IMG/VR virus record: IMGVR_UViG_3300010052_000131
Location: 3,500-67,499 of that record
Length of the DNA stretch: 64,000 nucleotides
DNA from: a virus
Lineage: Duplodnaviria > Caudoviricetes
Strand: one strand, 5' to 3'
In this document: positions 1 to 64,000 of the stretch, one piece after another
Layout: every line of letters starts with the position of its first letter
Position numbering within the stretch: position 1 is the stretch's first letter
The notes under the pieces: model-generated
Databases searched by the model: none
Told to the model about the DNA's origin: nothing
Seen by the model: only the letters and a program-made list of their open reading frames with translations
Position numbers and translations under genes: made by a program

Positions 1-762
1 GTTCTTGAGGCAGACCAGCCGTTCGCCGGCCAGCGGGTGGTTTTCCTCGATCCCCTTCCGCAGCCGGATGAACTTGTTATAGGCGTGGCGGGTGCGGTTG
101 AGCCCGCAAAGCACCTGGTCGGCGCCCATGACGACGGCTTCGCCGATATCGCTCTTGGGGCAGACCCGGACCGCGCCGAAGTCGCCGTAGCGCAGCCGTT
201 TGCCCTCCCGGATCTCCATCGACATCCGGATGATCGGGTTATCCCGGGCCTGCCGGTGAACTTCGGTCAGCATGAAGTCGGGCTTGGTGTTGGTGAAGAA
301 GCCCGCGCCCTTGACCGGCGGCAGCTGTTCCGGGTCGCCGATCACGAGCACCTTGGTCCCAAACGAGAGCAGGTCGGTGCCGAGCGGTTCATCCACCATC
401 GAGCACTCGTCGATTATGACGAGCGCGGCGTTCTTGACATCGCTGTCCGGGTTGAGCGTGAACCTTGGCGGCGCACCGCTATCCTCGCTCTCGTTCTCAT
501 AGATCAGGGAGTGAATCGTCGAGGCGTTGCGGCATCCTTTGGAGCGCATGACCAGCGAGGCTTTGCCGGTGAAAGCGCCATAGAGGACATCGCTCTTCTT
601 GGTGTTGCCTTCATCCCGGGCGATGCGTTCGACTTCACGTGCCAGTGTAGTCTTGCCGGTGCCGGCATAGCCGAACAGCCGGAATACTTGCGGACCGTCC
701 GGCTGGCGCAGCCAGCCGCGGACATCCTTCAGGGCCATTTCTTGTTGGGCTGACCAGCTCAT
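1..762 (-). CDS. Dda/RecD2-like SF1B helicase (exonuclease V alpha family), runs off window edge
   Basis: Not in ORF track; translated manually from ATG at 762: MSWSAQQEMALKDVRGWLRQPDGPQVFRLFGYAGTGKTT...AFTGKA...ASTIHSLIY...IIDECSMV...IGDPEQLPPV (helicase motifs I-III). Confidence 0.88.
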   Translation of the reverse strand, partial: MSWSAQQEMALKDVRGWLRQPDGPQVFRLFGYAGTGKTTLAREVERIARDEGNTKKSDVLYGAFTGKASLVMRSKGCRNASTIHSLIYENESEDSGAPPRFTLNPDSDVKNAALVIIDECSMVDEPLGTDLLSFGTKVLVIGDPEQLPPVKGAGFFTNTKPDFMLTEVHRQARDNPIIRMSMEIREGKRLRYGDFGAVRVCPKSDIGEAVVMGADQVLCGLNRTRHAYNKFIRLRKGIEENHPLAGERLVCLKN

Positions 763-1052
763 TGCAGGCGAATTCCTTCCGGGCGCGTGCCGTCGGCGGG
801 TTGCCCCATGTACGCTAGGGCGAACTGCACAACCCGACTGGAGAACAGCCCGACGCGGCGGAGCATCTGCGCATGGCCTTGCTCGCAAGGCATGATGGTG
901 TCCGCGACGACCTGGGCCGTGTGGTTGAGAATGGTCACCACTTCCTCGGAGCCGAGGCTGGGATATTGATCCGCCGGCAGCGATTGTTCCGCGCGGAAAT
1001 GATCGATGATGACGGCGCTGATCTTGCAGTGCAGGCAGTTGCAATCGGTCAT
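759..1052 (-). CDS. Hypothetical phage protein (N-terminal CxCxxC)
   Basis: 97 aa ORF with ATGA-type overlaps to both neighbours. Confidence 0.65.
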   Translation of the reverse strand: MTDCNCLHCKISAVIIDHFRAEQSLPADQYPSLGSEEVVTILNHTAQVVADTIMPCEQGHAQMLRRVGLFSSRVVQFALAYMGQPADGTRPEGIRLQ

Positions 1053-1999
1053 GGATGCTCCGGAAATCCGTTGTATTCGACGCCATCGAGAAGGCGGCCG
1101 GCGGCCTTCTTGCCGGCCTTGAACATGTCGGCGCCGGCGCCCGTCGGGTCGCCAAGGCAGGACGTCTTCAGCCGACCGTCCGGATAGACGACGCCGGCTT
1201 TTGCCCCGTTGCGCGGGTACTCATCCTTGTGCGGCCGCCATTCGCCCCATTGCTTGAAGTGGAACGCGGTCCCGGTGTCCCCGCACTGATCGCGTAGCGA
1301 GCGAAACCAGTCGGGATGCGACGGCCGGGCCTTGTGCCCGCCTTGGTCCGTCTCGCCGCCCGCAATTACCAAATCGATGCCGGGGCGAACGGCAGCGCCA
1401 TCGCTTCCCATCGTTCGCAGATAGCACCGGTCCGGCCACGAACTCAGGTCGATTGGACCGAGCAGGGGTTCGCAGGAAACGAAAACAAAGAGCGGGCCGC
1501 ATTGGACCTTCGCGTCCAGCAGCGCCGGCACGTTGATATCAGCGCGCGGCTGATCCTCGATCGTGGTGCCCAGCGCCGCATTCCGAGGCAGGTACCGCGT
1601 GCCGTTGCCCGCGATAGCGCCCGACGAGCGAACCATCTTGACGATGTTCTGCGGACGCTTCGTCAGCAGCAACCACGTCAGGTTCGGCGTGATCCGGATC
1701 AATTCAAAGAGATCGGCGCGCCATTCTGGCGGGACCTGGTTGTCGAACACGTCGGCGAGGCTGGCGCAGAACACGCGCGGGCGCGTGCCGGCCGCTGCAG
1801 CATCCTTGTTCCATTTGATCGGTGTCCGCCAATTGGCGGGCGACGTGCGGGAGCGCTCGCCGCCCCACTTCACGCGGCCGTAGCGCAAGTCCATCATCGC
1901 TTCGGCATAACAGCCGTCGCAAGCTGGAGAGACCTTGGTGCACCCGATCCATGGATTGAACGTGTGGTCGCACCATTCGATGCTGCTATTTTTGCCCAT
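1049..1999 (-). CDS. Phage Gp37/Gp68 (DUF5131) radical-SAM-like protein
   Basis: MGKNSSIEWCDHTFNPWIGCTKVSPACDGCYAE, RVFCASLADVFD, LLLTKRP, FVSCEPLLG, GGET, FHFKQWGEW family motifs. Confidence 0.92.
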   Translation of the reverse strand: MGKNSSIEWCDHTFNPWIGCTKVSPACDGCYAEAMMDLRYGRVKWGGERSRTSPANWRTPIKWNKDAAAAGTRPRVFCASLADVFDNQVPPEWRADLFELIRITPNLTWLLLTKRPQNIVKMVRSSGAIAGNGTRYLPRNAALGTTIEDQPRADINVPALLDAKVQCGPLFVFVSCEPLLGPIDLSSWPDRCYLRTMGSDGAAVRPGIDLVIAGGETDQGGHKARPSHPDWFRSLRDQCGDTGTAFHFKQWGEWRPHKDEYPRNGAKAGVVYPDGRLKTSCLGDPTGAGADMFKAGKKAAGRLLDGVEYNGFPEHP

Positions 2000-2333
2000 T
2001 CGAGGCTCCCGCGCGGATGCGCTCAATGCTGGCCAACTTTTCGTGGGCCCGAAGCCGAACGGCCTGATCAGTGCTTTTCAGGTCCAGCTTTGCGGTATGG
2101 ACAACCGGGCCGTATTTGTCGGTGAGAATCGCACCCGCTTTAATTGCGAGGGCCTTCTTGCTAAGGGCGATATCGAAATGGACCCACGACGCCTTCGGCG
2201 GTTTCTGTATCCATTTCCGTTGCACGCCGATCTCGTCCACCATCGCCAGCAGTTCTTCGAGCGTGTCCGCCCAAAGGTGGCACATGATCATGTTGCCGAA
2301 GGAATGACGGACGTCGTCGACATAGACGGTCAT
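1986..2333 (-). CDS. DUF4031 family protein
   Basis: MTVYVDD...MCHLWADTLEELLAM...WIQ...HFDI signature. Confidence 0.85.
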   Translation of the reverse strand: MTVYVDDVRHSFGNMIMCHLWADTLEELLAMVDEIGVQRKWIQKPPKASWVHFDIALSKKALAIKAGAILTDKYGPVVHTAKLDLKSTDQAVRLRAHEKLASIERIRAGASNGQK

Positions 2334-2683
2334 GCGGCACCCGATTTATTGAGCGCGACAATCAGGCTTTCGAGAACCCGTTCCATCGCTGGCCGATCGC
2401 CAACACCGGCGGGCTCGATCCTGATGAGGCCCAGGTTGACACCGTTGATCAGGTCCTGCGCATGCCGGCGGACGTCCGGCGCGTTCGCGATGATCTTGGC
2501 GACCAGGTCGGACGGGCTGATATCCCGGAGAACACCGCTCTCCAGATCCCGCGTCGTGATCTTGGCGTGGTAGGAGGCGGACAAGATCACCTGTTCGCCG
2601 CCGCCGTCGGTGACCAGCAGGAAGCGGCCGGCCATCGGCTTCCATTTCCAAGAGAGATCATCGCGGAAGGGTTTTACGGACAT
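2330..2683 (-). CDS. Hypothetical phage protein
   Basis: Start reassigned to MSVKPFRDD (2683); coupled to neighbours. Confidence 0.6.
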   Translation of the reverse strand: MSVKPFRDDLSWKWKPMAGRFLLVTDGGGEQVILSASYHAKITTRDLESGVLRDISPSDLVAKIIANAPDVRRHAQDLINGVNLGLIRIEPAGVGDRPAMERVLESLIVALNKSGAA

Positions 2684-2883
2684 GGGAGCCCCTTCGGATT
2701 GCCGCAGGCGGCGCATTGACGGAAATGCGGGTCCATGTGACCCGTCGAATACATTTCCCAACCGGCTCCCTCGCAGGTCATGCAATGGATCGCGGCGAGT
2801 TCGGCCGCCGTGGCAGTGTCGGGCCGTTTGGAAATCTCTCGAAGCCGGCGGTTGATCGCGGCGAAGTCGAAGACGCTGCTCAT
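2674..2883 (-). CDS. Small zinc-finger-like protein (CxxC...CxxC)
   Basis: CMTCEGAG...CAACGN; overlaps with flanking genes. Confidence 0.6.
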   Translation of the reverse strand: MSSVFDFAAINRRLREISKRPDTATAAELAAIHCMTCEGAGWEMYSTGHMDPHFRQCAACGNPKGLPCP

Positions 2884-3617
2884 TGGCGCACCTGCCTTTT
2901 GCGCAACATCCAGAGCTTCGGTTCGTCCCAGTCCTCCCGAACCGGTTCAAGGTGCTCGTAGTTGCCGGACCAACCGTAAATCGTACGGGCAACGCGCAAT
3001 GTCGGCTGGAAGCGAGCAATCAGCCGCAACCACAAATCTTCGGTGATATAGAGGCCAGCGCGGGCGGTCCGGTCGTGCCAGCGGCGAGGCACTCTATAAA
3101 TGTCCGGGCGCGATGTATCGACGTACGCGACCTCGATATAGCTCTTCGGGGCCCCGACGTGCCAAGGGCCGACAAGGATGACTTTGTCTCGACCAGGTGG
3201 AAAGTAATACGTGTCCTTCCATTCCACCCAATCGCGATCGTAAATGTTGAACTTCTTCTTGCCCTCACGCTTCACACGCAGGTAGGGCTGCATCTGGATA
3301 TGCCAGGAGGAACCGCCGTATCCATCGCTTGGCGATGAGACCCACGCCTGTTGACTATTGCTCCAAGACAGTTGGCCAGAATGTGCATGCTGCTCAAGGC
3401 GTCCGTCATTCGAATAGGCGCGGTAGTGGTGGCCGTCTTCGAACACGAACCGCTTGTCGGGCCAATTGCGAGCATCGGTGTTCGTCTTGAGGCATACGCC
3501 GGGGAGGTTTCCGTAACCATCCGCCCACGCCACCTCGAGGCCAGTGCACCAGGTCGGGAGCGGTTGCGGTCCGACGGGACGGTCGACCCAGGTAAAGGAT
3601 TCTGACGGCTTCAGCAT
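2880..3617 (-). CDS. Hypothetical phage protein
   Basis: 245 aa ORF in early operon, Trp/Tyr rich. Confidence 0.65.
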   Translation of the reverse strand: MLKPSESFTWVDRPVGPQPLPTWCTGLEVAWADGYGNLPGVCLKTNTDARNWPDKRFVFEDGHHYRAYSNDGRLEQHAHSGQLSWSNSQQAWVSSPSDGYGGSSWHIQMQPYLRVKREGKKKFNIYDRDWVEWKDTYYFPPGRDKVILVGPWHVGAPKSYIEVAYVDTSRPDIYRVPRRWHDRTARAGLYITEDLWLRLIARFQPTLRVARTIYGWSGNYEHLEPVREDWDEPKLWMLRKRQVRQ

Positions 3618-3626
3618 GACCGCCCC

Positions 3627-4073
3627 CTATTCGGGGCGAGGCCCAACCATGTCATGAACCTGCGCAATAACGGAATTGCGCTCAACGCCGGGCAGGAAGT
3701 CGCGAAAGATGATCTCGATCGCCAAATCCGTGTAAGCGCGGAACTCCGGCTCATCGAGTTCGCCGAACGCGGTCGATTTGAGTTCGACCCCGACGCCGCC
3801 GCCCTTGAGCATGAAGATGTGTTCGACAAGCTGCGCGCGGAACTTGATTTCCTTGTGCAGGCCGTTCGGTTGCCAGCCGATCCCGTCCGCGACCACGGAT
3901 ATGAGGGCGCGGTACCAGCGCTGATGCGGAAGCGACCGTGGATAGGTCGCACTGATCCGCATGCCCTTGCCTTGGCGCAGCCGCTCAAGCTGCTCAAGGT
4001 CGAAGGGTGTAGCCGGGACGAGCTTGGGCCCGTCCCGTATGGCGACAAGTTCAACCGTGGTGAAATCTCCCAA
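3627..4073 (-). CDS. DUF1367/NinB-like recombination accessory protein
   Basis: HQRWYRAL...LHKEIKF...KSTAFGELDEPEFRAY pattern; directly downstream of annealing protein. Confidence 0.7.
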   Translation of the reverse strand: MGDFTTVELVAIRDGPKLVPATPFDLEQLERLRQGKGMRISATYPRSLPHQRWYRALISVVADGIGWQPNGLHKEIKFRAQLVEHIFMLKGGGVGVELKSTAFGELDEPEFRAYTDLAIEIIFRDFLPGVERNSVIAQVHDMVGPRPE

Positions 4074-4074
4074 A

Positions 4075-5418
4075 TCACCCGCGCATCCCCTTAACTCTAT
4101 TTTGCTGAGAGTTAAATTCTGCTCTCACTTCATCGGCCATCACATCGGGGAGGCGTTCGATCTCGGCGTTCCCCTCGCGGGCCCACGCGATGAAATCGTT
4201 CGGTTCGTCCAACTGGTGGATTTGCCGGATCAGGTTGTCGCGGTGGCGGTCCGCCAAGGTGCCATCCAGCTTCTTGAAGGCCTTCTCGCGAGCTGGCCGG
4301 GCCGCCCCGCCCTTGTCAGTATCCCCATGTTGGGGCGAGGCGGCCTTGGCCCGGGTGTCTTCACCAGCGGCAGCGCGCACGCCAGCAACACCCGATCTCT
4401 GTTCCAGCAGCTTCTTGAGCTCCAGCGCGTCGGTCTTGTTGTGAGCCCAGAATTCGTTGATCGCGACCTTGTTGCGTTCGACCAGGGCGGCGACGGCCGC
4501 GGGCTCCATGCCGGCGGTGGCGGCAATCATCCGATCGGCGAACTTGCCGATCTCAACCCGCTCCAGCGTGCCGGTATCGTCGAAGGTCGCGAACAGGGCC
4601 GGGCCGCCCAAGCGCTCAAGCCGTGCTTCGGTATCCGCCTTCGTCACCATTTCCGACGGCGTCAGGTCGGTATATTCGCCGTCGATGATCGCCGCGGCGC
4701 GGTCGGTCTCTTCCTCGACGTAGACCCGGGACATGTCTTCCGGCCAGCCACGGCGCAGCGCCTGCATTTCGGCGCACAGCGCGATCTTGTGCCGACCGCC
4801 ACGCGTCCATTGCTCTTTCTTTGGATCGAGCCGTTCGGCGACCAGTGCGCTGGCGCCAGGGCGAAGCTGCCTGCGCTGTTTCTCGCGGCCGGCGTTCTTG
4901 TGGCCGGGGGGATACATTTCACCGGTACCGACCCATTCGTAGGCGTCGGCATCGGCGGTCCGAACAATCGGCGCGAATTCGTCCCAAAACACCTTGGCGA
5001 CGATCCGTTCGAAGGGATCGTTCTTGGTCGGACGGTGATACACCCCGACCGTGCAAGAGACGATTCCGTGTGGATTGGTCAGCGGGTTCTTGGCGTCCTC
5101 GCTGATCTCCCATGCCGGCGGATCGCTGTCGGGACGGTAATTGCCGCTGCGGGCGGCAATCGAGCGTCCGCCGTCGATCCCGACGACAAGCGCCATGTTC
5201 CGCTTTTCAGGATCGTTCTTGTTGAAAACGAACGCGTAGATCTGTTTGCGGAGCGGGGACAGGCCCAGGTCGCGGCAGACAGAAACGAACTGGTTGAATT
5301 CGTCCTCGTTGCAGTCCTTCGCGGCTGTGCGCTTGACCAGCGCGACCATCTTGCCGTCTTGCCACCAATTGATGGTTGGAAGCCCGCCGTTCGGGCGCAG
5401 TGCAGTAACGCTGTTCAT
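4075..5418 (-). CDS. bet: Bet/RecT-family single-strand annealing recombinase
   Basis: FNQFVSVCRDLGLSPLRKQIYAF...VVGIDGGRSIAARSGNY...KIALCAEMQALRRGWP; RBS GGAG before ATG 5418. Confidence 0.85.
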   Translation of the reverse strand: MNSVTALRPNGGLPTINWWQDGKMVALVKRTAAKDCNEDEFNQFVSVCRDLGLSPLRKQIYAFVFNKNDPEKRNMALVVGIDGGRSIAARSGNYRPDSDPPAWEISEDAKNPLTNPHGIVSCTVGVYHRPTKNDPFERIVAKVFWDEFAPIVRTADADAYEWVGTGEMYPPGHKNAGREKQRRQLRPGASALVAERLDPKKEQWTRGGRHKIALCAEMQALRRGWPEDMSRVYVEEETDRAAAIIDGEYTDLTPSEMVTKADTEARLERLGGPALFATFDDTGTLERVEIGKFADRMIAATAGMEPAAVAALVERNKVAINEFWAHNKTDALELKKLLEQRSGVAGVRAAAGEDTRAKAASPQHGDTDKGGAARPAREKAFKKLDGTLADRHRDNLIRQIHQLDEPNDFIAWAREGNAEIERLPDVMADEVRAEFNSQQNRVKGMRG

Positions 5419-5422
5419 CGGT

Positions 5423-6076
5423 TCAACTCCATTTGACTTGCACGGTGATGCCGCCGTTATCGAGTTCGGCACCGGGGATCGGGGGGAAGGCGGCCTGCAG
5501 CTTCGCCAAGGCATCGTCGCGATCTTCGGGCAGCATCTGGCCCACCAAAAACCGCTCCTTCAGCTCGGCAATCTTTTGCTCCAGCGTGTCGCGCCGATCC
5601 TTCAAATCCCGCGTCAGGTCCGCCTTGCTCAATTCCGGATCGGACTGCTTGAAGTAGCGGGTTGGAACTGCGGCCTCGTCGGTAATGAGAAGCTTGGGCG
5701 GCACCGGGCGTAAGGTGACGCGCGCGATCGGGCGGTCGAAATTCTGCTGCTCAAGGATCTCCAGCGCATTGCGCAGCATGGTGCGCATGGTCTCGACGCG
5801 GTCGCTGATCCGCTTGCGGCGGGCGGCCATCGTGCTTTCGAACTTCTCCAGGCCTTGAACGGCGGCGACATCGAGCGCCATCTGTTCAAGAACCTTGTCG
5901 ACCGCGCCATCAAGGTCGGTTTCGCCCTCGATCATGTCGCGGAGCAGGGCGATATCCTGTTCCTCGCCGGCGAAGGCCTCCTTGAGCTGGTGCTTGAGGG
6001 CGCCGGCCGCCGCCAATTCCTTCTCCAGGTCGCGGCGGGCGTCCGGCACGGGTGCTTTCCTAGGAGCCGCCATCAT
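5423..6076 (-). CDS. Siphovirus Gp157-family protein
   Basis: DMIEGETDL...coiled coil...RPIARVTLRPVPPKLLITDEAAVP..YFKQ..PELSKADL...IPGAELDNGGITVQVK. Confidence 0.8.
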   Translation of the reverse strand: MMAAPRKAPVPDARRDLEKELAAAGALKHQLKEAFAGEEQDIALLRDMIEGETDLDGAVDKVLEQMALDVAAVQGLEKFESTMAARRKRISDRVETMRTMLRNALEILEQQNFDRPIARVTLRPVPPKLLITDEAAVPTRYFKQSDPELSKADLTRDLKDRRDTLEQKIAELKERFLVGQMLPEDRDDALAKLQAAFPPIPGAELDNGGITVQVKWS

Positions 6077-6290
6077 GTGCCTCCGCAAGGTTGAGCCGGT
6101 CGCAAAGAGCGTCCATTTCCGCGACACTGAGCGGCTTGATCGTGCCGCCCTTCGTCGCAATGTCGGTTTCGTCCAAGATTGGAACGACGTTGTAGATTTC
6201 ACCCGCGGCATGCCTCGCCTGCCAGTGACGCAGCGCGGCCAATACAGTCGCGTGCTCGCGGTCGTCGAGCCCAATAAGCGAAGACATCAC
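6060..6290 (-). CDS. Small hypothetical protein
   Basis: 76 aa ORF overlapping neighbours in operon. Confidence 0.55.
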   Translation of the reverse strand: MMSSLIGLDDREHATVLAALRHWQARHAAGEIYNVVPILDETDIATKGGTIKPLSVAEMDALCDRLNLAEAHDGGS

Positions 6291-7486
6291 AGCGGCTCCC
6301 CGTGCGCTTGCTCGCCCAGGCTGACCAGCCGATCGAGCAGGAATTCCTGCATGCCGCGCGTTTCATCCTCGTATTTGTAGCGAAGGTGGATGAACTCCTC
6401 GATCAACGTGCCGGCGACACGCTTGGTGCCCTGCATGAAGGCGAGGCGGGAGACGTAAATCCGGCCGCTCTCCGCCATGCCCAGAATGTTCGGGCCCAGC
6501 GCATCGGTGACCACGATCGGATATTCATCGACGGGGAAGCCCAGGCCGATCGCGAACTTGGCCGCCTTGGCGAGAATTTCGCTTTCGACGCCGACTAACG
6601 CTGTGGTCGCGGGCTGCAGCGCCGACCGTTTCTCTGCCTCATAGACCCGCTTCGCACTGATGCTAGTGCGGCCGGTGGCGTGCTTGGCCAGTCCCTCGAC
6701 CACTCGCAGGAACGGCGCCGCTGGCTTCGATCCCCACGCGCTATCCTTGAAGTCGAAATGATGCTCGTAATATTTGTTGTCGAGCGCCAGCACGTCCTGC
6801 AGGAACGGCTCATCGTCGGCTTTGAGGATCGACGACGCGATCATATGCGGGAACACGAACGGGTGCTTCGCCGTGCGATCTTCGGTCAATTCGACGTGCC
6901 CGATGATGTTGTAAGTGTACCGGGACACTTCTGCCTTCGGCAGGCGATGCACGAGGATTCCGCGATAGAACACGCCGCGGCTTTCGCCGGTGTAGACCTC
7001 GCAATTATCCAGCGTCAGCCATGGATCGCCGAGCAGGATGAAGCTCGACCGTTTATCGTGTTCGTGCCGGAAGTCCTCGCCACCGATGATAACCCGCGTC
7101 TGGCCGGCAGCAGGCTTCGGCGGCTGATCCGCGATGAACACGGTCCCGCCTTCGTCTTTGCAATTGCAGTAGAGTTCCCGGTACGCCATCCACAATTCCC
7201 AGGTCTTGCCTACCTGGGTGGTGAAGCCGAGTTCTTGGCGGTCCATGGTGACCACCTGAAACGTTTCGCCGCGGATCGTGACGTCTTTGAGCGCGAAGCG
7301 GTGCTTTCGCAGGCCGGATTGCACCGCGACGCTGTGGCCGGTGCGGAGCAGGATGGCGAGGGCGTATTTGAGCCCGGTACCGAAAAACCCGATCGGGTTG
7401 TCGCCCTCCTTGACGCTGACGCCGAAGGTGCGGATGGCCGCGGCGTCGATCTCGCCGGGGTTTTCGAAGACGACGAAGGACATCAC
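6287..7486 (-). CDS. GHKL-like ATPase N-terminus with zincin-like C-terminal domain
   Basis: ENPGEID...IGFFGTGLKYALA (GHKL G-loop-like); C-terminal GMAESGRIYVS...LIEEFIH. Confidence 0.6.
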   Translation of the reverse strand: MMSFVVFENPGEIDAAAIRTFGVSVKEGDNPIGFFGTGLKYALAILLRTGHSVAVQSGLRKHRFALKDVTIRGETFQVVTMDRQELGFTTQVGKTWELWMAYRELYCNCKDEGGTVFIADQPPKPAAGQTRVIIGGEDFRHEHDKRSSFILLGDPWLTLDNCEVYTGESRGVFYRGILVHRLPKAEVSRYTYNIIGHVELTEDRTAKHPFVFPHMIASSILKADDEPFLQDVLALDNKYYEHHFDFKDSAWGSKPAAPFLRVVEGLAKHATGRTSISAKRVYEAEKRSALQPATTALVGVESEILAKAAKFAIGLGFPVDEYPIVVTDALGPNILGMAESGRIYVSRLAFMQGTKRVAGTLIEEFIHLRYKYEDETRGMQEFLLDRLVSLGEQAHGEPL

Positions 7487-7701
7487 GCGGCCTCGTTCTC
7501 AGCCTGATCCGGCGTCGCCGCGAAGATTGCGCGACCCTTGCGGACCGCGCGGCCTTGCTCGACGAGTGCTTTGACCGCATAGCGGACTGCGCGCGGCGAT
7601 GCCGCGAGCGTCACGCCGGATATGATCTCCGGCATGCGCTTGCCAGTCTCGGGCCGCAGCAAGGCGGACACGTGGTTGATGAGAATTTCGCCAGCAGGCA
7701 T
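7483..7701 (-). CDS. Small winged-HTH-like protein
   Basis: ASPRAVRYAVKALVEQGRAVRKG; start MPAGEIL at 7701. Confidence 0.55.
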   Translation of the reverse strand: MPAGEILINHVSALLRPETGKRMPEIISGVTLAASPRAVRYAVKALVEQGRAVRKGRAIFAATPDQAENEAA

Positions 7702-7705
7702 GTCC

Positions 7706-8089
7706 CTATCCTTTCGCCAGTCTGATGGATGCGTGAAGTTCGTCGGACAGCGCCTGCAGCGCCACCCAATCCTCGGAGTTGCCGCTGTGCTTGCGCTCTT
7801 CGATTTCTCGATCGACGACGGGAGCCAGCTTCTGGGCAACGATCAAAAGCGTGCTCGCCTTCAATTCAGCCAGCTTGGCCATCGTGCCGGCCTGCTGGAC
7901 GATCACCAGCGAGCCCTTCGCGGCCTCGCGCAGCCACTCGATTTCCCAAACCAGATGGTAAATCGTGGTGGCCGTGCCGGAACGTCCCTGATCTTCATGC
8001 CAGCCGGCGAGATCGCGCGCGGACGCCAGCAATTGCGCGGTCAATGGCGCAGTGCGCTGCGGCGAGGGCTTGAATGCGGTGACTGACAT
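7706..8089 (-). CDS. Hypothetical phage protein
   Basis: Start MSVTAF at 8089; helical composition. Confidence 0.55.
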   Translation of the reverse strand: MSVTAFKPSPQRTAPLTAQLLASARDLAGWHEDQGRSGTATTIYHLVWEIEWLREAAKGSLVIVQQAGTMAKLAELKASTLLIVAQKLAPVVDREIEERKHSGNSEDWVALQALSDELHASIRLAKG

Positions 8090-8093
8090 CGGC

Positions 8094-8504
8094 CTAATCT
8101 CCGCTGTCCACGGACATATCGAGGCCGCATTTTTTGCAGGAAGCGGGGCGCCAACCGCGCATTGGGTTGGCGCCGGCACCGGTCACCGGCTCGTGTTCGC
8201 AGATTGCGAATTTCATGGCGACCGCGCGATAAGCGCCATCCTTCCACTCAGTCCAAGCAACAACGCCGGTGCCATGAAGGCCGCCGCCTTGGCCGTAATC
8301 GAGGAAGTATCGAACGTCCCATTTCTTGCCCGCCGGGAGAACGGCGACGCCGGCATGCATTTGCCGGTAGTGCAGGATTTTCGCGCCGACATCGGTTTCG
8401 ACCGGCTTTGCGTTCGGCAGCGGCACCTTGCCTTCGAAGATCGGTTGCAGATCGGCTTCGAGCGAATAGCCGTTGCGCTTGGTCTGTGTGGTTGGGTCTG
8501 ACAT
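8094..8504 (-). CDS. Hypothetical protein with C-terminal C/H cluster
   Basis: ICEHE...CKKCGLDMSVDSGD. Confidence 0.65.
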   Translation of the reverse strand: MSDPTTQTKRNGYSLEADLQPIFEGKVPLPNAKPVETDVGAKILHYRQMHAGVAVLPAGKKWDVRYFLDYGQGGGLHGTGVVAWTEWKDGAYRAVAMKFAICEHEPVTGAGANPMRGWRPASCKKCGLDMSVDSGD

Positions 8505-8507
8505 GGT

Positions 8508-8759
8508 TTACTCCGCCGCTGCACGAACAGTCGCCGCCGTCTCGGCAACAAATACGACCGCGCCATTGCCTTGGGACTGACGGACCTTGTTGGCGCGCTT
8601 CAACAGTTCTTCCCGGTATTCGGGATGGATGGCGGGATCGAATTTCAGGAGACCGATGACGTAGGCGGCCAGTTCGATCGCGGCGCGGTCGCGGTTGATC
8701 TCGGACCCACGCTTGAGGCTTGCGCCAATGACTTCGAAGGGGACGGGCTTGAGCATCAC
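8508..8759 (-). CDS. Hypothetical protein
   Basis: 83 aa ORF in operon. Confidence 0.55.
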   Translation of the reverse strand: MMLKPVPFEVIGASLKRGSEINRDRAAIELAAYVIGLLKFDPAIHPEYREELLKRANKVRQSQGNGAVVFVAETAATVRAAAE

Positions 8760-9046
8760 GCCGGCTCCATGCGGTTATCAAAAAGCAATTTGCTGGTGTC
8801 CAAGCAGGGCGGCATCCACAGGCCGGCGTTAAGCGGCTGATCCCAGATGCGGCCGTTGTAGGAGACGTGCCCGATCTCGACGCCGCCTTCGGAGACATTC
8901 ACCGGCCGGAAAGTCGAACATCCTTCGCCGCTCGCGCCGCGCACGCGGCTGTAGATTTCAGACAGCAACGCAAGGCTGTCGGCGCCATAGGCGACGTTGC
9001 GAATTTTCATCGTGTAGCGGAATGGCGTAGCAAGTTGATCGGCCAT
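8756..9046 (-). CDS. Hypothetical protein
   Basis: Start MADQLA at 9046; GEGCSTF...GHVSYNGRIW motif seen in phage early proteins. Confidence 0.6.
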   Translation of the reverse strand: MADQLATPFRYTMKIRNVAYGADSLALLSEIYSRVRGASGEGCSTFRPVNVSEGGVEIGHVSYNGRIWDQPLNAGLWMPPCLDTSKLLFDNRMEPA

Positions 9047-9267
9047 CACGCGGCCCTCGCGTGGCGCACGGCGCGGGCTTCGCGGTGCTTGGCCGCCAGC
9101 ATCTCCGCCATGCCGGTCAGCTTCTCGATCCAATAGGCGACGTCATCAGCGGTGACATCGACGCCGTACAGGCTATTCGCGCGAGCCCGGGCGCTGGCCT
9201 TGATGTACGCGTGATCGATCTCGCCGGAAGCGGTGATCAGCAGGTCGTTGTTGAAGGTCGCTTCCAT
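9046..9267 (-). CDS. First gene of leftward early operon, hypothetical
   Basis: Start MEATFNN at 9267, about 40 bp downstream of PL. Confidence 0.6.
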   Translation of the reverse strand: MEATFNNDLLITASGEIDHAYIKASARARANSLYGVDVTADDVAYWIEKLTGMAEMLAAKHREARAVRHARAA

Positions 9268-9302
9268 CGGTTCGCTCCAGCGGTGAATCACCGTCGAAGA
9301 GA

Positions 9303-9355
9303 AATGTAGGAGATGCCTACCTACATCGTCAAGCATGAATGTAGGGAACGGCTAC
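9303..9355 (-). promoter_or_regulatory. PL promoter with repressor operators
   Basis: Minus strand TTGACG-N17-CTACAT; operators GTAGG-agatg-CCTAC (9306-9320) and GTAGG-gaacg-GCTAC (9341-9355). Confidence 0.8.
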
Positions 9356-9381
9356 ATTTATTTTTACGAACCGTTCACCAT

Positions 9382-9396
9382 GTTCTTGATTTGTTC
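9382..9396 (+). promoter_or_regulatory. Alphaproteobacterial LexA (SOS) box
   Basis: GTTC-ttgattt-GTTC, exact GTTC-N7-GTTC consensus, 45 bp upstream of ORF 9441. Confidence 0.75.
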
Positions 9397-9440
9397 TCAA
9401 ATCCGAGTCAGCATCCCGGGGTTGTAACTGGGAGCGTCCA

Positions 9441-9692
9441 ATGGCCTATAAGCAGATGTTTTTCGTCCAAGTCTTTTGTCTTGATAGCAAAAATCGCCTC
9501 ATCGGCGGCCAGTCCTACTCCGTTGTCGATGCCGAAGAAGCGCAGCGAAAAGCCCGATGGCTGAGCGAGAAAGTCACCGGCGTCGTGGCGTTTTCGCAAA
9601 TGGTGGAAGATCGGAGCGGGGACGTCGAAGAGCCAGTCCTGCTGGCGTTTCATGGCCGCGTCCCGGCCGAAGCTCGCGCCGCCGCAGCCTGA
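9441..9692 (+). CDS. Small SOS-regulated protein, candidate antirepressor
   Basis: 83 aa, GGAG RBS, GVVAFSQ...GDVEEPVLLAFHGRVP motif; LexA box upstream. Function is inference. Confidence 0.7.
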   Translation: MAYKQMFFVQVFCLDSKNRLIGGQSYSVVDAEEAQRKARWLSEKVTGVVAFSQMVEDRSGDVEEPVLLAFHGRVPAEARAAAA

Positions 9693-9699
9693 CCGCTCA

Positions 9700-9915
9700 A
9701 TGTCACGCGTGACATCGCAACTTTCCACCGGTCAGCGGGGAGAACCCCGCGGGCCGCTTGTGGATTGCTGTGGAAAAATGATCGGCGCTCGGTCTTCTTC
9801 GAGCGCCTGCTTTCAAAATATCAACGGCTTATCTGGCGTCGGGAGATGTCACGTGTGACATGCGTGACCACCGTGACGTGTCACGCCTCAGACTTAGACA
9901 CATACATATAAACCG
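9700..9915. repeat. GTCACG/CGTGAC repeat cluster, candidate origin
   Basis: ATGTCACGCGTGACAT (9700-9715), ATGTCACGTGTGACAT (9846-9861), CGTGAC 9863 and 9872, GTCACG 9880, then catacatataaa. Confidence 0.55.
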
Positions 9916-9976
9916 AGACACCTGTTCTGATGCCGCGCGCGGGGAAGTGGCTTGGCAGGGAAGGGGCTTTAGATTT

Positions 9977-10429
9977 TTACCGACCGACCATCGCCGGATG
10001 GGTCACGCCTCTGAAGGGTGATCCGTTGATCTCAACCTGAACTAAAGGAACTGGATTTGTTTCTTCGATCAGCACGGGCGTGCCCGCCGGCACAAAGGCG
10101 CATCCGAGTGTTGCGAGATCCGGCTGCGGCATCGCGCGTTGGATCCGTTCGCTCTTGCCTTGAGATAAGACGCTCAGAGTTCGATCGCCGGCCGCCGCCA
10201 CCGCCTGGTCGGTAGCCAGATCAACCGTGGCCAGGTCAGGGCAAATGATCGCGCCGTCGACCACGGGATTGGCGCGGCGCGCCTTAGCCCATCGTGCGCC
10301 CTGTGGCGCCAGCAATTCCTGAATGCGCCGCTTTTCGCTGTCGGTCTGAGCCGCCGCGGGATCGTTGTCGGCAATCGTGGTCATCGACCATGCGAATGCA
10401 AGCAATGCGCCGGAAACCAGCCGGTTCAT
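9977..10429 (-). CDS. Exported protein co-translated with repressor (possible superinfection exclusion)
   Basis: Signal-peptide-like MNRLVSGALLAFAWS; ATGA overlap with repressor stop. Confidence 0.7.
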   Translation of the reverse strand: MNRLVSGALLAFAWSMTTIADNDPAAAQTDSEKRRIQELLAPQGARWAKARRANPVVDGAIICPDLATVDLATDQAVAAAGDRTLSVLSQGKSERIQRAMPQPDLATLGCAFVPAGTPVLIEETNPVPLVQVEINGSPFRGVTHPAMVGR

Positions 10430-10938
10430 CGGCGAGCTTTCTTCCGAGCCGGTTCAGAGCTGGATTTCTTGGCGACAGCCGCCGGTGGCGGAAACCAGAG
10501 CTGATCAAAGCTCACGCCCATTTTCGTAGCCAGGATGTCGAGCTGTTCGATGCTGAATTTGTGCGGGTATTGCTCAAGGTATTCGTAGTAATCCTGATCG
10601 CGATCAATAGCTTTCGCCAAATCGGCGACCTTCGCGTGCATGTATTCCCGCCATTCCCGCAAGAAAACGCGCCGCGGCTTGGACCGCTTGATAAGCGTCG
10701 GCTCATTGCCTTTCGGAATGAGCGCGGGCAATGAATCTTCGCCTAGCTTGCCGAGTAGCCAATCAAGCGGAACATCATAGAGGTCGGACAAGGCGGCGAA
10801 CTTGGCCTGGTCGGGGCGACTCGTGCCGCCCTCCCACTGCGTGACCGACACGCGCGCGATCTCGAAGTGGTCCGCCACTTGTTGTTGGGTCAGACCTCTC
10901 CGCTTTCGGGCGACCTTAAGTCGTTCAAACAATTCCAT
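10426..10938 (-). CDS. cI: Phage repressor with two XRE-type HTH domains
   Basis: RLKVARKRRGLTQQQVADHFEIARVSVTQWEGGTSRP plus second HTH-like LREWRE...VADLAKAI...; divergent from cro; start MELFER at 10938. Confidence 0.85.
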   Translation of the reverse strand: MELFERLKVARKRRGLTQQQVADHFEIARVSVTQWEGGTSRPDQAKFAALSDLYDVPLDWLLGKLGEDSLPALIPKGNEPTLIKRSKPRRVFLREWREYMHAKVADLAKAIDRDQDYYEYLEQYPHKFSIEQLDILATKMGVSFDQLWFPPPAAVAKKSSSEPARKKARR

Positions 10939-10947
10939 TTTTGCATA

Positions 10948-11014
10948 GTAGGCTGAGCCTACCACGTAGTCACCTACATCGGGCTTGACAAAGTAGGTAG
11001 GCATCTCCTACGTT
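10948..11014 (+). promoter_or_regulatory. PR promoter with repressor operators
   Basis: TTGACA (10985-10990)-N17-CTACGT; operators GTAGG-ctgag-CCTAC (10948-10962) and GTAGG-catct-CCTAC (10997-11011). Confidence 0.82.
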
Positions 11015-11020
11015 GCCGCG

Positions 11021-11230
11021 ATGCTCGACGTAGTCACCAAAGCGGCCAAGGAAGTTGGCGGGATCGTGCGGCTGGCCGAAATTCTCGGCATCAAGCACCC
11101 TTCCTTCTATTCGTGGGAACGCGTGCCCGCTGAGCGGGCGATGCAGATTGCCGAACTCGCCAAGGTTCCTCCTCACAAGGTGAGGCCGGACATCTATCCG
11201 GCGCCAAAATCGAAAGCGAGCGCGGCATGA
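11021..11230 (+). CDS. cro: Cro-like (YdaS/Cro) repressor
   Basis: AAKEVGGIVRLAEILGIKHPSFYSWERVPAER...KVRPDIY. Confidence 0.88.
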   Translation: MLDVVTKAAKEVGGIVRLAEILGIKHPSFYSWERVPAERAMQIAELAKVPPHKVRPDIYPAPKSKASAA

Positions 11231-11472
11231 TCGCGCGTGACCGAACATCGGGGGGACGATGGATGCCCGGCCACGCGCATGCGCCGCGGCGGTGGCGCAA
11301 TTTAATTCCGGTGTTTGACGGTCTCGCCCCTGGCGCGCCGTTCGAACGCAGCAAAATCTTTCAGGCGCTGATCGACGTAGGTGCGCTGATTTTCGGCGTC
11401 TTCTTTCTTTGCGTCGCGGCCAGCTCGATCGGAGCTTCTTTCTACATTCTGTTTTTCGTGAGGACTGGCTAG
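11227..11472 (+). CDS. Small membrane protein
   Basis: C-terminal hydrophobic helix; ATGA overlap with cro. Confidence 0.55.
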   Translation: MIARDRTSGGRWMPGHAHAPRRWRNLIPVFDGLAPGAPFERSKIFQALIDVGALIFGVFFLCVAASSIGASFYILFFVRTG

Positions 11473-11618
11473 CGCTGCGGTTGCCGCCGCGGTGCTGCAA
11501 GATTTCACGTGAAACGATTTTAGCAGTGGCGCGGAGACCGTTCGCAGCGGCTTCCACGTATCGAGTTCGGGTTCAGTTGAGTGCTCGTCCATGTGCAACA
11601 GCATGGAGGAGATTGAGA

Positions 11619-12050
11619 GTGTCGACAGCCAAGCAGGGTGGCGAATCGTATCGCCAAGGGGCAATGCGCGCAGCGGTGAATGATGGAGCGGTGGCGAGGC
11701 AGTATCTCGCGCGTACCGAAGACCTGATCGCCGATCAGAAAGGGCGGACCGTCGAAGATATCCGCCCGTCCGTCGCATCTGCATTGAAGATCACGGCTTC
11801 TGCGGTTCATCTGATCCGACGCGGCCGGCGCAAGGAAATCCCGTCCTGGCTGATGGATAAAATAGTCGGGCTGTTCATCGAGACGGCCCAAAACGAAATG
11901 CGCGCGCTGGAGCATGAAATTGAAGTGGCTCGCCGCCTTGGCTTGGACCATCGTGATGGCACGATTAGCGCGGCTAAGGCTCGCGCTGCGGCTATCTTGC
12001 GCGTTCTCGAAAGCGTCAGTTCGGAAGGCTCGATCGGAGGCCAGCGTTGA
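11619..12050 (+). CDS. CII-like transcription regulator (HTH)
   Basis: GGAGG RBS before GTG 11619; [24 protein letters not shown]; position after cro. Confidence 0.6.
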
Positions 12051-12322
12051 GCATGGCGACCGCGACAGCCGTTCACGACGAACCCGCGACACGATTCGCG
12101 AAGGATCAACTGAAAGCGATCGTCGAGCGGATTGAACGGCTCGAGGAAGAGAAAAAGACGATCGCGGACGATATCCGCGACGTCTATGCCGAAGCCAAGG
12201 GCAATGGTTACGACGTCAAGGCGCTGCGTACCATCGTGCGCCTGCGCAAGCAGGACGCCAACGAGCGCGCTGAACAGGAAACCATCCTCGAAACCTACAT
12301 GCAAGCGCTGGGGATGCTGTGA
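12047..12322 (+). CDS. gapR: GapR/DUF2312 nucleoid-associated protein
   Basis: [51 protein letters not shown]...YMQALGML. Confidence 0.95.
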
Positions 12323-15300
12323 ACGCTCCCGAACCATATCGCCAGTTCTTGGAAGCCAAGGTCAAGCTGGCGGCGAATGTCGGCTTCGACGTCGAGATGG
12401 CGGATATCAATCCGGCGCTGAAACCGCATGTCCGCGTCGCGGTCCAGTGGGCTTGCGCCGGCGGGTGCCGGGCGTTCTTCGCCCGCTTTGGCATGCAGAA
12501 GACGACGTGGCACCTCGAAGTGATGCGCCTGGTCAAGAAGCACACGGGCCGGCCGGTGCTGATCGTGGTGCCGCTGGGCGCCCGGCTTTCATTCTTCAAT
12601 GATGCCGCAGAATATTTCACCGGCGATTTCGCGATCAAGCTGAAGTTCGTCCAGTCGAGCGATGAGGTTGATCCCGACGCGATCAATCTGACGAACACGG
12701 AAAGCGTCCGGGAAGGGAAGATCGACCCGGCGCTGTTCGGCGGCACCACGTTCGACGAGGGCGATATCCTCCGCAACCAGTCATCAAAGACCTTCTGGGA
12801 GTTCGTCCGCAATTGGACCGGCATCGCGTACCGGTTCGTTGCCACCGCCACGCCGGACCCGCAGGATTATACCGAGCTGCTGGCCTATGCGTCCTATCTC
12901 GGCATCATGGACGTGGGGCAGGCGCGGACACGGTTCTTCAAGAGGAATTCGGAGAAAGCGGACGAACTCACCCTGCACCCGCACAAAGAACAGGAATTCT
13001 GGCTCTGGGTCGCGTCCTGGGCGCTGTTCTTGTATCGGCCGTCCGACCTGGGCGACGACTTCTCCGATGAAGGCTACATCCTGCCGGACCTCGATATCCG
13101 CTGGCATGAAGTGCCGTCGGATCATTCCAACGCCGAAGCCGAAGAAACCGGCCAGATGGACGCGCAGGGCCGCGCCCTCAAGCAGGGCGTGCTGCTCAAG
13201 AACGCCGCCCTCGGCGTCAAGCAGGCCTCGGCGGAGAAGCGGGACAGCATCCCGGCCCGGATCGCCAAGCTGTCCGATATCCGCCGCGAGCTGCCGGAGG
13301 CCCACCGGCTGATCTGGCACGATCTCAACGACGAGCGCGACGCCATCAAGAAGGCCGTGCCGGAAGTCGCCGTGGTAACCGGGACGATGGATCTGGTGAA
13401 GCGTGAGGAAACGCTGACCGGATTTGCCCGCGGCGAGATCAAGGAAATGGCCGGCAAGCCGTCGATGATCGGGTCGGGCGGCAACTATCAGGCGTTCTGC
13501 TGGCATGCCGTGTTCCTGGGCGTCGGCTACAAGTTCAAGGATTTCATCCAGGCCATTCACCGCATTCAGCGGTACGGGCAGGGGTTTGCCCATTTCAGCG
13601 GCGACGAGCCGCGGGTTCGGATCGATATCATCGCCACCGAAGCGGAGCGGGCGATCGTCGAGAAGCTGAAAACGCGCTGGAAGCGGTACGACGAACAGGC
13701 CGCGCGCATGTCCGCCTTGATGCGCGAATACGGCCTCGCCAAGACATCGCTGGGCATGGCGCTTACCCGCGCGATGGGAACAGAGCGTCAGGAAGTCAAG
13801 GGCGAGCTCTTCACTGCCGTCAACAATGACTGCGTCGAAGAAACCCGCCGGATGGAATCCGGCAGCGTGGGGCTGATCGTGTCGTCGCTGCCGTTCTCGA
13901 CGCAATATGAGTACACGCCGTCCTATAATGATTTCGGTCACACCGACGACGACGCGCACTTCTTTGAGCAGATGGATTTCCTGACGCCGGAATTGCTGCG
14001 GGTGCTGAAGCCCGGCCGCGATTGCGTGATCCACTGCAAAGACCGAATCGTCGAGGGCTCGCGCACCGGGCTAGGCTTCCAGACGGTCGAGCCGTTCGCC
14101 GACAAGGTGAAGGCCCACTTCATCAAGCACGGCTTTGCCTATCTCGGCACCAAATACATCGCCACCGACGTGGTGCGCGAGAATGCGCAGTCCTATCGTC
14201 TGGGCTGGACCGAACAGTGCAAGGACGGCTCACGCATGGGCGTGGGCTTGGTGGAGTATCTGCACATTTTCCGCAAGCCGCAGACCGATCGCTCGCGCGG
14301 CTATGCGGATGAGCCGGTGGTGAAGTCGATGGACGATTACACCGTCGGCCGCTGGCAGATCGACGCCGGCGGCGTCACCAGGTCATCCGGCAACCGCTTG
14401 CTGACGCCGTCCGAGCTGGCCGCGCTGCCGCCCAAGGGTGTCTTCGCCCGCTACAAGGAGCACTCCCTGACGACCGTCTATGACGTCGAGCACCATGTGG
14501 CCTGCAACGATGCCTTGCGCGCCGTCAACAAGCTGTTCCCCGATTTTTGCATTACACCGGTGCAGAGCTGGCACCCGGACGTTTGGACCGATGTAGTCCG
14601 CATGCGGACGCTCAACACGATCGCCGCGCAGAAATCGCGCGAGAAGCACCTGTGCCCGCTGCAGTTCGATATCGTCGAACGCGTCATCCGCCAAATGTCG
14701 AACCCGGGGGATATCGTGCTCGACATGTTCGGCGGCCTGATGACCGTGCCGTATTGCGCGATCAAGATGGGGCGGCGCGGCTACGGCATCGAGCTGTCGG
14801 CGGATTATTGGCGCGACGGCGTGAAGTATTGCCGCGAGGCGGAGGCGGCGCGCGCGGTGCCCGGGCTGTTCGACCTGATCGAGGCCCAAGACAATTCAGA
14901 GACACCAAGCGGAGACACCGCAAGCTCACGACGGTTGATCGCCGGCGTGGGGACGGATGGAGCGGCGAGCGCGAGCGCTTCCCAACCGTCGTATTCACTC
15001 GCGCCAGGTGACCCGGCATCTGTTGAGGGGGCAGGGGCGGACGCGCCCTCGCACGCACCGCCGGCGACCAATCCCGTAGCGAAAGCAACCAGAGGCAAAA
15101 CCGGAACGGCTGGGATCACAGGTCCCGTAAGACGATCGACCACCGGAACGGGGTTGCGAGTAGGCGAGGCTGACGCGGATCAGCCGCCAACGTCGGTAGA
15201 CGTGACGGGCGGAGAGAGTGCCGCCGGCGACGCCCCGGAGCTAGTAGCGACCGATCAGAATGCGGTTGCGAATACTCCGGGCGCGTCGCTGATCGACCTT

Positions 15301-15486
15301 CCCAATCCCTTCACCGAGACCCGCACGCCACCAGACACGGTTTCCAGGCAACACCGTGGGACTTCAGGTGCGGCAACTGACGCGCCGCCGCCATCCTTTG
15401 AAATCGGCTCCGGCGGCGCGTCTTTTTCTTTCGATGACTATCCGGAGCTTCCTGAGGCGCTTCGCCGAAGAAAGGACGCGGCATGA
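12319..15486 (+). CDS. SNF2-like helicase fused to N4C/N6A DNA methyltransferase, long disordered C-terminal extension
   Basis: FGMQKT and FDEG helicase motifs, [16 protein letters not shown]; MTase SSLPF and [28 protein letters not shown]. Confidence 0.88.
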
Positions 15487-16241
15487 ACCAATCCGGGCGG
15501 CCGCCATGGCCAGCCCGCGAAAGACGTTATGACTGGTTTCGCTTGTACAACGATTTTCCCGGGCATCCGAAATTCCGCTACGTCGCTGGACAAACCGGCG
15601 CGTCGATTACGGATGTGCAGGCGATAGCTTCGTCGCTATTGGTTGCCGCCAACAAGTCAAAGCCTCGCGGATGGGTCGCTGACTTCGATCCCTTTGAGTG
15701 TGCGGCGTTGCACAATCTAGAACCCGAAATTGTTGTCGCGGTCTTCAAGGAATTCGAGCAGCTAGGCTGGATCGAGCAGGACTATCTCTCGACCTGGGAC
15801 AAGCGCCAGCCGGACCGGGAAGACCCGACGGCGACCGAACGCAAGCAGCGGCAGCGGGCCAAGCTGAAGGCGGCGAGGGGCGGGCAGGCTGCTGCCGCAG
15901 CGCCAGCGGCGCCACCGCCGGCATCGCCCGAACAGGAAGCCGCGGCGGCCAAGCTGGCTGCGCAATATTGGTGTTTCTCCGAAGGCCTGCAGATCGTCGC
16001 CGGCCGCACCGGCGAAAAAACCCTCGCCGTCGAACTGCGCATGAAGCGATGGGGCAACGAGATCGGCAAAGATTACGAGGCCCTGCAGGAAATCATCCGC
16101 GGCGCTGCGGCTGCGAACCTCAATGGCGACGCCTTCCGCAACCAGGTCGCCGGCCGCGTCGATGTTGCGCGGAGGCTCATGACCGTGGGCCCACCGTTGC
16201 CGATGGACCGGCCCGGCATCATCAAGGGCGGGGCCGCCTGA
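15483..16241 (+). CDS. Phage replication initiator (N-terminal wHTH)
   Basis: WFRLYNDFPGHPKFRYVA...WDKRQ...ATERKQRQRAK pattern of lambdoid O-like initiators. Confidence 0.72.
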   Translation: MNQSGRPPWPARERRYDWFRLYNDFPGHPKFRYVAGQTGASITDVQAIASSLLVAANKSKPRGWVADFDPFECAALHNLEPEIVVAVFKEFEQLGWIEQDYLSTWDKRQPDREDPTATERKQRQRAKLKAARGGQAAAAAPAAPPPASPEQEAAAAKLAAQYWCFSEGLQIVAGRTGEKTLAVELRMKRWGNEIGKDYEALQEIIRGAAAANLNGDAFRNQVAGRVDVARRLMTVGPPLPMDRPGIIKGGAA

Positions 16242-16256
16242 GATCCTGCTACCAGA

Positions 16257-16442
16257 TTAGGCCTGTTTGGAATTGGACGCTTCGATCATCGCGAGTTCGA
16301 CTTGATCAGCGAGCGTCGTGAGGTGCAGGGCCAGTCGGTCAAATAGTTCCCGTTTCTTGGAATCAGTCGTAAGGTCGCAGATCAGCCGACATTCAACCGC
16401 GTCTGTCCTGAGTTTTTCTAGGTGTTTTTGGTAGTCCTGCAT
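16257..16442 (-). CDS. Small helical protein of a Bradyrhizobium-type family (copy 1)
   Basis: MQDYQKHLEKLRTDAVECRLICDLTTDSKKRELFDRLA; paralogue at 57361. Confidence 0.75.
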   Translation of the reverse strand: MQDYQKHLEKLRTDAVECRLICDLTTDSKKRELFDRLALHLTTLADQVELAMIEASNSKQA

Positions 16443-16529
16443 GGCGGTCACCCCGGCTGGCGGGGACACACTAAGCCTAAATCAGGCCACCGGAATTTTT
16501 AAAATTGCTGATCAGCCAATCCGGAGCCG

Positions 16530-16554
16530 GGAACACGAGGGAATGACCGCCGTT
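16530..16554 (+). promoter_or_regulatory. sigma-EcfG (general stress) type promoter
   Basis: GGAAC-N16-CGTT exact. Confidence 0.55.
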
Positions 16555-16559
16555 TAAAG

Positions 16560-16637
16560 CGTGTGCCTGCAGTGGACATCGGGCACGCCGTAAGCGGCCC
16601 CGCCGGCTTCTTCCCCCCAGGGCGGGGCCGTCTTTTG
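16560..16637 (+). ncRNA. Candidate ~75 nt stress sRNA ending in GC hairpin plus U-tract
   Basis: CGGCCCCGCC/GGCGGGGCCG stem with C-rich loop and tctttt, directly after EcfG-type promoter. Confidence 0.4.
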
Positions 16638-16975
16638 GCGGTCATCGTCAGCCGCCCGCTCTTCAAGCCGAGGACCCAGCATAGAATACCACCACATGCA
16701 GCGCTGCTTTAGCCGGTTCCGTTACATCATTATAATTGCTATGGATTTTTAACCCAAATCGGGTGCATATATACCCCGTTCACACGGGGGATATCGTGAG
16801 ATCATCGACAGACGCGCATCGCATGGGCTGCATCCTTCGGGCTGCGGCCGTTTTTGCGTTGCGCGGGTAGCATCACCGCGGGTCCAGAATCGGCCGCGTA
16901 CCATCGGCGCCAGAACGGGCGCGGGGGATCGATCGAAAGGCAAGGGGACCATGAGCATCAGGGGAATGTGTGCAC

Positions 16976-17767
16976 ATGGCGAATACGAAGCGAGGGCGCC
17001 CGCGCGCGGAAGGCGAGCGGTACCCGTCGGGGAAGCTGAAGCCGGCCGCGGCAACAGCTCCCCCGGAAATGACCGGCGCGCTGTGGCAGCGCATGCTGGC
17101 CGATCAGTCGAAGGTTTTCAGTGACGCGGCCTTTGCCACCGAACTCACCCGCCTGGGCGCCACCGGCCAATTGACGCCGCGCGAAGTATCCGCCGGCCTG
17201 CGCATCGCCGGCATCTATGGCCGGTTCGAATATTACAAGAACCTCTCGCGATCGTCGGCATCGCCATACTACATCCGCGAGTTCGTTGCGGAGAGCAACG
17301 GCGGCAAGGAGGCGGCGGAGATAGATCTTGGACGCCTGCTCGATGAAGACGACCGCGAGGCGCGCGAAAAGGAAGCGACCCGGGCGTTCAAGGAACTGCA
17401 GCGCATCTTGCCGATGGCATCGCGATCCGAAACCGAGGCGCTGTGTGTCGAGAATGTCCATGTAGGCTATCAGCAGCTCATCGCGGTGCGCGAAGCCCTC
17501 AAGGTCGTCATCGACGAATTGCCGGACAGCACCACCGGCCTTTCAAAAAAGCAGAAGCGCGCCAGGCGCAAACGCATCCGGCCGTCGCTGCCGCCGCCGA
17601 CCAAGGCCGCACCGATCAAGCTCAACCCGCTGAAGGATGCGTTCATGCTCTTGCAGCGCAAACTCAGCCCGCAGCTCGATGCCGATCAATTGGAAAAGGC
17701 GTGGGACATCCTATGTACGTTGCGCGCTCGAGAGGATTTTCGCTTGCAGAAGACAGAAACGAGATGA
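16976..17767 (+). CDS. Putative late-gene regulator (Q-position protein)
   Basis: KRGRPRAEGERYPSGKLKP N-terminus typical of alphaproteobacterial prophage proteins at this locus; function by position only. Confidence 0.6.
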   Translation: MANTKRGRPRAEGERYPSGKLKPAAATAPPEMTGALWQRMLADQSKVFSDAAFATELTRLGATGQLTPREVSAGLRIAGIYGRFEYYKNLSRSSASPYYIREFVAESNGGKEAAEIDLGRLLDEDDREAREKEATRAFKELQRILPMASRSETEALCVENVHVGYQQLIAVREALKVVIDELPDSTTGLSKKQKRARRKRIRPSLPPPTKAAPIKLNPLKDAFMLLQRKLSPQLDADQLEKAWDILCTLRAREDFRLQKTETR

Positions 17768-18024
17768 CGGAATACATCCCGCATCTCCATTTGCGCGAGG
17801 GGGACAAGGCTTACGTTCGCGTGACGGTGCTGAAGACGTGTTCGGATGCATTTCAGGTGCGGATTGAAGACTTCCCCAAATTCATCATCACGACGTGGGT
17901 GCCGGCGTCTGAAGTCGCGAAGGCCGAAGATATCGCCCGGCTCAATATACCGCGTCGGCGCGATCTCAAATATCTAGACCCGCACTACCTATCGGAGTGG
18001 GAACGCCAAAAACTTCCGAAATGA
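17764..18024 (+). CDS. Hypothetical protein (SH3-like beta composition)
   Basis: ATGA overlap; MTEYIPHLHLREGDKAYVRVTV. Confidence 0.55.
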   Translation: MTEYIPHLHLREGDKAYVRVTVLKTCSDAFQVRIEDFPKFIITTWVPASEVAKAEDIARLNIPRRRDLKYLDPHYLSEWERQKLPK

Positions 18025-18206
18025 TTTGCGGCCGCAATTTGCGTGGCCTCCAAAAGAGCCGGTCGCCGTTAACTTTCTAAGCCGCGGATTTGTTGGCGAT
18101 GTTGCCGCTTTCGCGTTTCAAGTTAACCTTCTGCTACAGGCAGATTTGACAATTTCCTGATTTTCGTTTTCACTACCGAAATTCAAGGTTGGACAAAGCT
18201 ATGTAG

Positions 18207-18234
18207 CCCGCAGCGATTTCGCCGCGGGTTTTTT
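18207..18234 (+). terminator. Intrinsic terminator
   Basis: cccgc-agcg-attt-cgcc-gcggg followed by T6. Confidence 0.6.
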
Positions 18235-18557
18235 CGTTTTGGGTACCGCGTATGGTTCGACCTTCCTCCGACATCGCGGGGTCGGCAGAGCCCGTACCGT
18301 CATGTGAAGCGCGCGCCAAACAGTTGACCAAGCCCTTCGCGGGCGACGCGTCCCTTGACGCCTGGACCGTGCGCATGCTCGCCGCGGCTGATGATTTTCA
18401 AAAGAACAAGCGTTCCGATCCGCTAGGCGGATTTCTCGTAACGCATCTGAGATAGCGCGCCACGGTTGCCCCCGGCGCGTTGCGCGGCTGGCCAGCTTTC
18501 TCAATGGTCCCTGTGCCTGGAGCTGGCCAGCCTGCGCCCCCTTTCGAGGCAAACGCC

Positions 18558-19049
18558 ATGAGCGGTCGCAGCGGCTATCGGAAAACCGATCGCAAGCGCA
18601 ACCGGCATGCGAGGCCTGCGCCGAAACTCGATTACGTGCTGCGCTTCCAGCTTCCAAGGCTGATCGCGGCATTTCTCGCGCCCGGCAAGCACGGTTGGGG
18701 CGTCGCGATCGGCTTCAACGACACTGTGTTCGTCGAAGGCCGCACACCGGCCCATTGCTGTGATCTTGCGGCGGACTTCTTCGAGAACATCAAAGCCCGG
18801 CAAACGCCGATCCAGATCAATGGCCACGTCGTCAGGTTGCTCCCATGCTCCGGCCACGCATCGCCAGCCTCCGAAGGCTTCAAAAAGTTGAGCATCGACC
18901 TTGAAGCCGTTCACGACAGAGTATCGCGGTTCGCGGACCAATCGCGAGCGATCTCGATCGACATCGGCGCCGACGCCATCACCTTCGCCGGCAAAGACGG
19001 CTGGAACTTCCGCGCCGTTCATCCGGGCGGAGATCGCAAGCAGGCTTGA
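18558..19049 (+). CDS. Hypothetical protein
   Basis: Start MSGRSGYRK; GAGG RBS. Confidence 0.55.
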   Translation: MSGRSGYRKTDRKRNRHARPAPKLDYVLRFQLPRLIAAFLAPGKHGWGVAIGFNDTVFVEGRTPAHCCDLAADFFENIKARQTPIQINGHVVRLLPCSGHASPASEGFKKLSIDLEAVHDRVSRFADQSRAISIDIGADAITFAGKDGWNFRAVHPGGDRKQA

Positions 19050-19314
19050 TGATATTGCCTCTCGCGCCCGCTGCCTGCCGCCGCCGTCTCATGCGCGGCC
19101 CGATGCTTTCCATGAAGCCCGCTCCGAGCTCGCCCGCGAGATCGCGAATATCGCCAAATGGCTGAGAACGGGCAAAGCGCCAGAGTAAAGCGGCGCAGCT
19201 ACATCCGGTCCTTCGACCGCCGGCGGATGATCGAGATTGATCCGGAATCGTTCGTCAATATCCGATCCGCCCGCAAGCTTGGCCTGATCGCGCCGGTGCG
19301 CAGGAAGCCGAAGG

Positions 19315-19941
19315 ATGCTTGAGCGTCCGCGTCCGCCGCAATCGCTGTTCTCGATCGAGAGCGCCAGCGACGGCATCACCTTCCTGCCGGCGCCGGAATT
19401 GCTGGAATGGCTGACCGCCACCTTTATCGCCGACGGCGCGCCGCTGCAGAACGAAGATCACGCCCATCTGCAGGTGGCCAAACTCGCCTGCCTCTGGACC
19501 ACGGTCCCGAACGGCCGCGCCGGCCGGACCATCATTGGCCAAGCCGAGTTCGGCCAGAACATCGGCGGCATGGGCAAATGGCAGCGGGGCAGGGCAGAGC
19601 AACAGATCCTCGAATGGTTTGGTTTCTGGCCCGATTTCCTGCTGACGTTCTTTGCTCCCTATGCCGATAGTTGCGGCGATGCCGAGTTCTGCGCCCTGGT
19701 GGAGCACGAGCTTTATCATTGCGGGCAGGAGCGGGACGAATTCGGGCTTCCTCGCTTCAAGAAATCCACCGGCATGCCGGCGTTCACCATACGCGGCCAT
19801 GACGTCGAAGAGTTCGTCGGCGTGGTGAGGAGGTACGGCGCCGATGCCGCCGGCGTCCGCCACCTGGTCGACGCCGCGTCCGAAGGTCCCACAGTGGCAG
19901 TCGCCGATATTGGTTTCGCGTGCGGCAACTGCCAGCGGTAA
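19315..19941 (+). CDS. Putative phage metallopeptidase
   Basis: FCALVEHELYHC (HExxH), GHDVEEFVGVVRRYG. Confidence 0.88.
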   Translation: MLERPRPPQSLFSIESASDGITFLPAPELLEWLTATFIADGAPLQNEDHAHLQVAKLACLWTTVPNGRAGRTIIGQAEFGQNIGGMGKWQRGRAEQQILEWFGFWPDFLLTFFAPYADSCGDAEFCALVEHELYHCGQERDEFGLPRFKKSTGMPAFTIRGHDVEEFVGVVRRYGADAAGVRHLVDAASEGPTVAVADIGFACGNCQR

Positions 19942-19957
19942 CGAGGGAGTATCGTCA

Positions 19958-20043
19958 TGATTGAATTCGGCATCATGGTGTTGCTGATCTGCGTCGGCGT
20001 GGCGTCGATCATCTGGGCATTGGGTCGGCTAGCCGACGCATGA
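19958..20043 (+). CDS. 28 aa membrane peptide
   Basis: GGGAG RBS; MIEFGIMVLLICVGVASIIWALGRLADA; start coordinate approximate. Confidence 0.4.
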
Positions 20044-20252
20044 CGCATTGCCCCGGCAATCCGACCCTGGCGCGGGGGCAGGCCGTGCTGTTGACCGCCT
20101 TCGCAGCGGGAGCGTTGGCGCTGTACGCGGCGGTTGCCTGGTTGGCGCTTCGCTCCGATATCGCTCCCGAAGAATGTCCGCCATATTGGCAGTGCACTCC
20201 CTCAGGCCAGAGCTGGAACCACCCAGACTGCAAGTGCTGGGACAAACGATAA
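20040..20252 (+). CDS. Small membrane-anchored Cys-rich protein
   Basis: One TM helix then CPPYWQC...DCKCW. Confidence 0.5.
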   Translation: MTHCPGNPTLARGQAVLLTAFAAGALALYAAVAWLALRSDIAPEECPPYWQCTPSGQSWNHPDCKCWDKR

Positions 20253-20258
20253 TCTTTC

Positions 20259-20515
20259 GCCCCGGAAGCGCCGTCACCCGCAGCCGCAAGGTTAGGGGAC
20301 ATCGCCGCAAGAATGCATCCCGGGGCACCAAACAAGTTGAGCGGCCGGGGACGCCTGGCTTCGACGGCAGAGCGGCCTGAGGCCACCGACGGCCAATTGT
20401 TCGGGCAGCCGCGTACCTGTTCTGCCCGTGACGCTCACGTAGCAATTTCCCCGCCGTAAGAGACGGGGGCAGGGGTGCTGTAACACCCCGAACCGCGAGC
20501 TATGAACTCGCATGA
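20259..20515 (+). ncRNA. Candidate structured RNA / leader
   Basis: 7-bp closing stem plus ACCA, GNRA hairpins, three consecutive hairpins 20450-20513. Confidence 0.35.
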
Positions 20516-20584
20516 CCTTGAGCCGATCGCTCTCGCGATCATCCCGCCACCGTGACCACGGCGGGAAATTGTGTGCCTCAGATC

Positions 20585-20830
20585 ATGCCCAAACACGAGT
20601 CTCCGGGCGCTATCCGTCCGGTGGAGATTGCGCGCGTCGTTAACGCGACCCGCGTCCGCAAGAAGAAGCTGCCCGTGCTTCCGACGAATTCGACCCGGAA
20701 GCCTCCCGACAACCGATATCGGGAGCAATACGGCTTGATCGTCATCTGCCCGAACGCGGCCGTTCAGCAAGCGCTGTACGATGCGCTGCGCACCCTGACG
20801 CATTGCAAGCTGCGCGTGGTGACCACATGA
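20585..20830 (+). CDS. Small partner protein of ABC-ATPase/GNAT
   Basis: YREQYGLIVICPNAAVQQALYDAL...KLRVVTT; ATGA overlap with next gene; GTG 20552 is an alternative start. Confidence 0.7.
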   Translation: MPKHESPGAIRPVEIARVVNATRVRKKKLPVLPTNSTRKPPDNRYREQYGLIVICPNAAVQQALYDALRTLTHCKLRVVTT

Positions 20831-21939
20831 AGGTCGCCATCCATCACCAATGCGAGGACGCCGCCAGCTACCGGGCCGCACGCGTCAAATCGCTCTTCAA
20901 CGTCGACGACGGCACCCGCTTCGACCTCGAGGCCGAACTGCCCATCGAGGAGCCCGGCTGGAATATCGGCGCGGTCGTCGGGCCGTCCGGGTCGGGCAAG
21001 TCCTCGATCGGCCAGGAAATCTTTGGTCCGGGCGCCCTATGGGGAAATGACCCTTGGCCGGTCGACAAGCCGATCATCGACGCTATCGCGCCAGACGCCG
21101 ACTTTGACCAGGTCACCGGCGCCCTGTCTGCGGTCGGGCTTGGTTCGGTTCCGGCATGGCTTCGGCCCTATCACGTCCTTTCGACGGGCGAGCGCTTCCG
21201 CGCGGATCTGGCGCGCCTCGTCTGTACAGCGCCGCCGCGCGCTGTGGTGGATGAATTCACCAGCGTCGTCGATCGCCAGATTGCCATGGTCGGGGCTCAC
21301 GCCTTCGCCAAGGCCTGGCGCCGCACCGCCGGCCAAGTCGTCGTCCTGTCCTGCCATTACGACATTCTGGATTGGCTGCAGCCGGATTGGGTATTCGATA
21401 CCCGCACCGGGCGCTTTTCCGGGAGGTGGCTTCAACGACGGCCTCCAATCGAACTCCGGATCGTCGAGACCGATTGGCGATGGTGGCCGTATTTTGAGCC
21501 GCATCACTATTTGAAGGCGCCCAGGATGATCGCCGCGACCTGCTATGTCGGCTTCGTCGGCGACGAAGCGGTGGCGCACGTCGCGTTCTCGACCCGACAA
21601 GGCTTCGTCGAAGCCCGGGCCTGCCGCCTGGTCGTCATGCCGGAATGGCAGGGCGCCGGGGTCGGCATGCGGTTCCTCAACGCCGTCTGCGCAGCATGGA
21701 GGCGCGGACGCAATCGGTACGGCCTGCCGCTGCTCACCCTGTTCCACACGTCGCACCCGGGATTGGCCGCGGCGCTTCGCCGGGATCCGATGTGGGCCCA
21801 GGTCAGTGCGCGCCTGTTCGGTGAGAGCAAGGCGCGATCGCGGACCCAGATGATCAAGTCCGGCGGCGGGGCCAGCACCGGCTACGGCGGACACTTCCGG
21901 GCCATCCAAGGCTTTCGCTACGTCGAGGGAGCCGACTGA
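20827..21939 (+). CDS. ABC-type ATPase fused to GNAT acetyltransferase
   Basis: GPSGSGKS, LSTGE, VVDEFTS, SCHYD; RLVVMPEWQGAGVG acetyl-CoA motif A. Confidence 0.88.
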   Translation: MKVAIHHQCEDAASYRAARVKSLFNVDDGTRFDLEAELPIEEPGWNIGAVVGPSGSGKSSIGQEIFGPGALWGNDPWPVDKPIIDAIAPDADFDQVTGALSAVGLGSVPAWLRPYHVLSTGERFRADLARLVCTAPPRAVVDEFTSVVDRQIAMVGAHAFAKAWRRTAGQVVVLSCHYDILDWLQPDWVFDTRTGRFSGRWLQRRPPIELRIVETDWRWWPYFEPHHYLKAPRMIAATCYVGFVGDEAVAHVAFSTRQGFVEARACRLVVMPEWQGAGVGMRFLNAVCAAWRRGRNRYGLPLLTLFHTSHPGLAAALRRDPMWAQVSARLFGESKARSRTQMIKSGGGASTGYGGHFRAIQGFRYVEGAD

Positions 21940-21960
21940 AATTGAACCGGCTCGGACGGC

Positions 21961-22425
21961 ATGGCTAATAGTGAAGAACTCACGTTCCTTCAGAAGCGCT
22001 TTCTGGTTCAACAGCTTGCGTGCTTCGAGACGCCGACGGCCGCGGCCAAGGCGTTCAAGGAGGAGTTCGGCTTCGAGCTAAAGCGGAACCGGGTCGCATT
22101 CTACAATCCGTCGACAAAGTCGGGCGCGGCGCTGGCTGACGAGTTGAAGACGCTGTTCGCCGAAACCCGGAAGGCGTTCCTCTCGGACATCGACGCCATC
22201 CCGATCGCCAACAAGGCGGTTCGGTTGCGGCATCTGAACCGGCAACTCGAGCACTTCGCCGACAAGAACGCCGCTCCCATCGTGGTGAGCATTCTGGAGG
22301 CCGCGGCAAAGGAAGTCGGCGGGGCCTTCACGAACAAGCGTGAGCACACCGGCAAGGACGGCAAAGACCTGGTACCGGCCGCCGTCGTGACCATCGTCCA
22401 GTTGCCCGACAATGGGAGAAGTTGA
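21961..22425 (+). CDS. terS: Terminase small subunit (DUF2280)
   Basis: FLVQQLACFETPT...VAFYNPS...LF.ETRKAFL...IPIANKAVRLRHL...LEAAAKEVGGAFTNK. Confidence 0.88.
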   Translation: MANSEELTFLQKRFLVQQLACFETPTAAAKAFKEEFGFELKRNRVAFYNPSTKSGAALADELKTLFAETRKAFLSDIDAIPIANKAVRLRHLNRQLEHFADKNAAPIVVSILEAAAKEVGGAFTNKREHTGKDGKDLVPAAVVTIVQLPDNGRS

Positions 22426-23809
22426 GAACGGATCGGCTAGGGTCGTCATCGGCCCGCAACCTGGTCCGCAATCGCAGTTTCTGGCCTCATCGGCCGATAT
22501 CGCGATTTACGGCGGCGCGGCCGGCGGCGGCAAGACATTCGCCGAACTGCTGGAGTGCCTGCGCCACGTCCATGTGCCGGGCTTCGGCGCGGTCATCTTC
22601 CGGCGCACCACGCCGCAGATCAGGAACGAAGGCGGCCTCTGGGACGAGAGCCTGAAACTATTCCCGCTGCTTGGCGGCGTTCCGAAGGAACACGATCTCT
22701 ATTGGTCGTTTCCCGCCGGGACGACGGTTTCGCTCTCGCACCTCGAGCACGATAAGACCGTCCTCAACTGGCAGGGATCGCAGATCCCGCTCATCTGTTT
22801 CGATGAGTTGACGCATTTCACCCAGAAGCAATTCTGGTACATGCTTTCGCGAAATCGCTCGATGACGGGCATTCGCGGTTATGTCCGTGCGACGTGCAAC
22901 CCCGACGCGGATAGTTGGGTCGCCGAGCTGATCGCTTGGTGGATCAATCAGGAGACCGGATACCCGATCCCGGAACGCGCCGGCGTGCTGCGCTGGTTTG
23001 TTCGTATCGGCGACAATATCATCTGGGCCGATCGGCCGGAAGATCTCGCGCAATATGAGGCGCTGAACGAAGACGGGGTGATGGCCCCGATTCCGCCGAA
23101 GTCGCTGACGTTCATTCCGGCGAAGCTGACGGACAACCGGGCCCTGATGAAGGCCGACCCGGGCTACATGGCCAACCTGATGGCGCTGCCATCGGTGGAG
23201 CGGGAACGCCTTCTTGGCGGCAACTGGAAAATCCGCGCCGCGGCCGGCCTGCTGTTTCAGCGCGGCTGGTGTCAAATCATCGACGTGGTGCCCGCGGGAA
23301 CGTATTTCGTCCGCGGCTGGGATTTGGCGGCGACGCCGAAGACCGAAACCAACGATCCGGACTGGACGGCCGGCAGCAAGATCGGCCGCACGATCGACGG
23401 CCGGTTCATCGTCGCGCATCATACGCGCGGGCGCATGCGGCCTTCAGAAGTCGAGCGCCTGCTGGTCAACACAGCTCAGCAAGACGGCTTCGAAACCGAG
23501 ATCGCGCTGCCTCAGGATCCGGCGCAAGCCGGCAAGGCGCAAGCCGAGCACCTGATCCGCCTGCTGGCGGGCTTCAATGTCCATGCCCGGCCGATATCGG
23601 GCGACAAGGTCGTTCGGTTCAGCCCGTTCTCCGCCCAGGCAGAAGCCGGCAACGTGATGGTGCTGCGCGGGCCTTGGAATGACGAATGGTTCACGGCGCT
23701 GGAGAGCTTTCCAGACGCCGCGCACGACGACGACGCGGATGCCACCGCCGAAGCGTTCAACGCGCTGGCGGGCGATAACCTTGCAACATGGGCGAAGCTC
23801 GCGAGCTAG
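22412..23809 (+). CDS. terL: Terminase large subunit
   Basis: YGGAAGGGKT, FDELTHF, ATCNP, RGWDLAA, HDDDADA. Confidence 0.95.
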   Translation: MGEVENGSARVVIGPQPGPQSQFLASSADIAIYGGAAGGGKTFAELLECLRHVHVPGFGAVIFRRTTPQIRNEGGLWDESLKLFPLLGGVPKEHDLYWSFPAGTTVSLSHLEHDKTVLNWQGSQIPLICFDELTHFTQKQFWYMLSRNRSMTGIRGYVRATCNPDADSWVAELIAWWINQETGYPIPERAGVLRWFVRIGDNIIWADRPEDLAQYEALNEDGVMAPIPPKSLTFIPAKLTDNRALMKADPGYMANLMALPSVERERLLGGNWKIRAAAGLLFQRGWCQIIDVVPAGTYFVRGWDLAATPKTETNDPDWTAGSKIGRTIDGRFIVAHHTRGRMRPSEVERLLVNTAQQDGFETEIALPQDPAQAGKAQAEHLIRLLAGFNVHARPISGDKVVRFSPFSAQAEAGNVMVLRGPWNDEWFTALESFPDAAHDDDADATAEAFNALAGDNLATWAKLAS

Positions 23810-23991
23810 CGCGCTTGCTTAATGCGAGCGGCAACGACGTCGATATCGTCTTCGATGGTGATCGCATCGTCTTTTCCGAGAAACTTAACGCGACAGCCTG
23901 CATTTTCCGGAGTGATCATCTGCACGTTGTCGATGTTCAACAAGACGACTTTCTTGTTCGATTTGCGGGTCACTTTAATCACGCAGGTCAT
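23806..23991 (-). CDS. Antisense moron, FlbD/SwrD-like small beta protein
   Basis: MTCVIKVTRKSNKKVVLLNIDNVQMITPENAGCRVKFLGKDDAITIEDDIDVVAARIK; GGGAG RBS; AT-richer. Confidence 0.6.
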   Translation of the reverse strand: MTCVIKVTRKSNKKVVLLNIDNVQMITPENAGCRVKFLGKDDAITIEDDIDVVAARIKQAR

Positions 23992-24044
23992 AGAAATCTC
24001 CCGGTTGGACAAAAACAACCAATAGCTGAGTATCGGCGGTTTTG

Positions 24045-25556
24045 ATGCCTCGTCTTCGCCCGCCCCAGCCGGTATCCACAATAACGGTACCCGATTCCGC
24101 CCGGGGCGCCACCAAGCGCACCCTGCAGAAGGCCATCCGGGCCGAAGTCGCCACCGCGAAGCTGATCCACACCAGCGATAGCTTCCAGAACTTTGCCGCC
24201 AAGGTCGGCATCGGTACCGACAACCAGTCGTCAGCGTCGACATACGGGTTCAATCCGATCAGCCGCAACCGCGGCCTGCTGGAATGGATGTACCGGGGGT
24301 CATGGATCTGCGGAAAGGTGGTCGACTGCCCCGCCGACGACATGACGCGCGCCGGCATCGAAATGTCCGGCGACATCGACCCGGATGATCTCGACAAGCT
24401 GCATAACGGCTTCAACGATCTGGCGATCTGGCCCGGCATCAACGCCACCGCCAAATGGGGCCGGCTGTACGGCGGCGCCATCGGCTTCATGATGATCGAC
24501 GGGCAGAAGCCCGATACGCCGCTGCGGCCGCAGACAGTGCAGAAGGGCGCTTTCAAGGGCATCCTGGTGCTCGATCGCTGGATGGTCCAGCCGAACTATT
24601 CGGAGCTGGTCACCGAGCTCGGGCCCGACCTCGGCAAGCCGAAATACTATGAGACCGTGGTCGAGGGCTTCGCCATCCCGCGGATGAAGATCCATTACAC
24701 GCGGTGCCTGCGCTACGACGGCGTCGACCTGCCGTTCTGGCAGCGGATCACGGAAAACCTCTACGGCATGTCCGTGCTCGAGCGGCTGTACGACCGCCTG
24801 GTGGCGTTCGACAGCACGACGCAGGGCGCGGCCCAGCTCGTCTACAAGGCACATCTGCGCACCCTGGCGGTTGAGGGATTGCGCAACATCATCGCCGCCG
24901 GCGGCAAGGCCCTCGAAGGCCTGGTCGGCCAGGTCGAGATGATGCGCCGCTACCAGACCAATGAGGGCGTCAGCCTGATCGATGCCAAGGATAAGTTCGA
25001 AACGCATCAGTACGCGTTCTCCGGGCTTGACCAGGTCCTGCTGGCGTTCGGGCAGCAATTGTCCGGCGCGGCGGATATCCCGCTGGTTCGGCTGTTCGGC
25101 CAATCGCCGGCCGGGCTCAACGCTACCGGCGACAGCGATATCCGGAACTATTACGACAGCATCAACCAGCAGCAAGAGTTGCGCCTTCGCCGGCCGATGA
25201 CCACGCTGCTGATCGTGCTGGCTAATTCGCTGGGCATCAAGTTACCCGACGGGTGGGGCTTCAAGTTCAACCCGCTCTGGCAAATGTCCGACAAGGAAAA
25301 AGCCGAGATAGCCGACAAGGTTTCGACCGCTGTCGACCGCGTCGAGGGTGCGGGCATTCTCGCGCCAAAGACCGCGCTGAAAGAACTGAAACAGTCGTCG
25401 CGCATCACCGGCATTTTCTCGAACATCAGCGACGAAGAGATCGCGGCGGCCTCAGACGAGCCACCTGATCCGTCGGAGATCGATGGCGCGCCAGGCGTCG
25501 GCGCCGGCCCGGTAATCGCGGACGGGCAGGGCGTTGACGGCACGGGCGATGAATAA
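24045..25556 (+). CDS. Portal protein (DUF1073)
   Basis: SDSFQNFAAKVG, YRGSWICGKVVDCPADDMTRAG, RLYGG, SGAADIPLVRLFGQSPAGLNATGDSD. Confidence 0.93.
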   Translation: MPRLRPPQPVSTITVPDSARGATKRTLQKAIRAEVATAKLIHTSDSFQNFAAKVGIGTDNQSSASTYGFNPISRNRGLLEWMYRGSWICGKVVDCPADDMTRAGIEMSGDIDPDDLDKLHNGFNDLAIWPGINATAKWGRLYGGAIGFMMIDGQKPDTPLRPQTVQKGAFKGILVLDRWMVQPNYSELVTELGPDLGKPKYYETVVEGFAIPRMKIHYTRCLRYDGVDLPFWQRITENLYGMSVLERLYDRLVAFDSTTQGAAQLVYKAHLRTLAVEGLRNIIAAGGKALEGLVGQVEMMRRYQTNEGVSLIDAKDKFETHQYAFSGLDQVLLAFGQQLSGAADIPLVRLFGQSPAGLNATGDSDIRNYYDSINQQQELRLRRPMTTLLIVLANSLGIKLPDGWGFKFNPLWQMSDKEKAEIADKVSTAVDRVEGAGILAPKTALKELKQSSRITGIFSNISDEEIAAASDEPPDPSEIDGAPGVGAGPVIADGQGVDGTGDE

Positions 25557-26359
25557 TGCCCGTCGGATTGCGCTACCGGTCGGTCGACAGGCGCCGGACC
25601 GATACGCCAAAAGACCGCGCCGCGTTCGCCAAGGTCCGCAAGGCTGAAAAGCAATACGCGACACAGCTTCGCAAGGTAGCGCGGCACGTCGGGGACATCA
25701 TCAGGAACCATCATCCTGAGACGTCGGACGGGATGGCCGAAATCCGCGCCATTCTTGCAAAGTATGCCGAGGTGATCGAGCCGTGGGCGAAGGTCGCTGC
25801 GGGGCGCATGATTGCCGACGTCGGCCGGCGTGACGAAAAGGCATGGGAAGCCAATTCGCAGGCCATGGGCCGGGCGCTGCGCGAGGAGCTCGCCAACGCG
25901 CCAACGGGGCAATTCCTTCGTGCCAAGCTGGCGGAGAACGTCGGGCTGATCAAAAGCCTGCCGATCGAGGCCGCCCAGCGCGTTCATCGCCTGACGCTTG
26001 AGGGCATCAATAACGCCACGCGCGCCGGCGAGATCGCCAAGGAGATCGGGCGCAGCGGCGAAGTGACGGTGGCCCGCGCCAACATGATTGCTCGGACGGA
26101 AGTTTCCCGAACCGCCTCAGGCCTGGTCGAGGCCCGATCCCGCCATGTCGGCTCCGAAGGTTACATCTGGCGCACGGTCGGGGACAGCGACGTCCGGAAC
26201 AAGGACGGCAACCCGGTCGGTTCGCACCGCCTGCTCAACGGCAAATTCATTCGCTGGGACAGCCCGCCGGTCGCGAGCACCAATGGCGATCGATATCACG
26301 CCGGATGCGGCCCTAACTGCCGCTGTTATCCGGAACCGGTTCTACCCGAAGACTACTAG
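25556..26359 (+). CDS. Head morphogenesis protein (Mu gpF/SPP1 gp7)
   Basis: RANMIARTEVSR, YIWRTVGDSDVR..H, HAGCGPNCRCYPEP. Confidence 0.92.
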   Translation: MPVGLRYRSVDRRRTDTPKDRAAFAKVRKAEKQYATQLRKVARHVGDIIRNHHPETSDGMAEIRAILAKYAEVIEPWAKVAAGRMIADVGRRDEKAWEANSQAMGRALREELANAPTGQFLRAKLAENVGLIKSLPIEAAQRVHRLTLEGINNATRAGEIAKEIGRSGEVTVARANMIARTEVSRTASGLVEARSRHVGSEGYIWRTVGDSDVRNKDGNPVGSHRLLNGKFIRWDSPPVASTNGDRYHAGCGPNCRCYPEPVLPEDY

Positions 26360-26380
26360 ACCCACCAAAGGACAGCCAAA

Positions 26381-26674
26381 ATGAAACGCCTGATCGTTGC
26401 CGCCATTGCCGCCACCACGCTCGCCGCGCCCGCCCTCGCCAAGGACGTCCAGTTGACGCTGAATGAGCCGCAGCAGCAGGCCTTGCTGCAGGTTCTCGAT
26501 AAGGCCACGCGCGATGGCGGCCTTGCCGCGGCCAACAGCGGCACCGTCTATTTCTTCAATCTGCTCAAGAACGCGGTCGACGCCGCCAACGCGCCGCCGC
26601 CGCCGCCCGCTCCGGAAGCCAAGGCGGAGCCGGAAGCGAAGCCTGAGCCCAAAGCAGAACCGCCGGCCCAGTAA
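26381..26674 (+). CDS. Exported small protein with Pro/Ala/Glu/Lys tail
   Basis: Sec signal MKRLIVAAIAATTLAAPALA|K. Confidence 0.75.
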   Translation: MKRLIVAAIAATTLAAPALAKDVQLTLNEPQQQALLQVLDKATRDGGLAAANSGTVYFFNLLKNAVDAANAPPPPPAPEAKAEPEAKPEPKAEPPAQ

Positions 26675-26698
26675 TCGCCACCACGCATTTCACCTTCG

Positions 26699-26728
26699 AG
26701 GCCGTCCACCAGGGCGGCCTTTTCATTT
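26699..26728 (+). terminator. Intrinsic terminator-like hairpin
   Basis: aggccgtcc-acca-gggcggcct followed by tttcattt. Confidence 0.5.
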
Positions 26729-26744
26729 GGAAAAGGGAATATCC

Positions 26745-27350
26745 ATGATCCGCAGTCGCAAGCTGGTTTCCGCTGCCATTCTCGCTGGCCTCGCATTGTC
26801 GTTCCTGCCGCTGCAGGCGATCGCGCTGACCCCGAGCTTTGCCAACCCGCCGTTCCAGCGCCCGACCTTCAGCGCCGCGGCCGTCGGCATCGCCATTCCG
26901 CAGACCGGCGCCATGGACGCGGTATGCATCGCGGGTTCCGCCACCAAGACGGTGCGGATCAAGCGCATCACGATTTCCGGCATCGACGCCACCGCGCAGA
27001 CCGCCACCGTCAACCTGGTGCTGCGCTCCGCCGCCAGCACCGGCGGTACCTCGACGTCGCCGTCGGTGGTCCCGCTGGATTCGTCGAACGCGGCCGGTAC
27101 CGCGGTCGTCAAGGCTTACACCGTCGCATCGACCCCGGGCGCCGCGATCGGCACCGTGCGTTCGCAGTCGATCGGCTTTGCCGCGGCAACCGGATCGGCC
27201 GCCCAAGCCGTCACCTGGAACTTCGACCCGGAAACCATGTCGCAGGAAGTCATCCTGCGCGGCGTGGCCCAGCAGGCCTGCATCAACTTCCCGGCCGCAT
27301 TCACCACGGCCGGCCCCACCATCAACGTCGACGTGACCTGGACTGAGTAA
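26745..27350 (+). CDS. Exported beta-sandwich virion-type protein
   Basis: Signal MIRSRKLVSAAILAGLALSFLPLQAIA|L; 2 Cys; A/G/T/S rich. Confidence 0.75.
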   Translation: MIRSRKLVSAAILAGLALSFLPLQAIALTPSFANPPFQRPTFSAAAVGIAIPQTGAMDAVCIAGSATKTVRIKRITISGIDATAQTATVNLVLRSAASTGGTSTSPSVVPLDSSNAAGTAVVKAYTVASTPGAAIGTVRSQSIGFAAATGSAAQAVTWNFDPETMSQEVILRGVAQQACINFPAAFTTAGPTINVDVTWTE

Positions 27351-27386
27351 CGGCAGCGTCAACAGTTGACCGGGAAGGGAGCGGCC

Positions 27387-27794
27387 ATGAGAAAGATCGC
27401 CGGTTACATGGCTGTCGCCGCGATCGCGCTGTTCGCGTGGTCGCTCCCGGCTTCCGCCCAAAGCGGACCCGTCAAATTCCTGTCGACGGCCGGCACGAAT
27501 TCCAACCTGGTGCGCGGCGCGCCGACGCTGCTCAAGAGCGGCGTGATCAGCAACGGCACCGCGACCGCGTACTTTCTCAAGCTTTACAACAAGACGCTGG
27601 CGCCCGTCTGCGGGACGGACATTCCGCGATGGACGGTACCGCTTCCTGCCAACAGCAACACGCCGCTGTCCCTTGGCGATGGCCTGTTCTTCCCGTCCGG
27701 CCTCGGCATCTGCCTGACGGGCGCGATCGCCGACAACGATAACACGCCTGCCGCGGCCGGCGTCGCGATCAATCTTGGGGTTTCCGGCAAATGA
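27387..27794 (+). CDS. Exported small jelly-roll virion-type protein
   Basis: Signal MRKIAGYMAVAAIALFAWSLPASA|Q; YFLKLYNK..APVCGTDIP...GLFFPSGLGICLTGA; 2 Cys. Confidence 0.75.
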   Translation: MRKIAGYMAVAAIALFAWSLPASAQSGPVKFLSTAGTNSNLVRGAPTLLKSGVISNGTATAYFLKLYNKTLAPVCGTDIPRWTVPLPANSNTPLSLGDGLFFPSGLGICLTGAIADNDNTPAAAGVAINLGVSGK

Positions 27795-29527
27795 TCAGGA
27801 AGCTATCGCTCGCGCTCGCGGTTTCCGTAGCCCTTGTTGGCTCGGCATTCGCTCAGGCCTCGTTCACCGCCAAGGATGGCAACAACGTCATCCGGACCTT
27901 CAAATCGTTCTCGTGCTCCGGAATGATCTGTTCGCTGGCGGTGCCGGCGGATGCCAACGGCAACGCCTTCGGCGTCTCTGCCAATCCATTCTATATGGCG
28001 TTCGGCGCCGGCGTGACGCTTCCGGGCTTCGCCGCCGCGCCTTCCTTCAAGCTGCAGGACGGATCGGGCAACGCGATCGGCTCCACGTCCGGCTCCCTCA
28101 ACGTCAATATTACGGGCGGCGGTGGAGGCGGGGGCGGCAACGTCAACCTGACCCAGATCCTCGGAGCGGCGCCCAGCGCGACCAACCCGCTGTGGATCCA
28201 GCCCGGCACCGGCGCTTCGTTCGCCGTCACCGGCACATTCTGGCAGGCCACCCAGCCCGTCAGCATCGCTTCGATGCCATCGACCCCGGTGACGGGCACT
28301 TTCTGGCAGGCGACGCAGCCGGTCAGCGCCGTTTCGCTTCCGTTGCCCGCGCTCGCGGCGACGTCCACCAAGCAGAGCGACGGCACGCAAAAGACCCAGA
28401 TCGTTGATGGGGCCGGCAACGTCATCGCTTCGACGTCGAACAATCTGAACGTCCAGTGCGCAAACTGCTCTGGATCGGGCGTGAGTACCGCGGACGGCGC
28501 GAGCTTCGCAGCCGGGTCATCGCTTTTTGCCGGCGCCGGCGGCATCTTCCAGAACACGCCCACCAACAACCCTGTCGCCGATGGCAAGCAGGGCCTGTTC
28601 CAGATGACGGCCAACCGTGCGCAGCACGTCAACTTGCGCAGCGCGGCCGGCGTCGAGCTCGGCGTTGCCGCCGCTCCCGTGCAGGTCTCGCTGGCCAACA
28701 CGGCCGCAAACGGCACTGCCTTGCTGGTCACAGGGACGGGCGGCACGTTCCCGGTCACCGGGTCGTTCTGGCCCTATTCGTTGGGACAGCAACTCGCCGC
28801 TTCGTCCGTTCCTGTTATCCTGCCCGCGGCGACGATCGCCACACTGACGCCGCCGGCTGCGATCACCAACTTTTCGCTTGAGACCGGCGGCAACCTCGCT
28901 GGCATACTCACCACGCTCGGAGCCGTCTCTGCCTCACCAACGGCAAACACCGTGCAGGATCGCCTCAAGACGGTGGGCGCCAACACGGTCGCCTTGGGCG
29001 TTGGGACCGAAACAACGTGCCCAGCCTCAGGCGCCACGACGCTGATCGGCTGCATCCGGGCGGTCGCAACCCTTGCTGCCGCTCCGCTCCCCGGGCAGGT
29101 CAGCTTCGGCGTCAACATTGGCGCGGCGCAACTGCTGGACTCGAATTCCAAGACGGCGCTCCTCGACCCTTGCGAATATGGCGCGCACGTCTGGACCCGG
29201 ATTGACGTCGCGACCGCCGCATCTTCGGTTCTTGTCCCCGGAACGAGCTCGAAGAAAACCTACATTTGCTCGATCGGTCTCATGGCCGCCGGAACAACCA
29301 ATCTGGGAATTGTCGAAGGCTCCGGAACTACGTGCGGAACGTCGCCGCTGGGTTTGATCGGCGGCAATACCGCGGCGAAGGGCTTGAACCTCACAGCGCA
29401 GGCGGGCGTCGCATTCGGCAACGGCGCAAAGGCAATTGCCGCGTCAACCGTCAACGCCAACGATATCTGCCTGATCAACGGATCGGCAATTCAGGTGTCG
29501 GGCTACATCGTGACGGCAACGCCTTGA
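27791..29527 (+). CDS. Exported fibre-like protein with VTGTFWQATQPVS repeats
   Basis: Signal MIRKLSLALAVSVALVGSAFA|Q; Gly8 linker; 10 Cys. Confidence 0.8.
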   Translation: MIRKLSLALAVSVALVGSAFAQASFTAKDGNNVIRTFKSFSCSGMICSLAVPADANGNAFGVSANPFYMAFGAGVTLPGFAAAPSFKLQDGSGNAIGSTSGSLNVNITGGGGGGGGNVNLTQILGAAPSATNPLWIQPGTGASFAVTGTFWQATQPVSIASMPSTPVTGTFWQATQPVSAVSLPLPALAATSTKQSDGTQKTQIVDGAGNVIASTSNNLNVQCANCSGSGVSTADGASFAAGSSLFAGAGGIFQNTPTNNPVADGKQGLFQMTANRAQHVNLRSAAGVELGVAAAPVQVSLANTAANGTALLVTGTGGTFPVTGSFWPYSLGQQLAASSVPVILPAATIATLTPPAAITNFSLETGGNLAGILTTLGAVSASPTANTVQDRLKTVGANTVALGVGTETTCPASGATTLIGCIRAVATLAAAPLPGQVSFGVNIGAAQLLDSNSKTALLDPCEYGAHVWTRIDVATAASSVLVPGTSSKKTYICSIGLMAAGTTNLGIVEGSGTTCGTSPLGLIGGNTAAKGLNLTAQAGVAFGNGAKAIAASTVNANDICLINGSAIQVSGYIVTATP

Positions 29528-29535
29528 TATCCAGA

Positions 29536-30465
29536 ATGAACGTTCGCTCTCACATCACGGCGCTCTACGCGGCGCTGTTCGCTGTCCTGTTGGCGGTTTC
29601 GCCAGCCGGATCAGGATCGATGACGCTCTTGGGGGTAGGGAAGCCCTCTGGCGCCGCTGGCGGATGCTCGCAAGCCACAGCGTTCCTCGCTCGAACGACG
29701 GGTTTGAGTGGAACCGAAACATCTGCCTACACGACGTTGATTTGCGGCTTGGTGACCGACGGCGTCATCACCGGGACAATGGCGGGTTCTGGAGTTGGCG
29801 CGAGTGCGTGCGGTTCAATTCTTGATCTCCTTTACATCACAACGACGAAAAATACCTCGACCGCATCGCTCAATCTTTGCAGTACTTCTTTCACGGCGAC
29901 ACCGTTTGGGTCGTTGACCTTTTCAGCCGACAATTATTGGTCGCCTGATGACGCTCTTTCAGGGCTTGATACCGGGTTCAATCCGAATACCGCAGGCGGT
30001 GCCTTTTCGCTCAATAGCGCCTCTATGGGGGGCTGCGTTCTCAATAATCGGACGTCAAACGCGAACACGTATGCGATTGGCGTTCAAGACACATCGACCG
30101 TGTCGCTGTTGCAACTTCTCAATGGAGGGCAAGCTCTTTTCGATCTGAACGAAGCGGCTTTTTCGCAAGCTGCCAACACGTCGAGCATCGGCAGCTGGAC
30201 GTTGACGCGCGGTAACAGCACGAGCTTAATTCTGTATAACAACGCGACGTCCTTCGCCTCCGTCAGTGCCGCCTCATCGTCTGTTCCCAATTTTTCGATC
30301 TATCTGATGGCCAACAATAACAAAGGATCGGTCTCCGGAGGAAGCACGAACGACCAGTTTGCTGCTTTTTGGGTGGGTGGGAATTTGACAAGTGGATTGG
30401 TAACGAGCTTGCGGACACGGATCGCAGCATTCGTGCTTGCGGTTAAAGGATCGTCCGGATGCTGA
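29536..30465 (+). CDS. Exported lectin-like (ConA/LamG-type) protein
   Basis: Signal MNVRSHITALYAALFAVLLAVSPAGS; LDTGFNP...LILYNN..S...SIYLMANN...FAAFWVGGNL; 6 Cys. Confidence 0.65.
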   Translation: MNVRSHITALYAALFAVLLAVSPAGSGSMTLLGVGKPSGAAGGCSQATAFLARTTGLSGTETSAYTTLICGLVTDGVITGTMAGSGVGASACGSILDLLYITTTKNTSTASLNLCSTSFTATPFGSLTFSADNYWSPDDALSGLDTGFNPNTAGGAFSLNSASMGGCVLNNRTSNANTYAIGVQDTSTVSLLQLLNGGQALFDLNEAAFSQAANTSSIGSWTLTRGNSTSLILYNNATSFASVSAASSSVPNFSIYLMANNNKGSVSGGSTNDQFAAFWVGGNLTSGLVTSLRTRIAAFVLAVKGSSGC

Positions 30466-33083
30466 CCATCAATCGACGGTCATTTGTTCATGCAGGATGC
30501 ATGGCAGCTATAGCGAGCGCTGTGCCTTCGATGGGCGAGGCAAGGGTTCCTCGAGGTAACCCAATCTCGTTCAACGATCCTCTTCTGTCCAAACGCAGCG
30601 TCATCAACGTTGGTTCTGCAAGTCAGTTCCACTACGCATTTATCAATCACTTTCTCTCCGGTGATGCGTGCGTAGGGCCCTACAACACGGCCTTTACGAC
30701 CACAACGAACACCTGGCCGCAATATATCGATGCCGACGGCTGGCCGAATGTGCCGGTGGGTGGCGAGTGGTTCGCCGGATCTATCCGATTGCCGGCGTCC
30801 GCCGATTTCGGCGGAAATTACACGATTACATGGACGGGGGACGGGGAGGTCCTGCTCAATAGCGGGACATGGACTGTCAACGCAGGCCTGAGCAGCAACT
30901 ACACAGAGGTTTCGAACGGTCGATACACCAACACGCCGGGTTTGGTGCCAAAGATCGTTGTTTCAGTTACCGGCTTCTCGCATCCTACGCTTTTGAGCGT
31001 CATCTTTCTCTCGACCGATCCGAATTCGGCTGGGCGTTTTCTGAAGAATTTCAAATTCTACCGGACGGCAGACGAGGCCAGGCTTCAGTCTGGCAAGGTT
31101 TTCCGAACCGCATTCCTGCAGTCCCTCGTCAACCTCAATCCCTCGGCGATCCGCTGCATGGATATGCACGGCGGCAACGATGCGAGGAACTGTCGGTTCG
31201 AAAATCGCACGCTACCGAGCGCTGCGGGATATTCCGGCCGCTCAAATTGGGTTGCTTCGCCAGCCTACGGAAAAGCGTCGTTTGTCGACGGCGTCAACGC
31301 CAACCAGTACACCTTGGCTGCCGTTACCAGCGGGGCCAGGCAGACCGCGGCGTCAATGGTTCACGGCGAGATCGTCACCTGCCTGATTAATACCGCTGCT
31401 GTCAGGAACGGTACGTTCACGGGCGGCGGCGTCTTCCGCACCGTGACTTCGATCTCCAAGGCATCGAATGGGCGCGTCGTTTGCGCGAGTCACGGGTTCG
31501 AGACGGGTGACACGATTGTTCACCTGATCCCAACCGGAATGACGCAGCTGCACAAGTTCCCGTGCGTTATCACCAAGATCGACGCCAACACCTATGACCT
31601 GAATGTCAATACGAGCGGTTTTTCCACGTTCACGGCGGGGACGGCCAACCAATTCATCACGCTCCAGGTCGGTAGCGGGAACGATCGCACGAAGTATCCC
31701 GTCATCTTCTCCGATGGCACCACTTATGCTTCTACCTACGGCGATGGGTATTTGAAGCTTCGCCAGTATCAAACCTTCTATTTCGACAAGACGCTTTCTG
31801 CGCAAAACGATAGTTCCGGCAATCCGATTTACGGCGTTTGGATTTTCCTCGACAATTCTGGCGGTGCTCACCCCGGCGACGTGCCTGCCGAAATTTGCGT
31901 CGCGCTCGTCAACGAGGTGAACGAGCTTGCTCTGTCTCAGGGCAAAACAAATACGACCCATCTTTGGTTGAACATTCCCCATTGGGGGCTGTCATCCATG
32001 GACCCGGACTATAGCGCTGCGTCGAATTTCGCCGTTAAAACCATGGATGTCGTTCTGAACGGCGCGAACGGATATCCCGGCTTGGCTTTGCCGGCGAGCG
32101 TTTTGCTGGAGGACGACAACGAGACCTGGAACACAGCGGGCGCCGCGTTTACTCAGGCTCTTTATCTGGCTGCGCGAGGCGTCCTACGCTGGCCTTCAAC
32201 CAGCAGCTTGTCTGACTTCGCCAGCATGGCGGCGCTACGGTCTACCGTGATGGTCCGGGATGTGAAGGCGGCAACAGGTAACACTACGCGGATACGCTAT
32301 GTGCTCGCCGGACAGGGCTTTCTTGGTTATAATTCTGGCACGCTCAACGGGCTTCGTTGCCTGGGTACCGCGTCATACCTGACCGATGCACTCGTCACCG
32401 GAGGCAATTTCGGCACTCCGATTTCCAATCACGATGCTTTCGCGCACGGGACTTATTTCGACGCGGGGGATGACACTCATTATTATGGCCCCGGCAAGGG
32501 AATAGGCACTTTCACCGATGACAGCGCCATGTATCAGGGCCTCAACAACACCGTGAACGGTGGCGGCAATTATTCCGGTGCGGCCAATCAATCTCAGGCG
32601 ATTGCGAACTTTGTAGCCGCCGTCGTCGGGGGCGGCGGGCAATCTTGCAACTACTATTGCAGTGTCGCGTCTCCCGCGGCGGGCAAGGACGCGGAGTTTG
32701 CCGCCGCGATGGTGGCGTTAGGTAAGAAATCTATCACCTATGAAGGCGGGCCGGATTGGATTTCACGCCAAGGTGCAAATGAGTATGCTGGCTATGGTCC
32801 CCTCAGCGCGGGTGATGCGGCCTTCAAGCGGGCTGTGCAGAACAGTGCGGCATGGGGAACCGCGCAGACGAACTATTTCAATGCGAAGTGTACGCTGGCC
32901 GGCATCGCCATGCCGGGAGTATACTTCATCGTCAGCGATTTTGATGGACTAGGAACGACGCTCGACCAGCGTTGGGCCTACGCTTCGCCGGACACGTATG
33001 CAGGCGGCACTGAAGGCCAAGCATTACTGAACAATGGAGCATGGGTGGCGATGGGCGCGAGAAATCAAGCGCTCACGCCTTGA
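30459..33083 (+). CDS. Tat-exported clan GH-A glycoside hydrolase-like protein with FCCH-like insert
   Basis: NRRSFV twin-arginine; AIRCMD, GDVPAEICVALVNEV..LWLNIPH, DDNETWN, ITYEGG. Confidence 0.65.
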   Translation: MLTINRRSFVHAGCMAAIASAVPSMGEARVPRGNPISFNDPLLSKRSVINVGSASQFHYAFINHFLSGDACVGPYNTAFTTTTNTWPQYIDADGWPNVPVGGEWFAGSIRLPASADFGGNYTITWTGDGEVLLNSGTWTVNAGLSSNYTEVSNGRYTNTPGLVPKIVVSVTGFSHPTLLSVIFLSTDPNSAGRFLKNFKFYRTADEARLQSGKVFRTAFLQSLVNLNPSAIRCMDMHGGNDARNCRFENRTLPSAAGYSGRSNWVASPAYGKASFVDGVNANQYTLAAVTSGARQTAASMVHGEIVTCLINTAAVRNGTFTGGGVFRTVTSISKASNGRVVCASHGFETGDTIVHLIPTGMTQLHKFPCVITKIDANTYDLNVNTSGFSTFTAGTANQFITLQVGSGNDRTKYPVIFSDGTTYASTYGDGYLKLRQYQTFYFDKTLSAQNDSSGNPIYGVWIFLDNSGGAHPGDVPAEICVALVNEVNELALSQGKTNTTHLWLNIPHWGLSSMDPDYSAASNFAVKTMDVVLNGANGYPGLALPASVLLEDDNETWNTAGAAFTQALYLAARGVLRWPSTSSLSDFASMAALRSTVMVRDVKAATGNTTRIRYVLAGQGFLGYNSGTLNGLRCLGTASYLTDALVTGGNFGTPISNHDAFAHGTYFDAGDDTHYYGPGKGIGTFTDDSAMYQGLNNTVNGGGNYSGAANQSQAIANFVAAVVGGGGQSCNYYCSVASPAAGKDAEFAAAMVALGKKSITYEGGPDWISRQGANEYAGYGPLSAGDAAFKRAVQNSAAWGTAQTNYFNAKCTLAGIAMPGVYFIVSDFDGLGTTLDQRWAYASPDTYAGGTEGQALLNNGAWVAMGARNQALTP

Positions 33084-33583
33084 GCAATGCTGCGTTGCTG
33101 CCGTTGCCGATAGATACCAAGCATCGCAAAGCCGATTAATAGCATAAGCCAGGTAGATGCTTCTGGAATTCCGCTGGCAAGGGACCCTCTAAGGTCGACA
33201 TCTACAGTCGATCCCGGCGAAAAAAGATCGGCCGACATAGGATCAATAAAGACGAAGACGTGAATTTCTCCGGTACCGGTAAATGCCAGTCGAGAATGCC
33301 CGGCCGCGCCCAATATCCAATCAATGCGAATGTCGTCGACGGTCGGGTTTGCAAAATCAATGATAGTGCCGTCGGGCAAATTCGATCCGAACACGCCGAT
33401 AGATGGTGGGGAATCAAGGCCGGAGGGGATATCGAAAATCACTTCCTGGGCGCCTGCTGGTCCCACCTGATTGAATGTCAGGGTGGCTACGGAATTTAGC
33501 GTCAGAAGGGTAGCGGCGCCCGCTGGCAATATTGTTTGGATTAAAAGCCCAATGCAGAAAGAGTAGGCTGCAAATCTCATCAT
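33065..33583 (-). CDS. PEP-CTERM (PEPxxWA type) surface protein, moron
   Basis: Signal peptide; C-terminal IPEASTWLMLLIGFAMLGIYRQRQQR. Confidence 0.82.
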   Translation of the reverse strand: MMRFAAYSFCIGLLIQTILPAGAATLLTLNSVATLTFNQVGPAGAQEVIFDIPSGLDSPPSIGVFGSNLPDGTIIDFANPTVDDIRIDWILGAAGHSRLAFTGTGEIHVFVFIDPMSADLFSPGSTVDVDLRGSLASGIPEASTWLMLLIGFAMLGIYRQRQQRSIAQGVSA

Positions 33584-33678
33584 CAGAAACACCCCTGAAC
33601 TATAAGGGGTATTTCAACGTTCCCGCCCCGGTTGAGTCAATTGGCCTAAATCAAATAATCCGCCTAGACTTTAGTTGA

Positions 33679-33987
33679 TTACCACGCTCTTTTGCTCTGT
33701 TCTTCTTGGTATTCAGCCTCGGTCATGGGCCGAAATTCCCATGCTCCGTCCACAAGACGGCGCATCTCATGTTGGTTATAGGGATGCCATGTCCCGTCAC
33801 GACGGCGTTTGTGATCCCGTACAAACAGGACCACGATCACGAGTGTGATGAGAGCCGCGGAAACGCAGCCAATAATCATACGATCCTCTGCGCGCTGCCC
33901 GGCTGATGCGGGTGGTTGAAACCCAGCCATAACCCGCTGCGCGTCTAACGATCCGCCAAGCTGCTTGGCGAAGTCTGCTTTCTCCAC
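33679..33987 (-). CDS. Small membrane protein, moron
   Basis: Single TM helix, antisense, AT-richer; GTG start uncertain. Confidence 0.55.
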   Translation of the reverse strand: MEKADFAKQLGGSLDAQRVMAGFQPPASAGQRAEDRMIIGCVSAALITLVIVVLFVRDHKRRRDGTWHPYNQHEMRRLVDGAWEFRPMTEAEYQEEQSKRAW

Positions 33988-34009
33988 AGCCGCCTCCGGG
34001 CGGCTTTTT
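33988..34009 (+). terminator. Intrinsic terminator
   Basis: agccgcc-tccg-ggcggct-tttt. Confidence 0.7.
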
Positions 34010-34026
34010 GCTGAGTTTCAGTCCGC

Positions 34027-35406
34027 ATGAAGTTCTATGTCACCGAACGTTTGGGCCCGAAGCGGAGCCTGACGCCGGAAGGGTTTTTGCTGTGCCAGGA
34101 CGTCCCGGTCGCGCGGGTCGGTTTCCAGGACTACCACGAGAGCGAATTGCCGCTTGAAGCGGACCGCGGCGTGATCCGCGTGCAGCGCCTCGAGGACGAG
34201 GTTTTCAAGCCGGAGGCACTGGCCTCGATCGCGGGAAAATCGGTCGTCATCACCCATCCCGACGATGACGTTAGCCCCGACAACTGGCGGGACCTCGAAG
34301 TCGGCGTGATGCTGACCCCGCGGCGAGGCGAGGGCTCCTTGTCTGATCGGATCCTGTGCGACTTCCTGATCAAGGACCCGCGCGGGATCAAGGCCATCGT
34401 CGAAGACGGGATGCGCGAAGTCTCGCTGGGGTACGACGCCGAATACGAAATGGTTCGGCCAGGCCTCTACACCCAACACACCATCATCGTGAACCACGGC
34501 GCAATCGTACCTGAGGGCCGATGTGGCCCGGCTTGTTCAATAGGAGATCACAGTATGCCGACCACCAAGAAGCCGCTCACCTTTAAGGATCGTTTGTTGG
34601 CCGCGTTCAAGGCCAAGGACGAAGCTGCGATCGAGAAGCTCGCCGGCGAAGTCACCGAGGACGAAGCGATCGCCGAGAATGATCTGTCCGGCAAGTCCGC
34701 TTCCGGCATCACGATCAACGTGCACGGCCAGAGCGCCGCGCCCGCGGCCGAAAAGTCCACCACGGACGAAGGCGGCGAGGGCGCGAACAAGGATGATCCG
34801 ATGAAGCCCGTCATGGACGCGATCGGCGCCCTGGGCGAGCGGATCGCCAAGCTCGAAGGTGCGGGATCGTCCACCACTACCGATGCCGACGGCGATGACG
34901 ACGAAGACGAAGGCGAGAGCACCAACGACGCCGACGGCGACGATGAGGACGACAACGACAAGGGCAAAGACAAGACCAAGGACGGGAAGGGCAAGACGCG
35001 CGATTCCGCCGGCCTCGCCACCACGTTCCAGGACACGATTGCCCGCGCCGAAATTCTCTCGCCCGGCATCAAGGTTCCGACCTTCGACGCCAAGGTGGAA
35101 CGGAAGAAAACGCAGGACGCCCTGTGTGCCTTCCGTCGCAAGGTGCTCGACAAGGCCTTCACCACCGACGAGGGCAAGGCCGCGATCGAGCCGCTGCTGG
35201 CCGGCCGCACGCTGGACACCAAGAAGATGACCTGCGACGCGGCCTCCATCCTGTTCACCGCCGCGTCGGAGAACATGAAGGCGGTCAATCGCGCCGCGAC
35301 CACCGGCACCGGCAAAATTCGCGTCGGCGATATGGGTTCCACCAAGGCCCCGACCATCGGCGACATGAACAAGAGCTTCGGCGACTTCTGGAAGCCCAAG
35401 GTCTGA
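34027..35406 (+). CDS. Prohead protease (DUF2213) fused to scaffold
   Basis: RSLTPEGFLLCQDVPVARVG, THPDDDVSPDNW, REVSLGYDAEY, NHGAIVPEGRCGPACSIGD; acidic scaffold tail. Confidence 0.92.
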   Translation: MKFYVTERLGPKRSLTPEGFLLCQDVPVARVGFQDYHESELPLEADRGVIRVQRLEDEVFKPEALASIAGKSVVITHPDDDVSPDNWRDLEVGVMLTPRRGEGSLSDRILCDFLIKDPRGIKAIVEDGMREVSLGYDAEYEMVRPGLYTQHTIIVNHGAIVPEGRCGPACSIGDHSMPTTKKPLTFKDRLLAAFKAKDEAAIEKLAGEVTEDEAIAENDLSGKSASGITINVHGQSAAPAAEKSTTDEGGEGANKDDPMKPVMDAIGALGERIAKLEGAGSSTTTDADGDDDEDEGESTNDADGDDEDDNDKGKDKTKDGKGKTRDSAGLATTFQDTIARAEILSPGIKVPTFDAKVERKKTQDALCAFRRKVLDKAFTTDEGKAAIEPLLAGRTLDTKKMTCDAASILFTAASENMKAVNRAATTGTGKIRVGDMGSTKAPTIGDMNKSFGDFWKPKV

Positions 35407-35472
35407 CGGCCCGCAACTGCCGGCCAAGTCGGTCCGGCTTCTAAATCCCCGCATCCATCAAGGAGATACCCC

Positions 35473-36009
35473 GTGAAGCTCACCAAGAGGATTCGCGCGA
35501 AGACCCGTGACAACGCGTTCATTTCGCGCATGCCCGCCGGCATCCCCGGCACGCTCAGCCGTTCCGCGGCGCAATCGACGGTGGATACCGTCAACATCAC
35601 CCCTTTCGGCACCGCCGGCGCTTTCCCGGCCTACGGCCTGGGTGGCCTGATCGACGCCGTGACCGGCAATTTCCGCATCCCGGCCGCGGGCGATACCGCG
35701 ATCACCGGCATCTTGATCCGTCCGTTCCCGACCAACAATTCGCAGGACGGTTTGGGCACTTCGACCCCGCCCACGAAAGGCTTGGTGGACCGCGCGCTGC
35801 GCGCCTATGTCAGCGTGCTCTTGAGCGGCGCCACCGCCCCGAAGAAGGACGGCGCCGTCTGGTGCCGCATCCAGAACGCTGGTGCTGGCCAGTTTGTCGG
35901 CGGCTTTGAGGCCGCGGCCGACGGCGGCAATACCGTGGCCGTTCCTGGCGCTTTCTTCACCGGGCCTGCCGACGGCAACGGCGTGACCGAGATCCGCTTC
36001 AACATCTGA
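35473..36009 (+). CDS. Capsid cement/decoration protein
   Basis: AFISRMPAGIPGTLSR...GILIRPFP...RAYVSV...TEIRFNI; position between protease and capsid. Confidence 0.85.
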   Translation: MKLTKRIRAKTRDNAFISRMPAGIPGTLSRSAAQSTVDTVNITPFGTAGAFPAYGLGGLIDAVTGNFRIPAAGDTAITGILIRPFPTNNSQDGLGTSTPPTKGLVDRALRAYVSVLLSGATAPKKDGAVWCRIQNAGAGQFVGGFEAAADGGNTVAVPGAFFTGPADGNGVTEIRFNI

Positions 36010-36031
36010 TCGCGTTCCAATCCCCGACCTG

Positions 36032-36062
36032 ACGGCCGCTCGATCGAGCGGCCGTTTTCGTT
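36032..36062 (+). terminator. Hairpin/terminator between cement and capsid genes
   Basis: acggccgctcg-at-cgagcggccgt then tttcgttt. Confidence 0.5.
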
Positions 36063-36110
36063 TCCACCCCCGTCATTTCACGGCCGCGCGCCGGAATTCA
36101 TGAGGAACCT

Positions 36111-37193
36111 ATGAAACACGATATTGAGTTCATCGACGCGGCCCGCAAGCTGTACGGCAATCCCGTCTGCGCGCCGCACATCATCGGCGTGCGCACCCGC
36201 GCCAAGACCCGCGACGGCCTGATGACGTTCGACGCCCGAACGATCGACAGCACCGGCGCATTCCTGATCGGCGAGCTTGAGCGCCTCGATCAGACCCTGC
36301 ATATGCCGCTGGTCAACTACACCTGGTCCCGCGACATCAAGCTGCGCGAAGACGTCACGATCGCGGACGAAACCTCGAGCTTCACGAACTCCAGCTTTGC
36401 TTCCGGCGGCGGCGTCACCCCGAACGGAAAGGCCTGGTTGTCCAAGAACGCCAATCAGATCCCGAACGTCCAGCTCGATATCGGCAAGACCGCCAATCCG
36501 CTGAACCTGTGGGCCCACGAAATGTCGTGGACGCTGCCCGAGCTCGAAAGCGCCATCAAGCTGGGCCGCCCGATCGACGCGCAGAAGTTCGCCGGCCTGC
36601 AGCTCAAGCACCAGATGGACATCGACGAACAGGTCTACGTCGGCGATACCGTTCTGGCCGTCAACGGCCTGACGAATTCTGCCGTCGTGACCACTGGCAA
36701 CGTCGTCGCCGGCGCGCTGGGTGGCACCCAGTGGGCCACCAAGACCCCGGACGAAATCCTCGCCGACGTCAACACGCTGCTCTATTCGACCTATGCGGCG
36801 TCGGGCTTCGCGCGCATTCCGAACGAACTGCGCCTGCCGCCGCTCCAGTACGGCTACATCGTGTCGCAGAAGGTCTCCGGCAACGCGGACAAGTCGATCC
36901 TGACCTATCTGCTGGAGAACAACCTTGCCAAGCAGAACGGCACGCCGCTCAACATCCAGCCGCTGAAATGGCTGATCGGACGCGGCGTCGGCGGCACCCC
37001 GTTCCAGCTCGGCACGGTGGACCGCATGATCGCCTACACCAACGATCCCATGTTGGTCCGCTTCCCGATGGTGCCCCTGCAGCGCACCCCGCTGGAGTAT
37101 CGCAGCCTGTGGCAGTCGACCACGTATTACGGCCGGTTGGGCGTGGTCGAGTTCGTCTATCCGGAGACGCTGCAGTACGCCGACGGCCTCTGA
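36111..37193 (+). CDS. Major capsid protein (DUF2184)
   Basis: GAFLIGELERLDQTLHMPL...WSRDIKLREDV...WTLPELESA...IDEQVYVGD...YYGRLGVVEFVYPET. Confidence 0.92.
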   Translation: MKHDIEFIDAARKLYGNPVCAPHIIGVRTRAKTRDGLMTFDARTIDSTGAFLIGELERLDQTLHMPLVNYTWSRDIKLREDVTIADETSSFTNSSFASGGGVTPNGKAWLSKNANQIPNVQLDIGKTANPLNLWAHEMSWTLPELESAIKLGRPIDAQKFAGLQLKHQMDIDEQVYVGDTVLAVNGLTNSAVVTTGNVVAGALGGTQWATKTPDEILADVNTLLYSTYAASGFARIPNELRLPPLQYGYIVSQKVSGNADKSILTYLLENNLAKQNGTPLNIQPLKWLIGRGVGGTPFQLGTVDRMIAYTNDPMLVRFPMVPLQRTPLEYRSLWQSTTYYGRLGVVEFVYPETLQYADGL

Positions 37194-37297
37194 GCCGAGG
37201 CAAGCATTCCGCTCAGTTTGCGCGATTGCGCAAATTCGCAATTCCCGCCGCGTGCGCGCGGCGGGTCTGACAGCCCCTCAAACAAACCGGAGTGCCC

Positions 37298-37849
37298 ATG
37301 GCACGTATTTCCTTGGTCCAGGCCATCAATCTGATCGTGGTGGAAACCGCGGACGGCAAGCCCAGCCAGAAGACGCTTGAGCTGAAGCGCGGCGTCAACG
37401 AGGTCGATCCCTCGGTCCTGACGCATCCCTACATCCAGTCGCATATGAAGGCGGGCTCCGCTTCCATCGTGCCCGACCCGATGGACCCGGAAGACATCGC
37501 CGCAGCGGCCGAAGAGATCGCCCGCCAAGCCCGCGCGCGCGCCGACGCTGCCAAGGCGCTGAAGGCGCAGGAACAGCAGAAGATCGACGACGCGATGAAG
37601 ACGGCGACGGCGAAGCCTGCGACCGATACCGCGGTGCCGGCCTCGAACATCGCCGCGGCGGCCGAAGAGATCGCCCCCGGCGCCGACGCGCCCGTGATCC
37701 CGCCTGCTGCGCCGGAGGCCCCGGCGCCGGCAACGAACGCTGCGCCCTCTGCGACGGAAGCGGCCCCGGCCGCACCTGCGCAGGCTGCACCTGCCGCGCC
37801 GGCGGCCGATGCCGCTCCGGCTGCTGGTGACCCGGCGCCCTCGGCCTGA
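37298..37849 (+). CDS. Head-associated small-domain protein with Ala/Pro tail
   Basis: LKRGVNEVDPSVLTHPYIQSH domain plus long A/P-rich region. Confidence 0.7.
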   Translation: MARISLVQAINLIVVETADGKPSQKTLELKRGVNEVDPSVLTHPYIQSHMKAGSASIVPDPMDPEDIAAAAEEIARQARARADAAKALKAQEQQKIDDAMKTATAKPATDTAVPASNIAAAAEEIAPGADAPVIPPAAPEAPAPATNAAPSATEAAPAAPAQAAPAAPAADAAPAAGDPAPSA

Positions 37850-37890
37850 TCGGGCACGGGCTTTAACCCTGCATCGGAGACGCCACGATC

Positions 37891-38205
37891 ATGATCACCA
37901 TTGATTTGCGCCAGAGCATGACCGTGCGCGTCCCCGATGCGTCGGGCACCGAACAGACTTACGACCTGGTCGCAGGCCTCAACGACGTTCCGCGCGAGGT
38001 CGCCGAGCACTGGTACGTCTCGAAGTTCACCCAGCCGGTGCGGCGCGTGCCGCGCACCGTGGTGCCTTCTGCGGCGCGCCCGATGGATTTGCCGCCCGCC
38101 GCGCTCGCCACCATGGCGGAGGCCTTGGCGCCCGTTGCCGCGGCCCCCGAACCCTCGCAGACCGCGGACGTACCGGCTGCAAAGGAACCGAAGGCCAAGG
38201 CGTGA
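37891..38205 (+). CDS. Paralogue of preceding small-domain protein
   Basis: LVAGLNDVPREVAEHWYVSKF. Confidence 0.7.
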   Translation: MITIDLRQSMTVRVPDASGTEQTYDLVAGLNDVPREVAEHWYVSKFTQPVRRVPRTVVPSAARPMDLPPAALATMAEALAPVAAAPEPSQTADVPAAKEPKAKA

Positions 38206-38591
38206 GCATCGATATCGCCACGTTCCGGACGGACTATCCAGAATTCGGCGACGCATCGGCCTTTCCCGATGCCGGCGTGACGTACTGGCTGAAGGTCGCC
38301 GGGCTTTTGCTCAATCCCTGCCGCTGGCAGGACATGCTCGACGTCGCGACCGAACTGTTTGTCGCCCACAATCTGGCGCTGGAACGGCAGGCGCAAAAGT
38401 CCGCCACCACCGGTGCGGTCCCGGGCCTGTCCACCGGTCCCGTGTCGTCAAAGACCGTCGGGCCCGTCACCCAGGCCTATGACACCACCGCCGGCATTAA
38501 CGAGGACGCCGGCCACTGGAACCTGACCACATACGGCACGCGCTTTTACCAGCTCATGCAGATGTTCGGCGCGGGGCCCATCCAGGTATGA
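38202..38591 (+). CDS. Head-tail adaptor (DUF4054)
   Basis: FRTDYPEF...LFVAHNLAL...SSKTVGPVTQAYD...WNLTTYGTRFYQL. Confidence 0.9.
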   Translation: MSIDIATFRTDYPEFGDASAFPDAGVTYWLKVAGLLLNPCRWQDMLDVATELFVAHNLALERQAQKSATTGAVPGLSTGPVSSKTVGPVTQAYDTTAGINEDAGHWNLTTYGTRFYQLMQMFGAGPIQV

Positions 38592-39073
38592 AATCCGGGG
38601 GCCAGACCATCGTCGACAACGTCGCCAGGGTGATCGACGGCATCGCCCAGCTCGCGACCACCCGCGTGATGGTTGGCGTGCCGGCCGAGAAGGCGACGCG
38701 TCAGGACGGCGAACCGGTGACCAACGCCGATCTGGCCTACATCCACAATAACGGCGCGCCGGAGGCGGGCATTCCGGCGCGCGAGTTCATGCGGTCCGGA
38801 ATTGAAACGAAGCAGGCGGATATCAACGAGGCCCTCAAGAAGACCGGGGAGGCCGCTCTTGACGGTAAGCCGGCCGCCGTCGATCGGGGTTTTCATCGGG
38901 TCGGGCTGATCGGGCAGGCGGCCCTGCGCGCCAAGATCACGGACGGAGCGTTCGTGCCTTTGGCGGACGCCACTATCGAGGCCCGCCGCCGCGCGGGTCG
39001 CACGGGAACAAAGCCGCTGATCGACAAGGCCGAACTCCGGAACGCGCTTTCATACGTCGTTCGCAAGGCGTGA
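38588..39073 (+). CDS. Neck/virion morphogenesis protein
   Basis: VMVGVPAEKATR...NADLAYIHNNGAPEAGIPAREFM...KPLIDKAELRNALSYVV. Confidence 0.85.
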   Translation: MKSGGQTIVDNVARVIDGIAQLATTRVMVGVPAEKATRQDGEPVTNADLAYIHNNGAPEAGIPAREFMRSGIETKQADINEALKKTGEAALDGKPAAVDRGFHRVGLIGQAALRAKITDGAFVPLADATIEARRRAGRTGTKPLIDKAELRNALSYVVRKA

Positions 39074-39079
39074 CATGAC

Positions 39080-39574
39080 ATGCCCGATATCGACGTTTCC
39101 GACCTGCTGTTCGATTCGGACATCGCGGGCGAAAGCTTCATCGTAATCCGCCGGCAGGAAATCGTCGGCGATAACGGCGTGTCGGTGCTGACGGCAACGT
39201 CGCTTCCGTTGCCGGGCGACGCTCCTATCGTCGGTTCGATTACGCCGACGGGCGACAACTCGCTGGTGCGCCAAGAGGCATATCAGACCCAGGCCAACAC
39301 CATCCTGGTGATCACGCCGTTTCGGTTACGCGGTCCCTCGAAAGACAGCGGCGGCGCCTCGTTTCAGCCCGACGTGGTCGTGTGGAACGGCAACCATTTC
39401 GTGGTGAAGACGCTCAACGAATGGACGTCATTCGGCGCGGGCTTCGTCGAAGCAGAATGCTCGTCGATCGACCTGATCGAACTGGCGCCCGGCGAAACCC
39501 CGCCGGGGGAAGGCAACGGCCTCGATTTCTCGCGCGACGACAACACGATCTATATCCCAGCGATCATCAAGTGA
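39080..39574 (+). CDS. Head-closure protein with C-terminal LDFS tag
   Basis: MPDIDVSDLLFDSD...PDVVVWNGNHFVV...GAGFVEAEC. Confidence 0.8.
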   Translation: MPDIDVSDLLFDSDIAGESFIVIRRQEIVGDNGVSVLTATSLPLPGDAPIVGSITPTGDNSLVRQEAYQTQANTILVITPFRLRGPSKDSGGASFQPDVVVWNGNHFVVKTLNEWTSFGAGFVEAECSSIDLIELAPGETPPGEGNGLDFSRDDNTIYIPAIIK

Positions 39575-39580
39575 CGCCCG

Positions 39581-40177
39581 ATGCCCAATGACAGCACGTC
39601 GGGCGGATATCTCTCACCCGACCCGACCACGCCGCCGCTACAGGGCCAAGCCCTTCTTGATTACCTGCAAGGCGTCATCGTCGGGATCACGGGTTTGGAC
39701 GGAAAGATGGTACGGCCGTTCTGGCAGTCAGAGCCGCCGAACATTCCGGATGCCGGCACGGCCTGGTGCGCTTTCCGGATTACCGCGCGGCCGAGCGATA
39801 CGTTCCCCTATGTCCAGCACAACGCGGACGGCGAGGGCGGCGATGCGCTCCAGCGCCATGAAGAATTGCGCGTCTTGGCCAGCTTCTACGATCTCGGTAG
39901 CGGCGGGCAGGCGGACGGCTACGCGGCGTTGCTGCGCGACGGCTTGTCGATCGCACAGAACCGCGAAGTCCTGACGCGGAGCAAGATGGGTCTCGCCCGG
40001 ACAGGCGAAATCATGCCGGTGCCCGTCCTCGTGAAATCGCGATGGCTCTACCGCGTCGACCTTGAAGTGGTCATCCGCCGCCAGATCGACCGGCTCTATC
40101 CCGTTCTCAATGTGGCCTCCGCTCAAGGTTCGATCGTCAGCGACGACGGCATCGCCCGGCCAATCAAAGTCCCCTAG
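39581..40177 (+). CDS. Tail terminator/neck protein
   Basis: MPNDSTSGGYL...GLDGKMVRPFWQSEPP...RYRVDL-like YRVDLEVVIRRQIDRLYPV. Confidence 0.8.
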   Translation: MPNDSTSGGYLSPDPTTPPLQGQALLDYLQGVIVGITGLDGKMVRPFWQSEPPNIPDAGTAWCAFRITARPSDTFPYVQHNADGEGGDALQRHEELRVLASFYDLGSGGQADGYAALLRDGLSIAQNREVLTRSKMGLARTGEIMPVPVLVKSRWLYRVDLEVVIRRQIDRLYPVLNVASAQGSIVSDDGIARPIKVP

Positions 40178-40192
40178 TTTTGGAGCATTTCG

Positions 40193-41680
40193 ATGCTGAA
40201 TGCGCTTCCGGTTTCCAGCCTGGTCAACGTCACGGTGAACCTCTCGCCGTCGCTCGCGCAGGCGCCGAACCTCAATACCTGCCTTGTTCTGGGCACCAGC
40301 ACGGTGATCGATACCGTCTCCCGGATGCGGGAATATGCGTCCATCGCGCAGGTCGCGACCGACTTTGGCACCGCGGCTGAGGAATATCTGGCCGCGCTGC
40401 TGTGGTTCGAACAAGCTCCGCAACCCGAGACGTTACTGATCGGCCGGTGGGCCAAGACGGCCGCGGCTGGCCAGTTGATCGGCGCACCGGTGTCCGCGAC
40501 CAATCAATTGATCGCCACCTGGAACGCGATCGCCACCGGCAGCATCCGTTTCACGATCGACGGTGGCGGCCCTCAGAACCTCGCCGGCTTGAACTTCACC
40601 GGCGCGGCCAACCTGAATGCGGTTGCGGGCATCATCAATACCGCGCTCGCCGGAACGGCCGTCGTCGTCTGGAATGCGGTTTACCAGCGCTTCGAAGTCA
40701 CCAGCGCCACCACAGGGCCGGCCTCCTCGGTGGCCTTCTGCCTGCCGACCGGCGCCGGCATCGATATTTCCGTGATGCTGGGCCTGCGAGCGGCCAGCGT
40801 TGGCGCCTATGTCGCCCCGGGCATCGCCGCTGAGACCGCGCTTGCCGCCGTCACGCTGTTCGACAGCATGTTCTCCTCGCAGTGGTACGGCCTCGCCATC
40901 CCGTCCGCCGTCAATGCGGACCATCTTGCCGTGGCGCCCTACATCGAAGCGGCCAACCCGTCACATTATTACGGGGTCACCTCGCAAGACCCGAACTCGG
41001 TGCTCGCGTCGGCGACCACCGATATCGCCTATCTGCTGGCGAACGGCCATTTCAACAAAACCACCTGCCAGTATTCCAGCACGAATCCTTATGCCGTCAT
41101 GAGCTATCTGGCGCGCATCCTGACCACCAATTTTACCGCCAGCAATTCGACCATCACGCTGATGTACAAGCAGGAACCGGGCATTACGGCCGAGAACTTG
41201 ACCTTGTCGCAGGCGGCGGCATTGAAGGCCAAGCACTGCAACGTGTTCGCAAACTTCAACAACAACACCGCGATCATCCTCAACGGCGTCAGCTGTTCGG
41301 GCCAGTACACGGACGCGGTGATCGGCGCGGATTGGCTGCAGCAACAGGTGCAGACCAACGTTTTCAACCTGCTGTACGGGTCGACGACGAAGATCCCACA
41401 GACCGATGCCGGCATGCATCAGATCGCCACCCAGATTGAAGCGGCGATGATCACGGGCGTCGGCAACGGCCTGTTGGCGCCAGGCGTCTGGAATGCCGGC
41501 GGCTTCGGCCAGCTCAAGCAGGGCGACTATCTCAACAAGGGCTATTACGTCTACACGCCGCCGATTGCCTCGCAATCACCCGCCGATCGGTCCGCGCGCA
41601 AGTCCGTACCGTTCCAGGTGGCGGCCAAGTTCGGCGGCGCCGTGCACGAAGCGGACGTGCTGATCAACTTCAATTCCTGA
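40193..41680 (+). CDS. Tail sheath protein (DUF3383)
   Basis: LPVSSLVNVTV...FEQAPQP..LLIGRW...TITLMYKQEPG...KIPQTDAG...GAVHEADVLIN. Confidence 0.92.
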   Translation: MLNALPVSSLVNVTVNLSPSLAQAPNLNTCLVLGTSTVIDTVSRMREYASIAQVATDFGTAAEEYLAALLWFEQAPQPETLLIGRWAKTAAAGQLIGAPVSATNQLIATWNAIATGSIRFTIDGGGPQNLAGLNFTGAANLNAVAGIINTALAGTAVVVWNAVYQRFEVTSATTGPASSVAFCLPTGAGIDISVMLGLRAASVGAYVAPGIAAETALAAVTLFDSMFSSQWYGLAIPSAVNADHLAVAPYIEAANPSHYYGVTSQDPNSVLASATTDIAYLLANGHFNKTTCQYSSTNPYAVMSYLARILTTNFTASNSTITLMYKQEPGITAENLTLSQAAALKAKHCNVFANFNNNTAIILNGVSCSGQYTDAVIGADWLQQQVQTNVFNLLYGSTTKIPQTDAGMHQIATQIEAAMITGVGNGLLAPGVWNAGGFGQLKQGDYLNKGYYVYTPPIASQSPADRSARKSVPFQVAAKFGGAVHEADVLINFNS

Positions 41681-41724
41681 TTGCGGCCTCATAGCCGGAT
41701 CTGCCTCAAAACCGGAGTTGCCCC

Positions 41725-42183
41725 ATGGGCGTTTATTCGTTTCTCGACGTGCAGGCATCGATCACCGGCCCCGGTGGCGCGTTTTCCTTGGGCGCCGGCT
41801 CTGGCAACGCGGAAGAGGGCATTACCACGGCCTTCATCGGCGAGAAGAACACGCTGACCAAGGGCGCCGACGGCTCCGGCATGCACTCGCTGCACGCGTC
41901 GAACGCCGGCAAGATCACGCTGCGCTTTCTGAAGACATCGCCCGTCAATGCCCAGCTTTCCGCGATGTACAATTTCCAGAAAACCAGTAGCGGCAATTGG
42001 GGGCAGAACATCATCGTGGTGTCGAATACCCAGCTTGGCGACGTCGTCAGCGGCCAGCAGTGCGCCTTTACCAAACACCCGGACCTGACCTATGCCGTCG
42101 AAGGCGGCATGGTTGAATGGGAATTCGACGTCATCCAGCTCGATGAGCTGATCGGCGCCGGCGTTCCCGACGTGAACCTGTAA
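41725..42183 (+). CDS. Tail tube protein (DUF3277-like)
   Basis: YSFLDVQASITGPGG...AEEGIT...GADGSGMHSL...LKTSPVNAQL. Confidence 0.88.
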   Translation: MGVYSFLDVQASITGPGGAFSLGAGSGNAEEGITTAFIGEKNTLTKGADGSGMHSLHASNAGKITLRFLKTSPVNAQLSAMYNFQKTSSGNWGQNIIVVSNTQLGDVVSGQQCAFTKHPDLTYAVEGGMVEWEFDVIQLDELIGAGVPDVNL

Positions 42184-42190
42184 GGCTGTC

Positions 42191-42610
42191 ATGAGCAACG
42201 AATTCCCCCTTGGCGGTCATGTCTACCGCGCCGAAGCGCTGAGCGTTTTCGATCAGTTTGACGTCGCCCGCCGGCTGGCACCGATCGTGACGCTGCTCAC
42301 GATGCAGAAGGACCGCACGGTCCTGCAGAAGGGATTTGCCCGCGCGTTCGTCTCCATGTCATCCGGGCTCTCGCGCGAGGATGGCCAAGCCATTCTGGTC
42401 ATGTGCCTTGGTCAGGTGTCGCGCCGTGAGCAGAGTGGGCAGTTCGCGCCCGTCTGCGTCAAGGGCCAGATGATGTTCCAAGATATCAAGCTCGAGCAAA
42501 GCCTCGAGCTGCTTTGGCACGCTCTGTTGGCGAGCAACATCATCGATTTTTTCGACGTGCCCCTCTCAACTTCGAAAGGAGCGGGAGAGGGGGAAAAACC
42601 GTCCGCCTAG
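42191..42610 (+). CDS. Tail assembly chaperone
   Basis: LSVFDQFDVARRLAP...FAPV....MMFQDI; position between tube and tape measure. Confidence 0.82.
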   Translation: MSNEFPLGGHVYRAEALSVFDQFDVARRLAPIVTLLTMQKDRTVLQKGFARAFVSMSSGLSREDGQAILVMCLGQVSRREQSGQFAPVCVKGQMMFQDIKLEQSLELLWHALLASNIIDFFDVPLSTSKGAGEGEKPSA

Positions 42611-42777
42611 TCCATCTCCCGAACAACGAGGACTGGATCATGCGCCCGGTCATTCGCGGGTGCTGCCAGTACGAGAGCCTTTTGAACGGGCGACTGTGCT
42701 TGCTGGACATCGCCCGGATGAATGACGCGATCGACGTGTTCGACGAAAACGCCCGGCGGTTGGCCGCAAGGAAATAA
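42592..42777 (+). CDS. Tail chaperone downstream ORF (-1 frame), probably reached by frameshift
   Basis: EDWIMRPV..G.CQYESL..G.L.L.DIARMNDAIDV; conserved-looking residues precede the only ATG. Confidence 0.65.
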   Translation, partial: GKTVRLVHLPNNEDWIMRPVIRGCCQYESLLNGRLCLLDIARMNDAIDVFDENARRLAARK

Positions 42778-42780
42778 GCC

Positions 42781-44424
42781 GTGGCCGACAAACTTCGCGA
42801 ATACCTCATCGCCCTCGGCTTCAAGGTCGACGATGCGTCCTACAAGAAGTTCAAGGGCGCGATCGCCACCAGCGCGAAGGAAGTCGCAGGCCTCGGCACG
42901 GTTACGGTATCGACCGCTACGGCGATCGCTCTGTCGGTGGAACAGGTCGCCCGCGAATTCGAGGGGCTGGCTTACCTTTCCCAGCGGACCAAGGCGTCCG
43001 TGAACGATCTGAAATCCTATTCGTTCGGGATGAAGCAGATCGGCATCGACGCCGGGCAGTCCCAGGCGGCGTTGGAATCGTTCGCCGCCGCGCAGCGCCT
43101 AAATCCCGGCGTCAAGGGCTTCATCGGGCTTGGCGGCGGTACGGGTAAGGACCCGATCGAGCAACTGACCAACTTCGTCGAGCGTCAAAAGAAGCTTTAC
43201 GGCGAAAGCGGTTATTACGTCGCGGCCATCAATGCCGAGCTCGCCGGCATCCCGGAAGCCACGTTCCTTCAAATCTGGAACAACCTGCCGAAGCTTCGCG
43301 CCGCCCAGGCCGAAATGCTGCGCATGCGGCAGGAGGCCGGGCTGGCGGGCAAGGATTTCACCGAACAGAGCGTCGCCTTTACCAATGCGTGGGACCATCT
43401 GCTTGGATCAATCGGTCTCGGCAAGGAACGGATTGCGAGCGACCTGATCCGGCCAACGACGCTTGGCGTCAAGGCCCTTGACGACATCGTGCAGGCCTTC
43501 AACAAGGCCGATACCGCAACGGCCGGCTGGATCGGAACGGTTACCGGCTTGGGCGTGGCGGCGGGCGGAACCACGGCGGCTCTCGCGCTCCTTCTTCGGA
43601 TGATAGGGGTCAAGGGCCTTCTGAGTGCCGCGCTCGGCAGTGGAGGTCGCCTGTTGCTGCCCGTCGCCTCCGCCGCCTGGCTCACCGGGCTCGGCATGGA
43701 GGCCGGTGACACACCGGAAGGAAAGCAATTCAAGGCCTCCGGCGACCTGGTGACGGACGTCTATGGCTGGCTGCGGGCGGTGAAGCCGACGCTGCAGAAG
43801 CGACTCGGCATCACCCCGGAAGGTGGCAGCAGTGCTGGTGCCGCCGGCGGCGGTCGGGGCGCGACGATCGACTATTTCATGAAACAAGGCTGGTCGCGGG
43901 CCGCTGCCCAAGGCATCGCCAGCAACCTGTTCCATGAAAGCAAGTTCAATCCGGCGGCCGTCGGCGATGGCGGCCAGGCCTACGGCGTCGCGCAGTGGCA
44001 CCCGGACCGGCAGGCGGCTTTCAAGCAATGGTCCGGAAAAGACATCCGCGGATCCTCGCTCGAGGAGCAGCTTGCGTTCATCCAGCACGAATTGACCCAG
44101 GGTCATGACGCCGGGGCCAAGCGCGCGGGCGCCAAGCTTCGCGGAACGACCGATCCTTATGAAGCCGGCGTCATCTTTAGCGGCCTGTACGAGCGCCCGG
44201 CGGACACCTACGGCGAGGCGCACAAGCGCGGGAAACAGGCCGCGGCCTGGTACGACACGCCACTAGCGCCGGCCGGCGCCGCCGGCACCAACGTGGTGAT
44301 CAACCAGACCAATCATAACAACATCACCTCGCCGAACCCGCGGGAAGCCGGCGAGCAGGTGAGCGCCGCCAACGAACGGTCCAACGGCGACCTGGTGCGC
44401 AATTTCCAAGGGGCCGCGCGATGA
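42781..44424 (+). CDS. Tape measure protein with C-terminal tail lysozyme domain
   Basis: LREYLIALGFKVD; GWSRAAAQGIASNLFHESKFNPAAVGDGGQAYGVAQWHPDRQ. Confidence 0.88.
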   Translation: MADKLREYLIALGFKVDDASYKKFKGAIATSAKEVAGLGTVTVSTATAIALSVEQVAREFEGLAYLSQRTKASVNDLKSYSFGMKQIGIDAGQSQAALESFAAAQRLNPGVKGFIGLGGGTGKDPIEQLTNFVERQKKLYGESGYYVAAINAELAGIPEATFLQIWNNLPKLRAAQAEMLRMRQEAGLAGKDFTEQSVAFTNAWDHLLGSIGLGKERIASDLIRPTTLGVKALDDIVQAFNKADTATAGWIGTVTGLGVAAGGTTAALALLLRMIGVKGLLSAALGSGGRLLLPVASAAWLTGLGMEAGDTPEGKQFKASGDLVTDVYGWLRAVKPTLQKRLGITPEGGSSAGAAGGGRGATIDYFMKQGWSRAAAQGIASNLFHESKFNPAAVGDGGQAYGVAQWHPDRQAAFKQWSGKDIRGSSLEEQLAFIQHELTQGHDAGAKRAGAKLRGTTDPYEAGVIFSGLYERPADTYGEAHKRGKQAAAWYDTPLAPAGAAGTNVVINQTNHNNITSPNPREAGEQVSAANERSNGDLVRNFQGAAR

Positions 44425-45011
44425 GCCTCATTCCGGCCGGCCTGAGCGTAGCGATCGCTTCGGCGCTCGACCTGATCAACCCGGTGCTGTTCCGCCAACG
44501 CAACATCGGCGGGTTCGTCGCCGACGTGACGGTGGAAGAGTTGCTGTATGACGCGCTGGAAGCAACCCAGCATCCTGTAGAGCAGGGAGCTGCTGTCTCG
44601 GATCATTCGTTCAAGCGGCCGTCGGCTGTGCTGATCAAGGCCGGATGGTCGAACTCGAGCCCGCAGGCCGAAGGAAATCCCGAATACGTCAACGACACCT
44701 ATCAGGATTTCCTTGCCCTGCAGGCCAGTCGCCAGCCCTTCGACGTTGTGACGGGCAAGCGTAGCTATTCGAACATGCTGATCACGCGCTTGCAGGCGCG
44801 CACGGATGAAAAAACAGAAAACGCCTTGATGCTGGAAATCGAGTGCCGGGAGCTCATCCTGGTCTCGACGCAGACCGTTGCGGTTCCAAACGCCAATCAG
44901 GCGTCGCCGGAAGTCACGGGCGGCACTGTCGATCGAGGAACGGTGTCCGCCGCGCCGACCACGCGGGTGATTGTGACGGGCGGCACCGTGGTGGGAGCGC
45001 CCACACCGTGA
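44421..45011 (+). CDS. Baseplate/tail-tube initiator (Dit-like)
   Basis: TQHPVEQGAAVSDHSFKRP...VVTGKR.Y.NML. Confidence 0.8.
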   Translation: MSLIPAGLSVAIASALDLINPVLFRQRNIGGFVADVTVEELLYDALEATQHPVEQGAAVSDHSFKRPSAVLIKAGWSNSSPQAEGNPEYVNDTYQDFLALQASRQPFDVVTGKRSYSNMLITRLQARTDEKTENALMLEIECRELILVSTQTVAVPNANQASPEVTGGTVDRGTVSAAPTTRVIVTGGTVVGAPTP

Positions 45012-45322
45012 GCGCCCTCGAAATCCCCTTGGTCGCCAGCACCGCGCAGCGTTTCAACGTGTCGCTTGTCGGCGTGTCCTATGTGATGAAGGTCCGGTGG
45101 TGCGCGCCCGCGAATAGCTGGGTCCTCGATATCGCCGACGCCAACGACGTCCCGATCGTTTCCGGGATACCGATGATCACCGGGGCCGATCTGCTCGAGC
45201 AATACGGATATCTTGGCATCGGCGGACAACTGATCTGCCAGTCCGATGATGACACCGACGCGGTGCCGACGTTCGATAATCTCGGCAACATCGGCCGCCT
45301 TTACTTCGTGCCCGACGCATGA
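45008..45322 (+). CDS. Baseplate plug protein
   Basis: EIPL...QRFNVSL...WVLDIADA...GIPMITGADLLEQY.YLGIGG; GTG start. Confidence 0.78.
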   Translation: MSALEIPLVASTAQRFNVSLVGVSYVMKVRWCAPANSWVLDIADANDVPIVSGIPMITGADLLEQYGYLGIGGQLICQSDDDTDAVPTFDNLGNIGRLYFVPDA

Positions 45323-46248
45323 GCGATCAATATCTCCGCAAGTGCTCCCTGATCGTGAGCGAGAACGGGTCGGGCATCGATCTTTCGCAAATGCGGATCG
45401 TGTTCAAGACGACGCAGTCGGACGTGCAGACACCGAACACGGCGGTCATCCGCGTTTATAATCTGAGCGACAAGACGGCGAAGTCGGTCCAGAAGGAATT
45501 CACCGCGGTGCGGTTGCAGGCCGGATATGAGACCGGCGCGTTTGGAACTATCTTCGATGGCACCATCAAGCAGGTACGGCGCGGTCGGGAAAACCCGACG
45601 GACACTTATCTCGACATTCTCGCCGCCGACGGCGACAAGGCCTACAATCAGGGCGTGATCTCGAAGTCGCTGGCGGCCGGCGCCACTGCGGAAGACGAGC
45701 GGAACGCCCTGATTGACGCTTTCGGCCTGCCAAAGGGGTATGTCGCCGACCTGCCGCCGGGCGCGGCCCAGCGCGGCCAGGTCAAATACGGCATGGCCCG
45801 CGACCACATGCGTGATCTGGCCAACACCAACGGCATGACCTGGTCAATCCAGAACGGTCAGATTCAGATGATCCCGAATACCGGCTACCGGCCGGGAACC
45901 GCGGTAGTGCTCAACTCCAACACCGGCATGATCGGGCTTCCCGTGCAAACCGAGGGCGGCATTCTCGTAAAGTGCCTGCTCAATCCGAACATCAAGATTG
46001 GCTCGCTGCTCCAGATCAATAATGCGTCGATCCAGCGCGACCTGATTGGCGGCAAGCTGCTCAACGCGCCGGGAAGGCTCGAGGAACTGTCGGGCTTTCG
46101 TCCCAAGGTTACCGACGACGGCTTCTACCGGGTCTACGTCAACGAATTCGAGGGCGATACCCGCGGAACGCCTTGGTACAACGACATCACGTGCCTTGCC
46201 GTCGATCGAAGCGCGCCCGCTGACAAGTCCGTCAAAGCACCGGCATAG
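45319..46248 (+). CDS. Baseplate hub protein
   Basis: QYLRKCSLIV...IRVYNLS...LQAGY...IFDGTI...NTGMIGLP. Confidence 0.85.
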   Translation: MSDQYLRKCSLIVSENGSGIDLSQMRIVFKTTQSDVQTPNTAVIRVYNLSDKTAKSVQKEFTAVRLQAGYETGAFGTIFDGTIKQVRRGRENPTDTYLDILAADGDKAYNQGVISKSLAAGATAEDERNALIDAFGLPKGYVADLPPGAAQRGQVKYGMARDHMRDLANTNGMTWSIQNGQIQMIPNTGYRPGTAVVLNSNTGMIGLPVQTEGGILVKCLLNPNIKIGSLLQINNASIQRDLIGGKLLNAPGRLEELSGFRPKVTDDGFYRVYVNEFEGDTRGTPWYNDITCLAVDRSAPADKSVKAPA

Positions 46249-46260
46249 AATACCGTCGCC

Positions 46261-46884
46261 ATGGATCAGCGCGAACGCCTCAGAGACCCGGAGGAGGCGC
46301 TCCGCGTCGTGCTGGAAGGACATCAGGCGACGATCTGGACGGCCATGCCCGGGATCCTGCAGACGTTCGACGCCGGCAAGATGACATGCGAGGTGCAGCC
46401 GGCCATTCAAGGGCAGTTGCGGCAGGCAGACGGCACCTGGATCGATAAAAGCCTTCCGGTGCTGCTGGACTGCCCGGTGATATTTCCGGCCGGCGGCGGG
46501 TTCGCGCTGACCTTTCCGCTGAAACAGGGCGACGAAGGCCTGATCGTCATCGCCTCGCGCTGCATCGACGCGTGGTGGTATTCCGGCGGCGTGCAAAAGC
46601 AGGCCCGCGCGCGGATGCACGATCTGTCGGACGGGTTCTTCTTGCCCGGATGCTTCTCGCAGCCGCGGAAGCTCTCGAACATCAACCCGGACTTTCCGGA
46701 ACTGAGAAACAGCGACGGAACGATCAAGTTCGCGGCCACCGCCACCGGCTTCAAGATCACGGGAGATCTGGACGTCACCGGCGAGGTTCATGGCAAGGCT
46801 GATGACCCGGTCAACCGCGTCGGGCTGACGTCTCATCTTGGCCATACAGCCACCGGCGCTTTCCCGCCGAAACCCGGAACCTGA
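46261..46884 (+). CDS. Baseplate spike (Gp138/gpV-like)
   Basis: TAMPGILQTFD...VQPAI...PVIFP.GGGF.LTFP..GDEGL...RCID.WW...RMHDLSDGFFLPG. Confidence 0.88.
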   Translation: MDQRERLRDPEEALRVVLEGHQATIWTAMPGILQTFDAGKMTCEVQPAIQGQLRQADGTWIDKSLPVLLDCPVIFPAGGGFALTFPLKQGDEGLIVIASRCIDAWWYSGGVQKQARARMHDLSDGFFLPGCFSQPRKLSNINPDFPELRNSDGTIKFAATATGFKITGDLDVTGEVHGKADDPVNRVGLTSHLGHTATGAFPPKPGT

Positions 46885-46888
46885 AGCT

Positions 46889-47332
46889 ATGCGATATCGC
46901 GCGCTCGACGCCAATGGCGACTACACGTTCGGCCGTGGTCAAGCCAACTTCCTGGTTAATTCGCCAGCCTGCGTGGCGCAATCTGTCCTGACGCGTCTGC
47001 GATTATGGGAAGGCGAGTGGTTCCTTGATCAGACAGAAGGCACGGCCTGGTTGCAGCAAATATTGGGGCGGAATTCCAAGCCTATTTACGATCTCGCGAT
47101 CCGCACCCGGGTTCTGGGAACCGCCGGCGTGACGTCGATCGACGAATATTCCAGTACGCTCGACGACGTGACCCGACGGCTTGCGGTCAAGATGAAGATC
47201 ATCACCGCTTTCGATAGCGCGCCGATCGCGATCAGCGCCGTCGTCGTGCCGCCGGGCGATGGCGAACACAGCCTCGATTTCTCGCGCGACGATGTGAACA
47301 ATCTGATCTACGTGCCGGCAATCATTCACTAG
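46889..47332 (+). CDS. Baseplate wedge initiator (gp46-like) with C-terminal LDFS tag
   Basis: MRYRALDANGDYTFGRG...TRLRLWEGEWFLDQTEGT.W. Confidence 0.85.
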   Translation: MRYRALDANGDYTFGRGQANFLVNSPACVAQSVLTRLRLWEGEWFLDQTEGTAWLQQILGRNSKPIYDLAIRTRVLGTAGVTSIDEYSSTLDDVTRRLAVKMKIITAFDSAPIAISAVVVPPGDGEHSLDFSRDDVNNLIYVPAIIH

Positions 47333-47341
47333 GGCAGAACG

Positions 47342-48562
47342 ATGGGAACGCTTGCGGCACAGATCGACGCCAACGGCATTTCGGCGCCCGATTTCGACGA
47401 CGTCAATCAGCAGCTTCGCAGTGGCTATTGGGGCATCTACGGGAGCGATGCCGTCCTCGACGATGACAGTCAGGACGGCCAGTTGATCGCGATTTTTGCG
47501 CGCGCGATCACCGATCTCAATCAAATGGCGATCGCGACCTATGGTGCCTTTTCGCCGGCCAGCGCGCAGGGTGCGGGCCTGTCCAGCGTGATCAAGATCA
47601 ATGGCTTGAAGCGGCTAAATGCCAGCAACAGCCAAGTGGTCGTCACCATCGTGGGGCAGGTCGGCACGCCGATCATCAATGGCATCGTCGGGGATAACCT
47701 CAATCTCGGCACGCAATGGGCTTTGCCGCCCGAAGTGACCATCCCGGATGCCGGCACCATCGACGTTTCGGCAACCTGTATCACGGCCGGCGCGATCGCC
47801 GCGGCGCCGGGATCGATCACGGTCATCAAGACCCCGACGCTCGGTTGGCAATCGGTCACCAATGCTGCCGCCGCCAGTCTGGGCAATCCTGTCGAACAGG
47901 ATGCTACGGTACGGCGCCGCCAGGCGGTTTCGACGGCCAACCCTTCGCAGACCGTGAAGGAAGGCATCTATGGCGCGCTGGCGGCGCTTAGCGGCGTCGG
48001 ACGCCTGACGATTTATGAGAATGATGGCGACGATCCCGACGACGATGGATTGCCCGGCCACACGCTGGCCGTGGTGATATCCGGCGGCGACGCCATGCAG
48101 ATTGCGCAAACGATCGCCTTGAAGAAAACGCCCGGCGGCGGAACCGCGGGGACCGTCAGCGAGGTGGTGCTCGACTCCCGTGGCGTCCCGAATACGATCC
48201 GTTTCTACCCGCTCACAGTCGTACCGTTGACGTTGCACATCACAATCCAGCCCTTGGCAGGGTACGTGTCGACCACCGGCGATGCGATCAAGGCTGCGGT
48301 GGCGGACTTCATCAACGGCCTTTCGATCGGAGAGAAAAGTTATCTCAACCGCCTGTATTCGCCGGCCAACCTGAACGGGGACAACGCATCGGCCGCCACG
48401 GGGAAAACGCAGGCCCAGCTCGACGCGTTGAGCAAAACCTTCAACGTGACGGCGATCCTGCAATCCCGCGACGGAAATCCTCCGGCCGCGGCCGACGTGG
48501 CAATTGCCTTCAACGAGGGCGCCAATTGTCCAATCCCGAATATCACGCTGACCACGCTTTAA
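47342..48562 (+). CDS. Baseplate J/gp47 protein
   Basis: IDANGISAPDF...IYGSD..LDDDSQDGQ...ASAQGAGLSSVIKINGL.R...EQDATVRRRQ. Confidence 0.9.
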   Translation: MGTLAAQIDANGISAPDFDDVNQQLRSGYWGIYGSDAVLDDDSQDGQLIAIFARAITDLNQMAIATYGAFSPASAQGAGLSSVIKINGLKRLNASNSQVVVTIVGQVGTPIINGIVGDNLNLGTQWALPPEVTIPDAGTIDVSATCITAGAIAAAPGSITVIKTPTLGWQSVTNAAAASLGNPVEQDATVRRRQAVSTANPSQTVKEGIYGALAALSGVGRLTIYENDGDDPDDDGLPGHTLAVVISGGDAMQIAQTIALKKTPGGGTAGTVSEVVLDSRGVPNTIRFYPLTVVPLTLHITIQPLAGYVSTTGDAIKAAVADFINGLSIGEKSYLNRLYSPANLNGDNASAATGKTQAQLDALSKTFNVTAILQSRDGNPPAAADVAIAFNEGANCPIPNITLTTL

Positions 48563-48568
48563 ATCCAG

Positions 48569-49330
48569 ATGCCGATCATCGACACATGGGACTCGGGTCT
48601 CCCCGGGGCCGCATGGGATAGCGGCCTGCAGTGGGACGTCAATGTCGGACCGAACCCCGGCGACATCTCTGCGTATCTGGCGCTGGTCACGAGCGGGCAC
48701 AATGACAAGCCGAAATTCATGGCCACGATGGCCCTCTTGCTCCAGCCGATCGCGGACATTTTCGCGCTCGTCAAGAGCATGCCGGCGCTGTTCGACTTGG
48801 ACAACGCGGTCGGCGATCAACTCGACAAGGTGGGAGAGTGGGTCGGCGTCACCCGGAATATCTCGGTGCCGCTACCCGGCGTCTATTTTTCGCTCGACCA
48901 GGCCGGCCTTGGCCTCAATGAGGGGTCGCTGAAGGGCGAGTTCGATCCGGTCGCCGGCTTGTTAGTCCTGCCCGATCAGAACTACCGGACCTTCCTGCGC
49001 GCGCGCATCGCCAGCAATCAATGGGACGGCACGATCCCCGGGGCTTACGCCGCTTGGGACGTCCTGTTCGCCGGAACGGGCTATGGCATCCTCATTCAGG
49101 ACGCCGGCAACATGTCGATGATCCTCGCATTGACCGGTCCGGTTCCAGACGCCGTGACCAATGCGCTTTTCGTCGGCGGATATCTCAGCCTCAAGCCATC
49201 GACTGTTCGCATCTCCAACTACATCGCGCCGGCTATCGCAGACACGCCCTATTTCGGCATCGGCGTTTCAAACGCCGTCATTGCAGGGCTCGACAGCGGC
49301 ACCTTCGGCAACACCACGGCAGGAACGTAA
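48569..49330 (+). CDS. Baseplate wedge protein (DUF2612) with WDSG N-terminal extension
   Basis: KPKF...FDLDNAVGDQLDKVGEWVGVTR...YRTFLRARI..NQWDGT. Confidence 0.88.
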   Translation: MPIIDTWDSGLPGAAWDSGLQWDVNVGPNPGDISAYLALVTSGHNDKPKFMATMALLLQPIADIFALVKSMPALFDLDNAVGDQLDKVGEWVGVTRNISVPLPGVYFSLDQAGLGLNEGSLKGEFDPVAGLLVLPDQNYRTFLRARIASNQWDGTIPGAYAAWDVLFAGTGYGILIQDAGNMSMILALTGPVPDAVTNALFVGGYLSLKPSTVRISNYIAPAIADTPYFGIGVSNAVIAGLDSGTFGNTTAGT

Positions 49331-49333
49331 CGC

Positions 49334-49906
49334 ATGCCCACCGTCGATTATCTCCCGATCGCCAACGCGGTCGGCGCCGCCGTCGAAAGCCAGGCGGATT
49401 ACGCGGCAGACCCTTCGCTGCCGAATGGTTATCAGACCGGCATCGTTCCGCAGCTCAAGTTCAACAAATCATGGCGTCAATCGTCGATGATGGCCGCGGC
49501 GATCGCAAATTACATCGCGCAGCAATTGACCGTCGATGTGCTGGACGACGGCGATGTGGCCGGGCTCGTCGTCAAACTGACAAATGCGATCACGACCGGC
49601 GCCGCGCTCAAGCCATCCCGGATCGTCGCGGCCAGCGCTGTCCTCAACATTGGGACAGCCGATTATGCGATCGGCCTGAACCGGGTCGCTGGCTTGGCGG
49701 CGATGGTCGCTAATCTTCCGGGCGCGGCGCAGGTAAATCAGGAGTTCGTCCTCGAAGACCTTGCCGGCAATTTCAACGCCTTCCCGGTGACCGTGACGCC
49801 ACCGGTTGGTCACAGCATCGCCGGCGAGGCGACGTGGCTGATGAACGTTGATCGCGGCTCAAACAAGTTCCGTTACTACGGTTCGAATATCTGGAGTGTT
49901 GCGTGA
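49334..49906 (+). CDS. Short tail-fibre base/adaptor (no signal peptide, no Cys)
   Basis: DYLPIA..VESQADY...GYQTG...FNKSWRQSSMMAAAIANYI...DVLDDGD baseplate-anchor motif. Confidence 0.82.
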   Translation: MPTVDYLPIANAVGAAVESQADYAADPSLPNGYQTGIVPQLKFNKSWRQSSMMAAAIANYIAQQLTVDVLDDGDVAGLVVKLTNAITTGAALKPSRIVAASAVLNIGTADYAIGLNRVAGLAAMVANLPGAAQVNQEFVLEDLAGNFNAFPVTVTPPVGHSIAGEATWLMNVDRGSNKFRYYGSNIWSVA

Positions 49907-50847
49907 TGCTGAAGAGGATTGTTGCGCCGCTTCTTGCGGTGACGATTGCGGCCGTCGGAGTATTCTTTGCCGTCCCGTCGCCACACCGCGCGGAAGCCCA
50001 ATTCCGCGAGCAAAGCACCTATGGCGGGACGTCGACCGGAAGCGCAAACGCGCAAGTCATCGCCATTCCGAATCTCGCGACGCGCCCGATCGGCGTGCCG
50101 TTTCGCTTCATTCCGGGTTTCACCAATACCGGCCCCACAACGATCAACGATGGCCTTGGCGCGGTGGCGCTGGTACGGCCATCGTCGATCGGCAACGTGG
50201 CGTTTTCCGGCGGCGAATTACTGGCTGGCGAGCTGACGTCGATCATCTATACCGGGAGCGTCTATCAGCTCGCCAGCAACGTCGACCTGACGCGGATTGG
50301 CCAGTCCGTCGAACTCCGGGGCACAAGCGCAACGGCGCCGCGCGGTACGCTGATCGAGGACGGTAGCTGCGTTTCGCAAACGACATATGCCGCGCTCTTT
50401 AGCGTGATCGGTACGGCCTATGGAAGTTGTTCAGCCGGGCTGTTTGCGCTTCCGGACAGCCGCGGGACCATGTTCGCGGCGCTGGATAATCAGGGCTCAA
50501 ACGGTGCGGCTAACCGAATTACGAGCGGCGGCAGCGGATGCAACGGCACCACCATCGGGCTTTGCGGATCGCAGCTGCACACACTTCTGACCACTGAAGT
50601 TCCGAACCTGAATGTCACCGGCCTGGCATCCAACTTCCGGATCAGCGGGGGCTCCTCGATCAACCTTCTTCTTCCGGATCAGGGCGCGGCGGTGAGAACC
50701 CTGGCGTTCACCGGCGGCACCGTATTTGGCTTGGGAAGTGGCGGCAATCTGGCTGGCGACGTCGCCGGCGCTACCACCAACGGGGGCGGCGGGGCTCACT
50801 CGATCCTCAATCCGGTTCTGCTCGGCCGTCGCGCGATCAAATACTGA
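49906..50847 (+). CDS. Tail-collar-domain fibre with signal peptide
   Basis: Signal MLKRIVAPLLAVTIAAVGVFFAVPSPHRAEA|Q; FTNTGPTTIN; DGSCVSQTTYAALFSVIGTAYG...LPDSRG collar motif. Confidence 0.85.
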   Translation: MLKRIVAPLLAVTIAAVGVFFAVPSPHRAEAQFREQSTYGGTSTGSANAQVIAIPNLATRPIGVPFRFIPGFTNTGPTTINDGLGAVALVRPSSIGNVAFSGGELLAGELTSIIYTGSVYQLASNVDLTRIGQSVELRGTSATAPRGTLIEDGSCVSQTTYAALFSVIGTAYGSCSAGLFALPDSRGTMFAALDNQGSNGAANRITSGGSGCNGTTIGLCGSQLHTLLTTEVPNLNVTGLASNFRISGGSSINLLLPDQGAAVRTLAFTGGTVFGLGSGGNLAGDVAGATTNGGGGAHSILNPVLLGRRAIKY

Positions 50848-50857
50848 GAGCAATCCA

Positions 50858-53026
50858 ATGAAATTGAAGTCGGGTTTTCTAGCCGCCCTGTGGCTGCTTA
50901 CGGCGGAGTCATGCGCGCTCGCCGGCAGCACGGTTGATCCGTCGCAACCATCGACGCGCGGGGCTTTCACGTCCGCCCCCGTTCGGAACAACTTCCTGGC
51001 GGCCTACAACGATATCAATAACATCCTCGGCGTATTCGCAGCGCCGGCGGCGCCGAACTCTCCGACGCATCTTCAATCATGGGCCGATACGACGGCGTCG
51101 CCCGTCGTCGTCTTCAAATACTGGAACCAAGTTCATGCGGTTTGGATCCCGTATGCGATCCTAAACACCAGCTCCAATTCTTATACCCCGTTCTTCACGC
51201 CGGGCGGATATGTCGCAAATGCACCGATCACGATCTCGGTTTCGGGTGGCGTTGCGACCTTCGGCCTCGCGAAGGACAGCAATTTTGCGACTGTCAGCGG
51301 CGCGCTTGCGTTCGCGCCGATCGCAGACGGCAGCCTGCTGGCCCGGTGCGCCGGTTCGGCCGGCGAACCCAGCGCCTGCACGTGGGCCGCCTTCGCTGCG
51401 CGAGCGATCGGCAATACCAACGGGATATTCCCGCACTATGTCGGCGGCACCTGGACCACGGACACCACCGGCACCAGCGGGCACGCGGTACCGTTCCTTG
51501 ACGGCAGCAACATTTGGGGAGCGCCGCAGACCATTTACTTGGGTTCCTCCTCGTTGCGCGCGGCGATCTCCGGGACGGTCCTGCGCGGGGCCCAGGCGGA
51601 TGGGACGCCCGCGGTTTCCCAGCTCGATAGCTTCGGCGCGGCCACCGCATATACCTGCGTGCGATCGAACGGGACGGCCGCCGTCAGTACCGCGCTCACG
51701 ACCAACGATCTGATTTGCGCCCTTGGTGGCCATGGGTTCGACGGCACGGCAAATTCGTCAGTCGCGGCCGCTTTCCGTCTCTACGCATCGCAGCCCTGGA
51801 CCGGCAGCGCACACGGCACCTTTGCGCGCATCGCGGTCACGGCCAACGGATCCACATCACCGGTGGATCAGTTCGGTATTGAGCAGGACGGCGGTCTGAC
51901 GCTTCCGCCGACGGTCACCGGCGGAAGCAAGGGCGCTGGCACGATCAATATCTCCGGCAATTATTATGTCGGCGGCAATCAGATTAACTTCAGCAATCTG
52001 GCGGGGCAGGCGGCGCTTTCGCAGCTTCCGACAATCGGCGCCAACACGGTGTTGGGCAGTGTGGCCGGCGGAACACCAATCGCGCTCACGCAGGCCCAGC
52101 AAACAGCCATGATTAATCTGGCGACCGCGTCGCTTTCGGGCGCGCTGCCGCCCTGGCCGGGCAATACCACGACCTATTTCCGGGGTGACGGCACCTATCC
52201 GACGCTGAACTTTGCCGCGATCAGCGGCGTCGCGACCGGTGCGCAATTGCCGGTGCCGGGTGCGTCATCGCTCGGCGGGGTCAACAGCAAGGATTGTTCG
52301 CCGAGCGGTCAGTTCGTCCAGAAGATTAATACCGACGGTTCGATCACTTGCGTGACGCCGGCGGGCGGCGGCAACCTCTCGACCTCAGGCACCCCGTCAG
52401 CGAACCAAACCGGCGTTTTCGGAAGCTCGACGACGCTGCAGGGGGTCGGTCCTGGCATAGCTGGACAGCAGTTCACCTCGAATGGCCCGAGCTCGCCGCC
52501 GTCTTTTCAATCCGGTGGTTGGGTGCTGCTCAACACGCTGACAGCCAGCAATTCGGCTAGCTTGTCGGACACGACGAGCCTGACTGCGAACTATAACGAA
52601 TATCAAATCGTTTTTGATAAGTTGGTTCCGGCGACGAACGCTGTCCAGTGCCAGATGACGGTGAGGTCGGGTGGCACTTTCCAAACGACCAATTATTCTG
52701 CACCGGGTGTCGGATTCGCATCGACAAGTGTCGTCGGAAATACCGCAACGACTTTCATCCCCTGTTCGAACGCAAACTCTGCCGACATAGGCAATAGTGC
52801 TTCGGGAGGACTCTCTGGTGCATTTAGAGTCCAGACACCTTCCGGAACTTCCACATACAAAGGGTGGAATGGTCAGTTCTCATTCTTAAACCAAAGCGGA
52901 GGGTTCACTGGAGCGATTAATACTGGAGCATGGATTGGGGGAACTGGGGCCGTCGATGGTTTCCTAATAAAAATGAACAGCGGCAACATCAGCAGCGGGA
53001 CCGTGAAGATCTACGGACGATTGTGA
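50858..53026 (+). CDS. Long tail fibre / receptor-binding protein with signal peptide
   Basis: Signal MKLKSGFLAALWLLTAESCALA|G; VRNNFLAAYNDINNI trimerisation-like helix; C-terminal GWVLLNTLTASNSASL...YNEYQIVF...ISSGTVKIYG. Confidence 0.82.
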   Translation: MKLKSGFLAALWLLTAESCALAGSTVDPSQPSTRGAFTSAPVRNNFLAAYNDINNILGVFAAPAAPNSPTHLQSWADTTASPVVVFKYWNQVHAVWIPYAILNTSSNSYTPFFTPGGYVANAPITISVSGGVATFGLAKDSNFATVSGALAFAPIADGSLLARCAGSAGEPSACTWAAFAARAIGNTNGIFPHYVGGTWTTDTTGTSGHAVPFLDGSNIWGAPQTIYLGSSSLRAAISGTVLRGAQADGTPAVSQLDSFGAATAYTCVRSNGTAAVSTALTTNDLICALGGHGFDGTANSSVAAAFRLYASQPWTGSAHGTFARIAVTANGSTSPVDQFGIEQDGGLTLPPTVTGGSKGAGTINISGNYYVGGNQINFSNLAGQAALSQLPTIGANTVLGSVAGGTPIALTQAQQTAMINLATASLSGALPPWPGNTTTYFRGDGTYPTLNFAAISGVATGAQLPVPGASSLGGVNSKDCSPSGQFVQKINTDGSITCVTPAGGGNLSTSGTPSANQTGVFGSSTTLQGVGPGIAGQQFTSNGPSSPPSFQSGGWVLLNTLTASNSASLSDTTSLTANYNEYQIVFDKLVPATNAVQCQMTVRSGGTFQTTNYSAPGVGFASTSVVGNTATTFIPCSNANSADIGNSASGGLSGAFRVQTPSGTSTYKGWNGQFSFLNQSGGFTGAINTGAWIGGTGAVDGFLIKMNSGNISSGTVKIYGRL

Positions 53027-53059
53027 TCGCTCCTAGCGAGCGCTCTGATCTCAACTATC

Positions 53060-53084
53060 GCCGCCTTAGGGCGGCTTTTTCTTT
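53060..53084 (+). terminator. Intrinsic terminator
   Basis: gccgcc-ttag-ggcggc-ttttt. Confidence 0.7.
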
Positions 53085-53094
53085 GGAGCCACCA

Positions 53095-53952
53095 ATGCCG
53101 ACCAACGCCGCGATGATCGCAGCGAACGCCGACCGCTGGGCGAAAGCCCATATTTATCCTGAGTGGCAGAAGGCGATTGATGAGACCGCCGACCGCCTGA
53201 CGCTGCCACAGAACAAGGCGCGGTTTCTGGCTGTTGAAAAAGCCGAAGGAGTTCCGTGGTTCGCGATCGCGATCATCAAGGAGCGCGAGGCCGGCGCCGA
53301 TCCGGCCTTCAAGAAGTCGATCGCCCAGGGCGACGCGTGGGCAGCTCGCTCGACCCACATTCCAAAGGGCAGGGGACCATTCTCGAGCTGGGAAGCGGCG
53401 GCGCATGACGCCCTGGTCGACTGCGCGCCCTATGCCGCGCGCTGGCACGATTGGTCGATCGGCGGCCTTCTGACCATCCTCGAAAAATACAACGGCCTCG
53501 GTTACGCCGCGAAAGGCTTGCCATCGCCCTACATTTGGTCGGCGACCGATCAGTACGTGAAGGGCAAATACATTCGGGACGGCGTCTTTGACGCAAACTT
53601 CGTCGATCGACAGATCGGCTGCGCGGCGCTCTTGATCGCCTTGCAGCGGCGCGACCCGTCCATCAAGTTTAGCACCCCGGGCACGCCGGCGCGCCCTTCG
53701 GTAGCCCCGCCGCAGATCCTTGTCGACGCCGCCACCAAGACCGCTCGGAACACGCGGTCCGGCGCGCTGGTCGGCGCCGCGGCCGCGGGCGGCAGCGAGG
53801 CGGCGAAAACCGGTACCCAAGTTCCGGCGCCGGCCCCCGCCGCAGTCCCGTCATATGTCGGCCCGGCCGTGCTGGTGGTCGCGATCGTGGTAGCGATGGC
53901 CGCCACCATTATCGTGGCCAAGCGCAAGGCCGCCGTTCTCAACGTCTGGTAA
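53095..53952 (+). CDS. Endolysin (lysozyme-like family) with C-terminal membrane segment
   Basis: GVPWFAIAIIKERE...IPKGRGPF.SWE.AA.DAL...LEKYNGLGY...PSPYIWSATDQY.KGKY..DG.FD...DRQIGCAALL. Confidence 0.8.
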   Translation: MPTNAAMIAANADRWAKAHIYPEWQKAIDETADRLTLPQNKARFLAVEKAEGVPWFAIAIIKEREAGADPAFKKSIAQGDAWAARSTHIPKGRGPFSSWEAAAHDALVDCAPYAARWHDWSIGGLLTILEKYNGLGYAAKGLPSPYIWSATDQYVKGKYIRDGVFDANFVDRQIGCAALLIALQRRDPSIKFSTPGTPARPSVAPPQILVDAATKTARNTRSGALVGAAAAGGSEAAKTGTQVPAPAPAAVPSYVGPAVLVVAIVVAMAATIIVAKRKAAVLNVW

Positions 53953-53956
53953 CGCC

Positions 53957-54427
53957 ATGCTCAAGGCCGTGACGTATTGGGCGGAAATGGTCTGTTCGCC
54001 GGTGCTGGCGGCCTGCCTGGTCGCGAGTTCGACGCTGCGGCCGGACGTCATGCCCGGGCTATTGCTGGGCGGCGCGGTGGCATGGACGCTGGCCGAATAC
54101 GGCGTTCACCGCTTCATGCTGCACGATCTGATGCCGACGCAGCACCGGCTGCATCACGCGCGGCCAGGGGACGCGATTTCAAGCATCTTCTGGCCGATTT
54201 GGGCCGCCTTCGCCGTGGTCTATCTGATCGCGGGCGGCGTCGTGCTCGCCGGCGTGCTGCTGGCCTATAGCTGGTACCTGTTCGTCCATCATTGCGCGCA
54301 TCACCGCCGCGGCGCGCTGCCGGCAGCGCTTCTCAATCACCACGACGGCCACCACCGCTACGCGACGCGCAATTTCGGCGTCAGCACCACGCTGTGGGAT
54401 CACGCCTTCGGAACCGTTCTTCGCTGA
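53957..54427 (+). CDS. Fatty acid hydroxylase / sterol desaturase family protein
   Basis: His boxes EYGVHRFMLH, HRLHH, YLFVHHCAHH, HHDGHH, RNFGVSTTLWDHAFGT. Confidence 0.9.
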   Translation: MLKAVTYWAEMVCSPVLAACLVASSTLRPDVMPGLLLGGAVAWTLAEYGVHRFMLHDLMPTQHRLHHARPGDAISSIFWPIWAAFAVVYLIAGGVVLAGVLLAYSWYLFVHHCAHHRRGALPAALLNHHDGHHRYATRNFGVSTTLWDHAFGTVLR

Positions 54428-54450
54428 TCAATTCAAAAAGGAGCATCACC

Positions 54451-54723
54451 ATGTGGACCAAAGTTAAGGCGTTCTTTCACGATCTCGCCGTCAAGATCAA
54501 AACCAACATCATGAACGCGATTGCGCTGATCGGCACGCTGTTCGGGTCGGCGCTATCTCATATCGACGCGCTGGCGGCGACGCTGGGCGATCCGAACCTG
54601 ACCCAGCAGATTTCTACCGTCGTCACCGATGCCAAATGGATCGGGCGGTGGATACTGACCGTCGGCATCATCGCCACGATCGCGAAGTTCAAGCAGTTGG
54701 TGCAAGCGCCACCGAAGGGCTGA
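54451..54723 (+). CDS. Holin-like membrane protein
   Basis: Two hydrophobic segments, basic termini, in lysis cassette. Confidence 0.6.
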   Translation: MWTKVKAFFHDLAVKIKTNIMNAIALIGTLFGSALSHIDALAATLGDPNLTQQISTVVTDAKWIGRWILTVGIIATIAKFKQLVQAPPKG

Positions 54724-54727
54724 TCCC

Positions 54728-55111
54728 ATGTGGAATATCATCATCGGCTTTCTGGGCGGCCCCGTCATCAAGGGGCTGCTGGATGCGTACAACGCGCATC
54801 TGAAGGCGACGACGGATGACAAGGCGATCGCCGCCGATCTTGCGGGCAAGGAAATCGCCGCGCAGGTCTCCGAAACCAACGCGATCATGGCGTACCGGAC
54901 GGCGGAGATCGGGCACTGGTATGAGCCTGACAAACTGATGGGCTATTTCGTCGCCGCCTACTTCGGAAAGCTGCTGATCTGGGACAAGGTTTTGGGGCTC
55001 GGCACCACCGATCCCTTGGCCGGCTTTGCCGCGGTCACCGCCAACCTGGTCGTCAGCTTCTATTTCGCGAAGCGCGGGTTCGAGAACATCGCCCGGATCA
55101 TCAAGCGCTGA
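54728..55111 (+). CDS. Holin-like membrane protein
   Basis: GGPVIKGLLDAY...YFGKLLIWDKVLGLGTTDPL...VVSFYFAKR. Confidence 0.65.
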   Translation: MWNIIIGFLGGPVIKGLLDAYNAHLKATTDDKAIAADLAGKEIAAQVSETNAIMAYRTAEIGHWYEPDKLMGYFVAAYFGKLLIWDKVLGLGTTDPLAGFAAVTANLVVSFYFAKRGFENIARIIKR

Positions 55112-55114
55112 ACC

Positions 55115-55516
55115 ATGCCCGTCACGCTCGCCAGCCTCAGCAAGAAAGTCCGGCTGATCGTCGGAATCATCACCGCACTGGTCGCGGGCGCCGGCGCGCT
55201 CGCGGCCTATTCGGACTATGCGCCGGCGACGCGGGGATATGCCAAGGACGTGGCCAAGCGGGAGACCGACGCCGCCCTGATCGTCACCACGGCGCGCATC
55301 GGCAACCTGCAGCGGGAGGCCATGGAAACCCGCCTGCAGATCAACCAGGTACGGCGGGACACGCTCCGGAACGACAAGTTCAACCGGGAACAGCAGCTAA
55401 AGGACGCGCCCGACCTGCAAACGCGGCAGTTGCTGCGCCAGCGGCTGGATGAGATCGACGACGCGCTGCGCGACGTCTACGCGGAACGGGAACGCCTCCG
55501 AATTCCATCACCTTAG
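55115..55516 (+). CDS. Membrane-anchored coiled-coil protein (i-spanin-like position)
   Basis: N-terminal TM followed by long coiled coil. Confidence 0.55.
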   Translation: MPVTLASLSKKVRLIVGIITALVAGAGALAAYSDYAPATRGYAKDVAKRETDAALIVTTARIGNLQREAMETRLQINQVRRDTLRNDKFNREQQLKDAPDLQTRQLLRQRLDEIDDALRDVYAERERLRIPSP

Positions 55517-55533
55517 AATTTACAGAACATCAC

Positions 55534-55574
55534 GCTCCGGCGGGCTCGAGGAATCGGGCCCGCCGGAGCTTTTT
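55534..55574. terminator. Strong terminator ending late operon
   Basis: gctccggcgggc...gcccgccggagc (12 bp) then ttttt; convergent with ligase gene. Confidence 0.8.
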
Positions 55575-55585
55575 GCGTTTCGGGG

Positions 55586-56503
55586 TCACAGATCTTCCCG
55601 CAAGCCTTTGAAGAACGGGTGTCGCACCTTGCCTTCGGCCGACTTCGCCCGATATTCGATTTCAGCCATCAGTTTGGGTTCAACCCAGATCCCCTTATGG
55701 GCGATGCGTTTTGCATAGGGCTGCGTTGGGCGGATCAGGGGCGTCAGACGCCGGCGCAGTTCCGCTGTGGACGCTTTGTCGAAGCCGTGGTCGACCTTGC
55801 CGGCATAAACCAGGTCGCCGCCCTTGCGCCGGCCGAGATAGATGCCGTCCCAATCCTTGCCGTCGAGTGCAAAGCCGGCGATCGTCAGCGTCTCGCGCTG
55901 GGCGCTCGTTTTCTTGACCCAGTTGTTACCCCGGCCGGAAGCGTAGATGCTATCGCGGACCTTGGAGACGATGCCCTCCAGCCCGACCTTGGCGGCGTGC
56001 TTGAATATCTCGCGACCGTCGCCCTCGAAGCTCTCGCTGAATTGGATATTCGTGCCGGCGATCAGCTTTTTGAGATGCGCTTTGCGCTCGACCAGCGGCA
56101 GTTTCCGAAGATCGTAACCGTTGAGATAAAGCAGGTCGAACGCCACCATCACGATGCGGGTAGACTTGCCCTTCAATTCATTCTGCAGGACTGAAAAATC
56201 CGTGGTGCCATCGGCCGCGGGGACCACCACCTCGCCATCGATGATCGCGGAGCCCGCGCTGATGTGCCAGGCGTCGTCAGCGATCTTGCGGAAACGTTTC
56301 GTCCAGTCATTGCCGCGGCGCGTGTAGACCTTGATCGCCTCGTTGGCGAGATGGGTCTGGACGCGGTAGCCGTCGAACTTGATCTCGTGGATCCAGCGTT
56401 CGCCGTTGGGCACGCTGTCGATCGCGGTGGCCAGCGCCGGCTCGATGAATCCGGGGAAGGGCGCCTTGGTGCCGATCGCCGCCGGTTTCTTGCGCGGGGC
56501 CAT
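55586..56503 (-). CDS. ATP-dependent DNA ligase (LigD ligase domain only)
   Basis: EIKFDGYRVQ, IIDGEVVV, AFDLLYLNG, EGIVSK, WVKK, HPFFKGLRED. Confidence 0.93.
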   Translation of the reverse strand: MAPRKKPAAIGTKAPFPGFIEPALATAIDSVPNGERWIHEIKFDGYRVQTHLANEAIKVYTRRGNDWTKRFRKIADDAWHISAGSAIIDGEVVVPAADGTTDFSVLQNELKGKSTRIVMVAFDLLYLNGYDLRKLPLVERKAHLKKLIAGTNIQFSESFEGDGREIFKHAAKVGLEGIVSKVRDSIYASGRGNNWVKKTSAQRETLTIAGFALDGKDWDGIYLGRRKGGDLVYAGKVDHGFDKASTAELRRRLTPLIRPTQPYAKRIAHKGIWVEPKLMAEIEYRAKSAEGKVRHPFFKGLREDL

Positions 56504-56504
56504 A

Positions 56505-56681
56505 TCAAGCCCGCCGGTCCAGTAGTTCCTTCAAACCCATGGCTGTGAGTTTGAACAGATCGCCGTCTTTCTCGAGGTATCCACGTGCAATCAGGTCTAT
56601 GACCTCCGCCTTCTTCGCGTCGTCGAAGGACGAAGCGGGCCCGATGTCGCGTAGAACCGCTATTTGCCGGTCGGTCAGCAT
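56505..56681 (-). CDS. Small winged-helix-like protein
   Basis: MLTDRQIAVLRDIG...LIARGYLEKDGDLFKLTAMG. Confidence 0.6.
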   Translation of the reverse strand: MLTDRQIAVLRDIGPASSFDDAKKAEVIDLIARGYLEKDGDLFKLTAMGLKELLDRRA

Positions 56682-56685
56682 CAGT

Positions 56686-57045
56686 TCAAACCAAGCGGAT
56701 GGGCAGCGGGAGCTGGACGTCGTGGTAACGGCCTTCGTAGCGGTCGGTGAAATCCTGCAGGCCCGAGGGAATGTCGCGCATCTGCAGGTCGCAGCGCCTC
56801 CGCAGCTCACGGGCAACGTCTTCGGAGACGTCTTCGGACCAACGCTCTGCGGTGTTAAAGGCGATGACGCGGATCGGGTTATGATATTGGCCGGTAAGCA
56901 GGTCCTGAATGACGGTCTCTAGGTCGGCAGTCTCGCAATCGGTTTCCCGCCAGGCGCTGCCGTTCTTGCCGAAATCATCGGCGACCAGATAGACCGTTTG
57001 ATCGTCGCCGCTGGGTACGAGCGAGGGCGTCCATTTTCCACTCAT
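56686..57045 (-). CDS. Bradyrhizobium-type hypothetical protein
   Basis: WTPSLVPSGDDQTVYLVADDFG..GSAWRETD...GQYHNPIRVIAFNTAERWSEDVS. Confidence 0.75.
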   Translation of the reverse strand: MSGKWTPSLVPSGDDQTVYLVADDFGKNGSAWRETDCETADLETVIQDLLTGQYHNPIRVIAFNTAERWSEDVSEDVARELRRRCDLQMRDIPSGLQDFTDRYEGRYHDVQLPLPIRLV

Positions 57046-57360
57046 CACAAACTCCACGCAACAGAACCGCGATTCAAGCCTCCGCCGCCCGAATCGTTCC
57101 GCGCACCTATCGCGCCGCCCCGGGCGCCGCAGTGGCTGCGATCGCGGCCGGACACCGCCGGATAGATTATTCGGGCGGCGAACATAGGGAGGCATCAAAG
57201 TGCGCGACGCCCGCACTGTCGAATTTGCTAGATGTTGAGGGTCGGGCATGCCTGTGACCACTAGGAAAGGTGTGACCTGTGGCGAGGCTTGGTGCCGATT
57301 TTAAATTTGCTAAGCGACTTGCTTCTAACCTACTGTGGGAAAAATAAGTAAAGGCGCCCC

Positions 57361-57540
57361 GTGAAGGACTATCAAGCGTCTCTCGAAAAGCTCCGGGCCG
57401 ACGCGGTTGAGGCTAGGCTTATCTGCGACCTCGCCACCGATCCAAAGAAACGAGAAGTGTTTGACAGAATTGCTACACACCTCGCCACGCTCGCCGATCA
57501 GGTCGAACTTGCCATGATAGAGGCGTCTAGGAACAAGTGA
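57361..57540 (+). CDS. Small helical protein (copy 2, paralogue of 16257-16442)
   Basis: Manual translation VKDYQASLEKLRADAVEARLICDLATDPKKREVFDRIATHLATLADQVELAMIEASRNK. Confidence 0.75.
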   Translation: MKDYQASLEKLRADAVEARLICDLATDPKKREVFDRIATHLATLADQVELAMIEASRNK

Positions 57541-57646
57541 GCCTACGCAACGTTTCGAAGTCGATCTTTTGGTTCCTGTGTCAAAGAGCCAATCGACGGG
57601 CAAAAACGGCAAAGGCTAAGGTGCCCGGATGGGGAGGTAGCGTTCC

Positions 57647-57868
57647 ATGTCCAAACGACGAACCACGACCGCAACACCTTCCAACGAGCCCAACCTCGAT
57701 CTTGCCGGGCGCTATCTGGAATACACGCGCTTGAAAGAAATCGTGCAGGAAGCCGAGCGGCGGCAAGACTCGAGCGCTAGGAAAAGAGATCGGCGCCCGC
57801 GGGCTTCATTGTCACAAACGTGCCGCTCTCATGCAGCTCCAGCCAATCCTTCTGGATCGCATAGTTGA
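57647..57868 (+). CDS. Small hypothetical protein
   Basis: GGAGG RBS; LDLAGRYLEYTRLKEIVQEAERR. Confidence 0.45.
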   Translation: MSKRRTTTATPSNEPNLDLAGRYLEYTRLKEIVQEAERRQDSSARKRDRRPRASLSQTCRSHAAPANPSGSHS

Positions 57869-58040
57869 GGCCGGCGCTGTATTCCGCCGGCGTGGCCTTG
57901 TCGCCGAATAGCATGGGCCCGTTGATCGTCTCAATGTAGATCCGGCCCTCCTGGATGGGCTCAAAAGCTTGCGCGTGTTCCATCAGGCGGCGCGCGGCTT
58001 TTTCGGGGTCGGCGTAGGGGCGATCGGTGGCAAACTTCAT
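57777..58040 (-). CDS. Bradyrhizobium-type hypothetical protein
   Basis: RPYADPEKAARRLME...GRIYIETINGPML...EYSAGL..AI...WLELHESGTFV. Confidence 0.7.
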   Translation of the reverse strand: MKFATDRPYADPEKAARRLMEHAQAFEPIQEGRIYIETINGPMLFGDKATPAEYSAGLNYAIQKDWLELHESGTFVTMKPAGADLFS

Positions 58041-58483
58041 GCGGCGATTCCTTCGGACGCATGCGCCTCATAAACATGCCGCCCCGTGCTGGCAACGTCG
58101 ATCTCGGCTCCGCAAAAGCATCGCGAGCGGCCAGACGTGTTCTGTGTCGGCAGCAGGCATCCGGTATCGAACATTCGATACTTCCAAGCGGTCCAATCGC
58201 GCTGCCGGCGATACTCGCGAAAATCTTCTTCCGTGCACGTCGGAAGATATGCCTTCCACGCGATCTCGAAGTGGCGGCGGGCAATCTTGAACGTTTTCGC
58301 GGTACCTTCGAAGTGACGGCCGTGATGCGAGAGCGGATAAAAACCGCAAGCCCAGCCCCACTGATCAAGGTCAACGGGCACGCCGGCACGCTCGCCGATG
58401 GTGCCGACGCGGATATCGCCGTAATAGATATGCCAGCACTCTTGGTGCCTGCCAGTTTCGCGGCGGCGGGTAAGCTCAGGCAT
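58037..58483 (-). CDS. Bradyrhizobium-type hypothetical protein
   Basis: LTRRR...ECWHIYYGDIRVGTI..RAGVP....QW.W.CGFYP...WTAWKY.. Confidence 0.72.
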   Translation of the reverse strand: MPELTRRRETGRHQECWHIYYGDIRVGTIGERAGVPVDLDQWGWACGFYPLSHHGRHFEGTAKTFKIARRHFEIAWKAYLPTCTEEDFREYRRQRDWTAWKYRMFDTGCLLPTQNTSGRSRCFCGAEIDVASTGRHVYEAHASEGIAA

Positions 58484-58640
58484 CGCGGTCGTCAGGCGGC
58501 TTGAGGATGCCTGTCTGCTCGACGACGCGGGTGAAGTCCGCCAGCGTCTTTTCGTTGATGGTCGACGGCTGCGGCTTCGGCGGCTGCTCGATCTTCGGCA
58601 CGTCGCGGCCGGTCAGGATGGTGCGGAAGCGGAAAGGCAT
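58476..58640 (-). CDS. 54 aa hypothetical protein
   Basis: Manual translation MPFRFRTILTGRDVPKIEQPPKPQP...; overlaps start of next gene. Confidence 0.45.
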   Translation of the reverse strand: MPFRFRTILTGRDVPKIEQPPKPQPSTINEKTLADFTRVVEQTGILKPPDDRDA

Positions 58641-58709
58641 GACCTATCAAAGCGCGGGCAGGGCGCTAAGGCAAATCACGCCATATGTGGGGTTTGTGCC
58701 GGACTAATC

Positions 58710-58937
58710 CTACCGGACTTGGGTTTGAAGCCCAGACGTCGCGTCAGGATCGAAGCCGCGTCGCGTCCACTGCTCGCCGGGCTCAAGCGAGCTATCGTCG
58801 ATCTCAATGGCCGAACCTTCGATCACTACCAAATTCCATGCCTCAGCGCCTTCGCGCGTGAACCATCGCCGGGACGTCTGCGGCGCGTCGTTGGCGACGT
58901 CCCAAGATTTGGCGCGAAAGACTGTGATCTTTGCCAT
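58710..58937 (-). CDS. Small hypothetical protein
   Basis: KITVFRAKSWDVANDAPQTSRRWFTREG...IEGSAIEIDDSSL. Confidence 0.65.
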   Translation of the reverse strand: MAKITVFRAKSWDVANDAPQTSRRWFTREGAEAWNLVVIEGSAIEIDDSSLEPGEQWTRRGFDPDATSGLQTQVR

Positions 58938-59005
58938 TGCTTACCTGTAGGCGATTCGACACTCCGTAGGTATGGAGCGACGGACGGAGGCGCAAGTGGC
59001 TCCAG

Positions 59006-59350
59006 TTACTCAATCCCGTGATGCTTCACCGGCGCTTCGCCGGCCGGCGGTTCCGACCAATGATTGATCCGCCGCAATTCCTTCTCCCAGGCTTTCTTCA
59101 CCGGCTCCGCACAATGAGCCATCGCATCCGCCCAAGTCGGGGAGCGTCCCAATATCCCATTGAATGTCGTCTGGTAGTAGAGAGATTGCGCGTTGTGCGG
59201 CGCTTCCGGTTCGTGCTTCACCGCGCAAATCTGGCAACAGTCCTTTGGCGGCGGGAGAACCTTCCAAGCCATCGGCTTGTGTTCTTCCTTGCCCGTCTTC
59301 ATGTCGACGACGGTCATTGAGCCCGGGAATTGGTTCGCTGCTTTAGCCAT
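59006..59350 (-). CDS. Hypothetical phage protein (CxxC..H..H)
   Basis: CQICAVKHEPEAPHNAQSLYYQ..F....GRSPTWADAMAHC. Confidence 0.7.
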   Translation of the reverse strand: MAKAANQFPGSMTVVDMKTGKEEHKPMAWKVLPPPKDCCQICAVKHEPEAPHNAQSLYYQTTFNGILGRSPTWADAMAHCAEPVKKAWEKELRRINHWSEPPAGEAPVKHHGIE

Positions 59351-59388
59351 GGTCAGTCTCCATAGATTTCATTTTCATCGCAGCCCGA

Positions 59389-61371
59389 TCATTCCGCGGC
59401 CTCGAGCGCGAATTCCTCCGACGACCGCGGCGGCTTGCGATCGACCGCCTCGCGCGGCCGATAGTTGGCCGCGACAACGGCTTTGACGAAGCGGCACGGC
59501 ACCGAGTTCCCCACCATGCGGCCCTGTTCTTCGGCCGTGATCGGCTTCATCACGGTTTTGCCCTTGACCGTGCGCGGCACCAGAATGTCGATCTTGTAAT
59601 CGGCCGGGAACGAATGCGCGTTGAACCGCTCGCGGGCCGTCAGCATCCGCATTCCGATATCGACGATCTGGTAATCCTCGCCATGGACCGTCACGACGCC
59701 CATCCGGGCCTTGGCGGTGAGCGTGTGCAGCGGATCCCGGGCGTCCTGGTGCTGACCTCCGGTCTTGTAGAACTTGATCAGGAAGGCCCGTACTTCAGCC
59801 AGGTGGCCGCCTTGGGCAGTTACCGCGGGCGTCGGCGCGGTGATGGGTCCGCCGCGGCGTTCGCTGCCCTTCAGGTTCAAGAGGCCGGCGGAGACGACGG
59901 CCTGAGGCCCGACCTTGCTGACGACGGTCGAAGCGGGTTCGCGGGCATCGTGTCCCGGTTCCTCATAATTGTGCTGGGCCAGAAAGGCCGCGACGAGCGC
60001 CGGATGCGCGCCCTCGGCCATGAGGGTGTGCGTTGGCTGATCGGCGCCGTTGAAAGGTTTCTCCGAATTGCGCATCACCGATAGGTGCGCCGCCACAAGG
60101 CAGGCATCCGGCTTGGCCGTCTGCGTTCCCGTGGGCGCCTTCGCCGATCGGGGAGGGCTTTGGCCGGCCCTGCCGCCACAGCCAACCAGCGTCGCAGCTA
60201 CAAGGCCCAACGGGGACGCTCCGCCGCCATGGGTCTCCGATGCGTGCGCCGTGACGGTATGCAGTGGTTCGGGTGCCGGGTGCCCGGTGGCACCGCCGTT
60301 GAATTTGGTGACGAACGGCGCGACGATCGCCATATCGTTCGAAGCTGTGAGCGCGTGCAGCGGCGCCTTCGCCGTGTGCTGGCCTTGACCTCGCCTTTTG
60401 CCCTTGCTGTCGACGTCGCCGTGGGCGGTTTGAGCCAGATAGGGGACTACCACCGCGTGCTCACCCCGCTTTGCGCCGGTCTGCGTCCGGACCGGTTCGC
60501 GGGCGGTGTGCGACCGCAAATCGCCGGAATGGGTCACCGGGATGATGAACGGGTCGGGTGCCTCGATCACGAACCGGACCAAGCCTTTGAAAATCCGCGC
60601 CATGGTTTTGGGCCGCAACGGCCGCTGCACGCGGATTCCTCGTTCGGCATAGAGCTGCTTCACCTCCTTTTTGGAAAGGAAGATGGAAGGGCAATCGATC
60701 GACCAATCAATGACGTCTTCGGCCGCGGTGCGCCAGGCGGGCAACGCGCCAGATTTCACGGCTTCGGATTTCGGGTTGCCGTGCGAGGGCTCCGGCCAAA
60801 CGATCGGCTCGTCATCGCAGCGCGCGATGATCTGCAGCCGTTTTCGAATTGTGGGGTCGCCGTGATCGCACATGACGATAACCCGCCATTCGATCTTGCT
60901 GTATCCGCGACGCTTCAACGCCCGCACGAACTTAGCGAATTCCTCGCCCTTGCGCTCGGGATCGGGACGGCCGTTCGCCAGCAGCGGTCCCCACGTCAGA
61001 AATTCGGGCACGTTCTCGAGGAAGATCACGCGCGGCCGTTGCCAAGCCGGTAGCTGCGCCCAATGCAGGGCGACCCATGCGAGCCCGCGAATGCGCTTCT
61101 CGACGGGCTTGGCACCCTTCGCGCGCGAGAAGTGCTTGCAGTCGGGCGAAAGCCACAACATCCCGATCGAACGCCCCGCGCAGGCCTCCGACGGCACCAC
61201 CTTGAAGATGTTGGAATTCAGGTGATGCGTTTTCGGATGGTTCGCCTTGTGCATGGCGATAGCGACCGCGTCATGGTTGATCGCGATATCGGGCGACCGG
61301 CCCAGCGCCATTTCAATGCCGGTTGAAACCCCGCCACCACCGGCGAAGCAATCGACGATAATTTCCCCCAC
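59389..61371 (-). CDS. DNA cytosine-C5 methyltransferase
   Basis: IVDCFAGGGG, WLSPDCKHFS, ENVPEF, RKRLQIIAR, MVGNSV. Confidence 0.93.
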   Translation of the reverse strand: MGEIIVDCFAGGGGVSTGIEMALGRSPDIAINHDAVAIAMHKANHPKTHHLNSNIFKVVPSEACAGRSIGMLWLSPDCKHFSRAKGAKPVEKRIRGLAWVALHWAQLPAWQRPRVIFLENVPEFLTWGPLLANGRPDPERKGEEFAKFVRALKRRGYSKIEWRVIVMCDHGDPTIRKRLQIIARCDDEPIVWPEPSHGNPKSEAVKSGALPAWRTAAEDVIDWSIDCPSIFLSKKEVKQLYAERGIRVQRPLRPKTMARIFKGLVRFVIEAPDPFIIPVTHSGDLRSHTAREPVRTQTGAKRGEHAVVVPYLAQTAHGDVDSKGKRRGQGQHTAKAPLHALTASNDMAIVAPFVTKFNGGATGHPAPEPLHTVTAHASETHGGGASPLGLVAATLVGCGGRAGQSPPRSAKAPTGTQTAKPDACLVAAHLSVMRNSEKPFNGADQPTHTLMAEGAHPALVAAFLAQHNYEEPGHDAREPASTVVSKVGPQAVVSAGLLNLKGSERRGGPITAPTPAVTAQGGHLAEVRAFLIKFYKTGGQHQDARDPLHTLTAKARMGVVTVHGEDYQIVDIGMRMLTARERFNAHSFPADYKIDILVPRTVKGKTVMKPITAEEQGRMVGNSVPCRFVKAVVAANYRPREAVDRKPPRSSEEFALEAAE

Positions 61372-61384
61372 TTTAAATTCCCCC

Positions 61385-61585
61385 TTAGAGTTCGAACTTC
61401 TGTTTGCCGATGATGACGTGACCGGTGACCGTGCCGCCCAGCTTGGCGAGCGTTGCTTTTGCTTCGGCGGCCGTGGTCCGCATCGTTTCGAGCGTGGCCA
61501 GATTTGGATTGGCTGGTAGGTTCAAGCTGACGGTGAACGTCATGGTCACCGCGGCGGCCTTCGTCTGTGTGGGGATCGTGCTCAT
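61385..61585 (-). CDS. Small hypothetical protein
   Basis: MSTIPTQTK...KFEL; ATGA overlap with ATPase stop. Confidence 0.55.
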   Translation of the reverse strand: MSTIPTQTKAAAVTMTFTVSLNLPANPNLATLETMRTTAAEAKATLAKLGGTVTGHVIIGKQKFEL

Positions 61586-63348
61586 GCTGCGAACAGCCAA
61601 GGTTCGGCCTTCAGCTCACCGCGACCAGCAATGAGATCGAGCGTGCGAAGGCGGCTGAGATAATTGGCCCACGTTCCCGACGAATGGCTGTAGCCAGCAA
61701 CTTCCGCCACGGCGGACTGGCTCATGCTGTTCGGATAGGAGTTGAGCAGCGGCGTCAGGATTTTCTGCATCGGCTTGTCAATCTTGCCGAGCACGGCAGC
61801 GTGCAGGTCTGCGACCGTAGGCATCATGTCCGGTTCGGTAGCAAGCGCGGCGCCTTCGGCCGTCAGCACCAGGTCGCCGCGTCCTTCGATCAGCCCCTTT
61901 GTCCGTAGGCGGCTAAGGTAGTTCGCCCACGTTCCGGACTTGTGCGAGTAACCGGCAATGAACGCTGTCTGCGGATGGCTGGGCGCGGCGATGCCGAGCA
62001 CGTTCCACCACCGGATAGCGTCAAGGATGCGCTGTTCGGAATTGCCGACCGCTTCATCATTGGTGGTGCCGGAAGGTCGGGGCGGCGCGGGCGGTCGCGG
62101 GATCGGCGCGCGCGGCGCGGGCATAGGATTCGGGTCGGCAGCCGCGGCCGGAACCTGCTTTGCAAGCTCCGCCTGCTTCTCTTTGGTCCGCGTGGCCCAA
62201 CCTTCAATCCGCTTGCCGCTTTCCTCGATCGACGTCACCAGCGGCAGGAGCTTCGCCATGGTCGGCGCGAGATCGCGGAAGATGCCCGCGATATCCTTCA
62301 TCGCTTCGCCGTAGCCGTCGATCTTGCCACGCGTGGCGGCCTTCTGGATGCGATCATCGATCGCTTTCTTTTCGGCGGACTTGTCGATCGGGGCAGGCGC
62401 CGGCGCCTTCTTCGCCGCGGCCTCGAGTTCGGCGATCCGCTTGCGCAGCATCGGGACGTTGTTCGCCTTCTCCTGTTCGACGACGGCCGCGATACGATCC
62501 TTGAGCTTCCCGACGTCGAGCGGCTTCAATTTGCGGCTCTGCAGCTTCTCGCCGCGCTTCGGCTTCTTCGAGCTGTCGAAGGTAATCTTCTTCGGGAACG
62601 GCCGCCGCTCGAGGATTCCGTGGCTGGGCAACCAGACGATGCCTTCGCCGACTTGGAACGTCGGCAGGCTGTCTTTGATCTCCTTGCCTTGAGCCTTGTC
62701 GGCCTGGCCCTCGATCCATGCATCCAGCGCGTCCCGGTCTTGCGAGGCCGTCAGCTTGAACGCCAGCAGGCCGTCCACCTGGCTCAAGACGTTCTTGTTG
62801 AGCACCGCCGGCCGCTGGCTGATCAGCCACGGGATAAAGCCGCGCACGCGACCGCGGCGGACGATGTTTTCCATGTGGCCCAGCAGGACCTCGTCACCGG
62901 CTTGCGGCTTCTGCGGCGCGAACAGGTCGGCCTCGTCAACGATCAGGTGGAACGGCTCGCCGCCGGCCTTGCGATAGATGGTCTCCAGAAAGGCGACCAT
63001 GAACCGGCGTTCCGCGGATCGGCTTGGCATCTTCGACAGGTCGATGATGCAGCTTTCCGCCATGGTGGCGGCCGTCTCGCCGATCAGGGCGCCGGCCTGT
63101 TCGTTCAGCGGCAGGTCGGCATGGTCGCCGCCGAAGATCACGACGTTGAAGCCGGAAGGCTTCTTGCCGTCGGCGAGCAGCCGGAGGCCCCACCAAACGC
63201 CCAGCGGGTCGATGATCACCGTGCGGGCCTTGTGGCCGGCCAGCAGGATCTCCACCGCCGTCCCGGCATTGTAGGTTTTTCCGGAACCGGAAGTTCCGAT
63301 GAAGCCAAGGCGATCGTCCAGGGCCTTTGAGGGAATGGGATGCTTCAA
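61582..63348 (-). CDS. HerA/FtsK-like (DUF87) ATPase with two C-terminal wHTH repeats
   Basis: GTSGSGKT, IIDPLGVWWGL, LIVDEADLFAPQ, RRGRVRG...SQRPAVLNKNVLSQ; TTG start. Confidence 0.85.
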   Translation of the reverse strand: MKHPIPSKALDDRLGFIGTSGSGKTYNAGTAVEILLAGHKARTVIIDPLGVWWGLRLLADGKKPSGFNVVIFGGDHADLPLNEQAGALIGETAATMAESCIIDLSKMPSRSAERRFMVAFLETIYRKAGGEPFHLIVDEADLFAPQKPQAGDEVLLGHMENIVRRGRVRGFIPWLISQRPAVLNKNVLSQVDGLLAFKLTASQDRDALDAWIEGQADKAQGKEIKDSLPTFQVGEGIVWLPSHGILERRPFPKKITFDSSKKPKRGEKLQSRKLKPLDVGKLKDRIAAVVEQEKANNVPMLRKRIAELEAAAKKAPAPAPIDKSAEKKAIDDRIQKAATRGKIDGYGEAMKDIAGIFRDLAPTMAKLLPLVTSIEESGKRIEGWATRTKEKQAELAKQVPAAAADPNPMPAPRAPIPRPPAPPRPSGTTNDEAVGNSEQRILDAIRWWNVLGIAAPSHPQTAFIAGYSHKSGTWANYLSRLRTKGLIEGRGDLVLTAEGAALATEPDMMPTVADLHAAVLGKIDKPMQKILTPLLNSYPNSMSQSAVAEVAGYSHSSGTWANYLSRLRTLDLIAGRGELKAEPWLFAA

Positions 63349-63902
63349 GCGTTTTCTCCGGTTGGCCCGGGTACGCTGGGCGGTGATGACTGATCGGGTT
63401 CGGCCGCGCCCCACCATTTGCCGAGCGCGTTGAGGTAGCCGCGGCAGAGGCGGAGCTTGGATTTGGCGTGCTTGCCGTCGGCATCGAGCGGGTAGGCAAA
63501 GCCGTGCTCGCTACCCGGCGCGATCGGCACGCCCTTGTGGCAGTGGAAGGCCGCGCCCGCGCGCAGGGCGGCGATCATCTCTTTCCACTTCGGGACATCG
63601 GCCTGTTCGGGCGACCCGGGCCGGAACGCGCAATTGTCGCAAGGCTGGCTCAACGAAGCGCACGGGTCGGACCGGTCCCAGACCAGCGAATCGTCGACCG
63701 GCTCCCACGCGGTCCGGCAGTCCGCGCATGTGGCGATCTGTTGGCCATAAAATCTGAGTTCGGAATAATTGGTCGTGTCGAAAACCATGACCCGACCGCT
63801 GCGGCATTTCGGGCAGCATTTTCCGGTCCCGGGATAGGGACGCTCCAGTTTGGCGGCGCGGCGCTGGCGGCGAGAAGGGAATGCGGGTGCGGTCACGGGC
63901 AC
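63345..63902 (-). CDS. Cys-rich hypothetical phage protein
   Basis: CPKCRSG, CADC, PCDNCAFRPGSPE, FHCHKG, LCRGYL. Confidence 0.65.
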   Translation of the reverse strand: MPVTAPAFPSRRQRRAAKLERPYPGTGKCCPKCRSGRVMVFDTTNYSELRFYGQQIATCADCRTAWEPVDDSLVWDRSDPCASLSQPCDNCAFRPGSPEQADVPKWKEMIAALRAGAAFHCHKGVPIAPGSEHGFAYPLDADGKHAKSKLRLCRGYLNALGKWWGAAEPDQSSPPSVPGPTGENA

Positions 63903-64000
63903 CCCCCGTCGCAGATCGATTGCGGGATGAGCAGCGGCGCGGCCGTCACCAGCACGCCGAACAGCACCAACAGGATCAGGGCGATGACGTTGCGCATCAT
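63893..64000 (-). CDS. Small membrane peptide, possibly truncated by window edge
   Basis: MMRNVIALILLVLFGVLVTAAPLLIPQSICDGGCP*. Confidence 0.45.
   Translation of the reverse strand: MMRNVIALILLVLFGVLVTAAPLLIPQSICDGGCP

Follow-up and report, generated by a model that had tools for sequence, protein, structure and literature searches.

Lambda Bor and Lom, T5 Llp and phi80/N15 Cor are Sec-exported phage envelope proteins that are encoded in or next to structural operons and are dispensable for assembly. They are single small lipoproteins or outer-membrane proteins, and Llp masks the receptor, so that it also protects the progeny. Tailspike and tail-fiber depolymerases are either virion-bound or free at lysis, and the free enzyme helps the progeny to spread. 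Capsid decoration proteins of the T4 Hoc/Soc type can bind finished capsids.

The mosaic adhesive trimer (MAT) fibers of Bdellovibrio bacteriovorus consist of a signal, a conserved β-rich N-terminal domain, a mosaic phage-like shaft, and a variable β-sandwich tip, which in one case contains a disulfide. They are encoded by chromosomal genes of this predatory bacterium, are displayed on its surface, and bind glycan on bacterial surfaces (PMC10769870). Pantoea stewartii WceF is a Tat-exported EPS hydrolase with a tailspike fold, encoded in the stewartan gene cluster (PMC7949094).

We analyzed a 64,000-nt window, the whole stretch of DNA under study, of a contractile-tailed prophage whose host is probably a Bradyrhizobium-like soil bacterium. 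Among its head genes lies a run of six genes, g1 to g6, with predicted export signals; no published description of this exported-cassette pattern was found for tailed phages. The reading that we favor, at a probability of about 0.5, is that the block is an optional layered cargo cassette for exported proteins that bind and cut envelope polysaccharide and stand outside the head-assembly machinery.

Results

A six-gene insert at a variable junction

The six plus-strand genes (26381-33083) lie between a Mu-F-like gene and a DUF2213 protease/scaffold gene, which confirms the co-oriented layout given in a preliminary description. The features of the region are:

25556..26359, plus strand: Mu-F-like head morphogenesis gene (Pfam PF04233, E 1.4e-12); left border of the insertion site
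26381..26674, plus strand: g1, 97 aa, predicted Sec signal
26698..26721, plus strand: terminator-like hairpin after g1 (10 pairs, 7 of them G-C), T-rich tail next
26745..27350, plus strand: g2, 201 aa, predicted Sec signal
27387..27794, plus strand: g3, 135 aa, predicted Sec signal
27791..29527, plus strand: g4, 578 aa, predicted Sec signal, fiber-like
28217..28342, plus strand: two tandem 63-nt copies, 75% identical, coding for the FWQATQPVS repeats of g4
29536..30465, plus strand: g5, 309 aa, hydrophobic N terminus (weaker signal)
30459..33083, plus strand: g6, 874 aa, predicted Tat signal, predicted clan GH-A glycosidase-like
33065..33592, minus strand: g7, 175 aa, PEP-CTERM (Pfam PF07589, 23.5 bits versus a cut-off of 20.7)
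33679..33987, minus strand: g8, about 100 aa, one membrane-spanning stretch
33988..34005, plus strand: terminator-like hairpin and T-run, directly 5' of the protease gene
34027..35406, plus strand: DUF2213 protease/scaffold-type gene (Pfam PF09979, E 3.7e-44); right border of the insertion site
35473-36009: cement protein (PF22758/PF23982), without signal

The spacings from g1 through g6 are 70, 36, -4, 8, and -7 nt. The tight coupling proposed earlier holds for g2-g6, while the strong terminator-like hairpin splits g1 from g2. A scan for sigma-70-like sequences gave five weak matches versus 2.4 expected, with none upstream of g1 or g2 and no convincing internal promoter. The minus-strand g7 is convergent with g6, and g8 had no match in family profile searches. 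GC3 is 0.52-0.66 in g5-g8 (g5 0.61, g7 0.52, g8 0.56), as compared to about 0.8. Because of this much lower GC3, we consider g5 and g6, together with g7 and g8, to be a second, later cargo layer. The composition of g1-g4 is phage-like and not obviously foreign, which counts against the cargo-cassette reading.

The distance between the Mu-F and protease matches was compared across 71 related phages; it is at most 110 nt in 28 of them and at most 400 nt in 45. The latter count identifies the junction as an insertion hot-spot, with cargo ranging from nothing through g2 alone, g2 with g3, or other genes to 12.6 kb of signal-bearing genes (L067). Signal-bearing g2 orthologs follow Mu-F in L116, L117, L119, L120, and L129. 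Comparable cassettes occupy other positions in unrelated phages, just upstream of terminase in L003 and after the capsid genes in L009. The six-gene block is an optional insert and not a core head component. The preliminary description had proposed a head-fiber or decoration apparatus of this capsid. Against this proposal, most relatives have Mu-F and protease adjacent without such genes, similar cassettes lie elsewhere, family profile searches matched none of g1-g6 to a known decoration or head-fiber family, and g6 resembles a glycosidase (see below). The evidence agrees better with the other suggestion made there, that of a secreted complex expressed late.

The L067 phage has, in addition to its cassette, a complete 405-aa signal-less tail fiber. 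At that place, our phage has a 190-aa tail-fiber stub, directly followed by two further signal-bearing fiber-type genes, one of which encodes a tail-collar domain (49906-50847; h-region of about 20 residues). The head-closure and wedge proteins of our phage end in an odd C-terminal tag, which is missing in the L067 phage despite its larger cassette.

Export signals and cysteines

Signals were called by a heuristic based on hydropathy, charge, and an AxA site, combined with conservation in homologs. By this heuristic, all six products have signal-like N termini, five of Sec type and one of Tat type, as the preliminary description had it, and those of g2, g3, and g4 are kept in homologs from unrelated contigs. 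The predicted cleavage sites (slash) are MKRLIVAAIAATTLAAPALA/KD in g1, ...LPLQAIA/L in g2, ...WSLPASA/Q in g3, and ...VGSAFA/Q in g4. The signal of g5 (MNVRSHITALYAALFAVLLAVSPAGSGS) is less canonical and has no clear AxA site, and g6 begins with the Tat-type NRRSFVHAGC... The cysteine counts of the mature proteins (0, 2, 2, 10, 6, and 11 from g1 to g6) and the richness of g2-g6 in G, A, S, and T (40-51%) also agreed with the earlier account. Among about 82 roughly called genes of the window, signals were otherwise found only in g7, two genes at 49906-53026, and one at 9977-10429, plus one or two doubtful cases. Because such N termini are otherwise rare in the window, six consecutive signal genes are not due to chance. 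Given their secretion signals and paired cysteines, the products of g1-g6 very probably mature outside the cytoplasm, in which the virus particle is built.

Products of g1-g5, with fiber-type modules in g2-g4

The g1 product has a helical core and a tail rich in Pro, Ala, Glu, and Lys; it lacks cysteine and had no match in family profile searches. By eye, a small signal-bearing protein of the L067 cassette resembles it. The g2 product, with its two cysteines, is a stand-alone copy of a domain of about 165 aa that is common in phage fiber-type proteins (3567 representative clusters at E<=1e-3) and is invariably C-terminal there. The g3 domain likewise forms the C terminus of fiber proteins in other phages. 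Both proteins represent β-sandwich domains that elsewhere end fiber-type proteins and that here stand alone behind a signal. The cysteine pair of the g2 domain was present in 17 of 43 signal-bearing versus 1 of 107 signal-less members (Fisher p = 6e-10, with related sequences treated as independent). All 13 stand-alone homologs of g3 have an AxA/Q-type signal and both cysteines. In the g3-domain alignment, the pair is kept in five proteins that are either signal-bearing or cut by a contig edge and similar to a signal-bearing one; five fused proteins without a signal have other residues in its place. Because the cysteine pairs are linked to signals, the disulfides of g2 and g3 probably form in the periplasm, which bears out the export and periplasmic folding suggested before.

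The g4 product starts with an N-terminal CxxxxC domain, a Gly run, and two FWQATQPVS repeats, the earlier report of which proved correct. They are followed by a conserved NLNVQCANCSGSG core, seen in the family alignment, and a C-terminal jelly-roll tip; the protein has 10 cysteines in all. Its AF2 model is confident only at residues 455-578 (pLDDT >90), which form an eight-stranded β-sandwich whose best PDB matches are jelly-roll proteins, with a Z of only about 8. We found at least 1683 g4 homologs; the best 120 include 96 with signals, and the median cysteine number is 8 with a signal versus 4 without. Around signal-bearing g4-like genes, 31 of 83 neighbors have signals, compared with 16 of 185 around signal-less relatives (p = 5e-8); such genes tend to form runs, which points to cassettes that are self-contained and mobile. 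We read g4 as a signal-bearing mosaic fiber with a jelly-roll tip. The modules of g2-g4 also occur in signal-less phage fiber proteins, and the three genes appear to be exported versions of them. The g5 product, with six cysteines, matched PHROG 18498 (unknown function; E 1.6e-6). Over 266 aa, it shares 39% identity with a section of a signal-bearing L067 protein of 859 aa.

A predicted glycosidase-like enzyme encoded by g6

The AF2 model of g6 (pLDDT 90.7, pTM 0.91), in which only residues 1-36 are disordered, consists of a β-sandwich, an FCCH-like insert, and a (β/α)8 barrel. VIA Z values were 22.5 for GH51, 21.5 for GH79, and 18-19 for GH1, GH5, and GH53; Foldseek matched GH50, GH53, and GH2, and no Pfam GH family was matched. 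Residues N554-E555 and E762 are invariant. The model suggests that g6 is a Tat-exported, retaining-type glycosidase-like enzyme of clan GH-A, not a lectin-like virion protein. About 27 of the 72 listed homologs share a conserved Tat motif, SRRDFIHAGC. A public gene call (P0001, 850 aa) begins at Met25 and so misses the signal; at the upstream start, there is a ribosome-binding site (AAAGGA) and an overlap with the stop codon of g5. Bradyrhizobium homologs of g6 sit within surface-polysaccharide biosynthesis clusters, next to genes for an RmlC-type epimerase, GT1/GT2/GT25 glycosyltransferases, and a Wzx-type flippase.

Discussion

In the favored reading of an exported polysaccharide-directed cargo, g1-g6 would be transcribed with the late genes, as their orientation and overlapping stops and starts suggest. 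Judging from signal features and their conservation, the proteins would cross the inner membrane via Sec or Tat, and they would gain disulfides in the periplasm, consistent with the link between cysteine pairs and signals. They may then bind and trim the envelope polysaccharide of the dying cell, whether EPS, capsule, or O-antigen, and continue to do so around it after their release at lysis. If so, receptor-bearing glycan would be cleared or masked, and progeny would not be trapped or other phages would be shut out. The GH-A fold of g6, its homologs in polysaccharide clusters, and the neighboring PEP-CTERM gene g7 support a glycan target, and WceF and the MAT fibers serve as precedents for the reading. 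Sec and Tat reach only the periplasm in a diderm, which counts against action on surface glycan before lysis.

A virion role would also be natural for g2-g4, whose domains also occur in virion-fiber-like proteins and whose nearest Atlas clusters are 88-100% viral. The proteins, perhaps with g5, could mature in the periplasm and dock on finished capsids or tails at lysis, yielding head fibers or decoration whose folding is impossible in the cytoplasm. The late-oriented position in the head operon, the occurrence of the modules in signal-less fiber-type proteins of tail-fiber neighborhoods, one repeat-region relative that belongs to a PHROG with the annotation virion structural protein, the two signal-bearing genes after the tail-fiber stub, and the precedent of Hoc/Soc-like binding speak for such appendages. 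However, the cassette is missing from most relatives that share these head genes, the L067 phage owns a complete ordinary tail fiber, and the head-closure/wedge tag is missing there although the cassette is larger. Moreover, the mature N-terminal domain of g4 type is conserved across cassettes at other positions in phages with unrelated heads, which argues against a capsid-specific docking domain, and attachment would be inefficient once lysis has diluted the proteins. We therefore regard virion appendages as unlikely, if worth keeping in mind. Expression by the resting prophage, in which the late cycle plays no part and the host gains adhesins or polysaccharide remodeling for biofilm, symbiosis, or exclusion of other phages, seems rather unlikely to us. 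It would fit the variable presence of the cassette, the foreign composition of g5-g8, the opposite strand of g7 and g8 (often seen in morons), the need of g7 for a host exosortase, the hairpins that follow g1 and precede the protease gene, and the ordinary membership of g6 homologs in host polysaccharide loci. It is at odds with the co-orientation and translational coupling of g2-g6 with the late operon, the failure to find a convincing internal promoter, and the overwhelmingly viral families of g2-g4.

Two further explanations concern the signals themselves. Hydrophobic N termini might remain uncleaved and keep the fiber-type proteins anchored in the inner membrane up to the time of lysis, in line with some long h-regions, such as that of the tail-collar protein, and with the missing AxA site of g5. 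The cysteine pattern does not separate an anchor from a cleaved signal, as the bulk of the protein would face the periplasm in both cases. Yet g1-g4 and all 13 g3 homologs combine a short h-region with an AxA/Q-type site, and g6 has a canonical Tat motif, which makes anchoring improbable. Wrong reading frames or starts and artefactual signals, a suspicion that the public start of g6 might raise, are scarcely credible in view of the ribosome-binding site and g5 overlap of the upstream start, the recurrence of the added Tat motif, and the signals kept by g2, g3, and g4 homologs of unrelated contigs. These conservation data contradict the artefact reading.

Comparison with known systems

Like lambda gpD, phi29 gp8.5, T4 Hoc/Soc, and the cement protein of our phage, g1-g6 are encoded in a head cluster. 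Those proteins lack signal peptides and bind the capsid in the cytoplasm, whereas g1-g6 bear signals, and homology between the two groups was not found. From the exported moron and exclusion proteins, g1-g6 differ as a multigene set of fiber modules plus an enzyme, without a lipobox. Phage depolymerases target host surface polysaccharide, as we propose for the cassette, but fold in the cytoplasm without signals. WceF shares with the Bradyrhizobium homologs of g6 the polysaccharide-cluster setting and the Tat signal type; it is a bacterial trimeric β-helix, while g6 is prophage-borne and modeled as a clan GH-A (β/α)8 barrel. Within this clan (GH51 arabinofuranosidase 3ug3, GH79 heparanase/glucuronidase 5bwi, GH5, GH53, and GH1; barrel Z 18-22.5), g6 shares the accessory β-sandwich, the N-E after the fourth strand, and the Glu on the seventh, and differs in its identity of about 10% and an extra FCCH-like β-barrel insert at about residues 283-351. 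Last, the g4 family shares with MAT fibers the succession of signal, N-terminal domain, shaft, and tip. The g4 tip matched the MAT tip Bd2133 weakly (Z 6.2, rmsd 3.2 Å, 102 residues aligned); the likeness noted here is one of layout, and g4 is encoded in a phage late operon.

Export signals of the six-gene block

The sequence belongs to an IMG/VR provirus record of 67.5 kb, and the phage is contractile-tailed and temperate. Its late region, which starts with a DUF2280 small-terminase-type gene, continues past the features listed here with sheath (DUF3383), baseplate J, DUF2612, and tail-fibre genes. Because full-length relatives of g6 in named genomes were found only in Bradyrhizobium, and the G+C content of 62% fits, this genus is suggested as the host group.

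Features of the late region around the block (window positions)
22412-23809, large terminase
24042-25556, portal
25556-26359, Mu-F-like gene
26381-26674, + strand, g1
26698-26721, strong terminator-like hairpin after g1
26745-27350, + strand, g2
27387-27794, + strand, g3, overlapping g4
27791-29527, + strand, g4, overlapping g3
29536-30465, + strand, g5, overlapping g6
30459-33083, + strand, g6, overlapping g5
33988-34005, terminator-like hairpin before the protease gene
34027-35406, DUF2213 protease/scaffold-type gene, 3' of the block
35473-36009, cement protein
36111-37193, major capsid protein

In agreement with the preliminary description, six + strand genes fill positions 26381-33083, each with a signal-like N terminus, and the mature proteins (g1 to g6) contain 0, 2, 2, 10, 6, and 11 cysteines. 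A promoter scan of the block with the sigma-70 consensus only returned no convincing candidate. The GC3 of g1 to g4 (about 0.8) is the phage's own composition, whereas that of g5 and g6 and of the two genes beyond them, g7 and g8, is 0.52-0.66 as compared to about 0.8 in the flanking phage genes. Thus, the block has at least two layers.

The low-GC g7 and g8, a small gene for a protein with a single membrane span, lie on the - strand at 33065-33987, convergent with g6. The g7 product matches PEP-CTERM (PF07589; 23.5 bits, cut-off 20.7) and has a C-terminal PEP motif, a membrane-spanning stretch, and a basic tail (...IPEASTWLMLLIGFAMLGIYRQRQQR); no exosortase was found in the record.

Signals were judged by a heuristic combined with conservation among homologues. 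For Sec (SPase I), we looked for a basic n-region, an uncharged h-region of 8-15 residues, and small residues at -3 and -1, and for Tat, an S/T-R-R-x-F-L-K-type twin-arginine motif ahead of a mildly hydrophobic h-region. All six N termini have one or two basic residues followed by an uncharged hydrophobic stretch. Heuristically, g1 to g4 carry Sec signals with textbook AxA sites (ALA|K, AIA|L, ASA|Q, and AFA|Q, respectively), g5 carries a weaker one, and g6 has a Tat-type start with the twin-arginine motif N-R-R-S-F-V-H-A-G-C. Among the roughly 82 genes of the window (a rough call), such N termini are rare outside the block, being limited to g7, two genes 3' of the tail-fibre gene, one immunity-region gene, and one or two doubtful cases. 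Thus, six signals in a row are not due to chance.

The predicted signals are conserved in homologues. Stand-alone homologues of g3 (45-74% identical) have an AxA|Q-type signal and the same two cysteines in 13/13 cases. In a search of 5.8 billion proteins, 96 of the 120 best homologues of g4 had a signal and, after it, a mature N-terminal domain that is conserved (approximately [AQ]..[FY].[IA]KDGNG..QT.K.F.C....C). For g6, a scripted pattern count over the 72 listed homologues found a twin-arginine start in about 27 of them, typically SRRDFIHAGC, which is in register with the NRRSFVHAGC of the window and is also found in L163, a Bradyrhizobium genome locus. The public gene call of g6 (850 amino acids) starts at Met25 (30531 as compared to 30459) and thereby removes the Tat signal. 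Because the motif is conserved in register among homologues, we favor the upstream start, where there is an AAAGGA site and an overlap with the g5 stop; the AlphaFold2 (AF2) model of g6 is confident except for residues 1-36. The public call of g6 exemplifies how an automatic start choice can hide export signals.

Other features of the window

The tail-fibre gene, within 49334-53026, encodes only 190 amino acids, of which the N-terminal 124 match PHROG 11303. It is followed 3' by two signal-bearing genes, one for a 313-amino acid tail-collar protein (PF07484) and one for a 722-amino acid fibre-type protein with nine cysteines. At the same place, the phage of L067 (a related viral contig) has one signal-less fibre of 405 amino acids and then lysis genes. 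The signal-like N terminus in the early/immunity region (MNRLVSGALLAFAWSMTTIA...) belongs to a 150-amino acid protein (9977-10429, - strand) with no Pfam or PHROG match.

A head-closure-type protein (39080-39574) and a baseplate-wedge-type protein (46889-47332) end in the same tag of about 20 residues, LDFSRDD..IY.PAII[KH], which is preceded by a PPG-rich linker. The tag is missing from more than 30 relatives, including L067's phage, which end 25-40 residues sooner. A link between the tag and the presence of the cassette was rejected, as the L067 phage and all other relatives examined are without it.

The block is optional cargo at the Mu-F/protease junction

We gathered 80 viral contigs with relatives of the Mu-F-like gene (47-59% identical) and located the protease gene in 71; genes in the fetched loci come from our own rough gene call. 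The two matches lie no more than 110 nt apart in 28/71 relatives and no more than 400 nt apart in 45/71, leaving no room for genes of the block type. Thus, adjacency is the usual state. The remaining 26 relatives carry inserts of 0.4-2.9 kb with variable cargo. At the junction, g2 stands alone in three contigs (L116, L117, and L119; 46% identity, signal retained), L129 has g2 and g3 with signals on both, L120 has a g2-like gene, and L145 has three other signal-bearing genes, while several contigs hold signal-less genes of a different kind. A g2 match was also found in L147, a locus in which no protease match was found. In L067 (portal identity 42%, Mu-F identity 48%), the insert measures 12.6 kb, and each of its approximately nine genes starts with a signal-like N terminus. 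The products are g2-type and g4-type proteins, g3, an IPT/TIG protein, a small protein that has a signal and resembles g1, and four large ones (549-884 amino acids), of which one contains a g5 domain.

Because adjacency is usual and the cargo elsewhere is variable, the junction is an insertion hot-spot. Judged from these comparisons, the block is optional cargo that grew by accretion, and it cannot be a head component on which assembly depends. The preliminary description had proposed a head-fibre or decoration apparatus; for this phage lineage, such an apparatus is not supported, since 45 of the 71 relatives leave no room for it. Its genes do not always accompany the same capsid genes, as those of a decoration or head-fibre protein would, and are variably present among syntenic relatives, as accessory cargo is. 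The proteins g1 to g5 had no Pfam, PHROG, or PDB-sequence match to decoration or head-fibre families, a comparison that a new family could escape. A search for flanking repeats, as a sign of how the insertion came about, found none.

Similar cassettes occur in unrelated phages

In IMG/VR, 419 relatives of the g4 FWQATQPVS region were found, and 80 of these loci were fetched. Around the g4-type gene (F), signal-bearing genes (S) form runs such as S-S-S-S-F-S (L008), S-F-S-S-S-S (L021), and F-S-S (L009, where three signal-bearing genes follow the capsid genes). Of the neighbors of signal-bearing g4-type genes, 31/83 have signals, as compared to 16/185 neighbors of signal-less relatives, with p = 5e-8 in a statistic that treats related sequences as independent. 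The signal-less relatives are cysteine-poor, have many FWQ repeats, often start with MADNVGYTPG, and lie amid tail-fibre-like genes. In L003, an unrelated low-G+C phage, a signal-bearing run (6954-14985) directly upstream of the terminase encodes a 507-amino acid protein, a g3-type protein, a 1028-amino acid g4-type protein in which the NLNVQCANCSGSG core is duplicated, and a 765-amino acid protein; the run also includes one small ORF that lacks a signal. By its distribution, the cassette is a mobile unit. Because g4-type proteins keep their mature N-terminal domain across phages with unrelated heads, the partner of this domain is probably another cassette member or a host envelope component rather than one particular capsid.

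Distant DNA and protein searches with g4, g2, and the whole block returned nothing from 50,697 isolated phage genomes. Pfam and PHROG searches with ten partner proteins of the L067, L003, and L009 cassettes gave nothing useful except for an IPT/TIG domain and a pectate-lyase-like match just under its cut-off.

Domains of g1 to g5 and their cysteine pairs

Pfam and PHROG searches of g1 to g5 gave nothing useful, and PDB sequence searches with g2, g4, and g5 gave nothing. In g4, the signal and the conserved N-terminal domain are followed by a glycine run and FWQ repeats, then by the NLNVQCANCSGSG core, which is highly conserved, and by a tip. The AF2 model of g4 (mean pLDDT 59) is poor outside the tip, residues 455-578, which is predicted to form an eight-stranded jelly-roll. 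The PDB matches of the tip are generic (Ena pili, YomS/XepA, cement proteins, C1q/TNF, and CBMs), with Z of 6-8, within the stated noise of the search. XepA was dropped as a precedent for g4, as it is reported to be secreted without a signal. The most conserved stretch of the g4 family, residues 195-310 approximately (28400-28700; QKTQIVDGSGNVIASTSNNLNVQCANCSGSGVS...), contains a near-invariant CxxC and is modelled poorly. Profile-profile comparison detected no homology among the g2 domain, the g3 domain, and the g4 tip, which on this basis are three different domains.

The g2 domain is C-terminal in all of its 3567 clusters at 50% identity, and the g3 domain also forms the C-terminal domain of long fibre-type proteins. 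Among the best 150 matches to the g2 domain, both cysteine positions are filled in 17/43 signal-bearing but only 1/107 signal-less proteins (Fisher p = 6e-10, overstated because related sequences are treated as independent). In the g3 alignment, both cysteines are present in the window protein and in L067, L003, L014, and L002 (the last cut at a contig edge and close to L014), while five proteins without a signal (L016, L019, L026, L042, and L074) have other residues (V/I/G and A/S/G/R) at both positions; the exception is L022, which has a signal and lacks the cysteines. Across these alignments, the cysteine pairs go with the signals. This pattern would be expected of signal-bearing forms that fold in an oxidising compartment, and it lends support to the earlier proposal of exported proteins with disulfides.

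g6 is a predicted clan GH-A glycosidase

The AF2 model of g6 (pLDDT 90.7, pTM 0.91) has the (beta/alpha)8-barrel of clan GH-A. In structural comparison, it matched GH51 3ug3 (Z 22.5, rmsd 2.8 A over 290 residues), the GH79 heparanase 5bwi (Z 21.5), and GH1, GH5, and GH53 enzymes (Z 18-19), and Foldseek returned GH50, GH53, and GH2. At approximately residues 283-351, the model contains an inserted beta-barrel that matches the FCCH domain of E1. In clan GH-A, strand 4 ends with an N-E motif that holds the acid/base glutamate, and the nucleophile glutamate is found at the end of strand 7. In g6, N554-E555, just after the strand 548-552, and E762, within the strand 757-765, are invariant in 50 homologues. 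With strand numbers inferred from strand order, E555 and E762 are thus the putative acid/base and nucleophile of a retaining GH-A enzyme.

Homologues with 41% identity are found in polysaccharide biosynthesis clusters of Bradyrhizobium sp. SZCCHNS2002 (L163, 9977-12667) and B. erythrophlei GAS478 (L162). The SZCCHNS2002 homologue has a Tat signal, and its neighbors encode an RmlC-type epimerase, NDP-sugar epimerases, a nucleotidyl transferase, GT2, GT25, and GT1 glycosyltransferases, and a Wzx-type flippase. A scan of viral contigs for g6 relatives returned none. Both the GH-A fold and the relatives in host loci are shown by sequence and structural comparison.

Discussion

Our preferred reading, to which we assign a probability of about 0.5, is that the cassette encodes exported proteins that act on glycan as free proteins. 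The genes would be co-expressed late, and the disulfides would form in the periplasm. With glycan as the presumed target, the free proteins would act in the envelope and then, once the cell has lysed, around it; such action could clear or mask receptor glycan, aid progeny escape, or exclude other phages. Alternatively, the proteins may attach to virions after lysis, for instance as an optional decoration. The short tail-fibre gene (190 amino acids as compared to 405 in the L067 phage), followed by two signal-bearing fibre-type genes, one of them of the tail-collar kind, gives attachment some weight; the conservation of the g4 N-terminal domain among phages with unrelated heads argues against a particular capsid as its partner, and we consider attachment unlikely. 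A conversion function expressed by the lysogen is likewise doubtful, and what is left of the probability falls to readings as membrane anchors or artefacts.

Textbooks hold that all late structural-type proteins of tailed phages are cytoplasmic. In our literature search, whose coverage is incomplete, we found no description of signal-bearing structural-type proteins in such phages. Here, fibre modules of other phages are fitted with Sec signals and paired cysteines, a pattern common among metagenome relatives, and multi-gene export cassettes travel together with host-type polysaccharide enzymes. Very tentatively, tailed phages of soil bacteria might have a second, extracytoplasmic assembly route, in which fibre-type parts are exported, disulfide-bonded in the periplasm, and joined at lysis to the particle built in the cytoplasm. 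With similarly low confidence, such parts might include the proteins of the head operon and those of the two signal-bearing genes after the 190-amino acid fibre stub.

If they join the particle, the cassette proteins would represent a new assembly route. If they remain free, as we prefer, they would constitute an unstudied class of phage accessory proteins aimed at the host glycan coat, which would matter in soil and root bacteria for the masking of receptors, the escape of progeny, and the penetration of biofilms. Pipelines that label such genes as tail fibres, or trim their signals, will mislead. As candidate probes for Bradyrhizobium surface polysaccharides, the cassette offers the GH-A enzyme and the lectin-like tips, which are probably stabilised by disulfides.

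Two known systems resemble parts of the cassette. The signal-bearing mosaic adhesive trimer (MAT) fibres of Bdellovibrio bind prey glycans (PMC10769870), and the g4 family parallels their architecture of signal, conserved beta-rich N-terminal domain, mosaic shaft, and variable tip. WceF of Pantoea is a Tat-exported hydrolase that trims the EPS of its own producer (PMC7949094). By analogy, the Tat-signal homologue of g6 in L163 is a candidate WceF-like chain trimmer; WceF and the Bradyrhizobium homologues have in common their setting in a polysaccharide cluster but differ in fold, that of the homologues being GH-A.

Follow-up and report, generated by a model that had tools for sequence, protein, structure and literature searches.

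How would a phage fit its virion with host-recognition fibres whose genes begin with export signals? The question is raised by the end of the tail operon in the window, a 64,000-nucleotide stretch of a provirus that is complete according to CheckV (100%) and has a portal, capsid, sheath and lysis cassette. Three genes on the + strand follow the final baseplate gene, which encodes a DUF2612 protein (48569-49330, +; Pfam PF11041, E 4e-46) and also lies upstream of the first of them in the related locus L175. They encode a 190 aa protein (49334-49906), a 313 aa collar fibre (49906-50847) and a 722 aa long fibre (50858-53026). An earlier note on this DNA had proposed that the 190 aa protein is a cytoplasmic stub onto which two exported, disulfide-bonded fibres are loaded once the inner membrane is breached. 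With a probability of about 0.5, the genes make up a split, branched receptor-binding apparatus, the distal parts of which are made as exported proteins and loaded after lysis.

The 190 aa protein contains no Cys and has no hydrophobic N-terminus, its best 19-residue Kyte-Doolittle mean (1.47) being internal, as the earlier note had described it. Residues 1-92 (49334-49609, +) are a helical, signal-less baseplate-anchor domain matching phrog_11303 tail fiber (E 2e-24), for which AF2 gives helices at 40-65 and 75-91 with pLDDT of about 90. Many phages have this domain at the N-terminus of fibres 190-722 aa long. Residues 93-190 and the stop codon (49610-49906, +) make up a C-terminal knob with the XD1 beta-sandwich fold of proteins that connect fibres, based on structure alignment with VIA-align: Z is 13.8 against residues 79-175 of CBA120 TSP4 (rmsd 1.8 A over 94 aa), 11.4 against T4 gp9 and 11.7 against T4 gp10. 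The knob is always C-terminal in the proteins bearing it, and it is compatible with the periplasm because some of these proteins (P0215 and P0307) have their own signal. An N-terminal baseplate anchor is thus followed by an XD1-fold domain, as in gp10-like adaptors. The XD2/XD3 jellyrolls that bind partner trimers are absent, the protein stopping at residue 190, right behind the XD1-like domain. It would work like a gp10-like adaptor but falls outside the TSP4/gp10 architecture. The knob is likely the socket for the collar fibre. Counting against this role, the XD1 domains of TSP4 have been viewed as spacers, not as docking domains (PMC8825819).

Both fibres begin with the anatomy of a Sec-type signal, having a positively charged n-region, an uncharged, hydrophobic h-region and small residues at -3 and -1. 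The collar gene starts at an ATG, with a GTG one codon upstream, and its signal peptide (residues 1-31; 49906-49998, +) consists of MLKR, 19 hydrophobic residues and PSPHRAEA, with predicted cleavage at AEA/QF. A signal-like N-terminus is present in 119 of 120 collar homologs; its sequence varies, its n/h/c architecture is kept and the A-x-A/QF motif is nearly invariant, A31, Q32 and F33 being constant to at least 90%. The signal peptide of the long fibre (residues 1-22; 50858-50923, +) consists of MKLK, 12 hydrophobic residues and ESCALA, followed by GST, with predicted cleavage at ALA/GST. It is carried by 53 of 58 homologs, in which A22 and S24 are invariant; here too the sequence varies and the A-x-A site is fixed. 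The signal calls are based on this anatomy and its conservation, which bear out the Sec signals that the earlier note had read on both fibres and extend them to the homologs; the signals look cleavable.

Behind the predicted cleavage site, the collar fibre has its mature N-terminus and N-domain (residues 32-140; 49999-50325, +; AF2 pLDDT 84-95), the proposed docking end on the basis of homology to fused fibres and of the model described below. The remainder (50329-50847, +) comprises the Collar domain (50329-50469), a variable part rich in Gly, and C-terminal strands that are conserved. PF07484 (Collar), with a cut-off of 24 bits, is matched at 46.1 bits over residues 143-189 of a 314 aa reading, and at 50.2 bits in a six-frame search. 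Foldseek matches are to 8kec (tail fibre of cyanophage A-1(L)), 9b45 (Pa193 fibre) and T4 gp10/gp12. The mature long fibre (50924-53026, +) is conserved in its N-terminal domain and shaft, up to about residue 430, and variable at its tip, about 504-722; phrog_14820 matches residues 547-720. In the ESM Atlas, its shaft is lambda Stf-like and its tip is similar to 210-250 aa viral proteins. Across the family the N-part is conserved and the C-termini are mosaic, as in receptor-binding proteins, some having pectate-lyase, beta-helix or S74 domains (PF13884 in P0171 and P0177). At least 13 long-fibre homologs are on contigs size-matched to those of a collar-family member.

Relatives in which the parts are joined indicate where the fibre was cut. 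Directly behind the anchor (stub residues 1-87), P0286, P0315, P0314, P0281, P0264 and P0299 continue with collar residues 36-149, with neither knob nor signal, the junction being about 5 residues past the predicted collar cleavage site. The collar N-domain is 37-47% identical to the post-anchor segment of P0286, P0315, P0314 and P0281. Where the knob is present, a signal-bearing collar-family gene follows it in 14 of 14 loci with downstream DNA (4/4 reached via the collar protein, 8/8 via the knob and 2/2 distinct knob loci via the anchor), mostly with an ATGA overlap. Among approximately 41 knob-less loci, a crude rule flagged a few downstream genes, and by eye those of L185, L202, L214 and L218 look truly signal-bearing. 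Judged from the sequences compared, the signal-bearing split-fibre arrangement is a family trait, beyond chance.

In a complex prediction for three knobs and three copies of collar residues 32-140, the ipSAE was 0.90, compared with 0.00 for the best of three controls, which supports the pairing of stub and fibre that the earlier note had put forward for AlphaFold-multimer. At least 91% of contacts agree between runs and the partner pLDDT is at least 83. The mature collar N-terminus is predicted to sit on the knob, through residues 32-37, directly behind the predicted cleavage site, and 55-62 on the collar side and adaptor residues 145-176 and 189-190 on the knob side. In a calibration that does not extend to 3+3 assemblies, 58 of 80 solved complexes attained this mark, as did 2 of 110 mismatched pairs. 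The run here used custom alignments and 3+3 stoichiometry, unlike the calibration set, and resemblance to solved gp10- or TSP4-type complexes could contribute to its score.

The fibres could instead be exported without ever joining the virion, acting as free, fibre-derived binding proteins, either released or still in the periplasm, with the stub alone serving as a short virion fibre. Possible roles are receptor masking or modification on the dying cell and its debris, superinfection exclusion and adhesion. Exported proteins adjoining tail genes are known, namely lambda lom, T5 llp and cor, and provide a precedent. Depolymerase-type domains in some family members also favour such a role, as do the exported fibre-like trimers found outside virions in the Bdellovibrio MAT proteins (PMC10769870) and the further exported proteins that the prophage encodes, which could mean that it just carries much exported cargo and which count against fibre loading. 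This leaves unexplained the fusions of the collar N-domain to the baseplate anchor in relatives, the constant adjacency and translational coupling of knob and signal-bearing genes, and the predicted docking of the post-cleavage N-terminus on the knob. Having no promoter-like site of their own in a sigma-70 consensus scan, the genes would be expressed late only, and the phage would be left with only a 98-residue knob to recognise its host. Taken together, this is considered unlikely.

The cysteines bear on the compartment in which the fibres fold. The four Cys of the collar fibre (155/175 and 212/220) are conserved and the eight mature Cys of the long fibre lie in short-range pairs, including KDC...ITC, matching the counts given in the earlier note. 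The mature Cys count is even in 113 of 116 collar homologs and 48 of 58 long-fibre homologs (binomial p 3e-30 and 2e-7, for sequences that are non-independent), and in only 41 of 97 signal-less relatives. Cys content is 1.64% in the collar and 1.28% in the long-fibre family, against 0.64% in the signal-less relatives. As far as sequence can indicate, this parity fits oxidative folding and gives indirect support to translocation and cleavage. The chaperones differ as well. A Caudo_TAP or DUF4376 chaperone gene is downstream in 9 of 10 signal-less relatives. Here a terminator-like hairpin and a probable lysis cassette come next, in agreement with the earlier note that no fibre chaperone follows, and neither Caudo_TAP (PF02413) nor DUF4376 (PF14301) has a match in the whole 67.5 kb provirus, the DUF4376 control also giving no match.

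It is conceivable that the hydrophobic N-termini are unused or only partly used for export and that folding and attachment to the tail are cytoplasmic, as in other phages. The N-terminal helix would then be kept to serve in trimerisation, docking or membrane association, or the proteins would be split between compartments. The collar signal, with a 19-residue hydrophobic core that is longer than usual and a conserved PPP motif, is not typical of Sec signals that undergo cleavage, and could be an anchor that stays in place. Classical tail assembly is cytoplasmic, and disulfides could arise after release, in oxidising surroundings. However, the full n/h/c anatomy, near-invariant -3/-1 site and freely varying helix are the opposite of a specific docking helix, and the long-fibre signals are of the textbook cleavable type. 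Signal-less relatives, eventually just as extracellular, show neither the Cys parity nor the enrichment, and chaperone gene loss coincides exactly with the signal-bearing loci. The predicted interface runs from residue 32 on, with no space for 31 extra residues per chain. Cytoplasmic folding thus appears a rather poor prospect.

The position of the genes in the operon addresses whether they belong to the tail at all. The collar gene start overlaps the stub stop codon by one base (TGATG), and the stub, collar fibre and long fibre genes lie within the late tail operon and are translationally coupled. A sigma-70 consensus scan found no promoter-like site between the baseplate genes and a terminator-like hairpin (53060-53075, +; a GC-only 6 bp stem and then a T-run), which ends the tail operon 34 nt past the long fibre stop and is the sole terminator, coming after the 722 aa gene. 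The GC content of the fibre genes (0.61-0.63) is similar to that of their neighbours. Downstream is a probable lysis cassette (53095-55516, +), closed by a strong terminator (55534-55569), whose putative products are an endolysin-like protein anchored in the membrane by its C-terminus, a member of the fatty-acid-hydroxylase family (PF04116 match at 53957-54427), a pair of small membrane proteins and one resembling a spanin; the translations have hydrophobic segments and a coiled region. The endolysin-like protein has a weak ESM Atlas lead only (0.81), to GH19/muramidase clusters. The fatty-acid-hydroxylase-family gene and a PEP-CTERM gene of the prophage resemble morons. Five or six more exported proteins are encoded in the head module.

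The fibre genes might be lysogenic-conversion morons, expressed by the prophage to supply the lysogen with surface or periplasmic proteins and placed at the fibre position by chance, since the ends of tail operons often host morons and this prophage has the two moron-like genes. Morons have their own promoter and terminator and often a deviant composition; on the sigma-70 consensus scan, the fibre genes have no promoter-like site or terminator between them and the baseplate genes, the stub stop is overlapped and the GC matches the surroundings. Together with the order conserved in 14 related loci and the virion-fibre folds, this makes a chance position highly improbable. Long spurious open frames are common in high-GC DNA, and an annotation artefact, in which the true starts are downstream and the hydrophobic stretch is untranslated or in another frame, can be practically dismissed, as the stretch is kept as protein in the 119 collar and 53 long-fibre homologs despite divergence, the conserved mature domain starts five residues past the cleavage site, and the stretch is not followed by any conserved in-frame start that has a ribosome-binding site in 12 loci, one of which has no start at all within 70 codons, contrary to the downstream translation start that the earlier note had named as fatal to its proposal.

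For the loading of exported fibres after lysis, we infer export, signal cleavage, oxidation, virion incorporation and the timing of loading as follows. The 190 aa protein would be incorporated into the tail while in the cytoplasm, anchored to the baseplate by its N-domain and offering its XD1-like knob as the socket, and the 313 aa and 722 aa fibres would be made as late-operon products with Sec signals, that of the collar fibre perhaps being SRP-targeted, as it is unusually hydrophobic. After translocation, signal peptidase I would cleave both (AEA/QF and ALA/GST); their trimerisation and disulfide formation would take place in the periplasm, unaided by a Tfa-type chaperone. Cleavage would generate the docking N-terminus of the collar fibre (QF...), which would bind the distal face of the knob trimer. 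Because tails cannot cross the inner membrane, docking would have to wait until the action of holin and endolysin lets cytoplasm and periplasm mix, and the virion would therefore become adsorption-competent outside the cytoplasm.

This suggests that the host-recognition fibres are acquired only outside the cytoplasm, and there is about an even chance that a lineage of contractile-tail temperate phages completes its virions there, with Sec-exported, signal-cleaved, disulfide-bonded fibres plugging by their new N-termini into an XD1-type socket at lysis. If true, the export signal and the socket together take the place of the peptide bond and Tfa chaperone on which ordinary fibres rely. Against the model, loading after the breach has to outcompete rapid dilution, with no evident retention mechanism. 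No computational test contradicted the signals, parity, folds, fusions, adjacency or docking, so the exported-fibre reading of the earlier note holds to that extent, while what it called a stub is a two-domain adaptor. The arrangement is a strong candidate for extracytoplasmic virion maturation.

The cultured phages of the GenBank set contain neither the knob nor full-length signal-bearing fibres, and no published description of this arrangement, or of extracytoplasmic fibre acquisition in tailed phages, was found. The earlier note's view that no described system matches does not hold entirely, as CBA120 TSP1-4, T4 gp9/gp10 and the Bdellovibrio MAT proteins resemble the arrangement. In the classical layout (lambda Stf/Tfa, P2 H/G, Mu S/U), seen in relatives with the same anchor, a long signal-less fibre is followed by a Caudo_TAP chaperone. 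In the present operon, by contrast, the fibre is interrupted after the anchor, with a knob and a signal inserted at the break, and there is no chaperone gene. Sec-dependent phage proteins placed in the envelope, as is predicted for the fibres here, include SAR endolysins, lambda Lom, T5 Llp and Cor; they are in position ahead of lysis or have genes next to those of the tail, in some cases next to fibre genes. Unlike the fibres here, they are lysis or exclusion proteins with neither fibre folds nor a link to a baseplate adaptor. The coat proteins pIII and pVIII of the filamentous phage Ff carry Sec signals and are part of a virion whose assembly is extracytoplasmic, and pIII acquires its disulfide bonds in the periplasm. 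Unlike this prophage, Ff (Inoviridae) is extruded through the envelope without lysis; it lacks a tail, a cytoplasmic particle and any homology.

The MAT (mosaic adhesive trimer) proteins of Bdellovibrio bacteriovorus are phage-fibre-like trimers with a signal peptide, a conserved post-signal domain and variable tips, and some have S74 chaperone-protease domains (PMC10769870). The fibres here are likened to them by layout, sharing the signal, the conserved post-signal N-part, the mosaic tips and, in some members of the 722 aa family, S74. MAT proteins, however, are cellular genes of a predator for fibres on its own surface, whereas the genes here lie in a complete prophage tail operon beside a dedicated baseplate adaptor, and so the signal and mosaic tips are shared without the cellular, non-prophage context. 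The closest parallels in organisation are CBA120 TSP1-4, G7C gp66/gp63.1 and T4 gp9/gp10 with gp11/gp12 and the long fibres, in which a baseplate-anchored adaptor receives separately encoded fibres, a docking that is predicted here. In these branched complexes the adaptor is trimeric and fibres or spikes dock by their N-terminal ends; the knob shares the XD1 fold with TSP4, gp9 and gp10, and the collar fold matches fibres including T4 gp10 and gp12. The known complexes are made and assembled in the cytoplasm, have no signals and dock via XD2/XD3 jellyrolls, whereas here the partners carry Sec signals and the proposed socket is the terminal XD1-like domain.

The three genes lie on the + strand directly 3' of the DUF2612 baseplate gene. 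The stub gene (49334-49906) encodes 190 aa with 0 Cys and an N-terminus that is not hydrophobic, in agreement with the earlier note, which had described a stub lacking both Cys and signal. The collar gene (49906-50847) overlaps the stub stop codon by one base and encodes 313 aa counted from the ATG. Its product has a Tail Collar domain (46.1 bits, cut-off 24), four Cys, and an N-terminus consisting of MLKR, 19 uncharged hydrophobic residues and PSPHRAEA|QF. The long fibre (50858-53026, 722 aa) begins with MKLK, 12 hydrophobic residues and ESCALA|GST, with eight Cys beyond that site. The four collar and eight mature long fibre Cys had been counted correctly, and the proposed Sec-type signals are borne out, as predictions, by this N-terminal anatomy and by family conservation.

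The predicted signals are a family trait. Over 230 relatives of the collar protein were found, each near 300 aa in length; a basic-hydrophobic N-terminus is present in 119 of the best 120 of these, as is a classical short signal ending in AxA in 53 of 58 long fibre relatives. A count of signal-bearing relatives had been suggested earlier as a check. The genomic contexts of the 178 metagenomic homologs were deduced from contigs of identical length. A crude signal rule, which misplaces cleavage sites and gives a few false positives, served as a screen only. The collar-family signals vary freely in sequence and are followed by a conserved (V/I)PPPxxAxA|QF, in which A31, Q32 and F33 are at least 90% invariant. 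After the long fibre signal comes a conserved domain, GSTVNP...PVRNNF...DINNILG. The proline run just before A-x-A (window positions 49969-49998; VPPP in most collar-family signals, VPSP here) is unusual among signal peptides and might pause translation or set the cleavage geometry. A lipoprotein reading of the homolog at locus L003 (LIGC) was dropped: like its relatives, this protein goes on with an A-S-A|FEAQ site.

Export of the fibres is considered very probable. The collar signal, being long and carrying the conserved PPP motif, might act as an anchor instead of a cleaved signal. A role for the signal-bearing proteins in lysogenic conversion is argued against by their late, coupled expression with no internal promoter-like site. 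Translation starting past the hydrophobic stretch, which would have removed the signal, is not supported, since in 12 loci no in-frame start that has a ribosome-binding site is conserved there, and one of these loci has zero in-frame starts across 70 codons.

The Cys content of both families also fits oxidative folding, as judged from sequence. Once the signals are removed, 113 of 116 collar-family members have 4, 6 or 8 Cys, and the count is even in 48 of 58 members of the long fibre family. Cys make up 1.64% of residues in the collar family and 1.28% in the long fibre family, against 0.64% in a control set of 135 signal-less fibre proteins sharing the stub anchor, where the count is even in 41 of the 97 that have any Cys. 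The binomial p values for even counts are 3e-30 (collar) and 2e-7 (long fibre), although these overstate independence because the sequences are related. Of the 43 collar-family members that exceed four Cys, 40 have gained the extra ones in pairs. The pairs that are conserved lie close together in sequence, at 155/175 and 212/220 of the collar protein and at 164/174 and 267/287 of the long fibre.

The provirus, 67,499 bases long and nearly all inside the window, is that of a temperate phage with a contractile tail; the closest named homolog is from Bradyrhizobium erythrophlei. Its structural genes are in order on the + strand: terminase, portal (PF06381), Mu-F-like protein, DUF2213 protease/scaffold and major capsid protein (PF09950) for the head; sheath, tube and a tape measure with a lysozyme domain for the tail; and E217 gp41-like hub, Gp138_N spike, Baseplate_J and DUF2612 for the baseplate. 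A tailocin reading was rejected in view of the portal, capsid and terminase genes and a CheckV completeness of 100%. A terminator-like hairpin (53060-53075) closes the operon after the long fibre gene, and 3' of it is a probable lysis cassette with a second strong terminator at its end. The endolysin-like protein here (53095-53952, +; 285 aa) has a strongly hydrophobic C-terminal segment (~255-280), neither an N-terminal signal nor a SAR domain, and a weak feature-based lead to GH19/muramidase clusters (0.81). Between this gene and the holin/spanin-like genes is a fatty-acid-hydroxylase-family membrane protein (53957-54427, +; PF04116, E 3e-13), an odd place for a lipid-modifying enzyme. Just past the cassette is an ATP-dependent DNA ligase gene (LigD-like; 55586-56503, -). 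A similar ligase fragment lies past a related prophage (L004, 14588-14884, -), so these neighbours could mark a common integration neighbourhood or a phage-borne gene.

Other genes with export signals are found in the head module. Five co-oriented genes (26745-33083, +) between the Mu-F-like and protease/scaffold genes all have such signals by N-terminal anatomy, four of them Sec-like (201, 135, 578 and about 300 aa) and one twin-arginine-like (874 aa, NRRSFV). None of the five falls into a Pfam family, and PHROG gives next to no match. They might serve as exported head decorations or cargo. The 30-34 kb part of the window is lower in GC (0.55). The opposite strand encodes a 175 aa protein (33065-33592, -) that has a signal as well as a PEP-CTERM sorting motif (PF07589, 23.5 bits) and resembles a surface protein of host type, taken along as cargo. 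In the related prophage L004, a signal-bearing ORF of ~356 aa (MKRLCSIILSIALLASAPARA..., about 4466-5536, +) is located between baseplate W-like and J-like genes, suggesting that exported proteins have also been inserted within baseplate modules.

Sequence searches of Pfam, NCBIfam and PDB gave no match for the stub, the 722 aa fibre or the 285 aa endolysin-like protein. The stub model (pLDDT 93) consists of a helical anchor (residues 1-92) and a beta-sandwich (93-190). The XD1 domain of CBA120 TSP4 can be superposed on this sandwich (Z 13.8, rmsd 1.8 A, 94 residues), as can T4 gp9 (Z 11.4) and gp10 (Z 11.7); TSP4, gp9 and gp10 are all baseplate proteins that bear other fibres (PMC8825819). 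In exhaustive profile searches, the anchor is found at the head of fibres of 190-722 aa in many phages, and the knob formed by the sandwich is the last domain of every protein bearing one. The stub is thus modelled as an adaptor with a socket-like knob. Two knob proteins (P0215 and P0307) have predicted signals of their own, which indicates that a knob is able to function beyond the cytoplasm.

The collar protein and the long fibre are both of true fibre type. The confident, beta-rich part of the collar AF2 model (residues 39-190) matches the cyanophage A-1(L) tail fibre, the Pa193 fibre, T4 gp10 and T4 gp12. The long fibre has a shaft similar to lambda Stf-type fibres, and its last 220 residues are similar to small virus-only proteins. 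Across its family the first ~430 residues are kept and the C-terminal tips are swapped, some of them being pectate-lyase, beta-helix or S74 modules; such mosaicism is that of receptor-binding proteins.

A relationship between stub and collar is seen in six relatives in which the stub anchor and a collar segment are fused (P0286, P0315, P0314, P0281, P0264 and P0299). These have the anchor, a few linker residues, and then a segment 37-47% identical to collar residues 36-149, the homology beginning five residues past the predicted collar cleavage site. They have neither knob nor signal. The arrangement in the window is therefore the same fibre severed behind its anchor, one new end having acquired a knob and the other a signal. 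The gene 3' of the knob gene is a signal-bearing collar-family member, usually with an ATGA overlap. This order is found at 4 of 4 loci reached through the collar protein, at 8 of 8 loci reached independently through the knob (in a search seeded with the narrow alignment A5), and at both distinct knob loci among 79 found through the anchor, where knobs were called by knob-only BLAST. One locus, L175, repeats the full order of DUF2612, stub, signal-bearing collar protein and signal-bearing fibre (923 aa), and L002 and L003 each have a second pair of this kind, in which a signal-less adaptor (~190 aa) comes first and a signal-bearing fibre (977 or 1115 aa) second. At four of the anchor-found loci (L185, L214, L218 and L202), short proteins with the anchor and a small C-terminal domain, without an XD1-type knob by sequence, precede signal-bearing fibre-like genes, the one in L218 having the N-domain of the 722 aa fibre; splitting and export may therefore exist with several socket types. 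For knob-less, signal-less fibres with the same anchor, a Caudo_TAP or DUF4376 chaperone gene is next in 9 of the 10 tested. The provirus has no match to Caudo_TAP, and to that extent the claim that no fibre chaperone gene is present stands.

A multimer prediction of stub plus fibre, also suggested earlier, was run with three copies of the knob and three of collar residues 32-140. It scored 0.90, and the highest-scoring of three controls 0.00. In the calibration, which differs from this run (own alignments, 3+3 set-up), 58 of 80 solved complexes attain 0.90, as do 2 of 110 mismatched pairs. At least 91% of contacts agree between runs, with partner pLDDT of at least 83. The predicted interface is between knob residues 145-176 and 189-190 and collar residues 32-37 and 55-62, so the predicted contact uses the end that cleavage would create; knob residues 168-174 and fibre residue N56 are among the predicted contacts. 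As a prediction, the model supports knob-collar binding, although resemblance to solved assemblies of the gp10 type may have raised its score, and this pairing is considered probable.

It is proposed that the distal fibres would be exported, processed and oxidised, and would then dock in the knob of cytoplasmically assembled tails, only once lysis joins cytoplasm and periplasm. The full chain is given a probability of roughly 0.5. Against it, loading must outpace dilution at lysis, and XD1 is not a proven docking domain.

A family whose host-recognition parts bear predicted signals, with the Cys signature of periplasmic proteins, a dedicated tail socket and no chaperone gene, would add a second compartment to virion morphogenesis. 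If the proposal is true, the phage would need the host's Sec, LepB and Dsb functions to be infectious. The gain would be disulfide-stabilised fibres and receptor-binding proteins kept apart from tails until release. The annotation rule that a signal peptide means a protein is not part of the virion would need to change, and socket and plug together would form a natural module with which receptor-binding proteins could be exchanged in vitro.

Tailed-phage assembly is described in textbooks as wholly cytoplasmic, with fibres needing cytoplasmic chaperones, and virion proteins with signals are known from filamentous phages. No cultured phage with this arrangement was found among GenBank phages, where the collar protein has Collar-domain matches only, the long fibre one weak tip match and the stub anchor-only matches. 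A scan of genome contigs likewise gave Collar-domain matches only, with zero full-length family members. Full-text literature searches yielded no paper on Sec-exported tailed-phage fibres, the matches checked concerning endolysins or software. Among cellular proteins, the MAT of Bdellovibrio are exported fibre-like trimers (PMC10769870). The earlier statement that no described system matches holds for the papers and cultured phages searched, but not for the architecture, since the apparatus would operate in the manner of the branched receptor-binding complexes known from Ackermannviridae and T4. It differs from these in that the stub lacks their XD2 and XD3 docking domains and its partners carry predicted signals.
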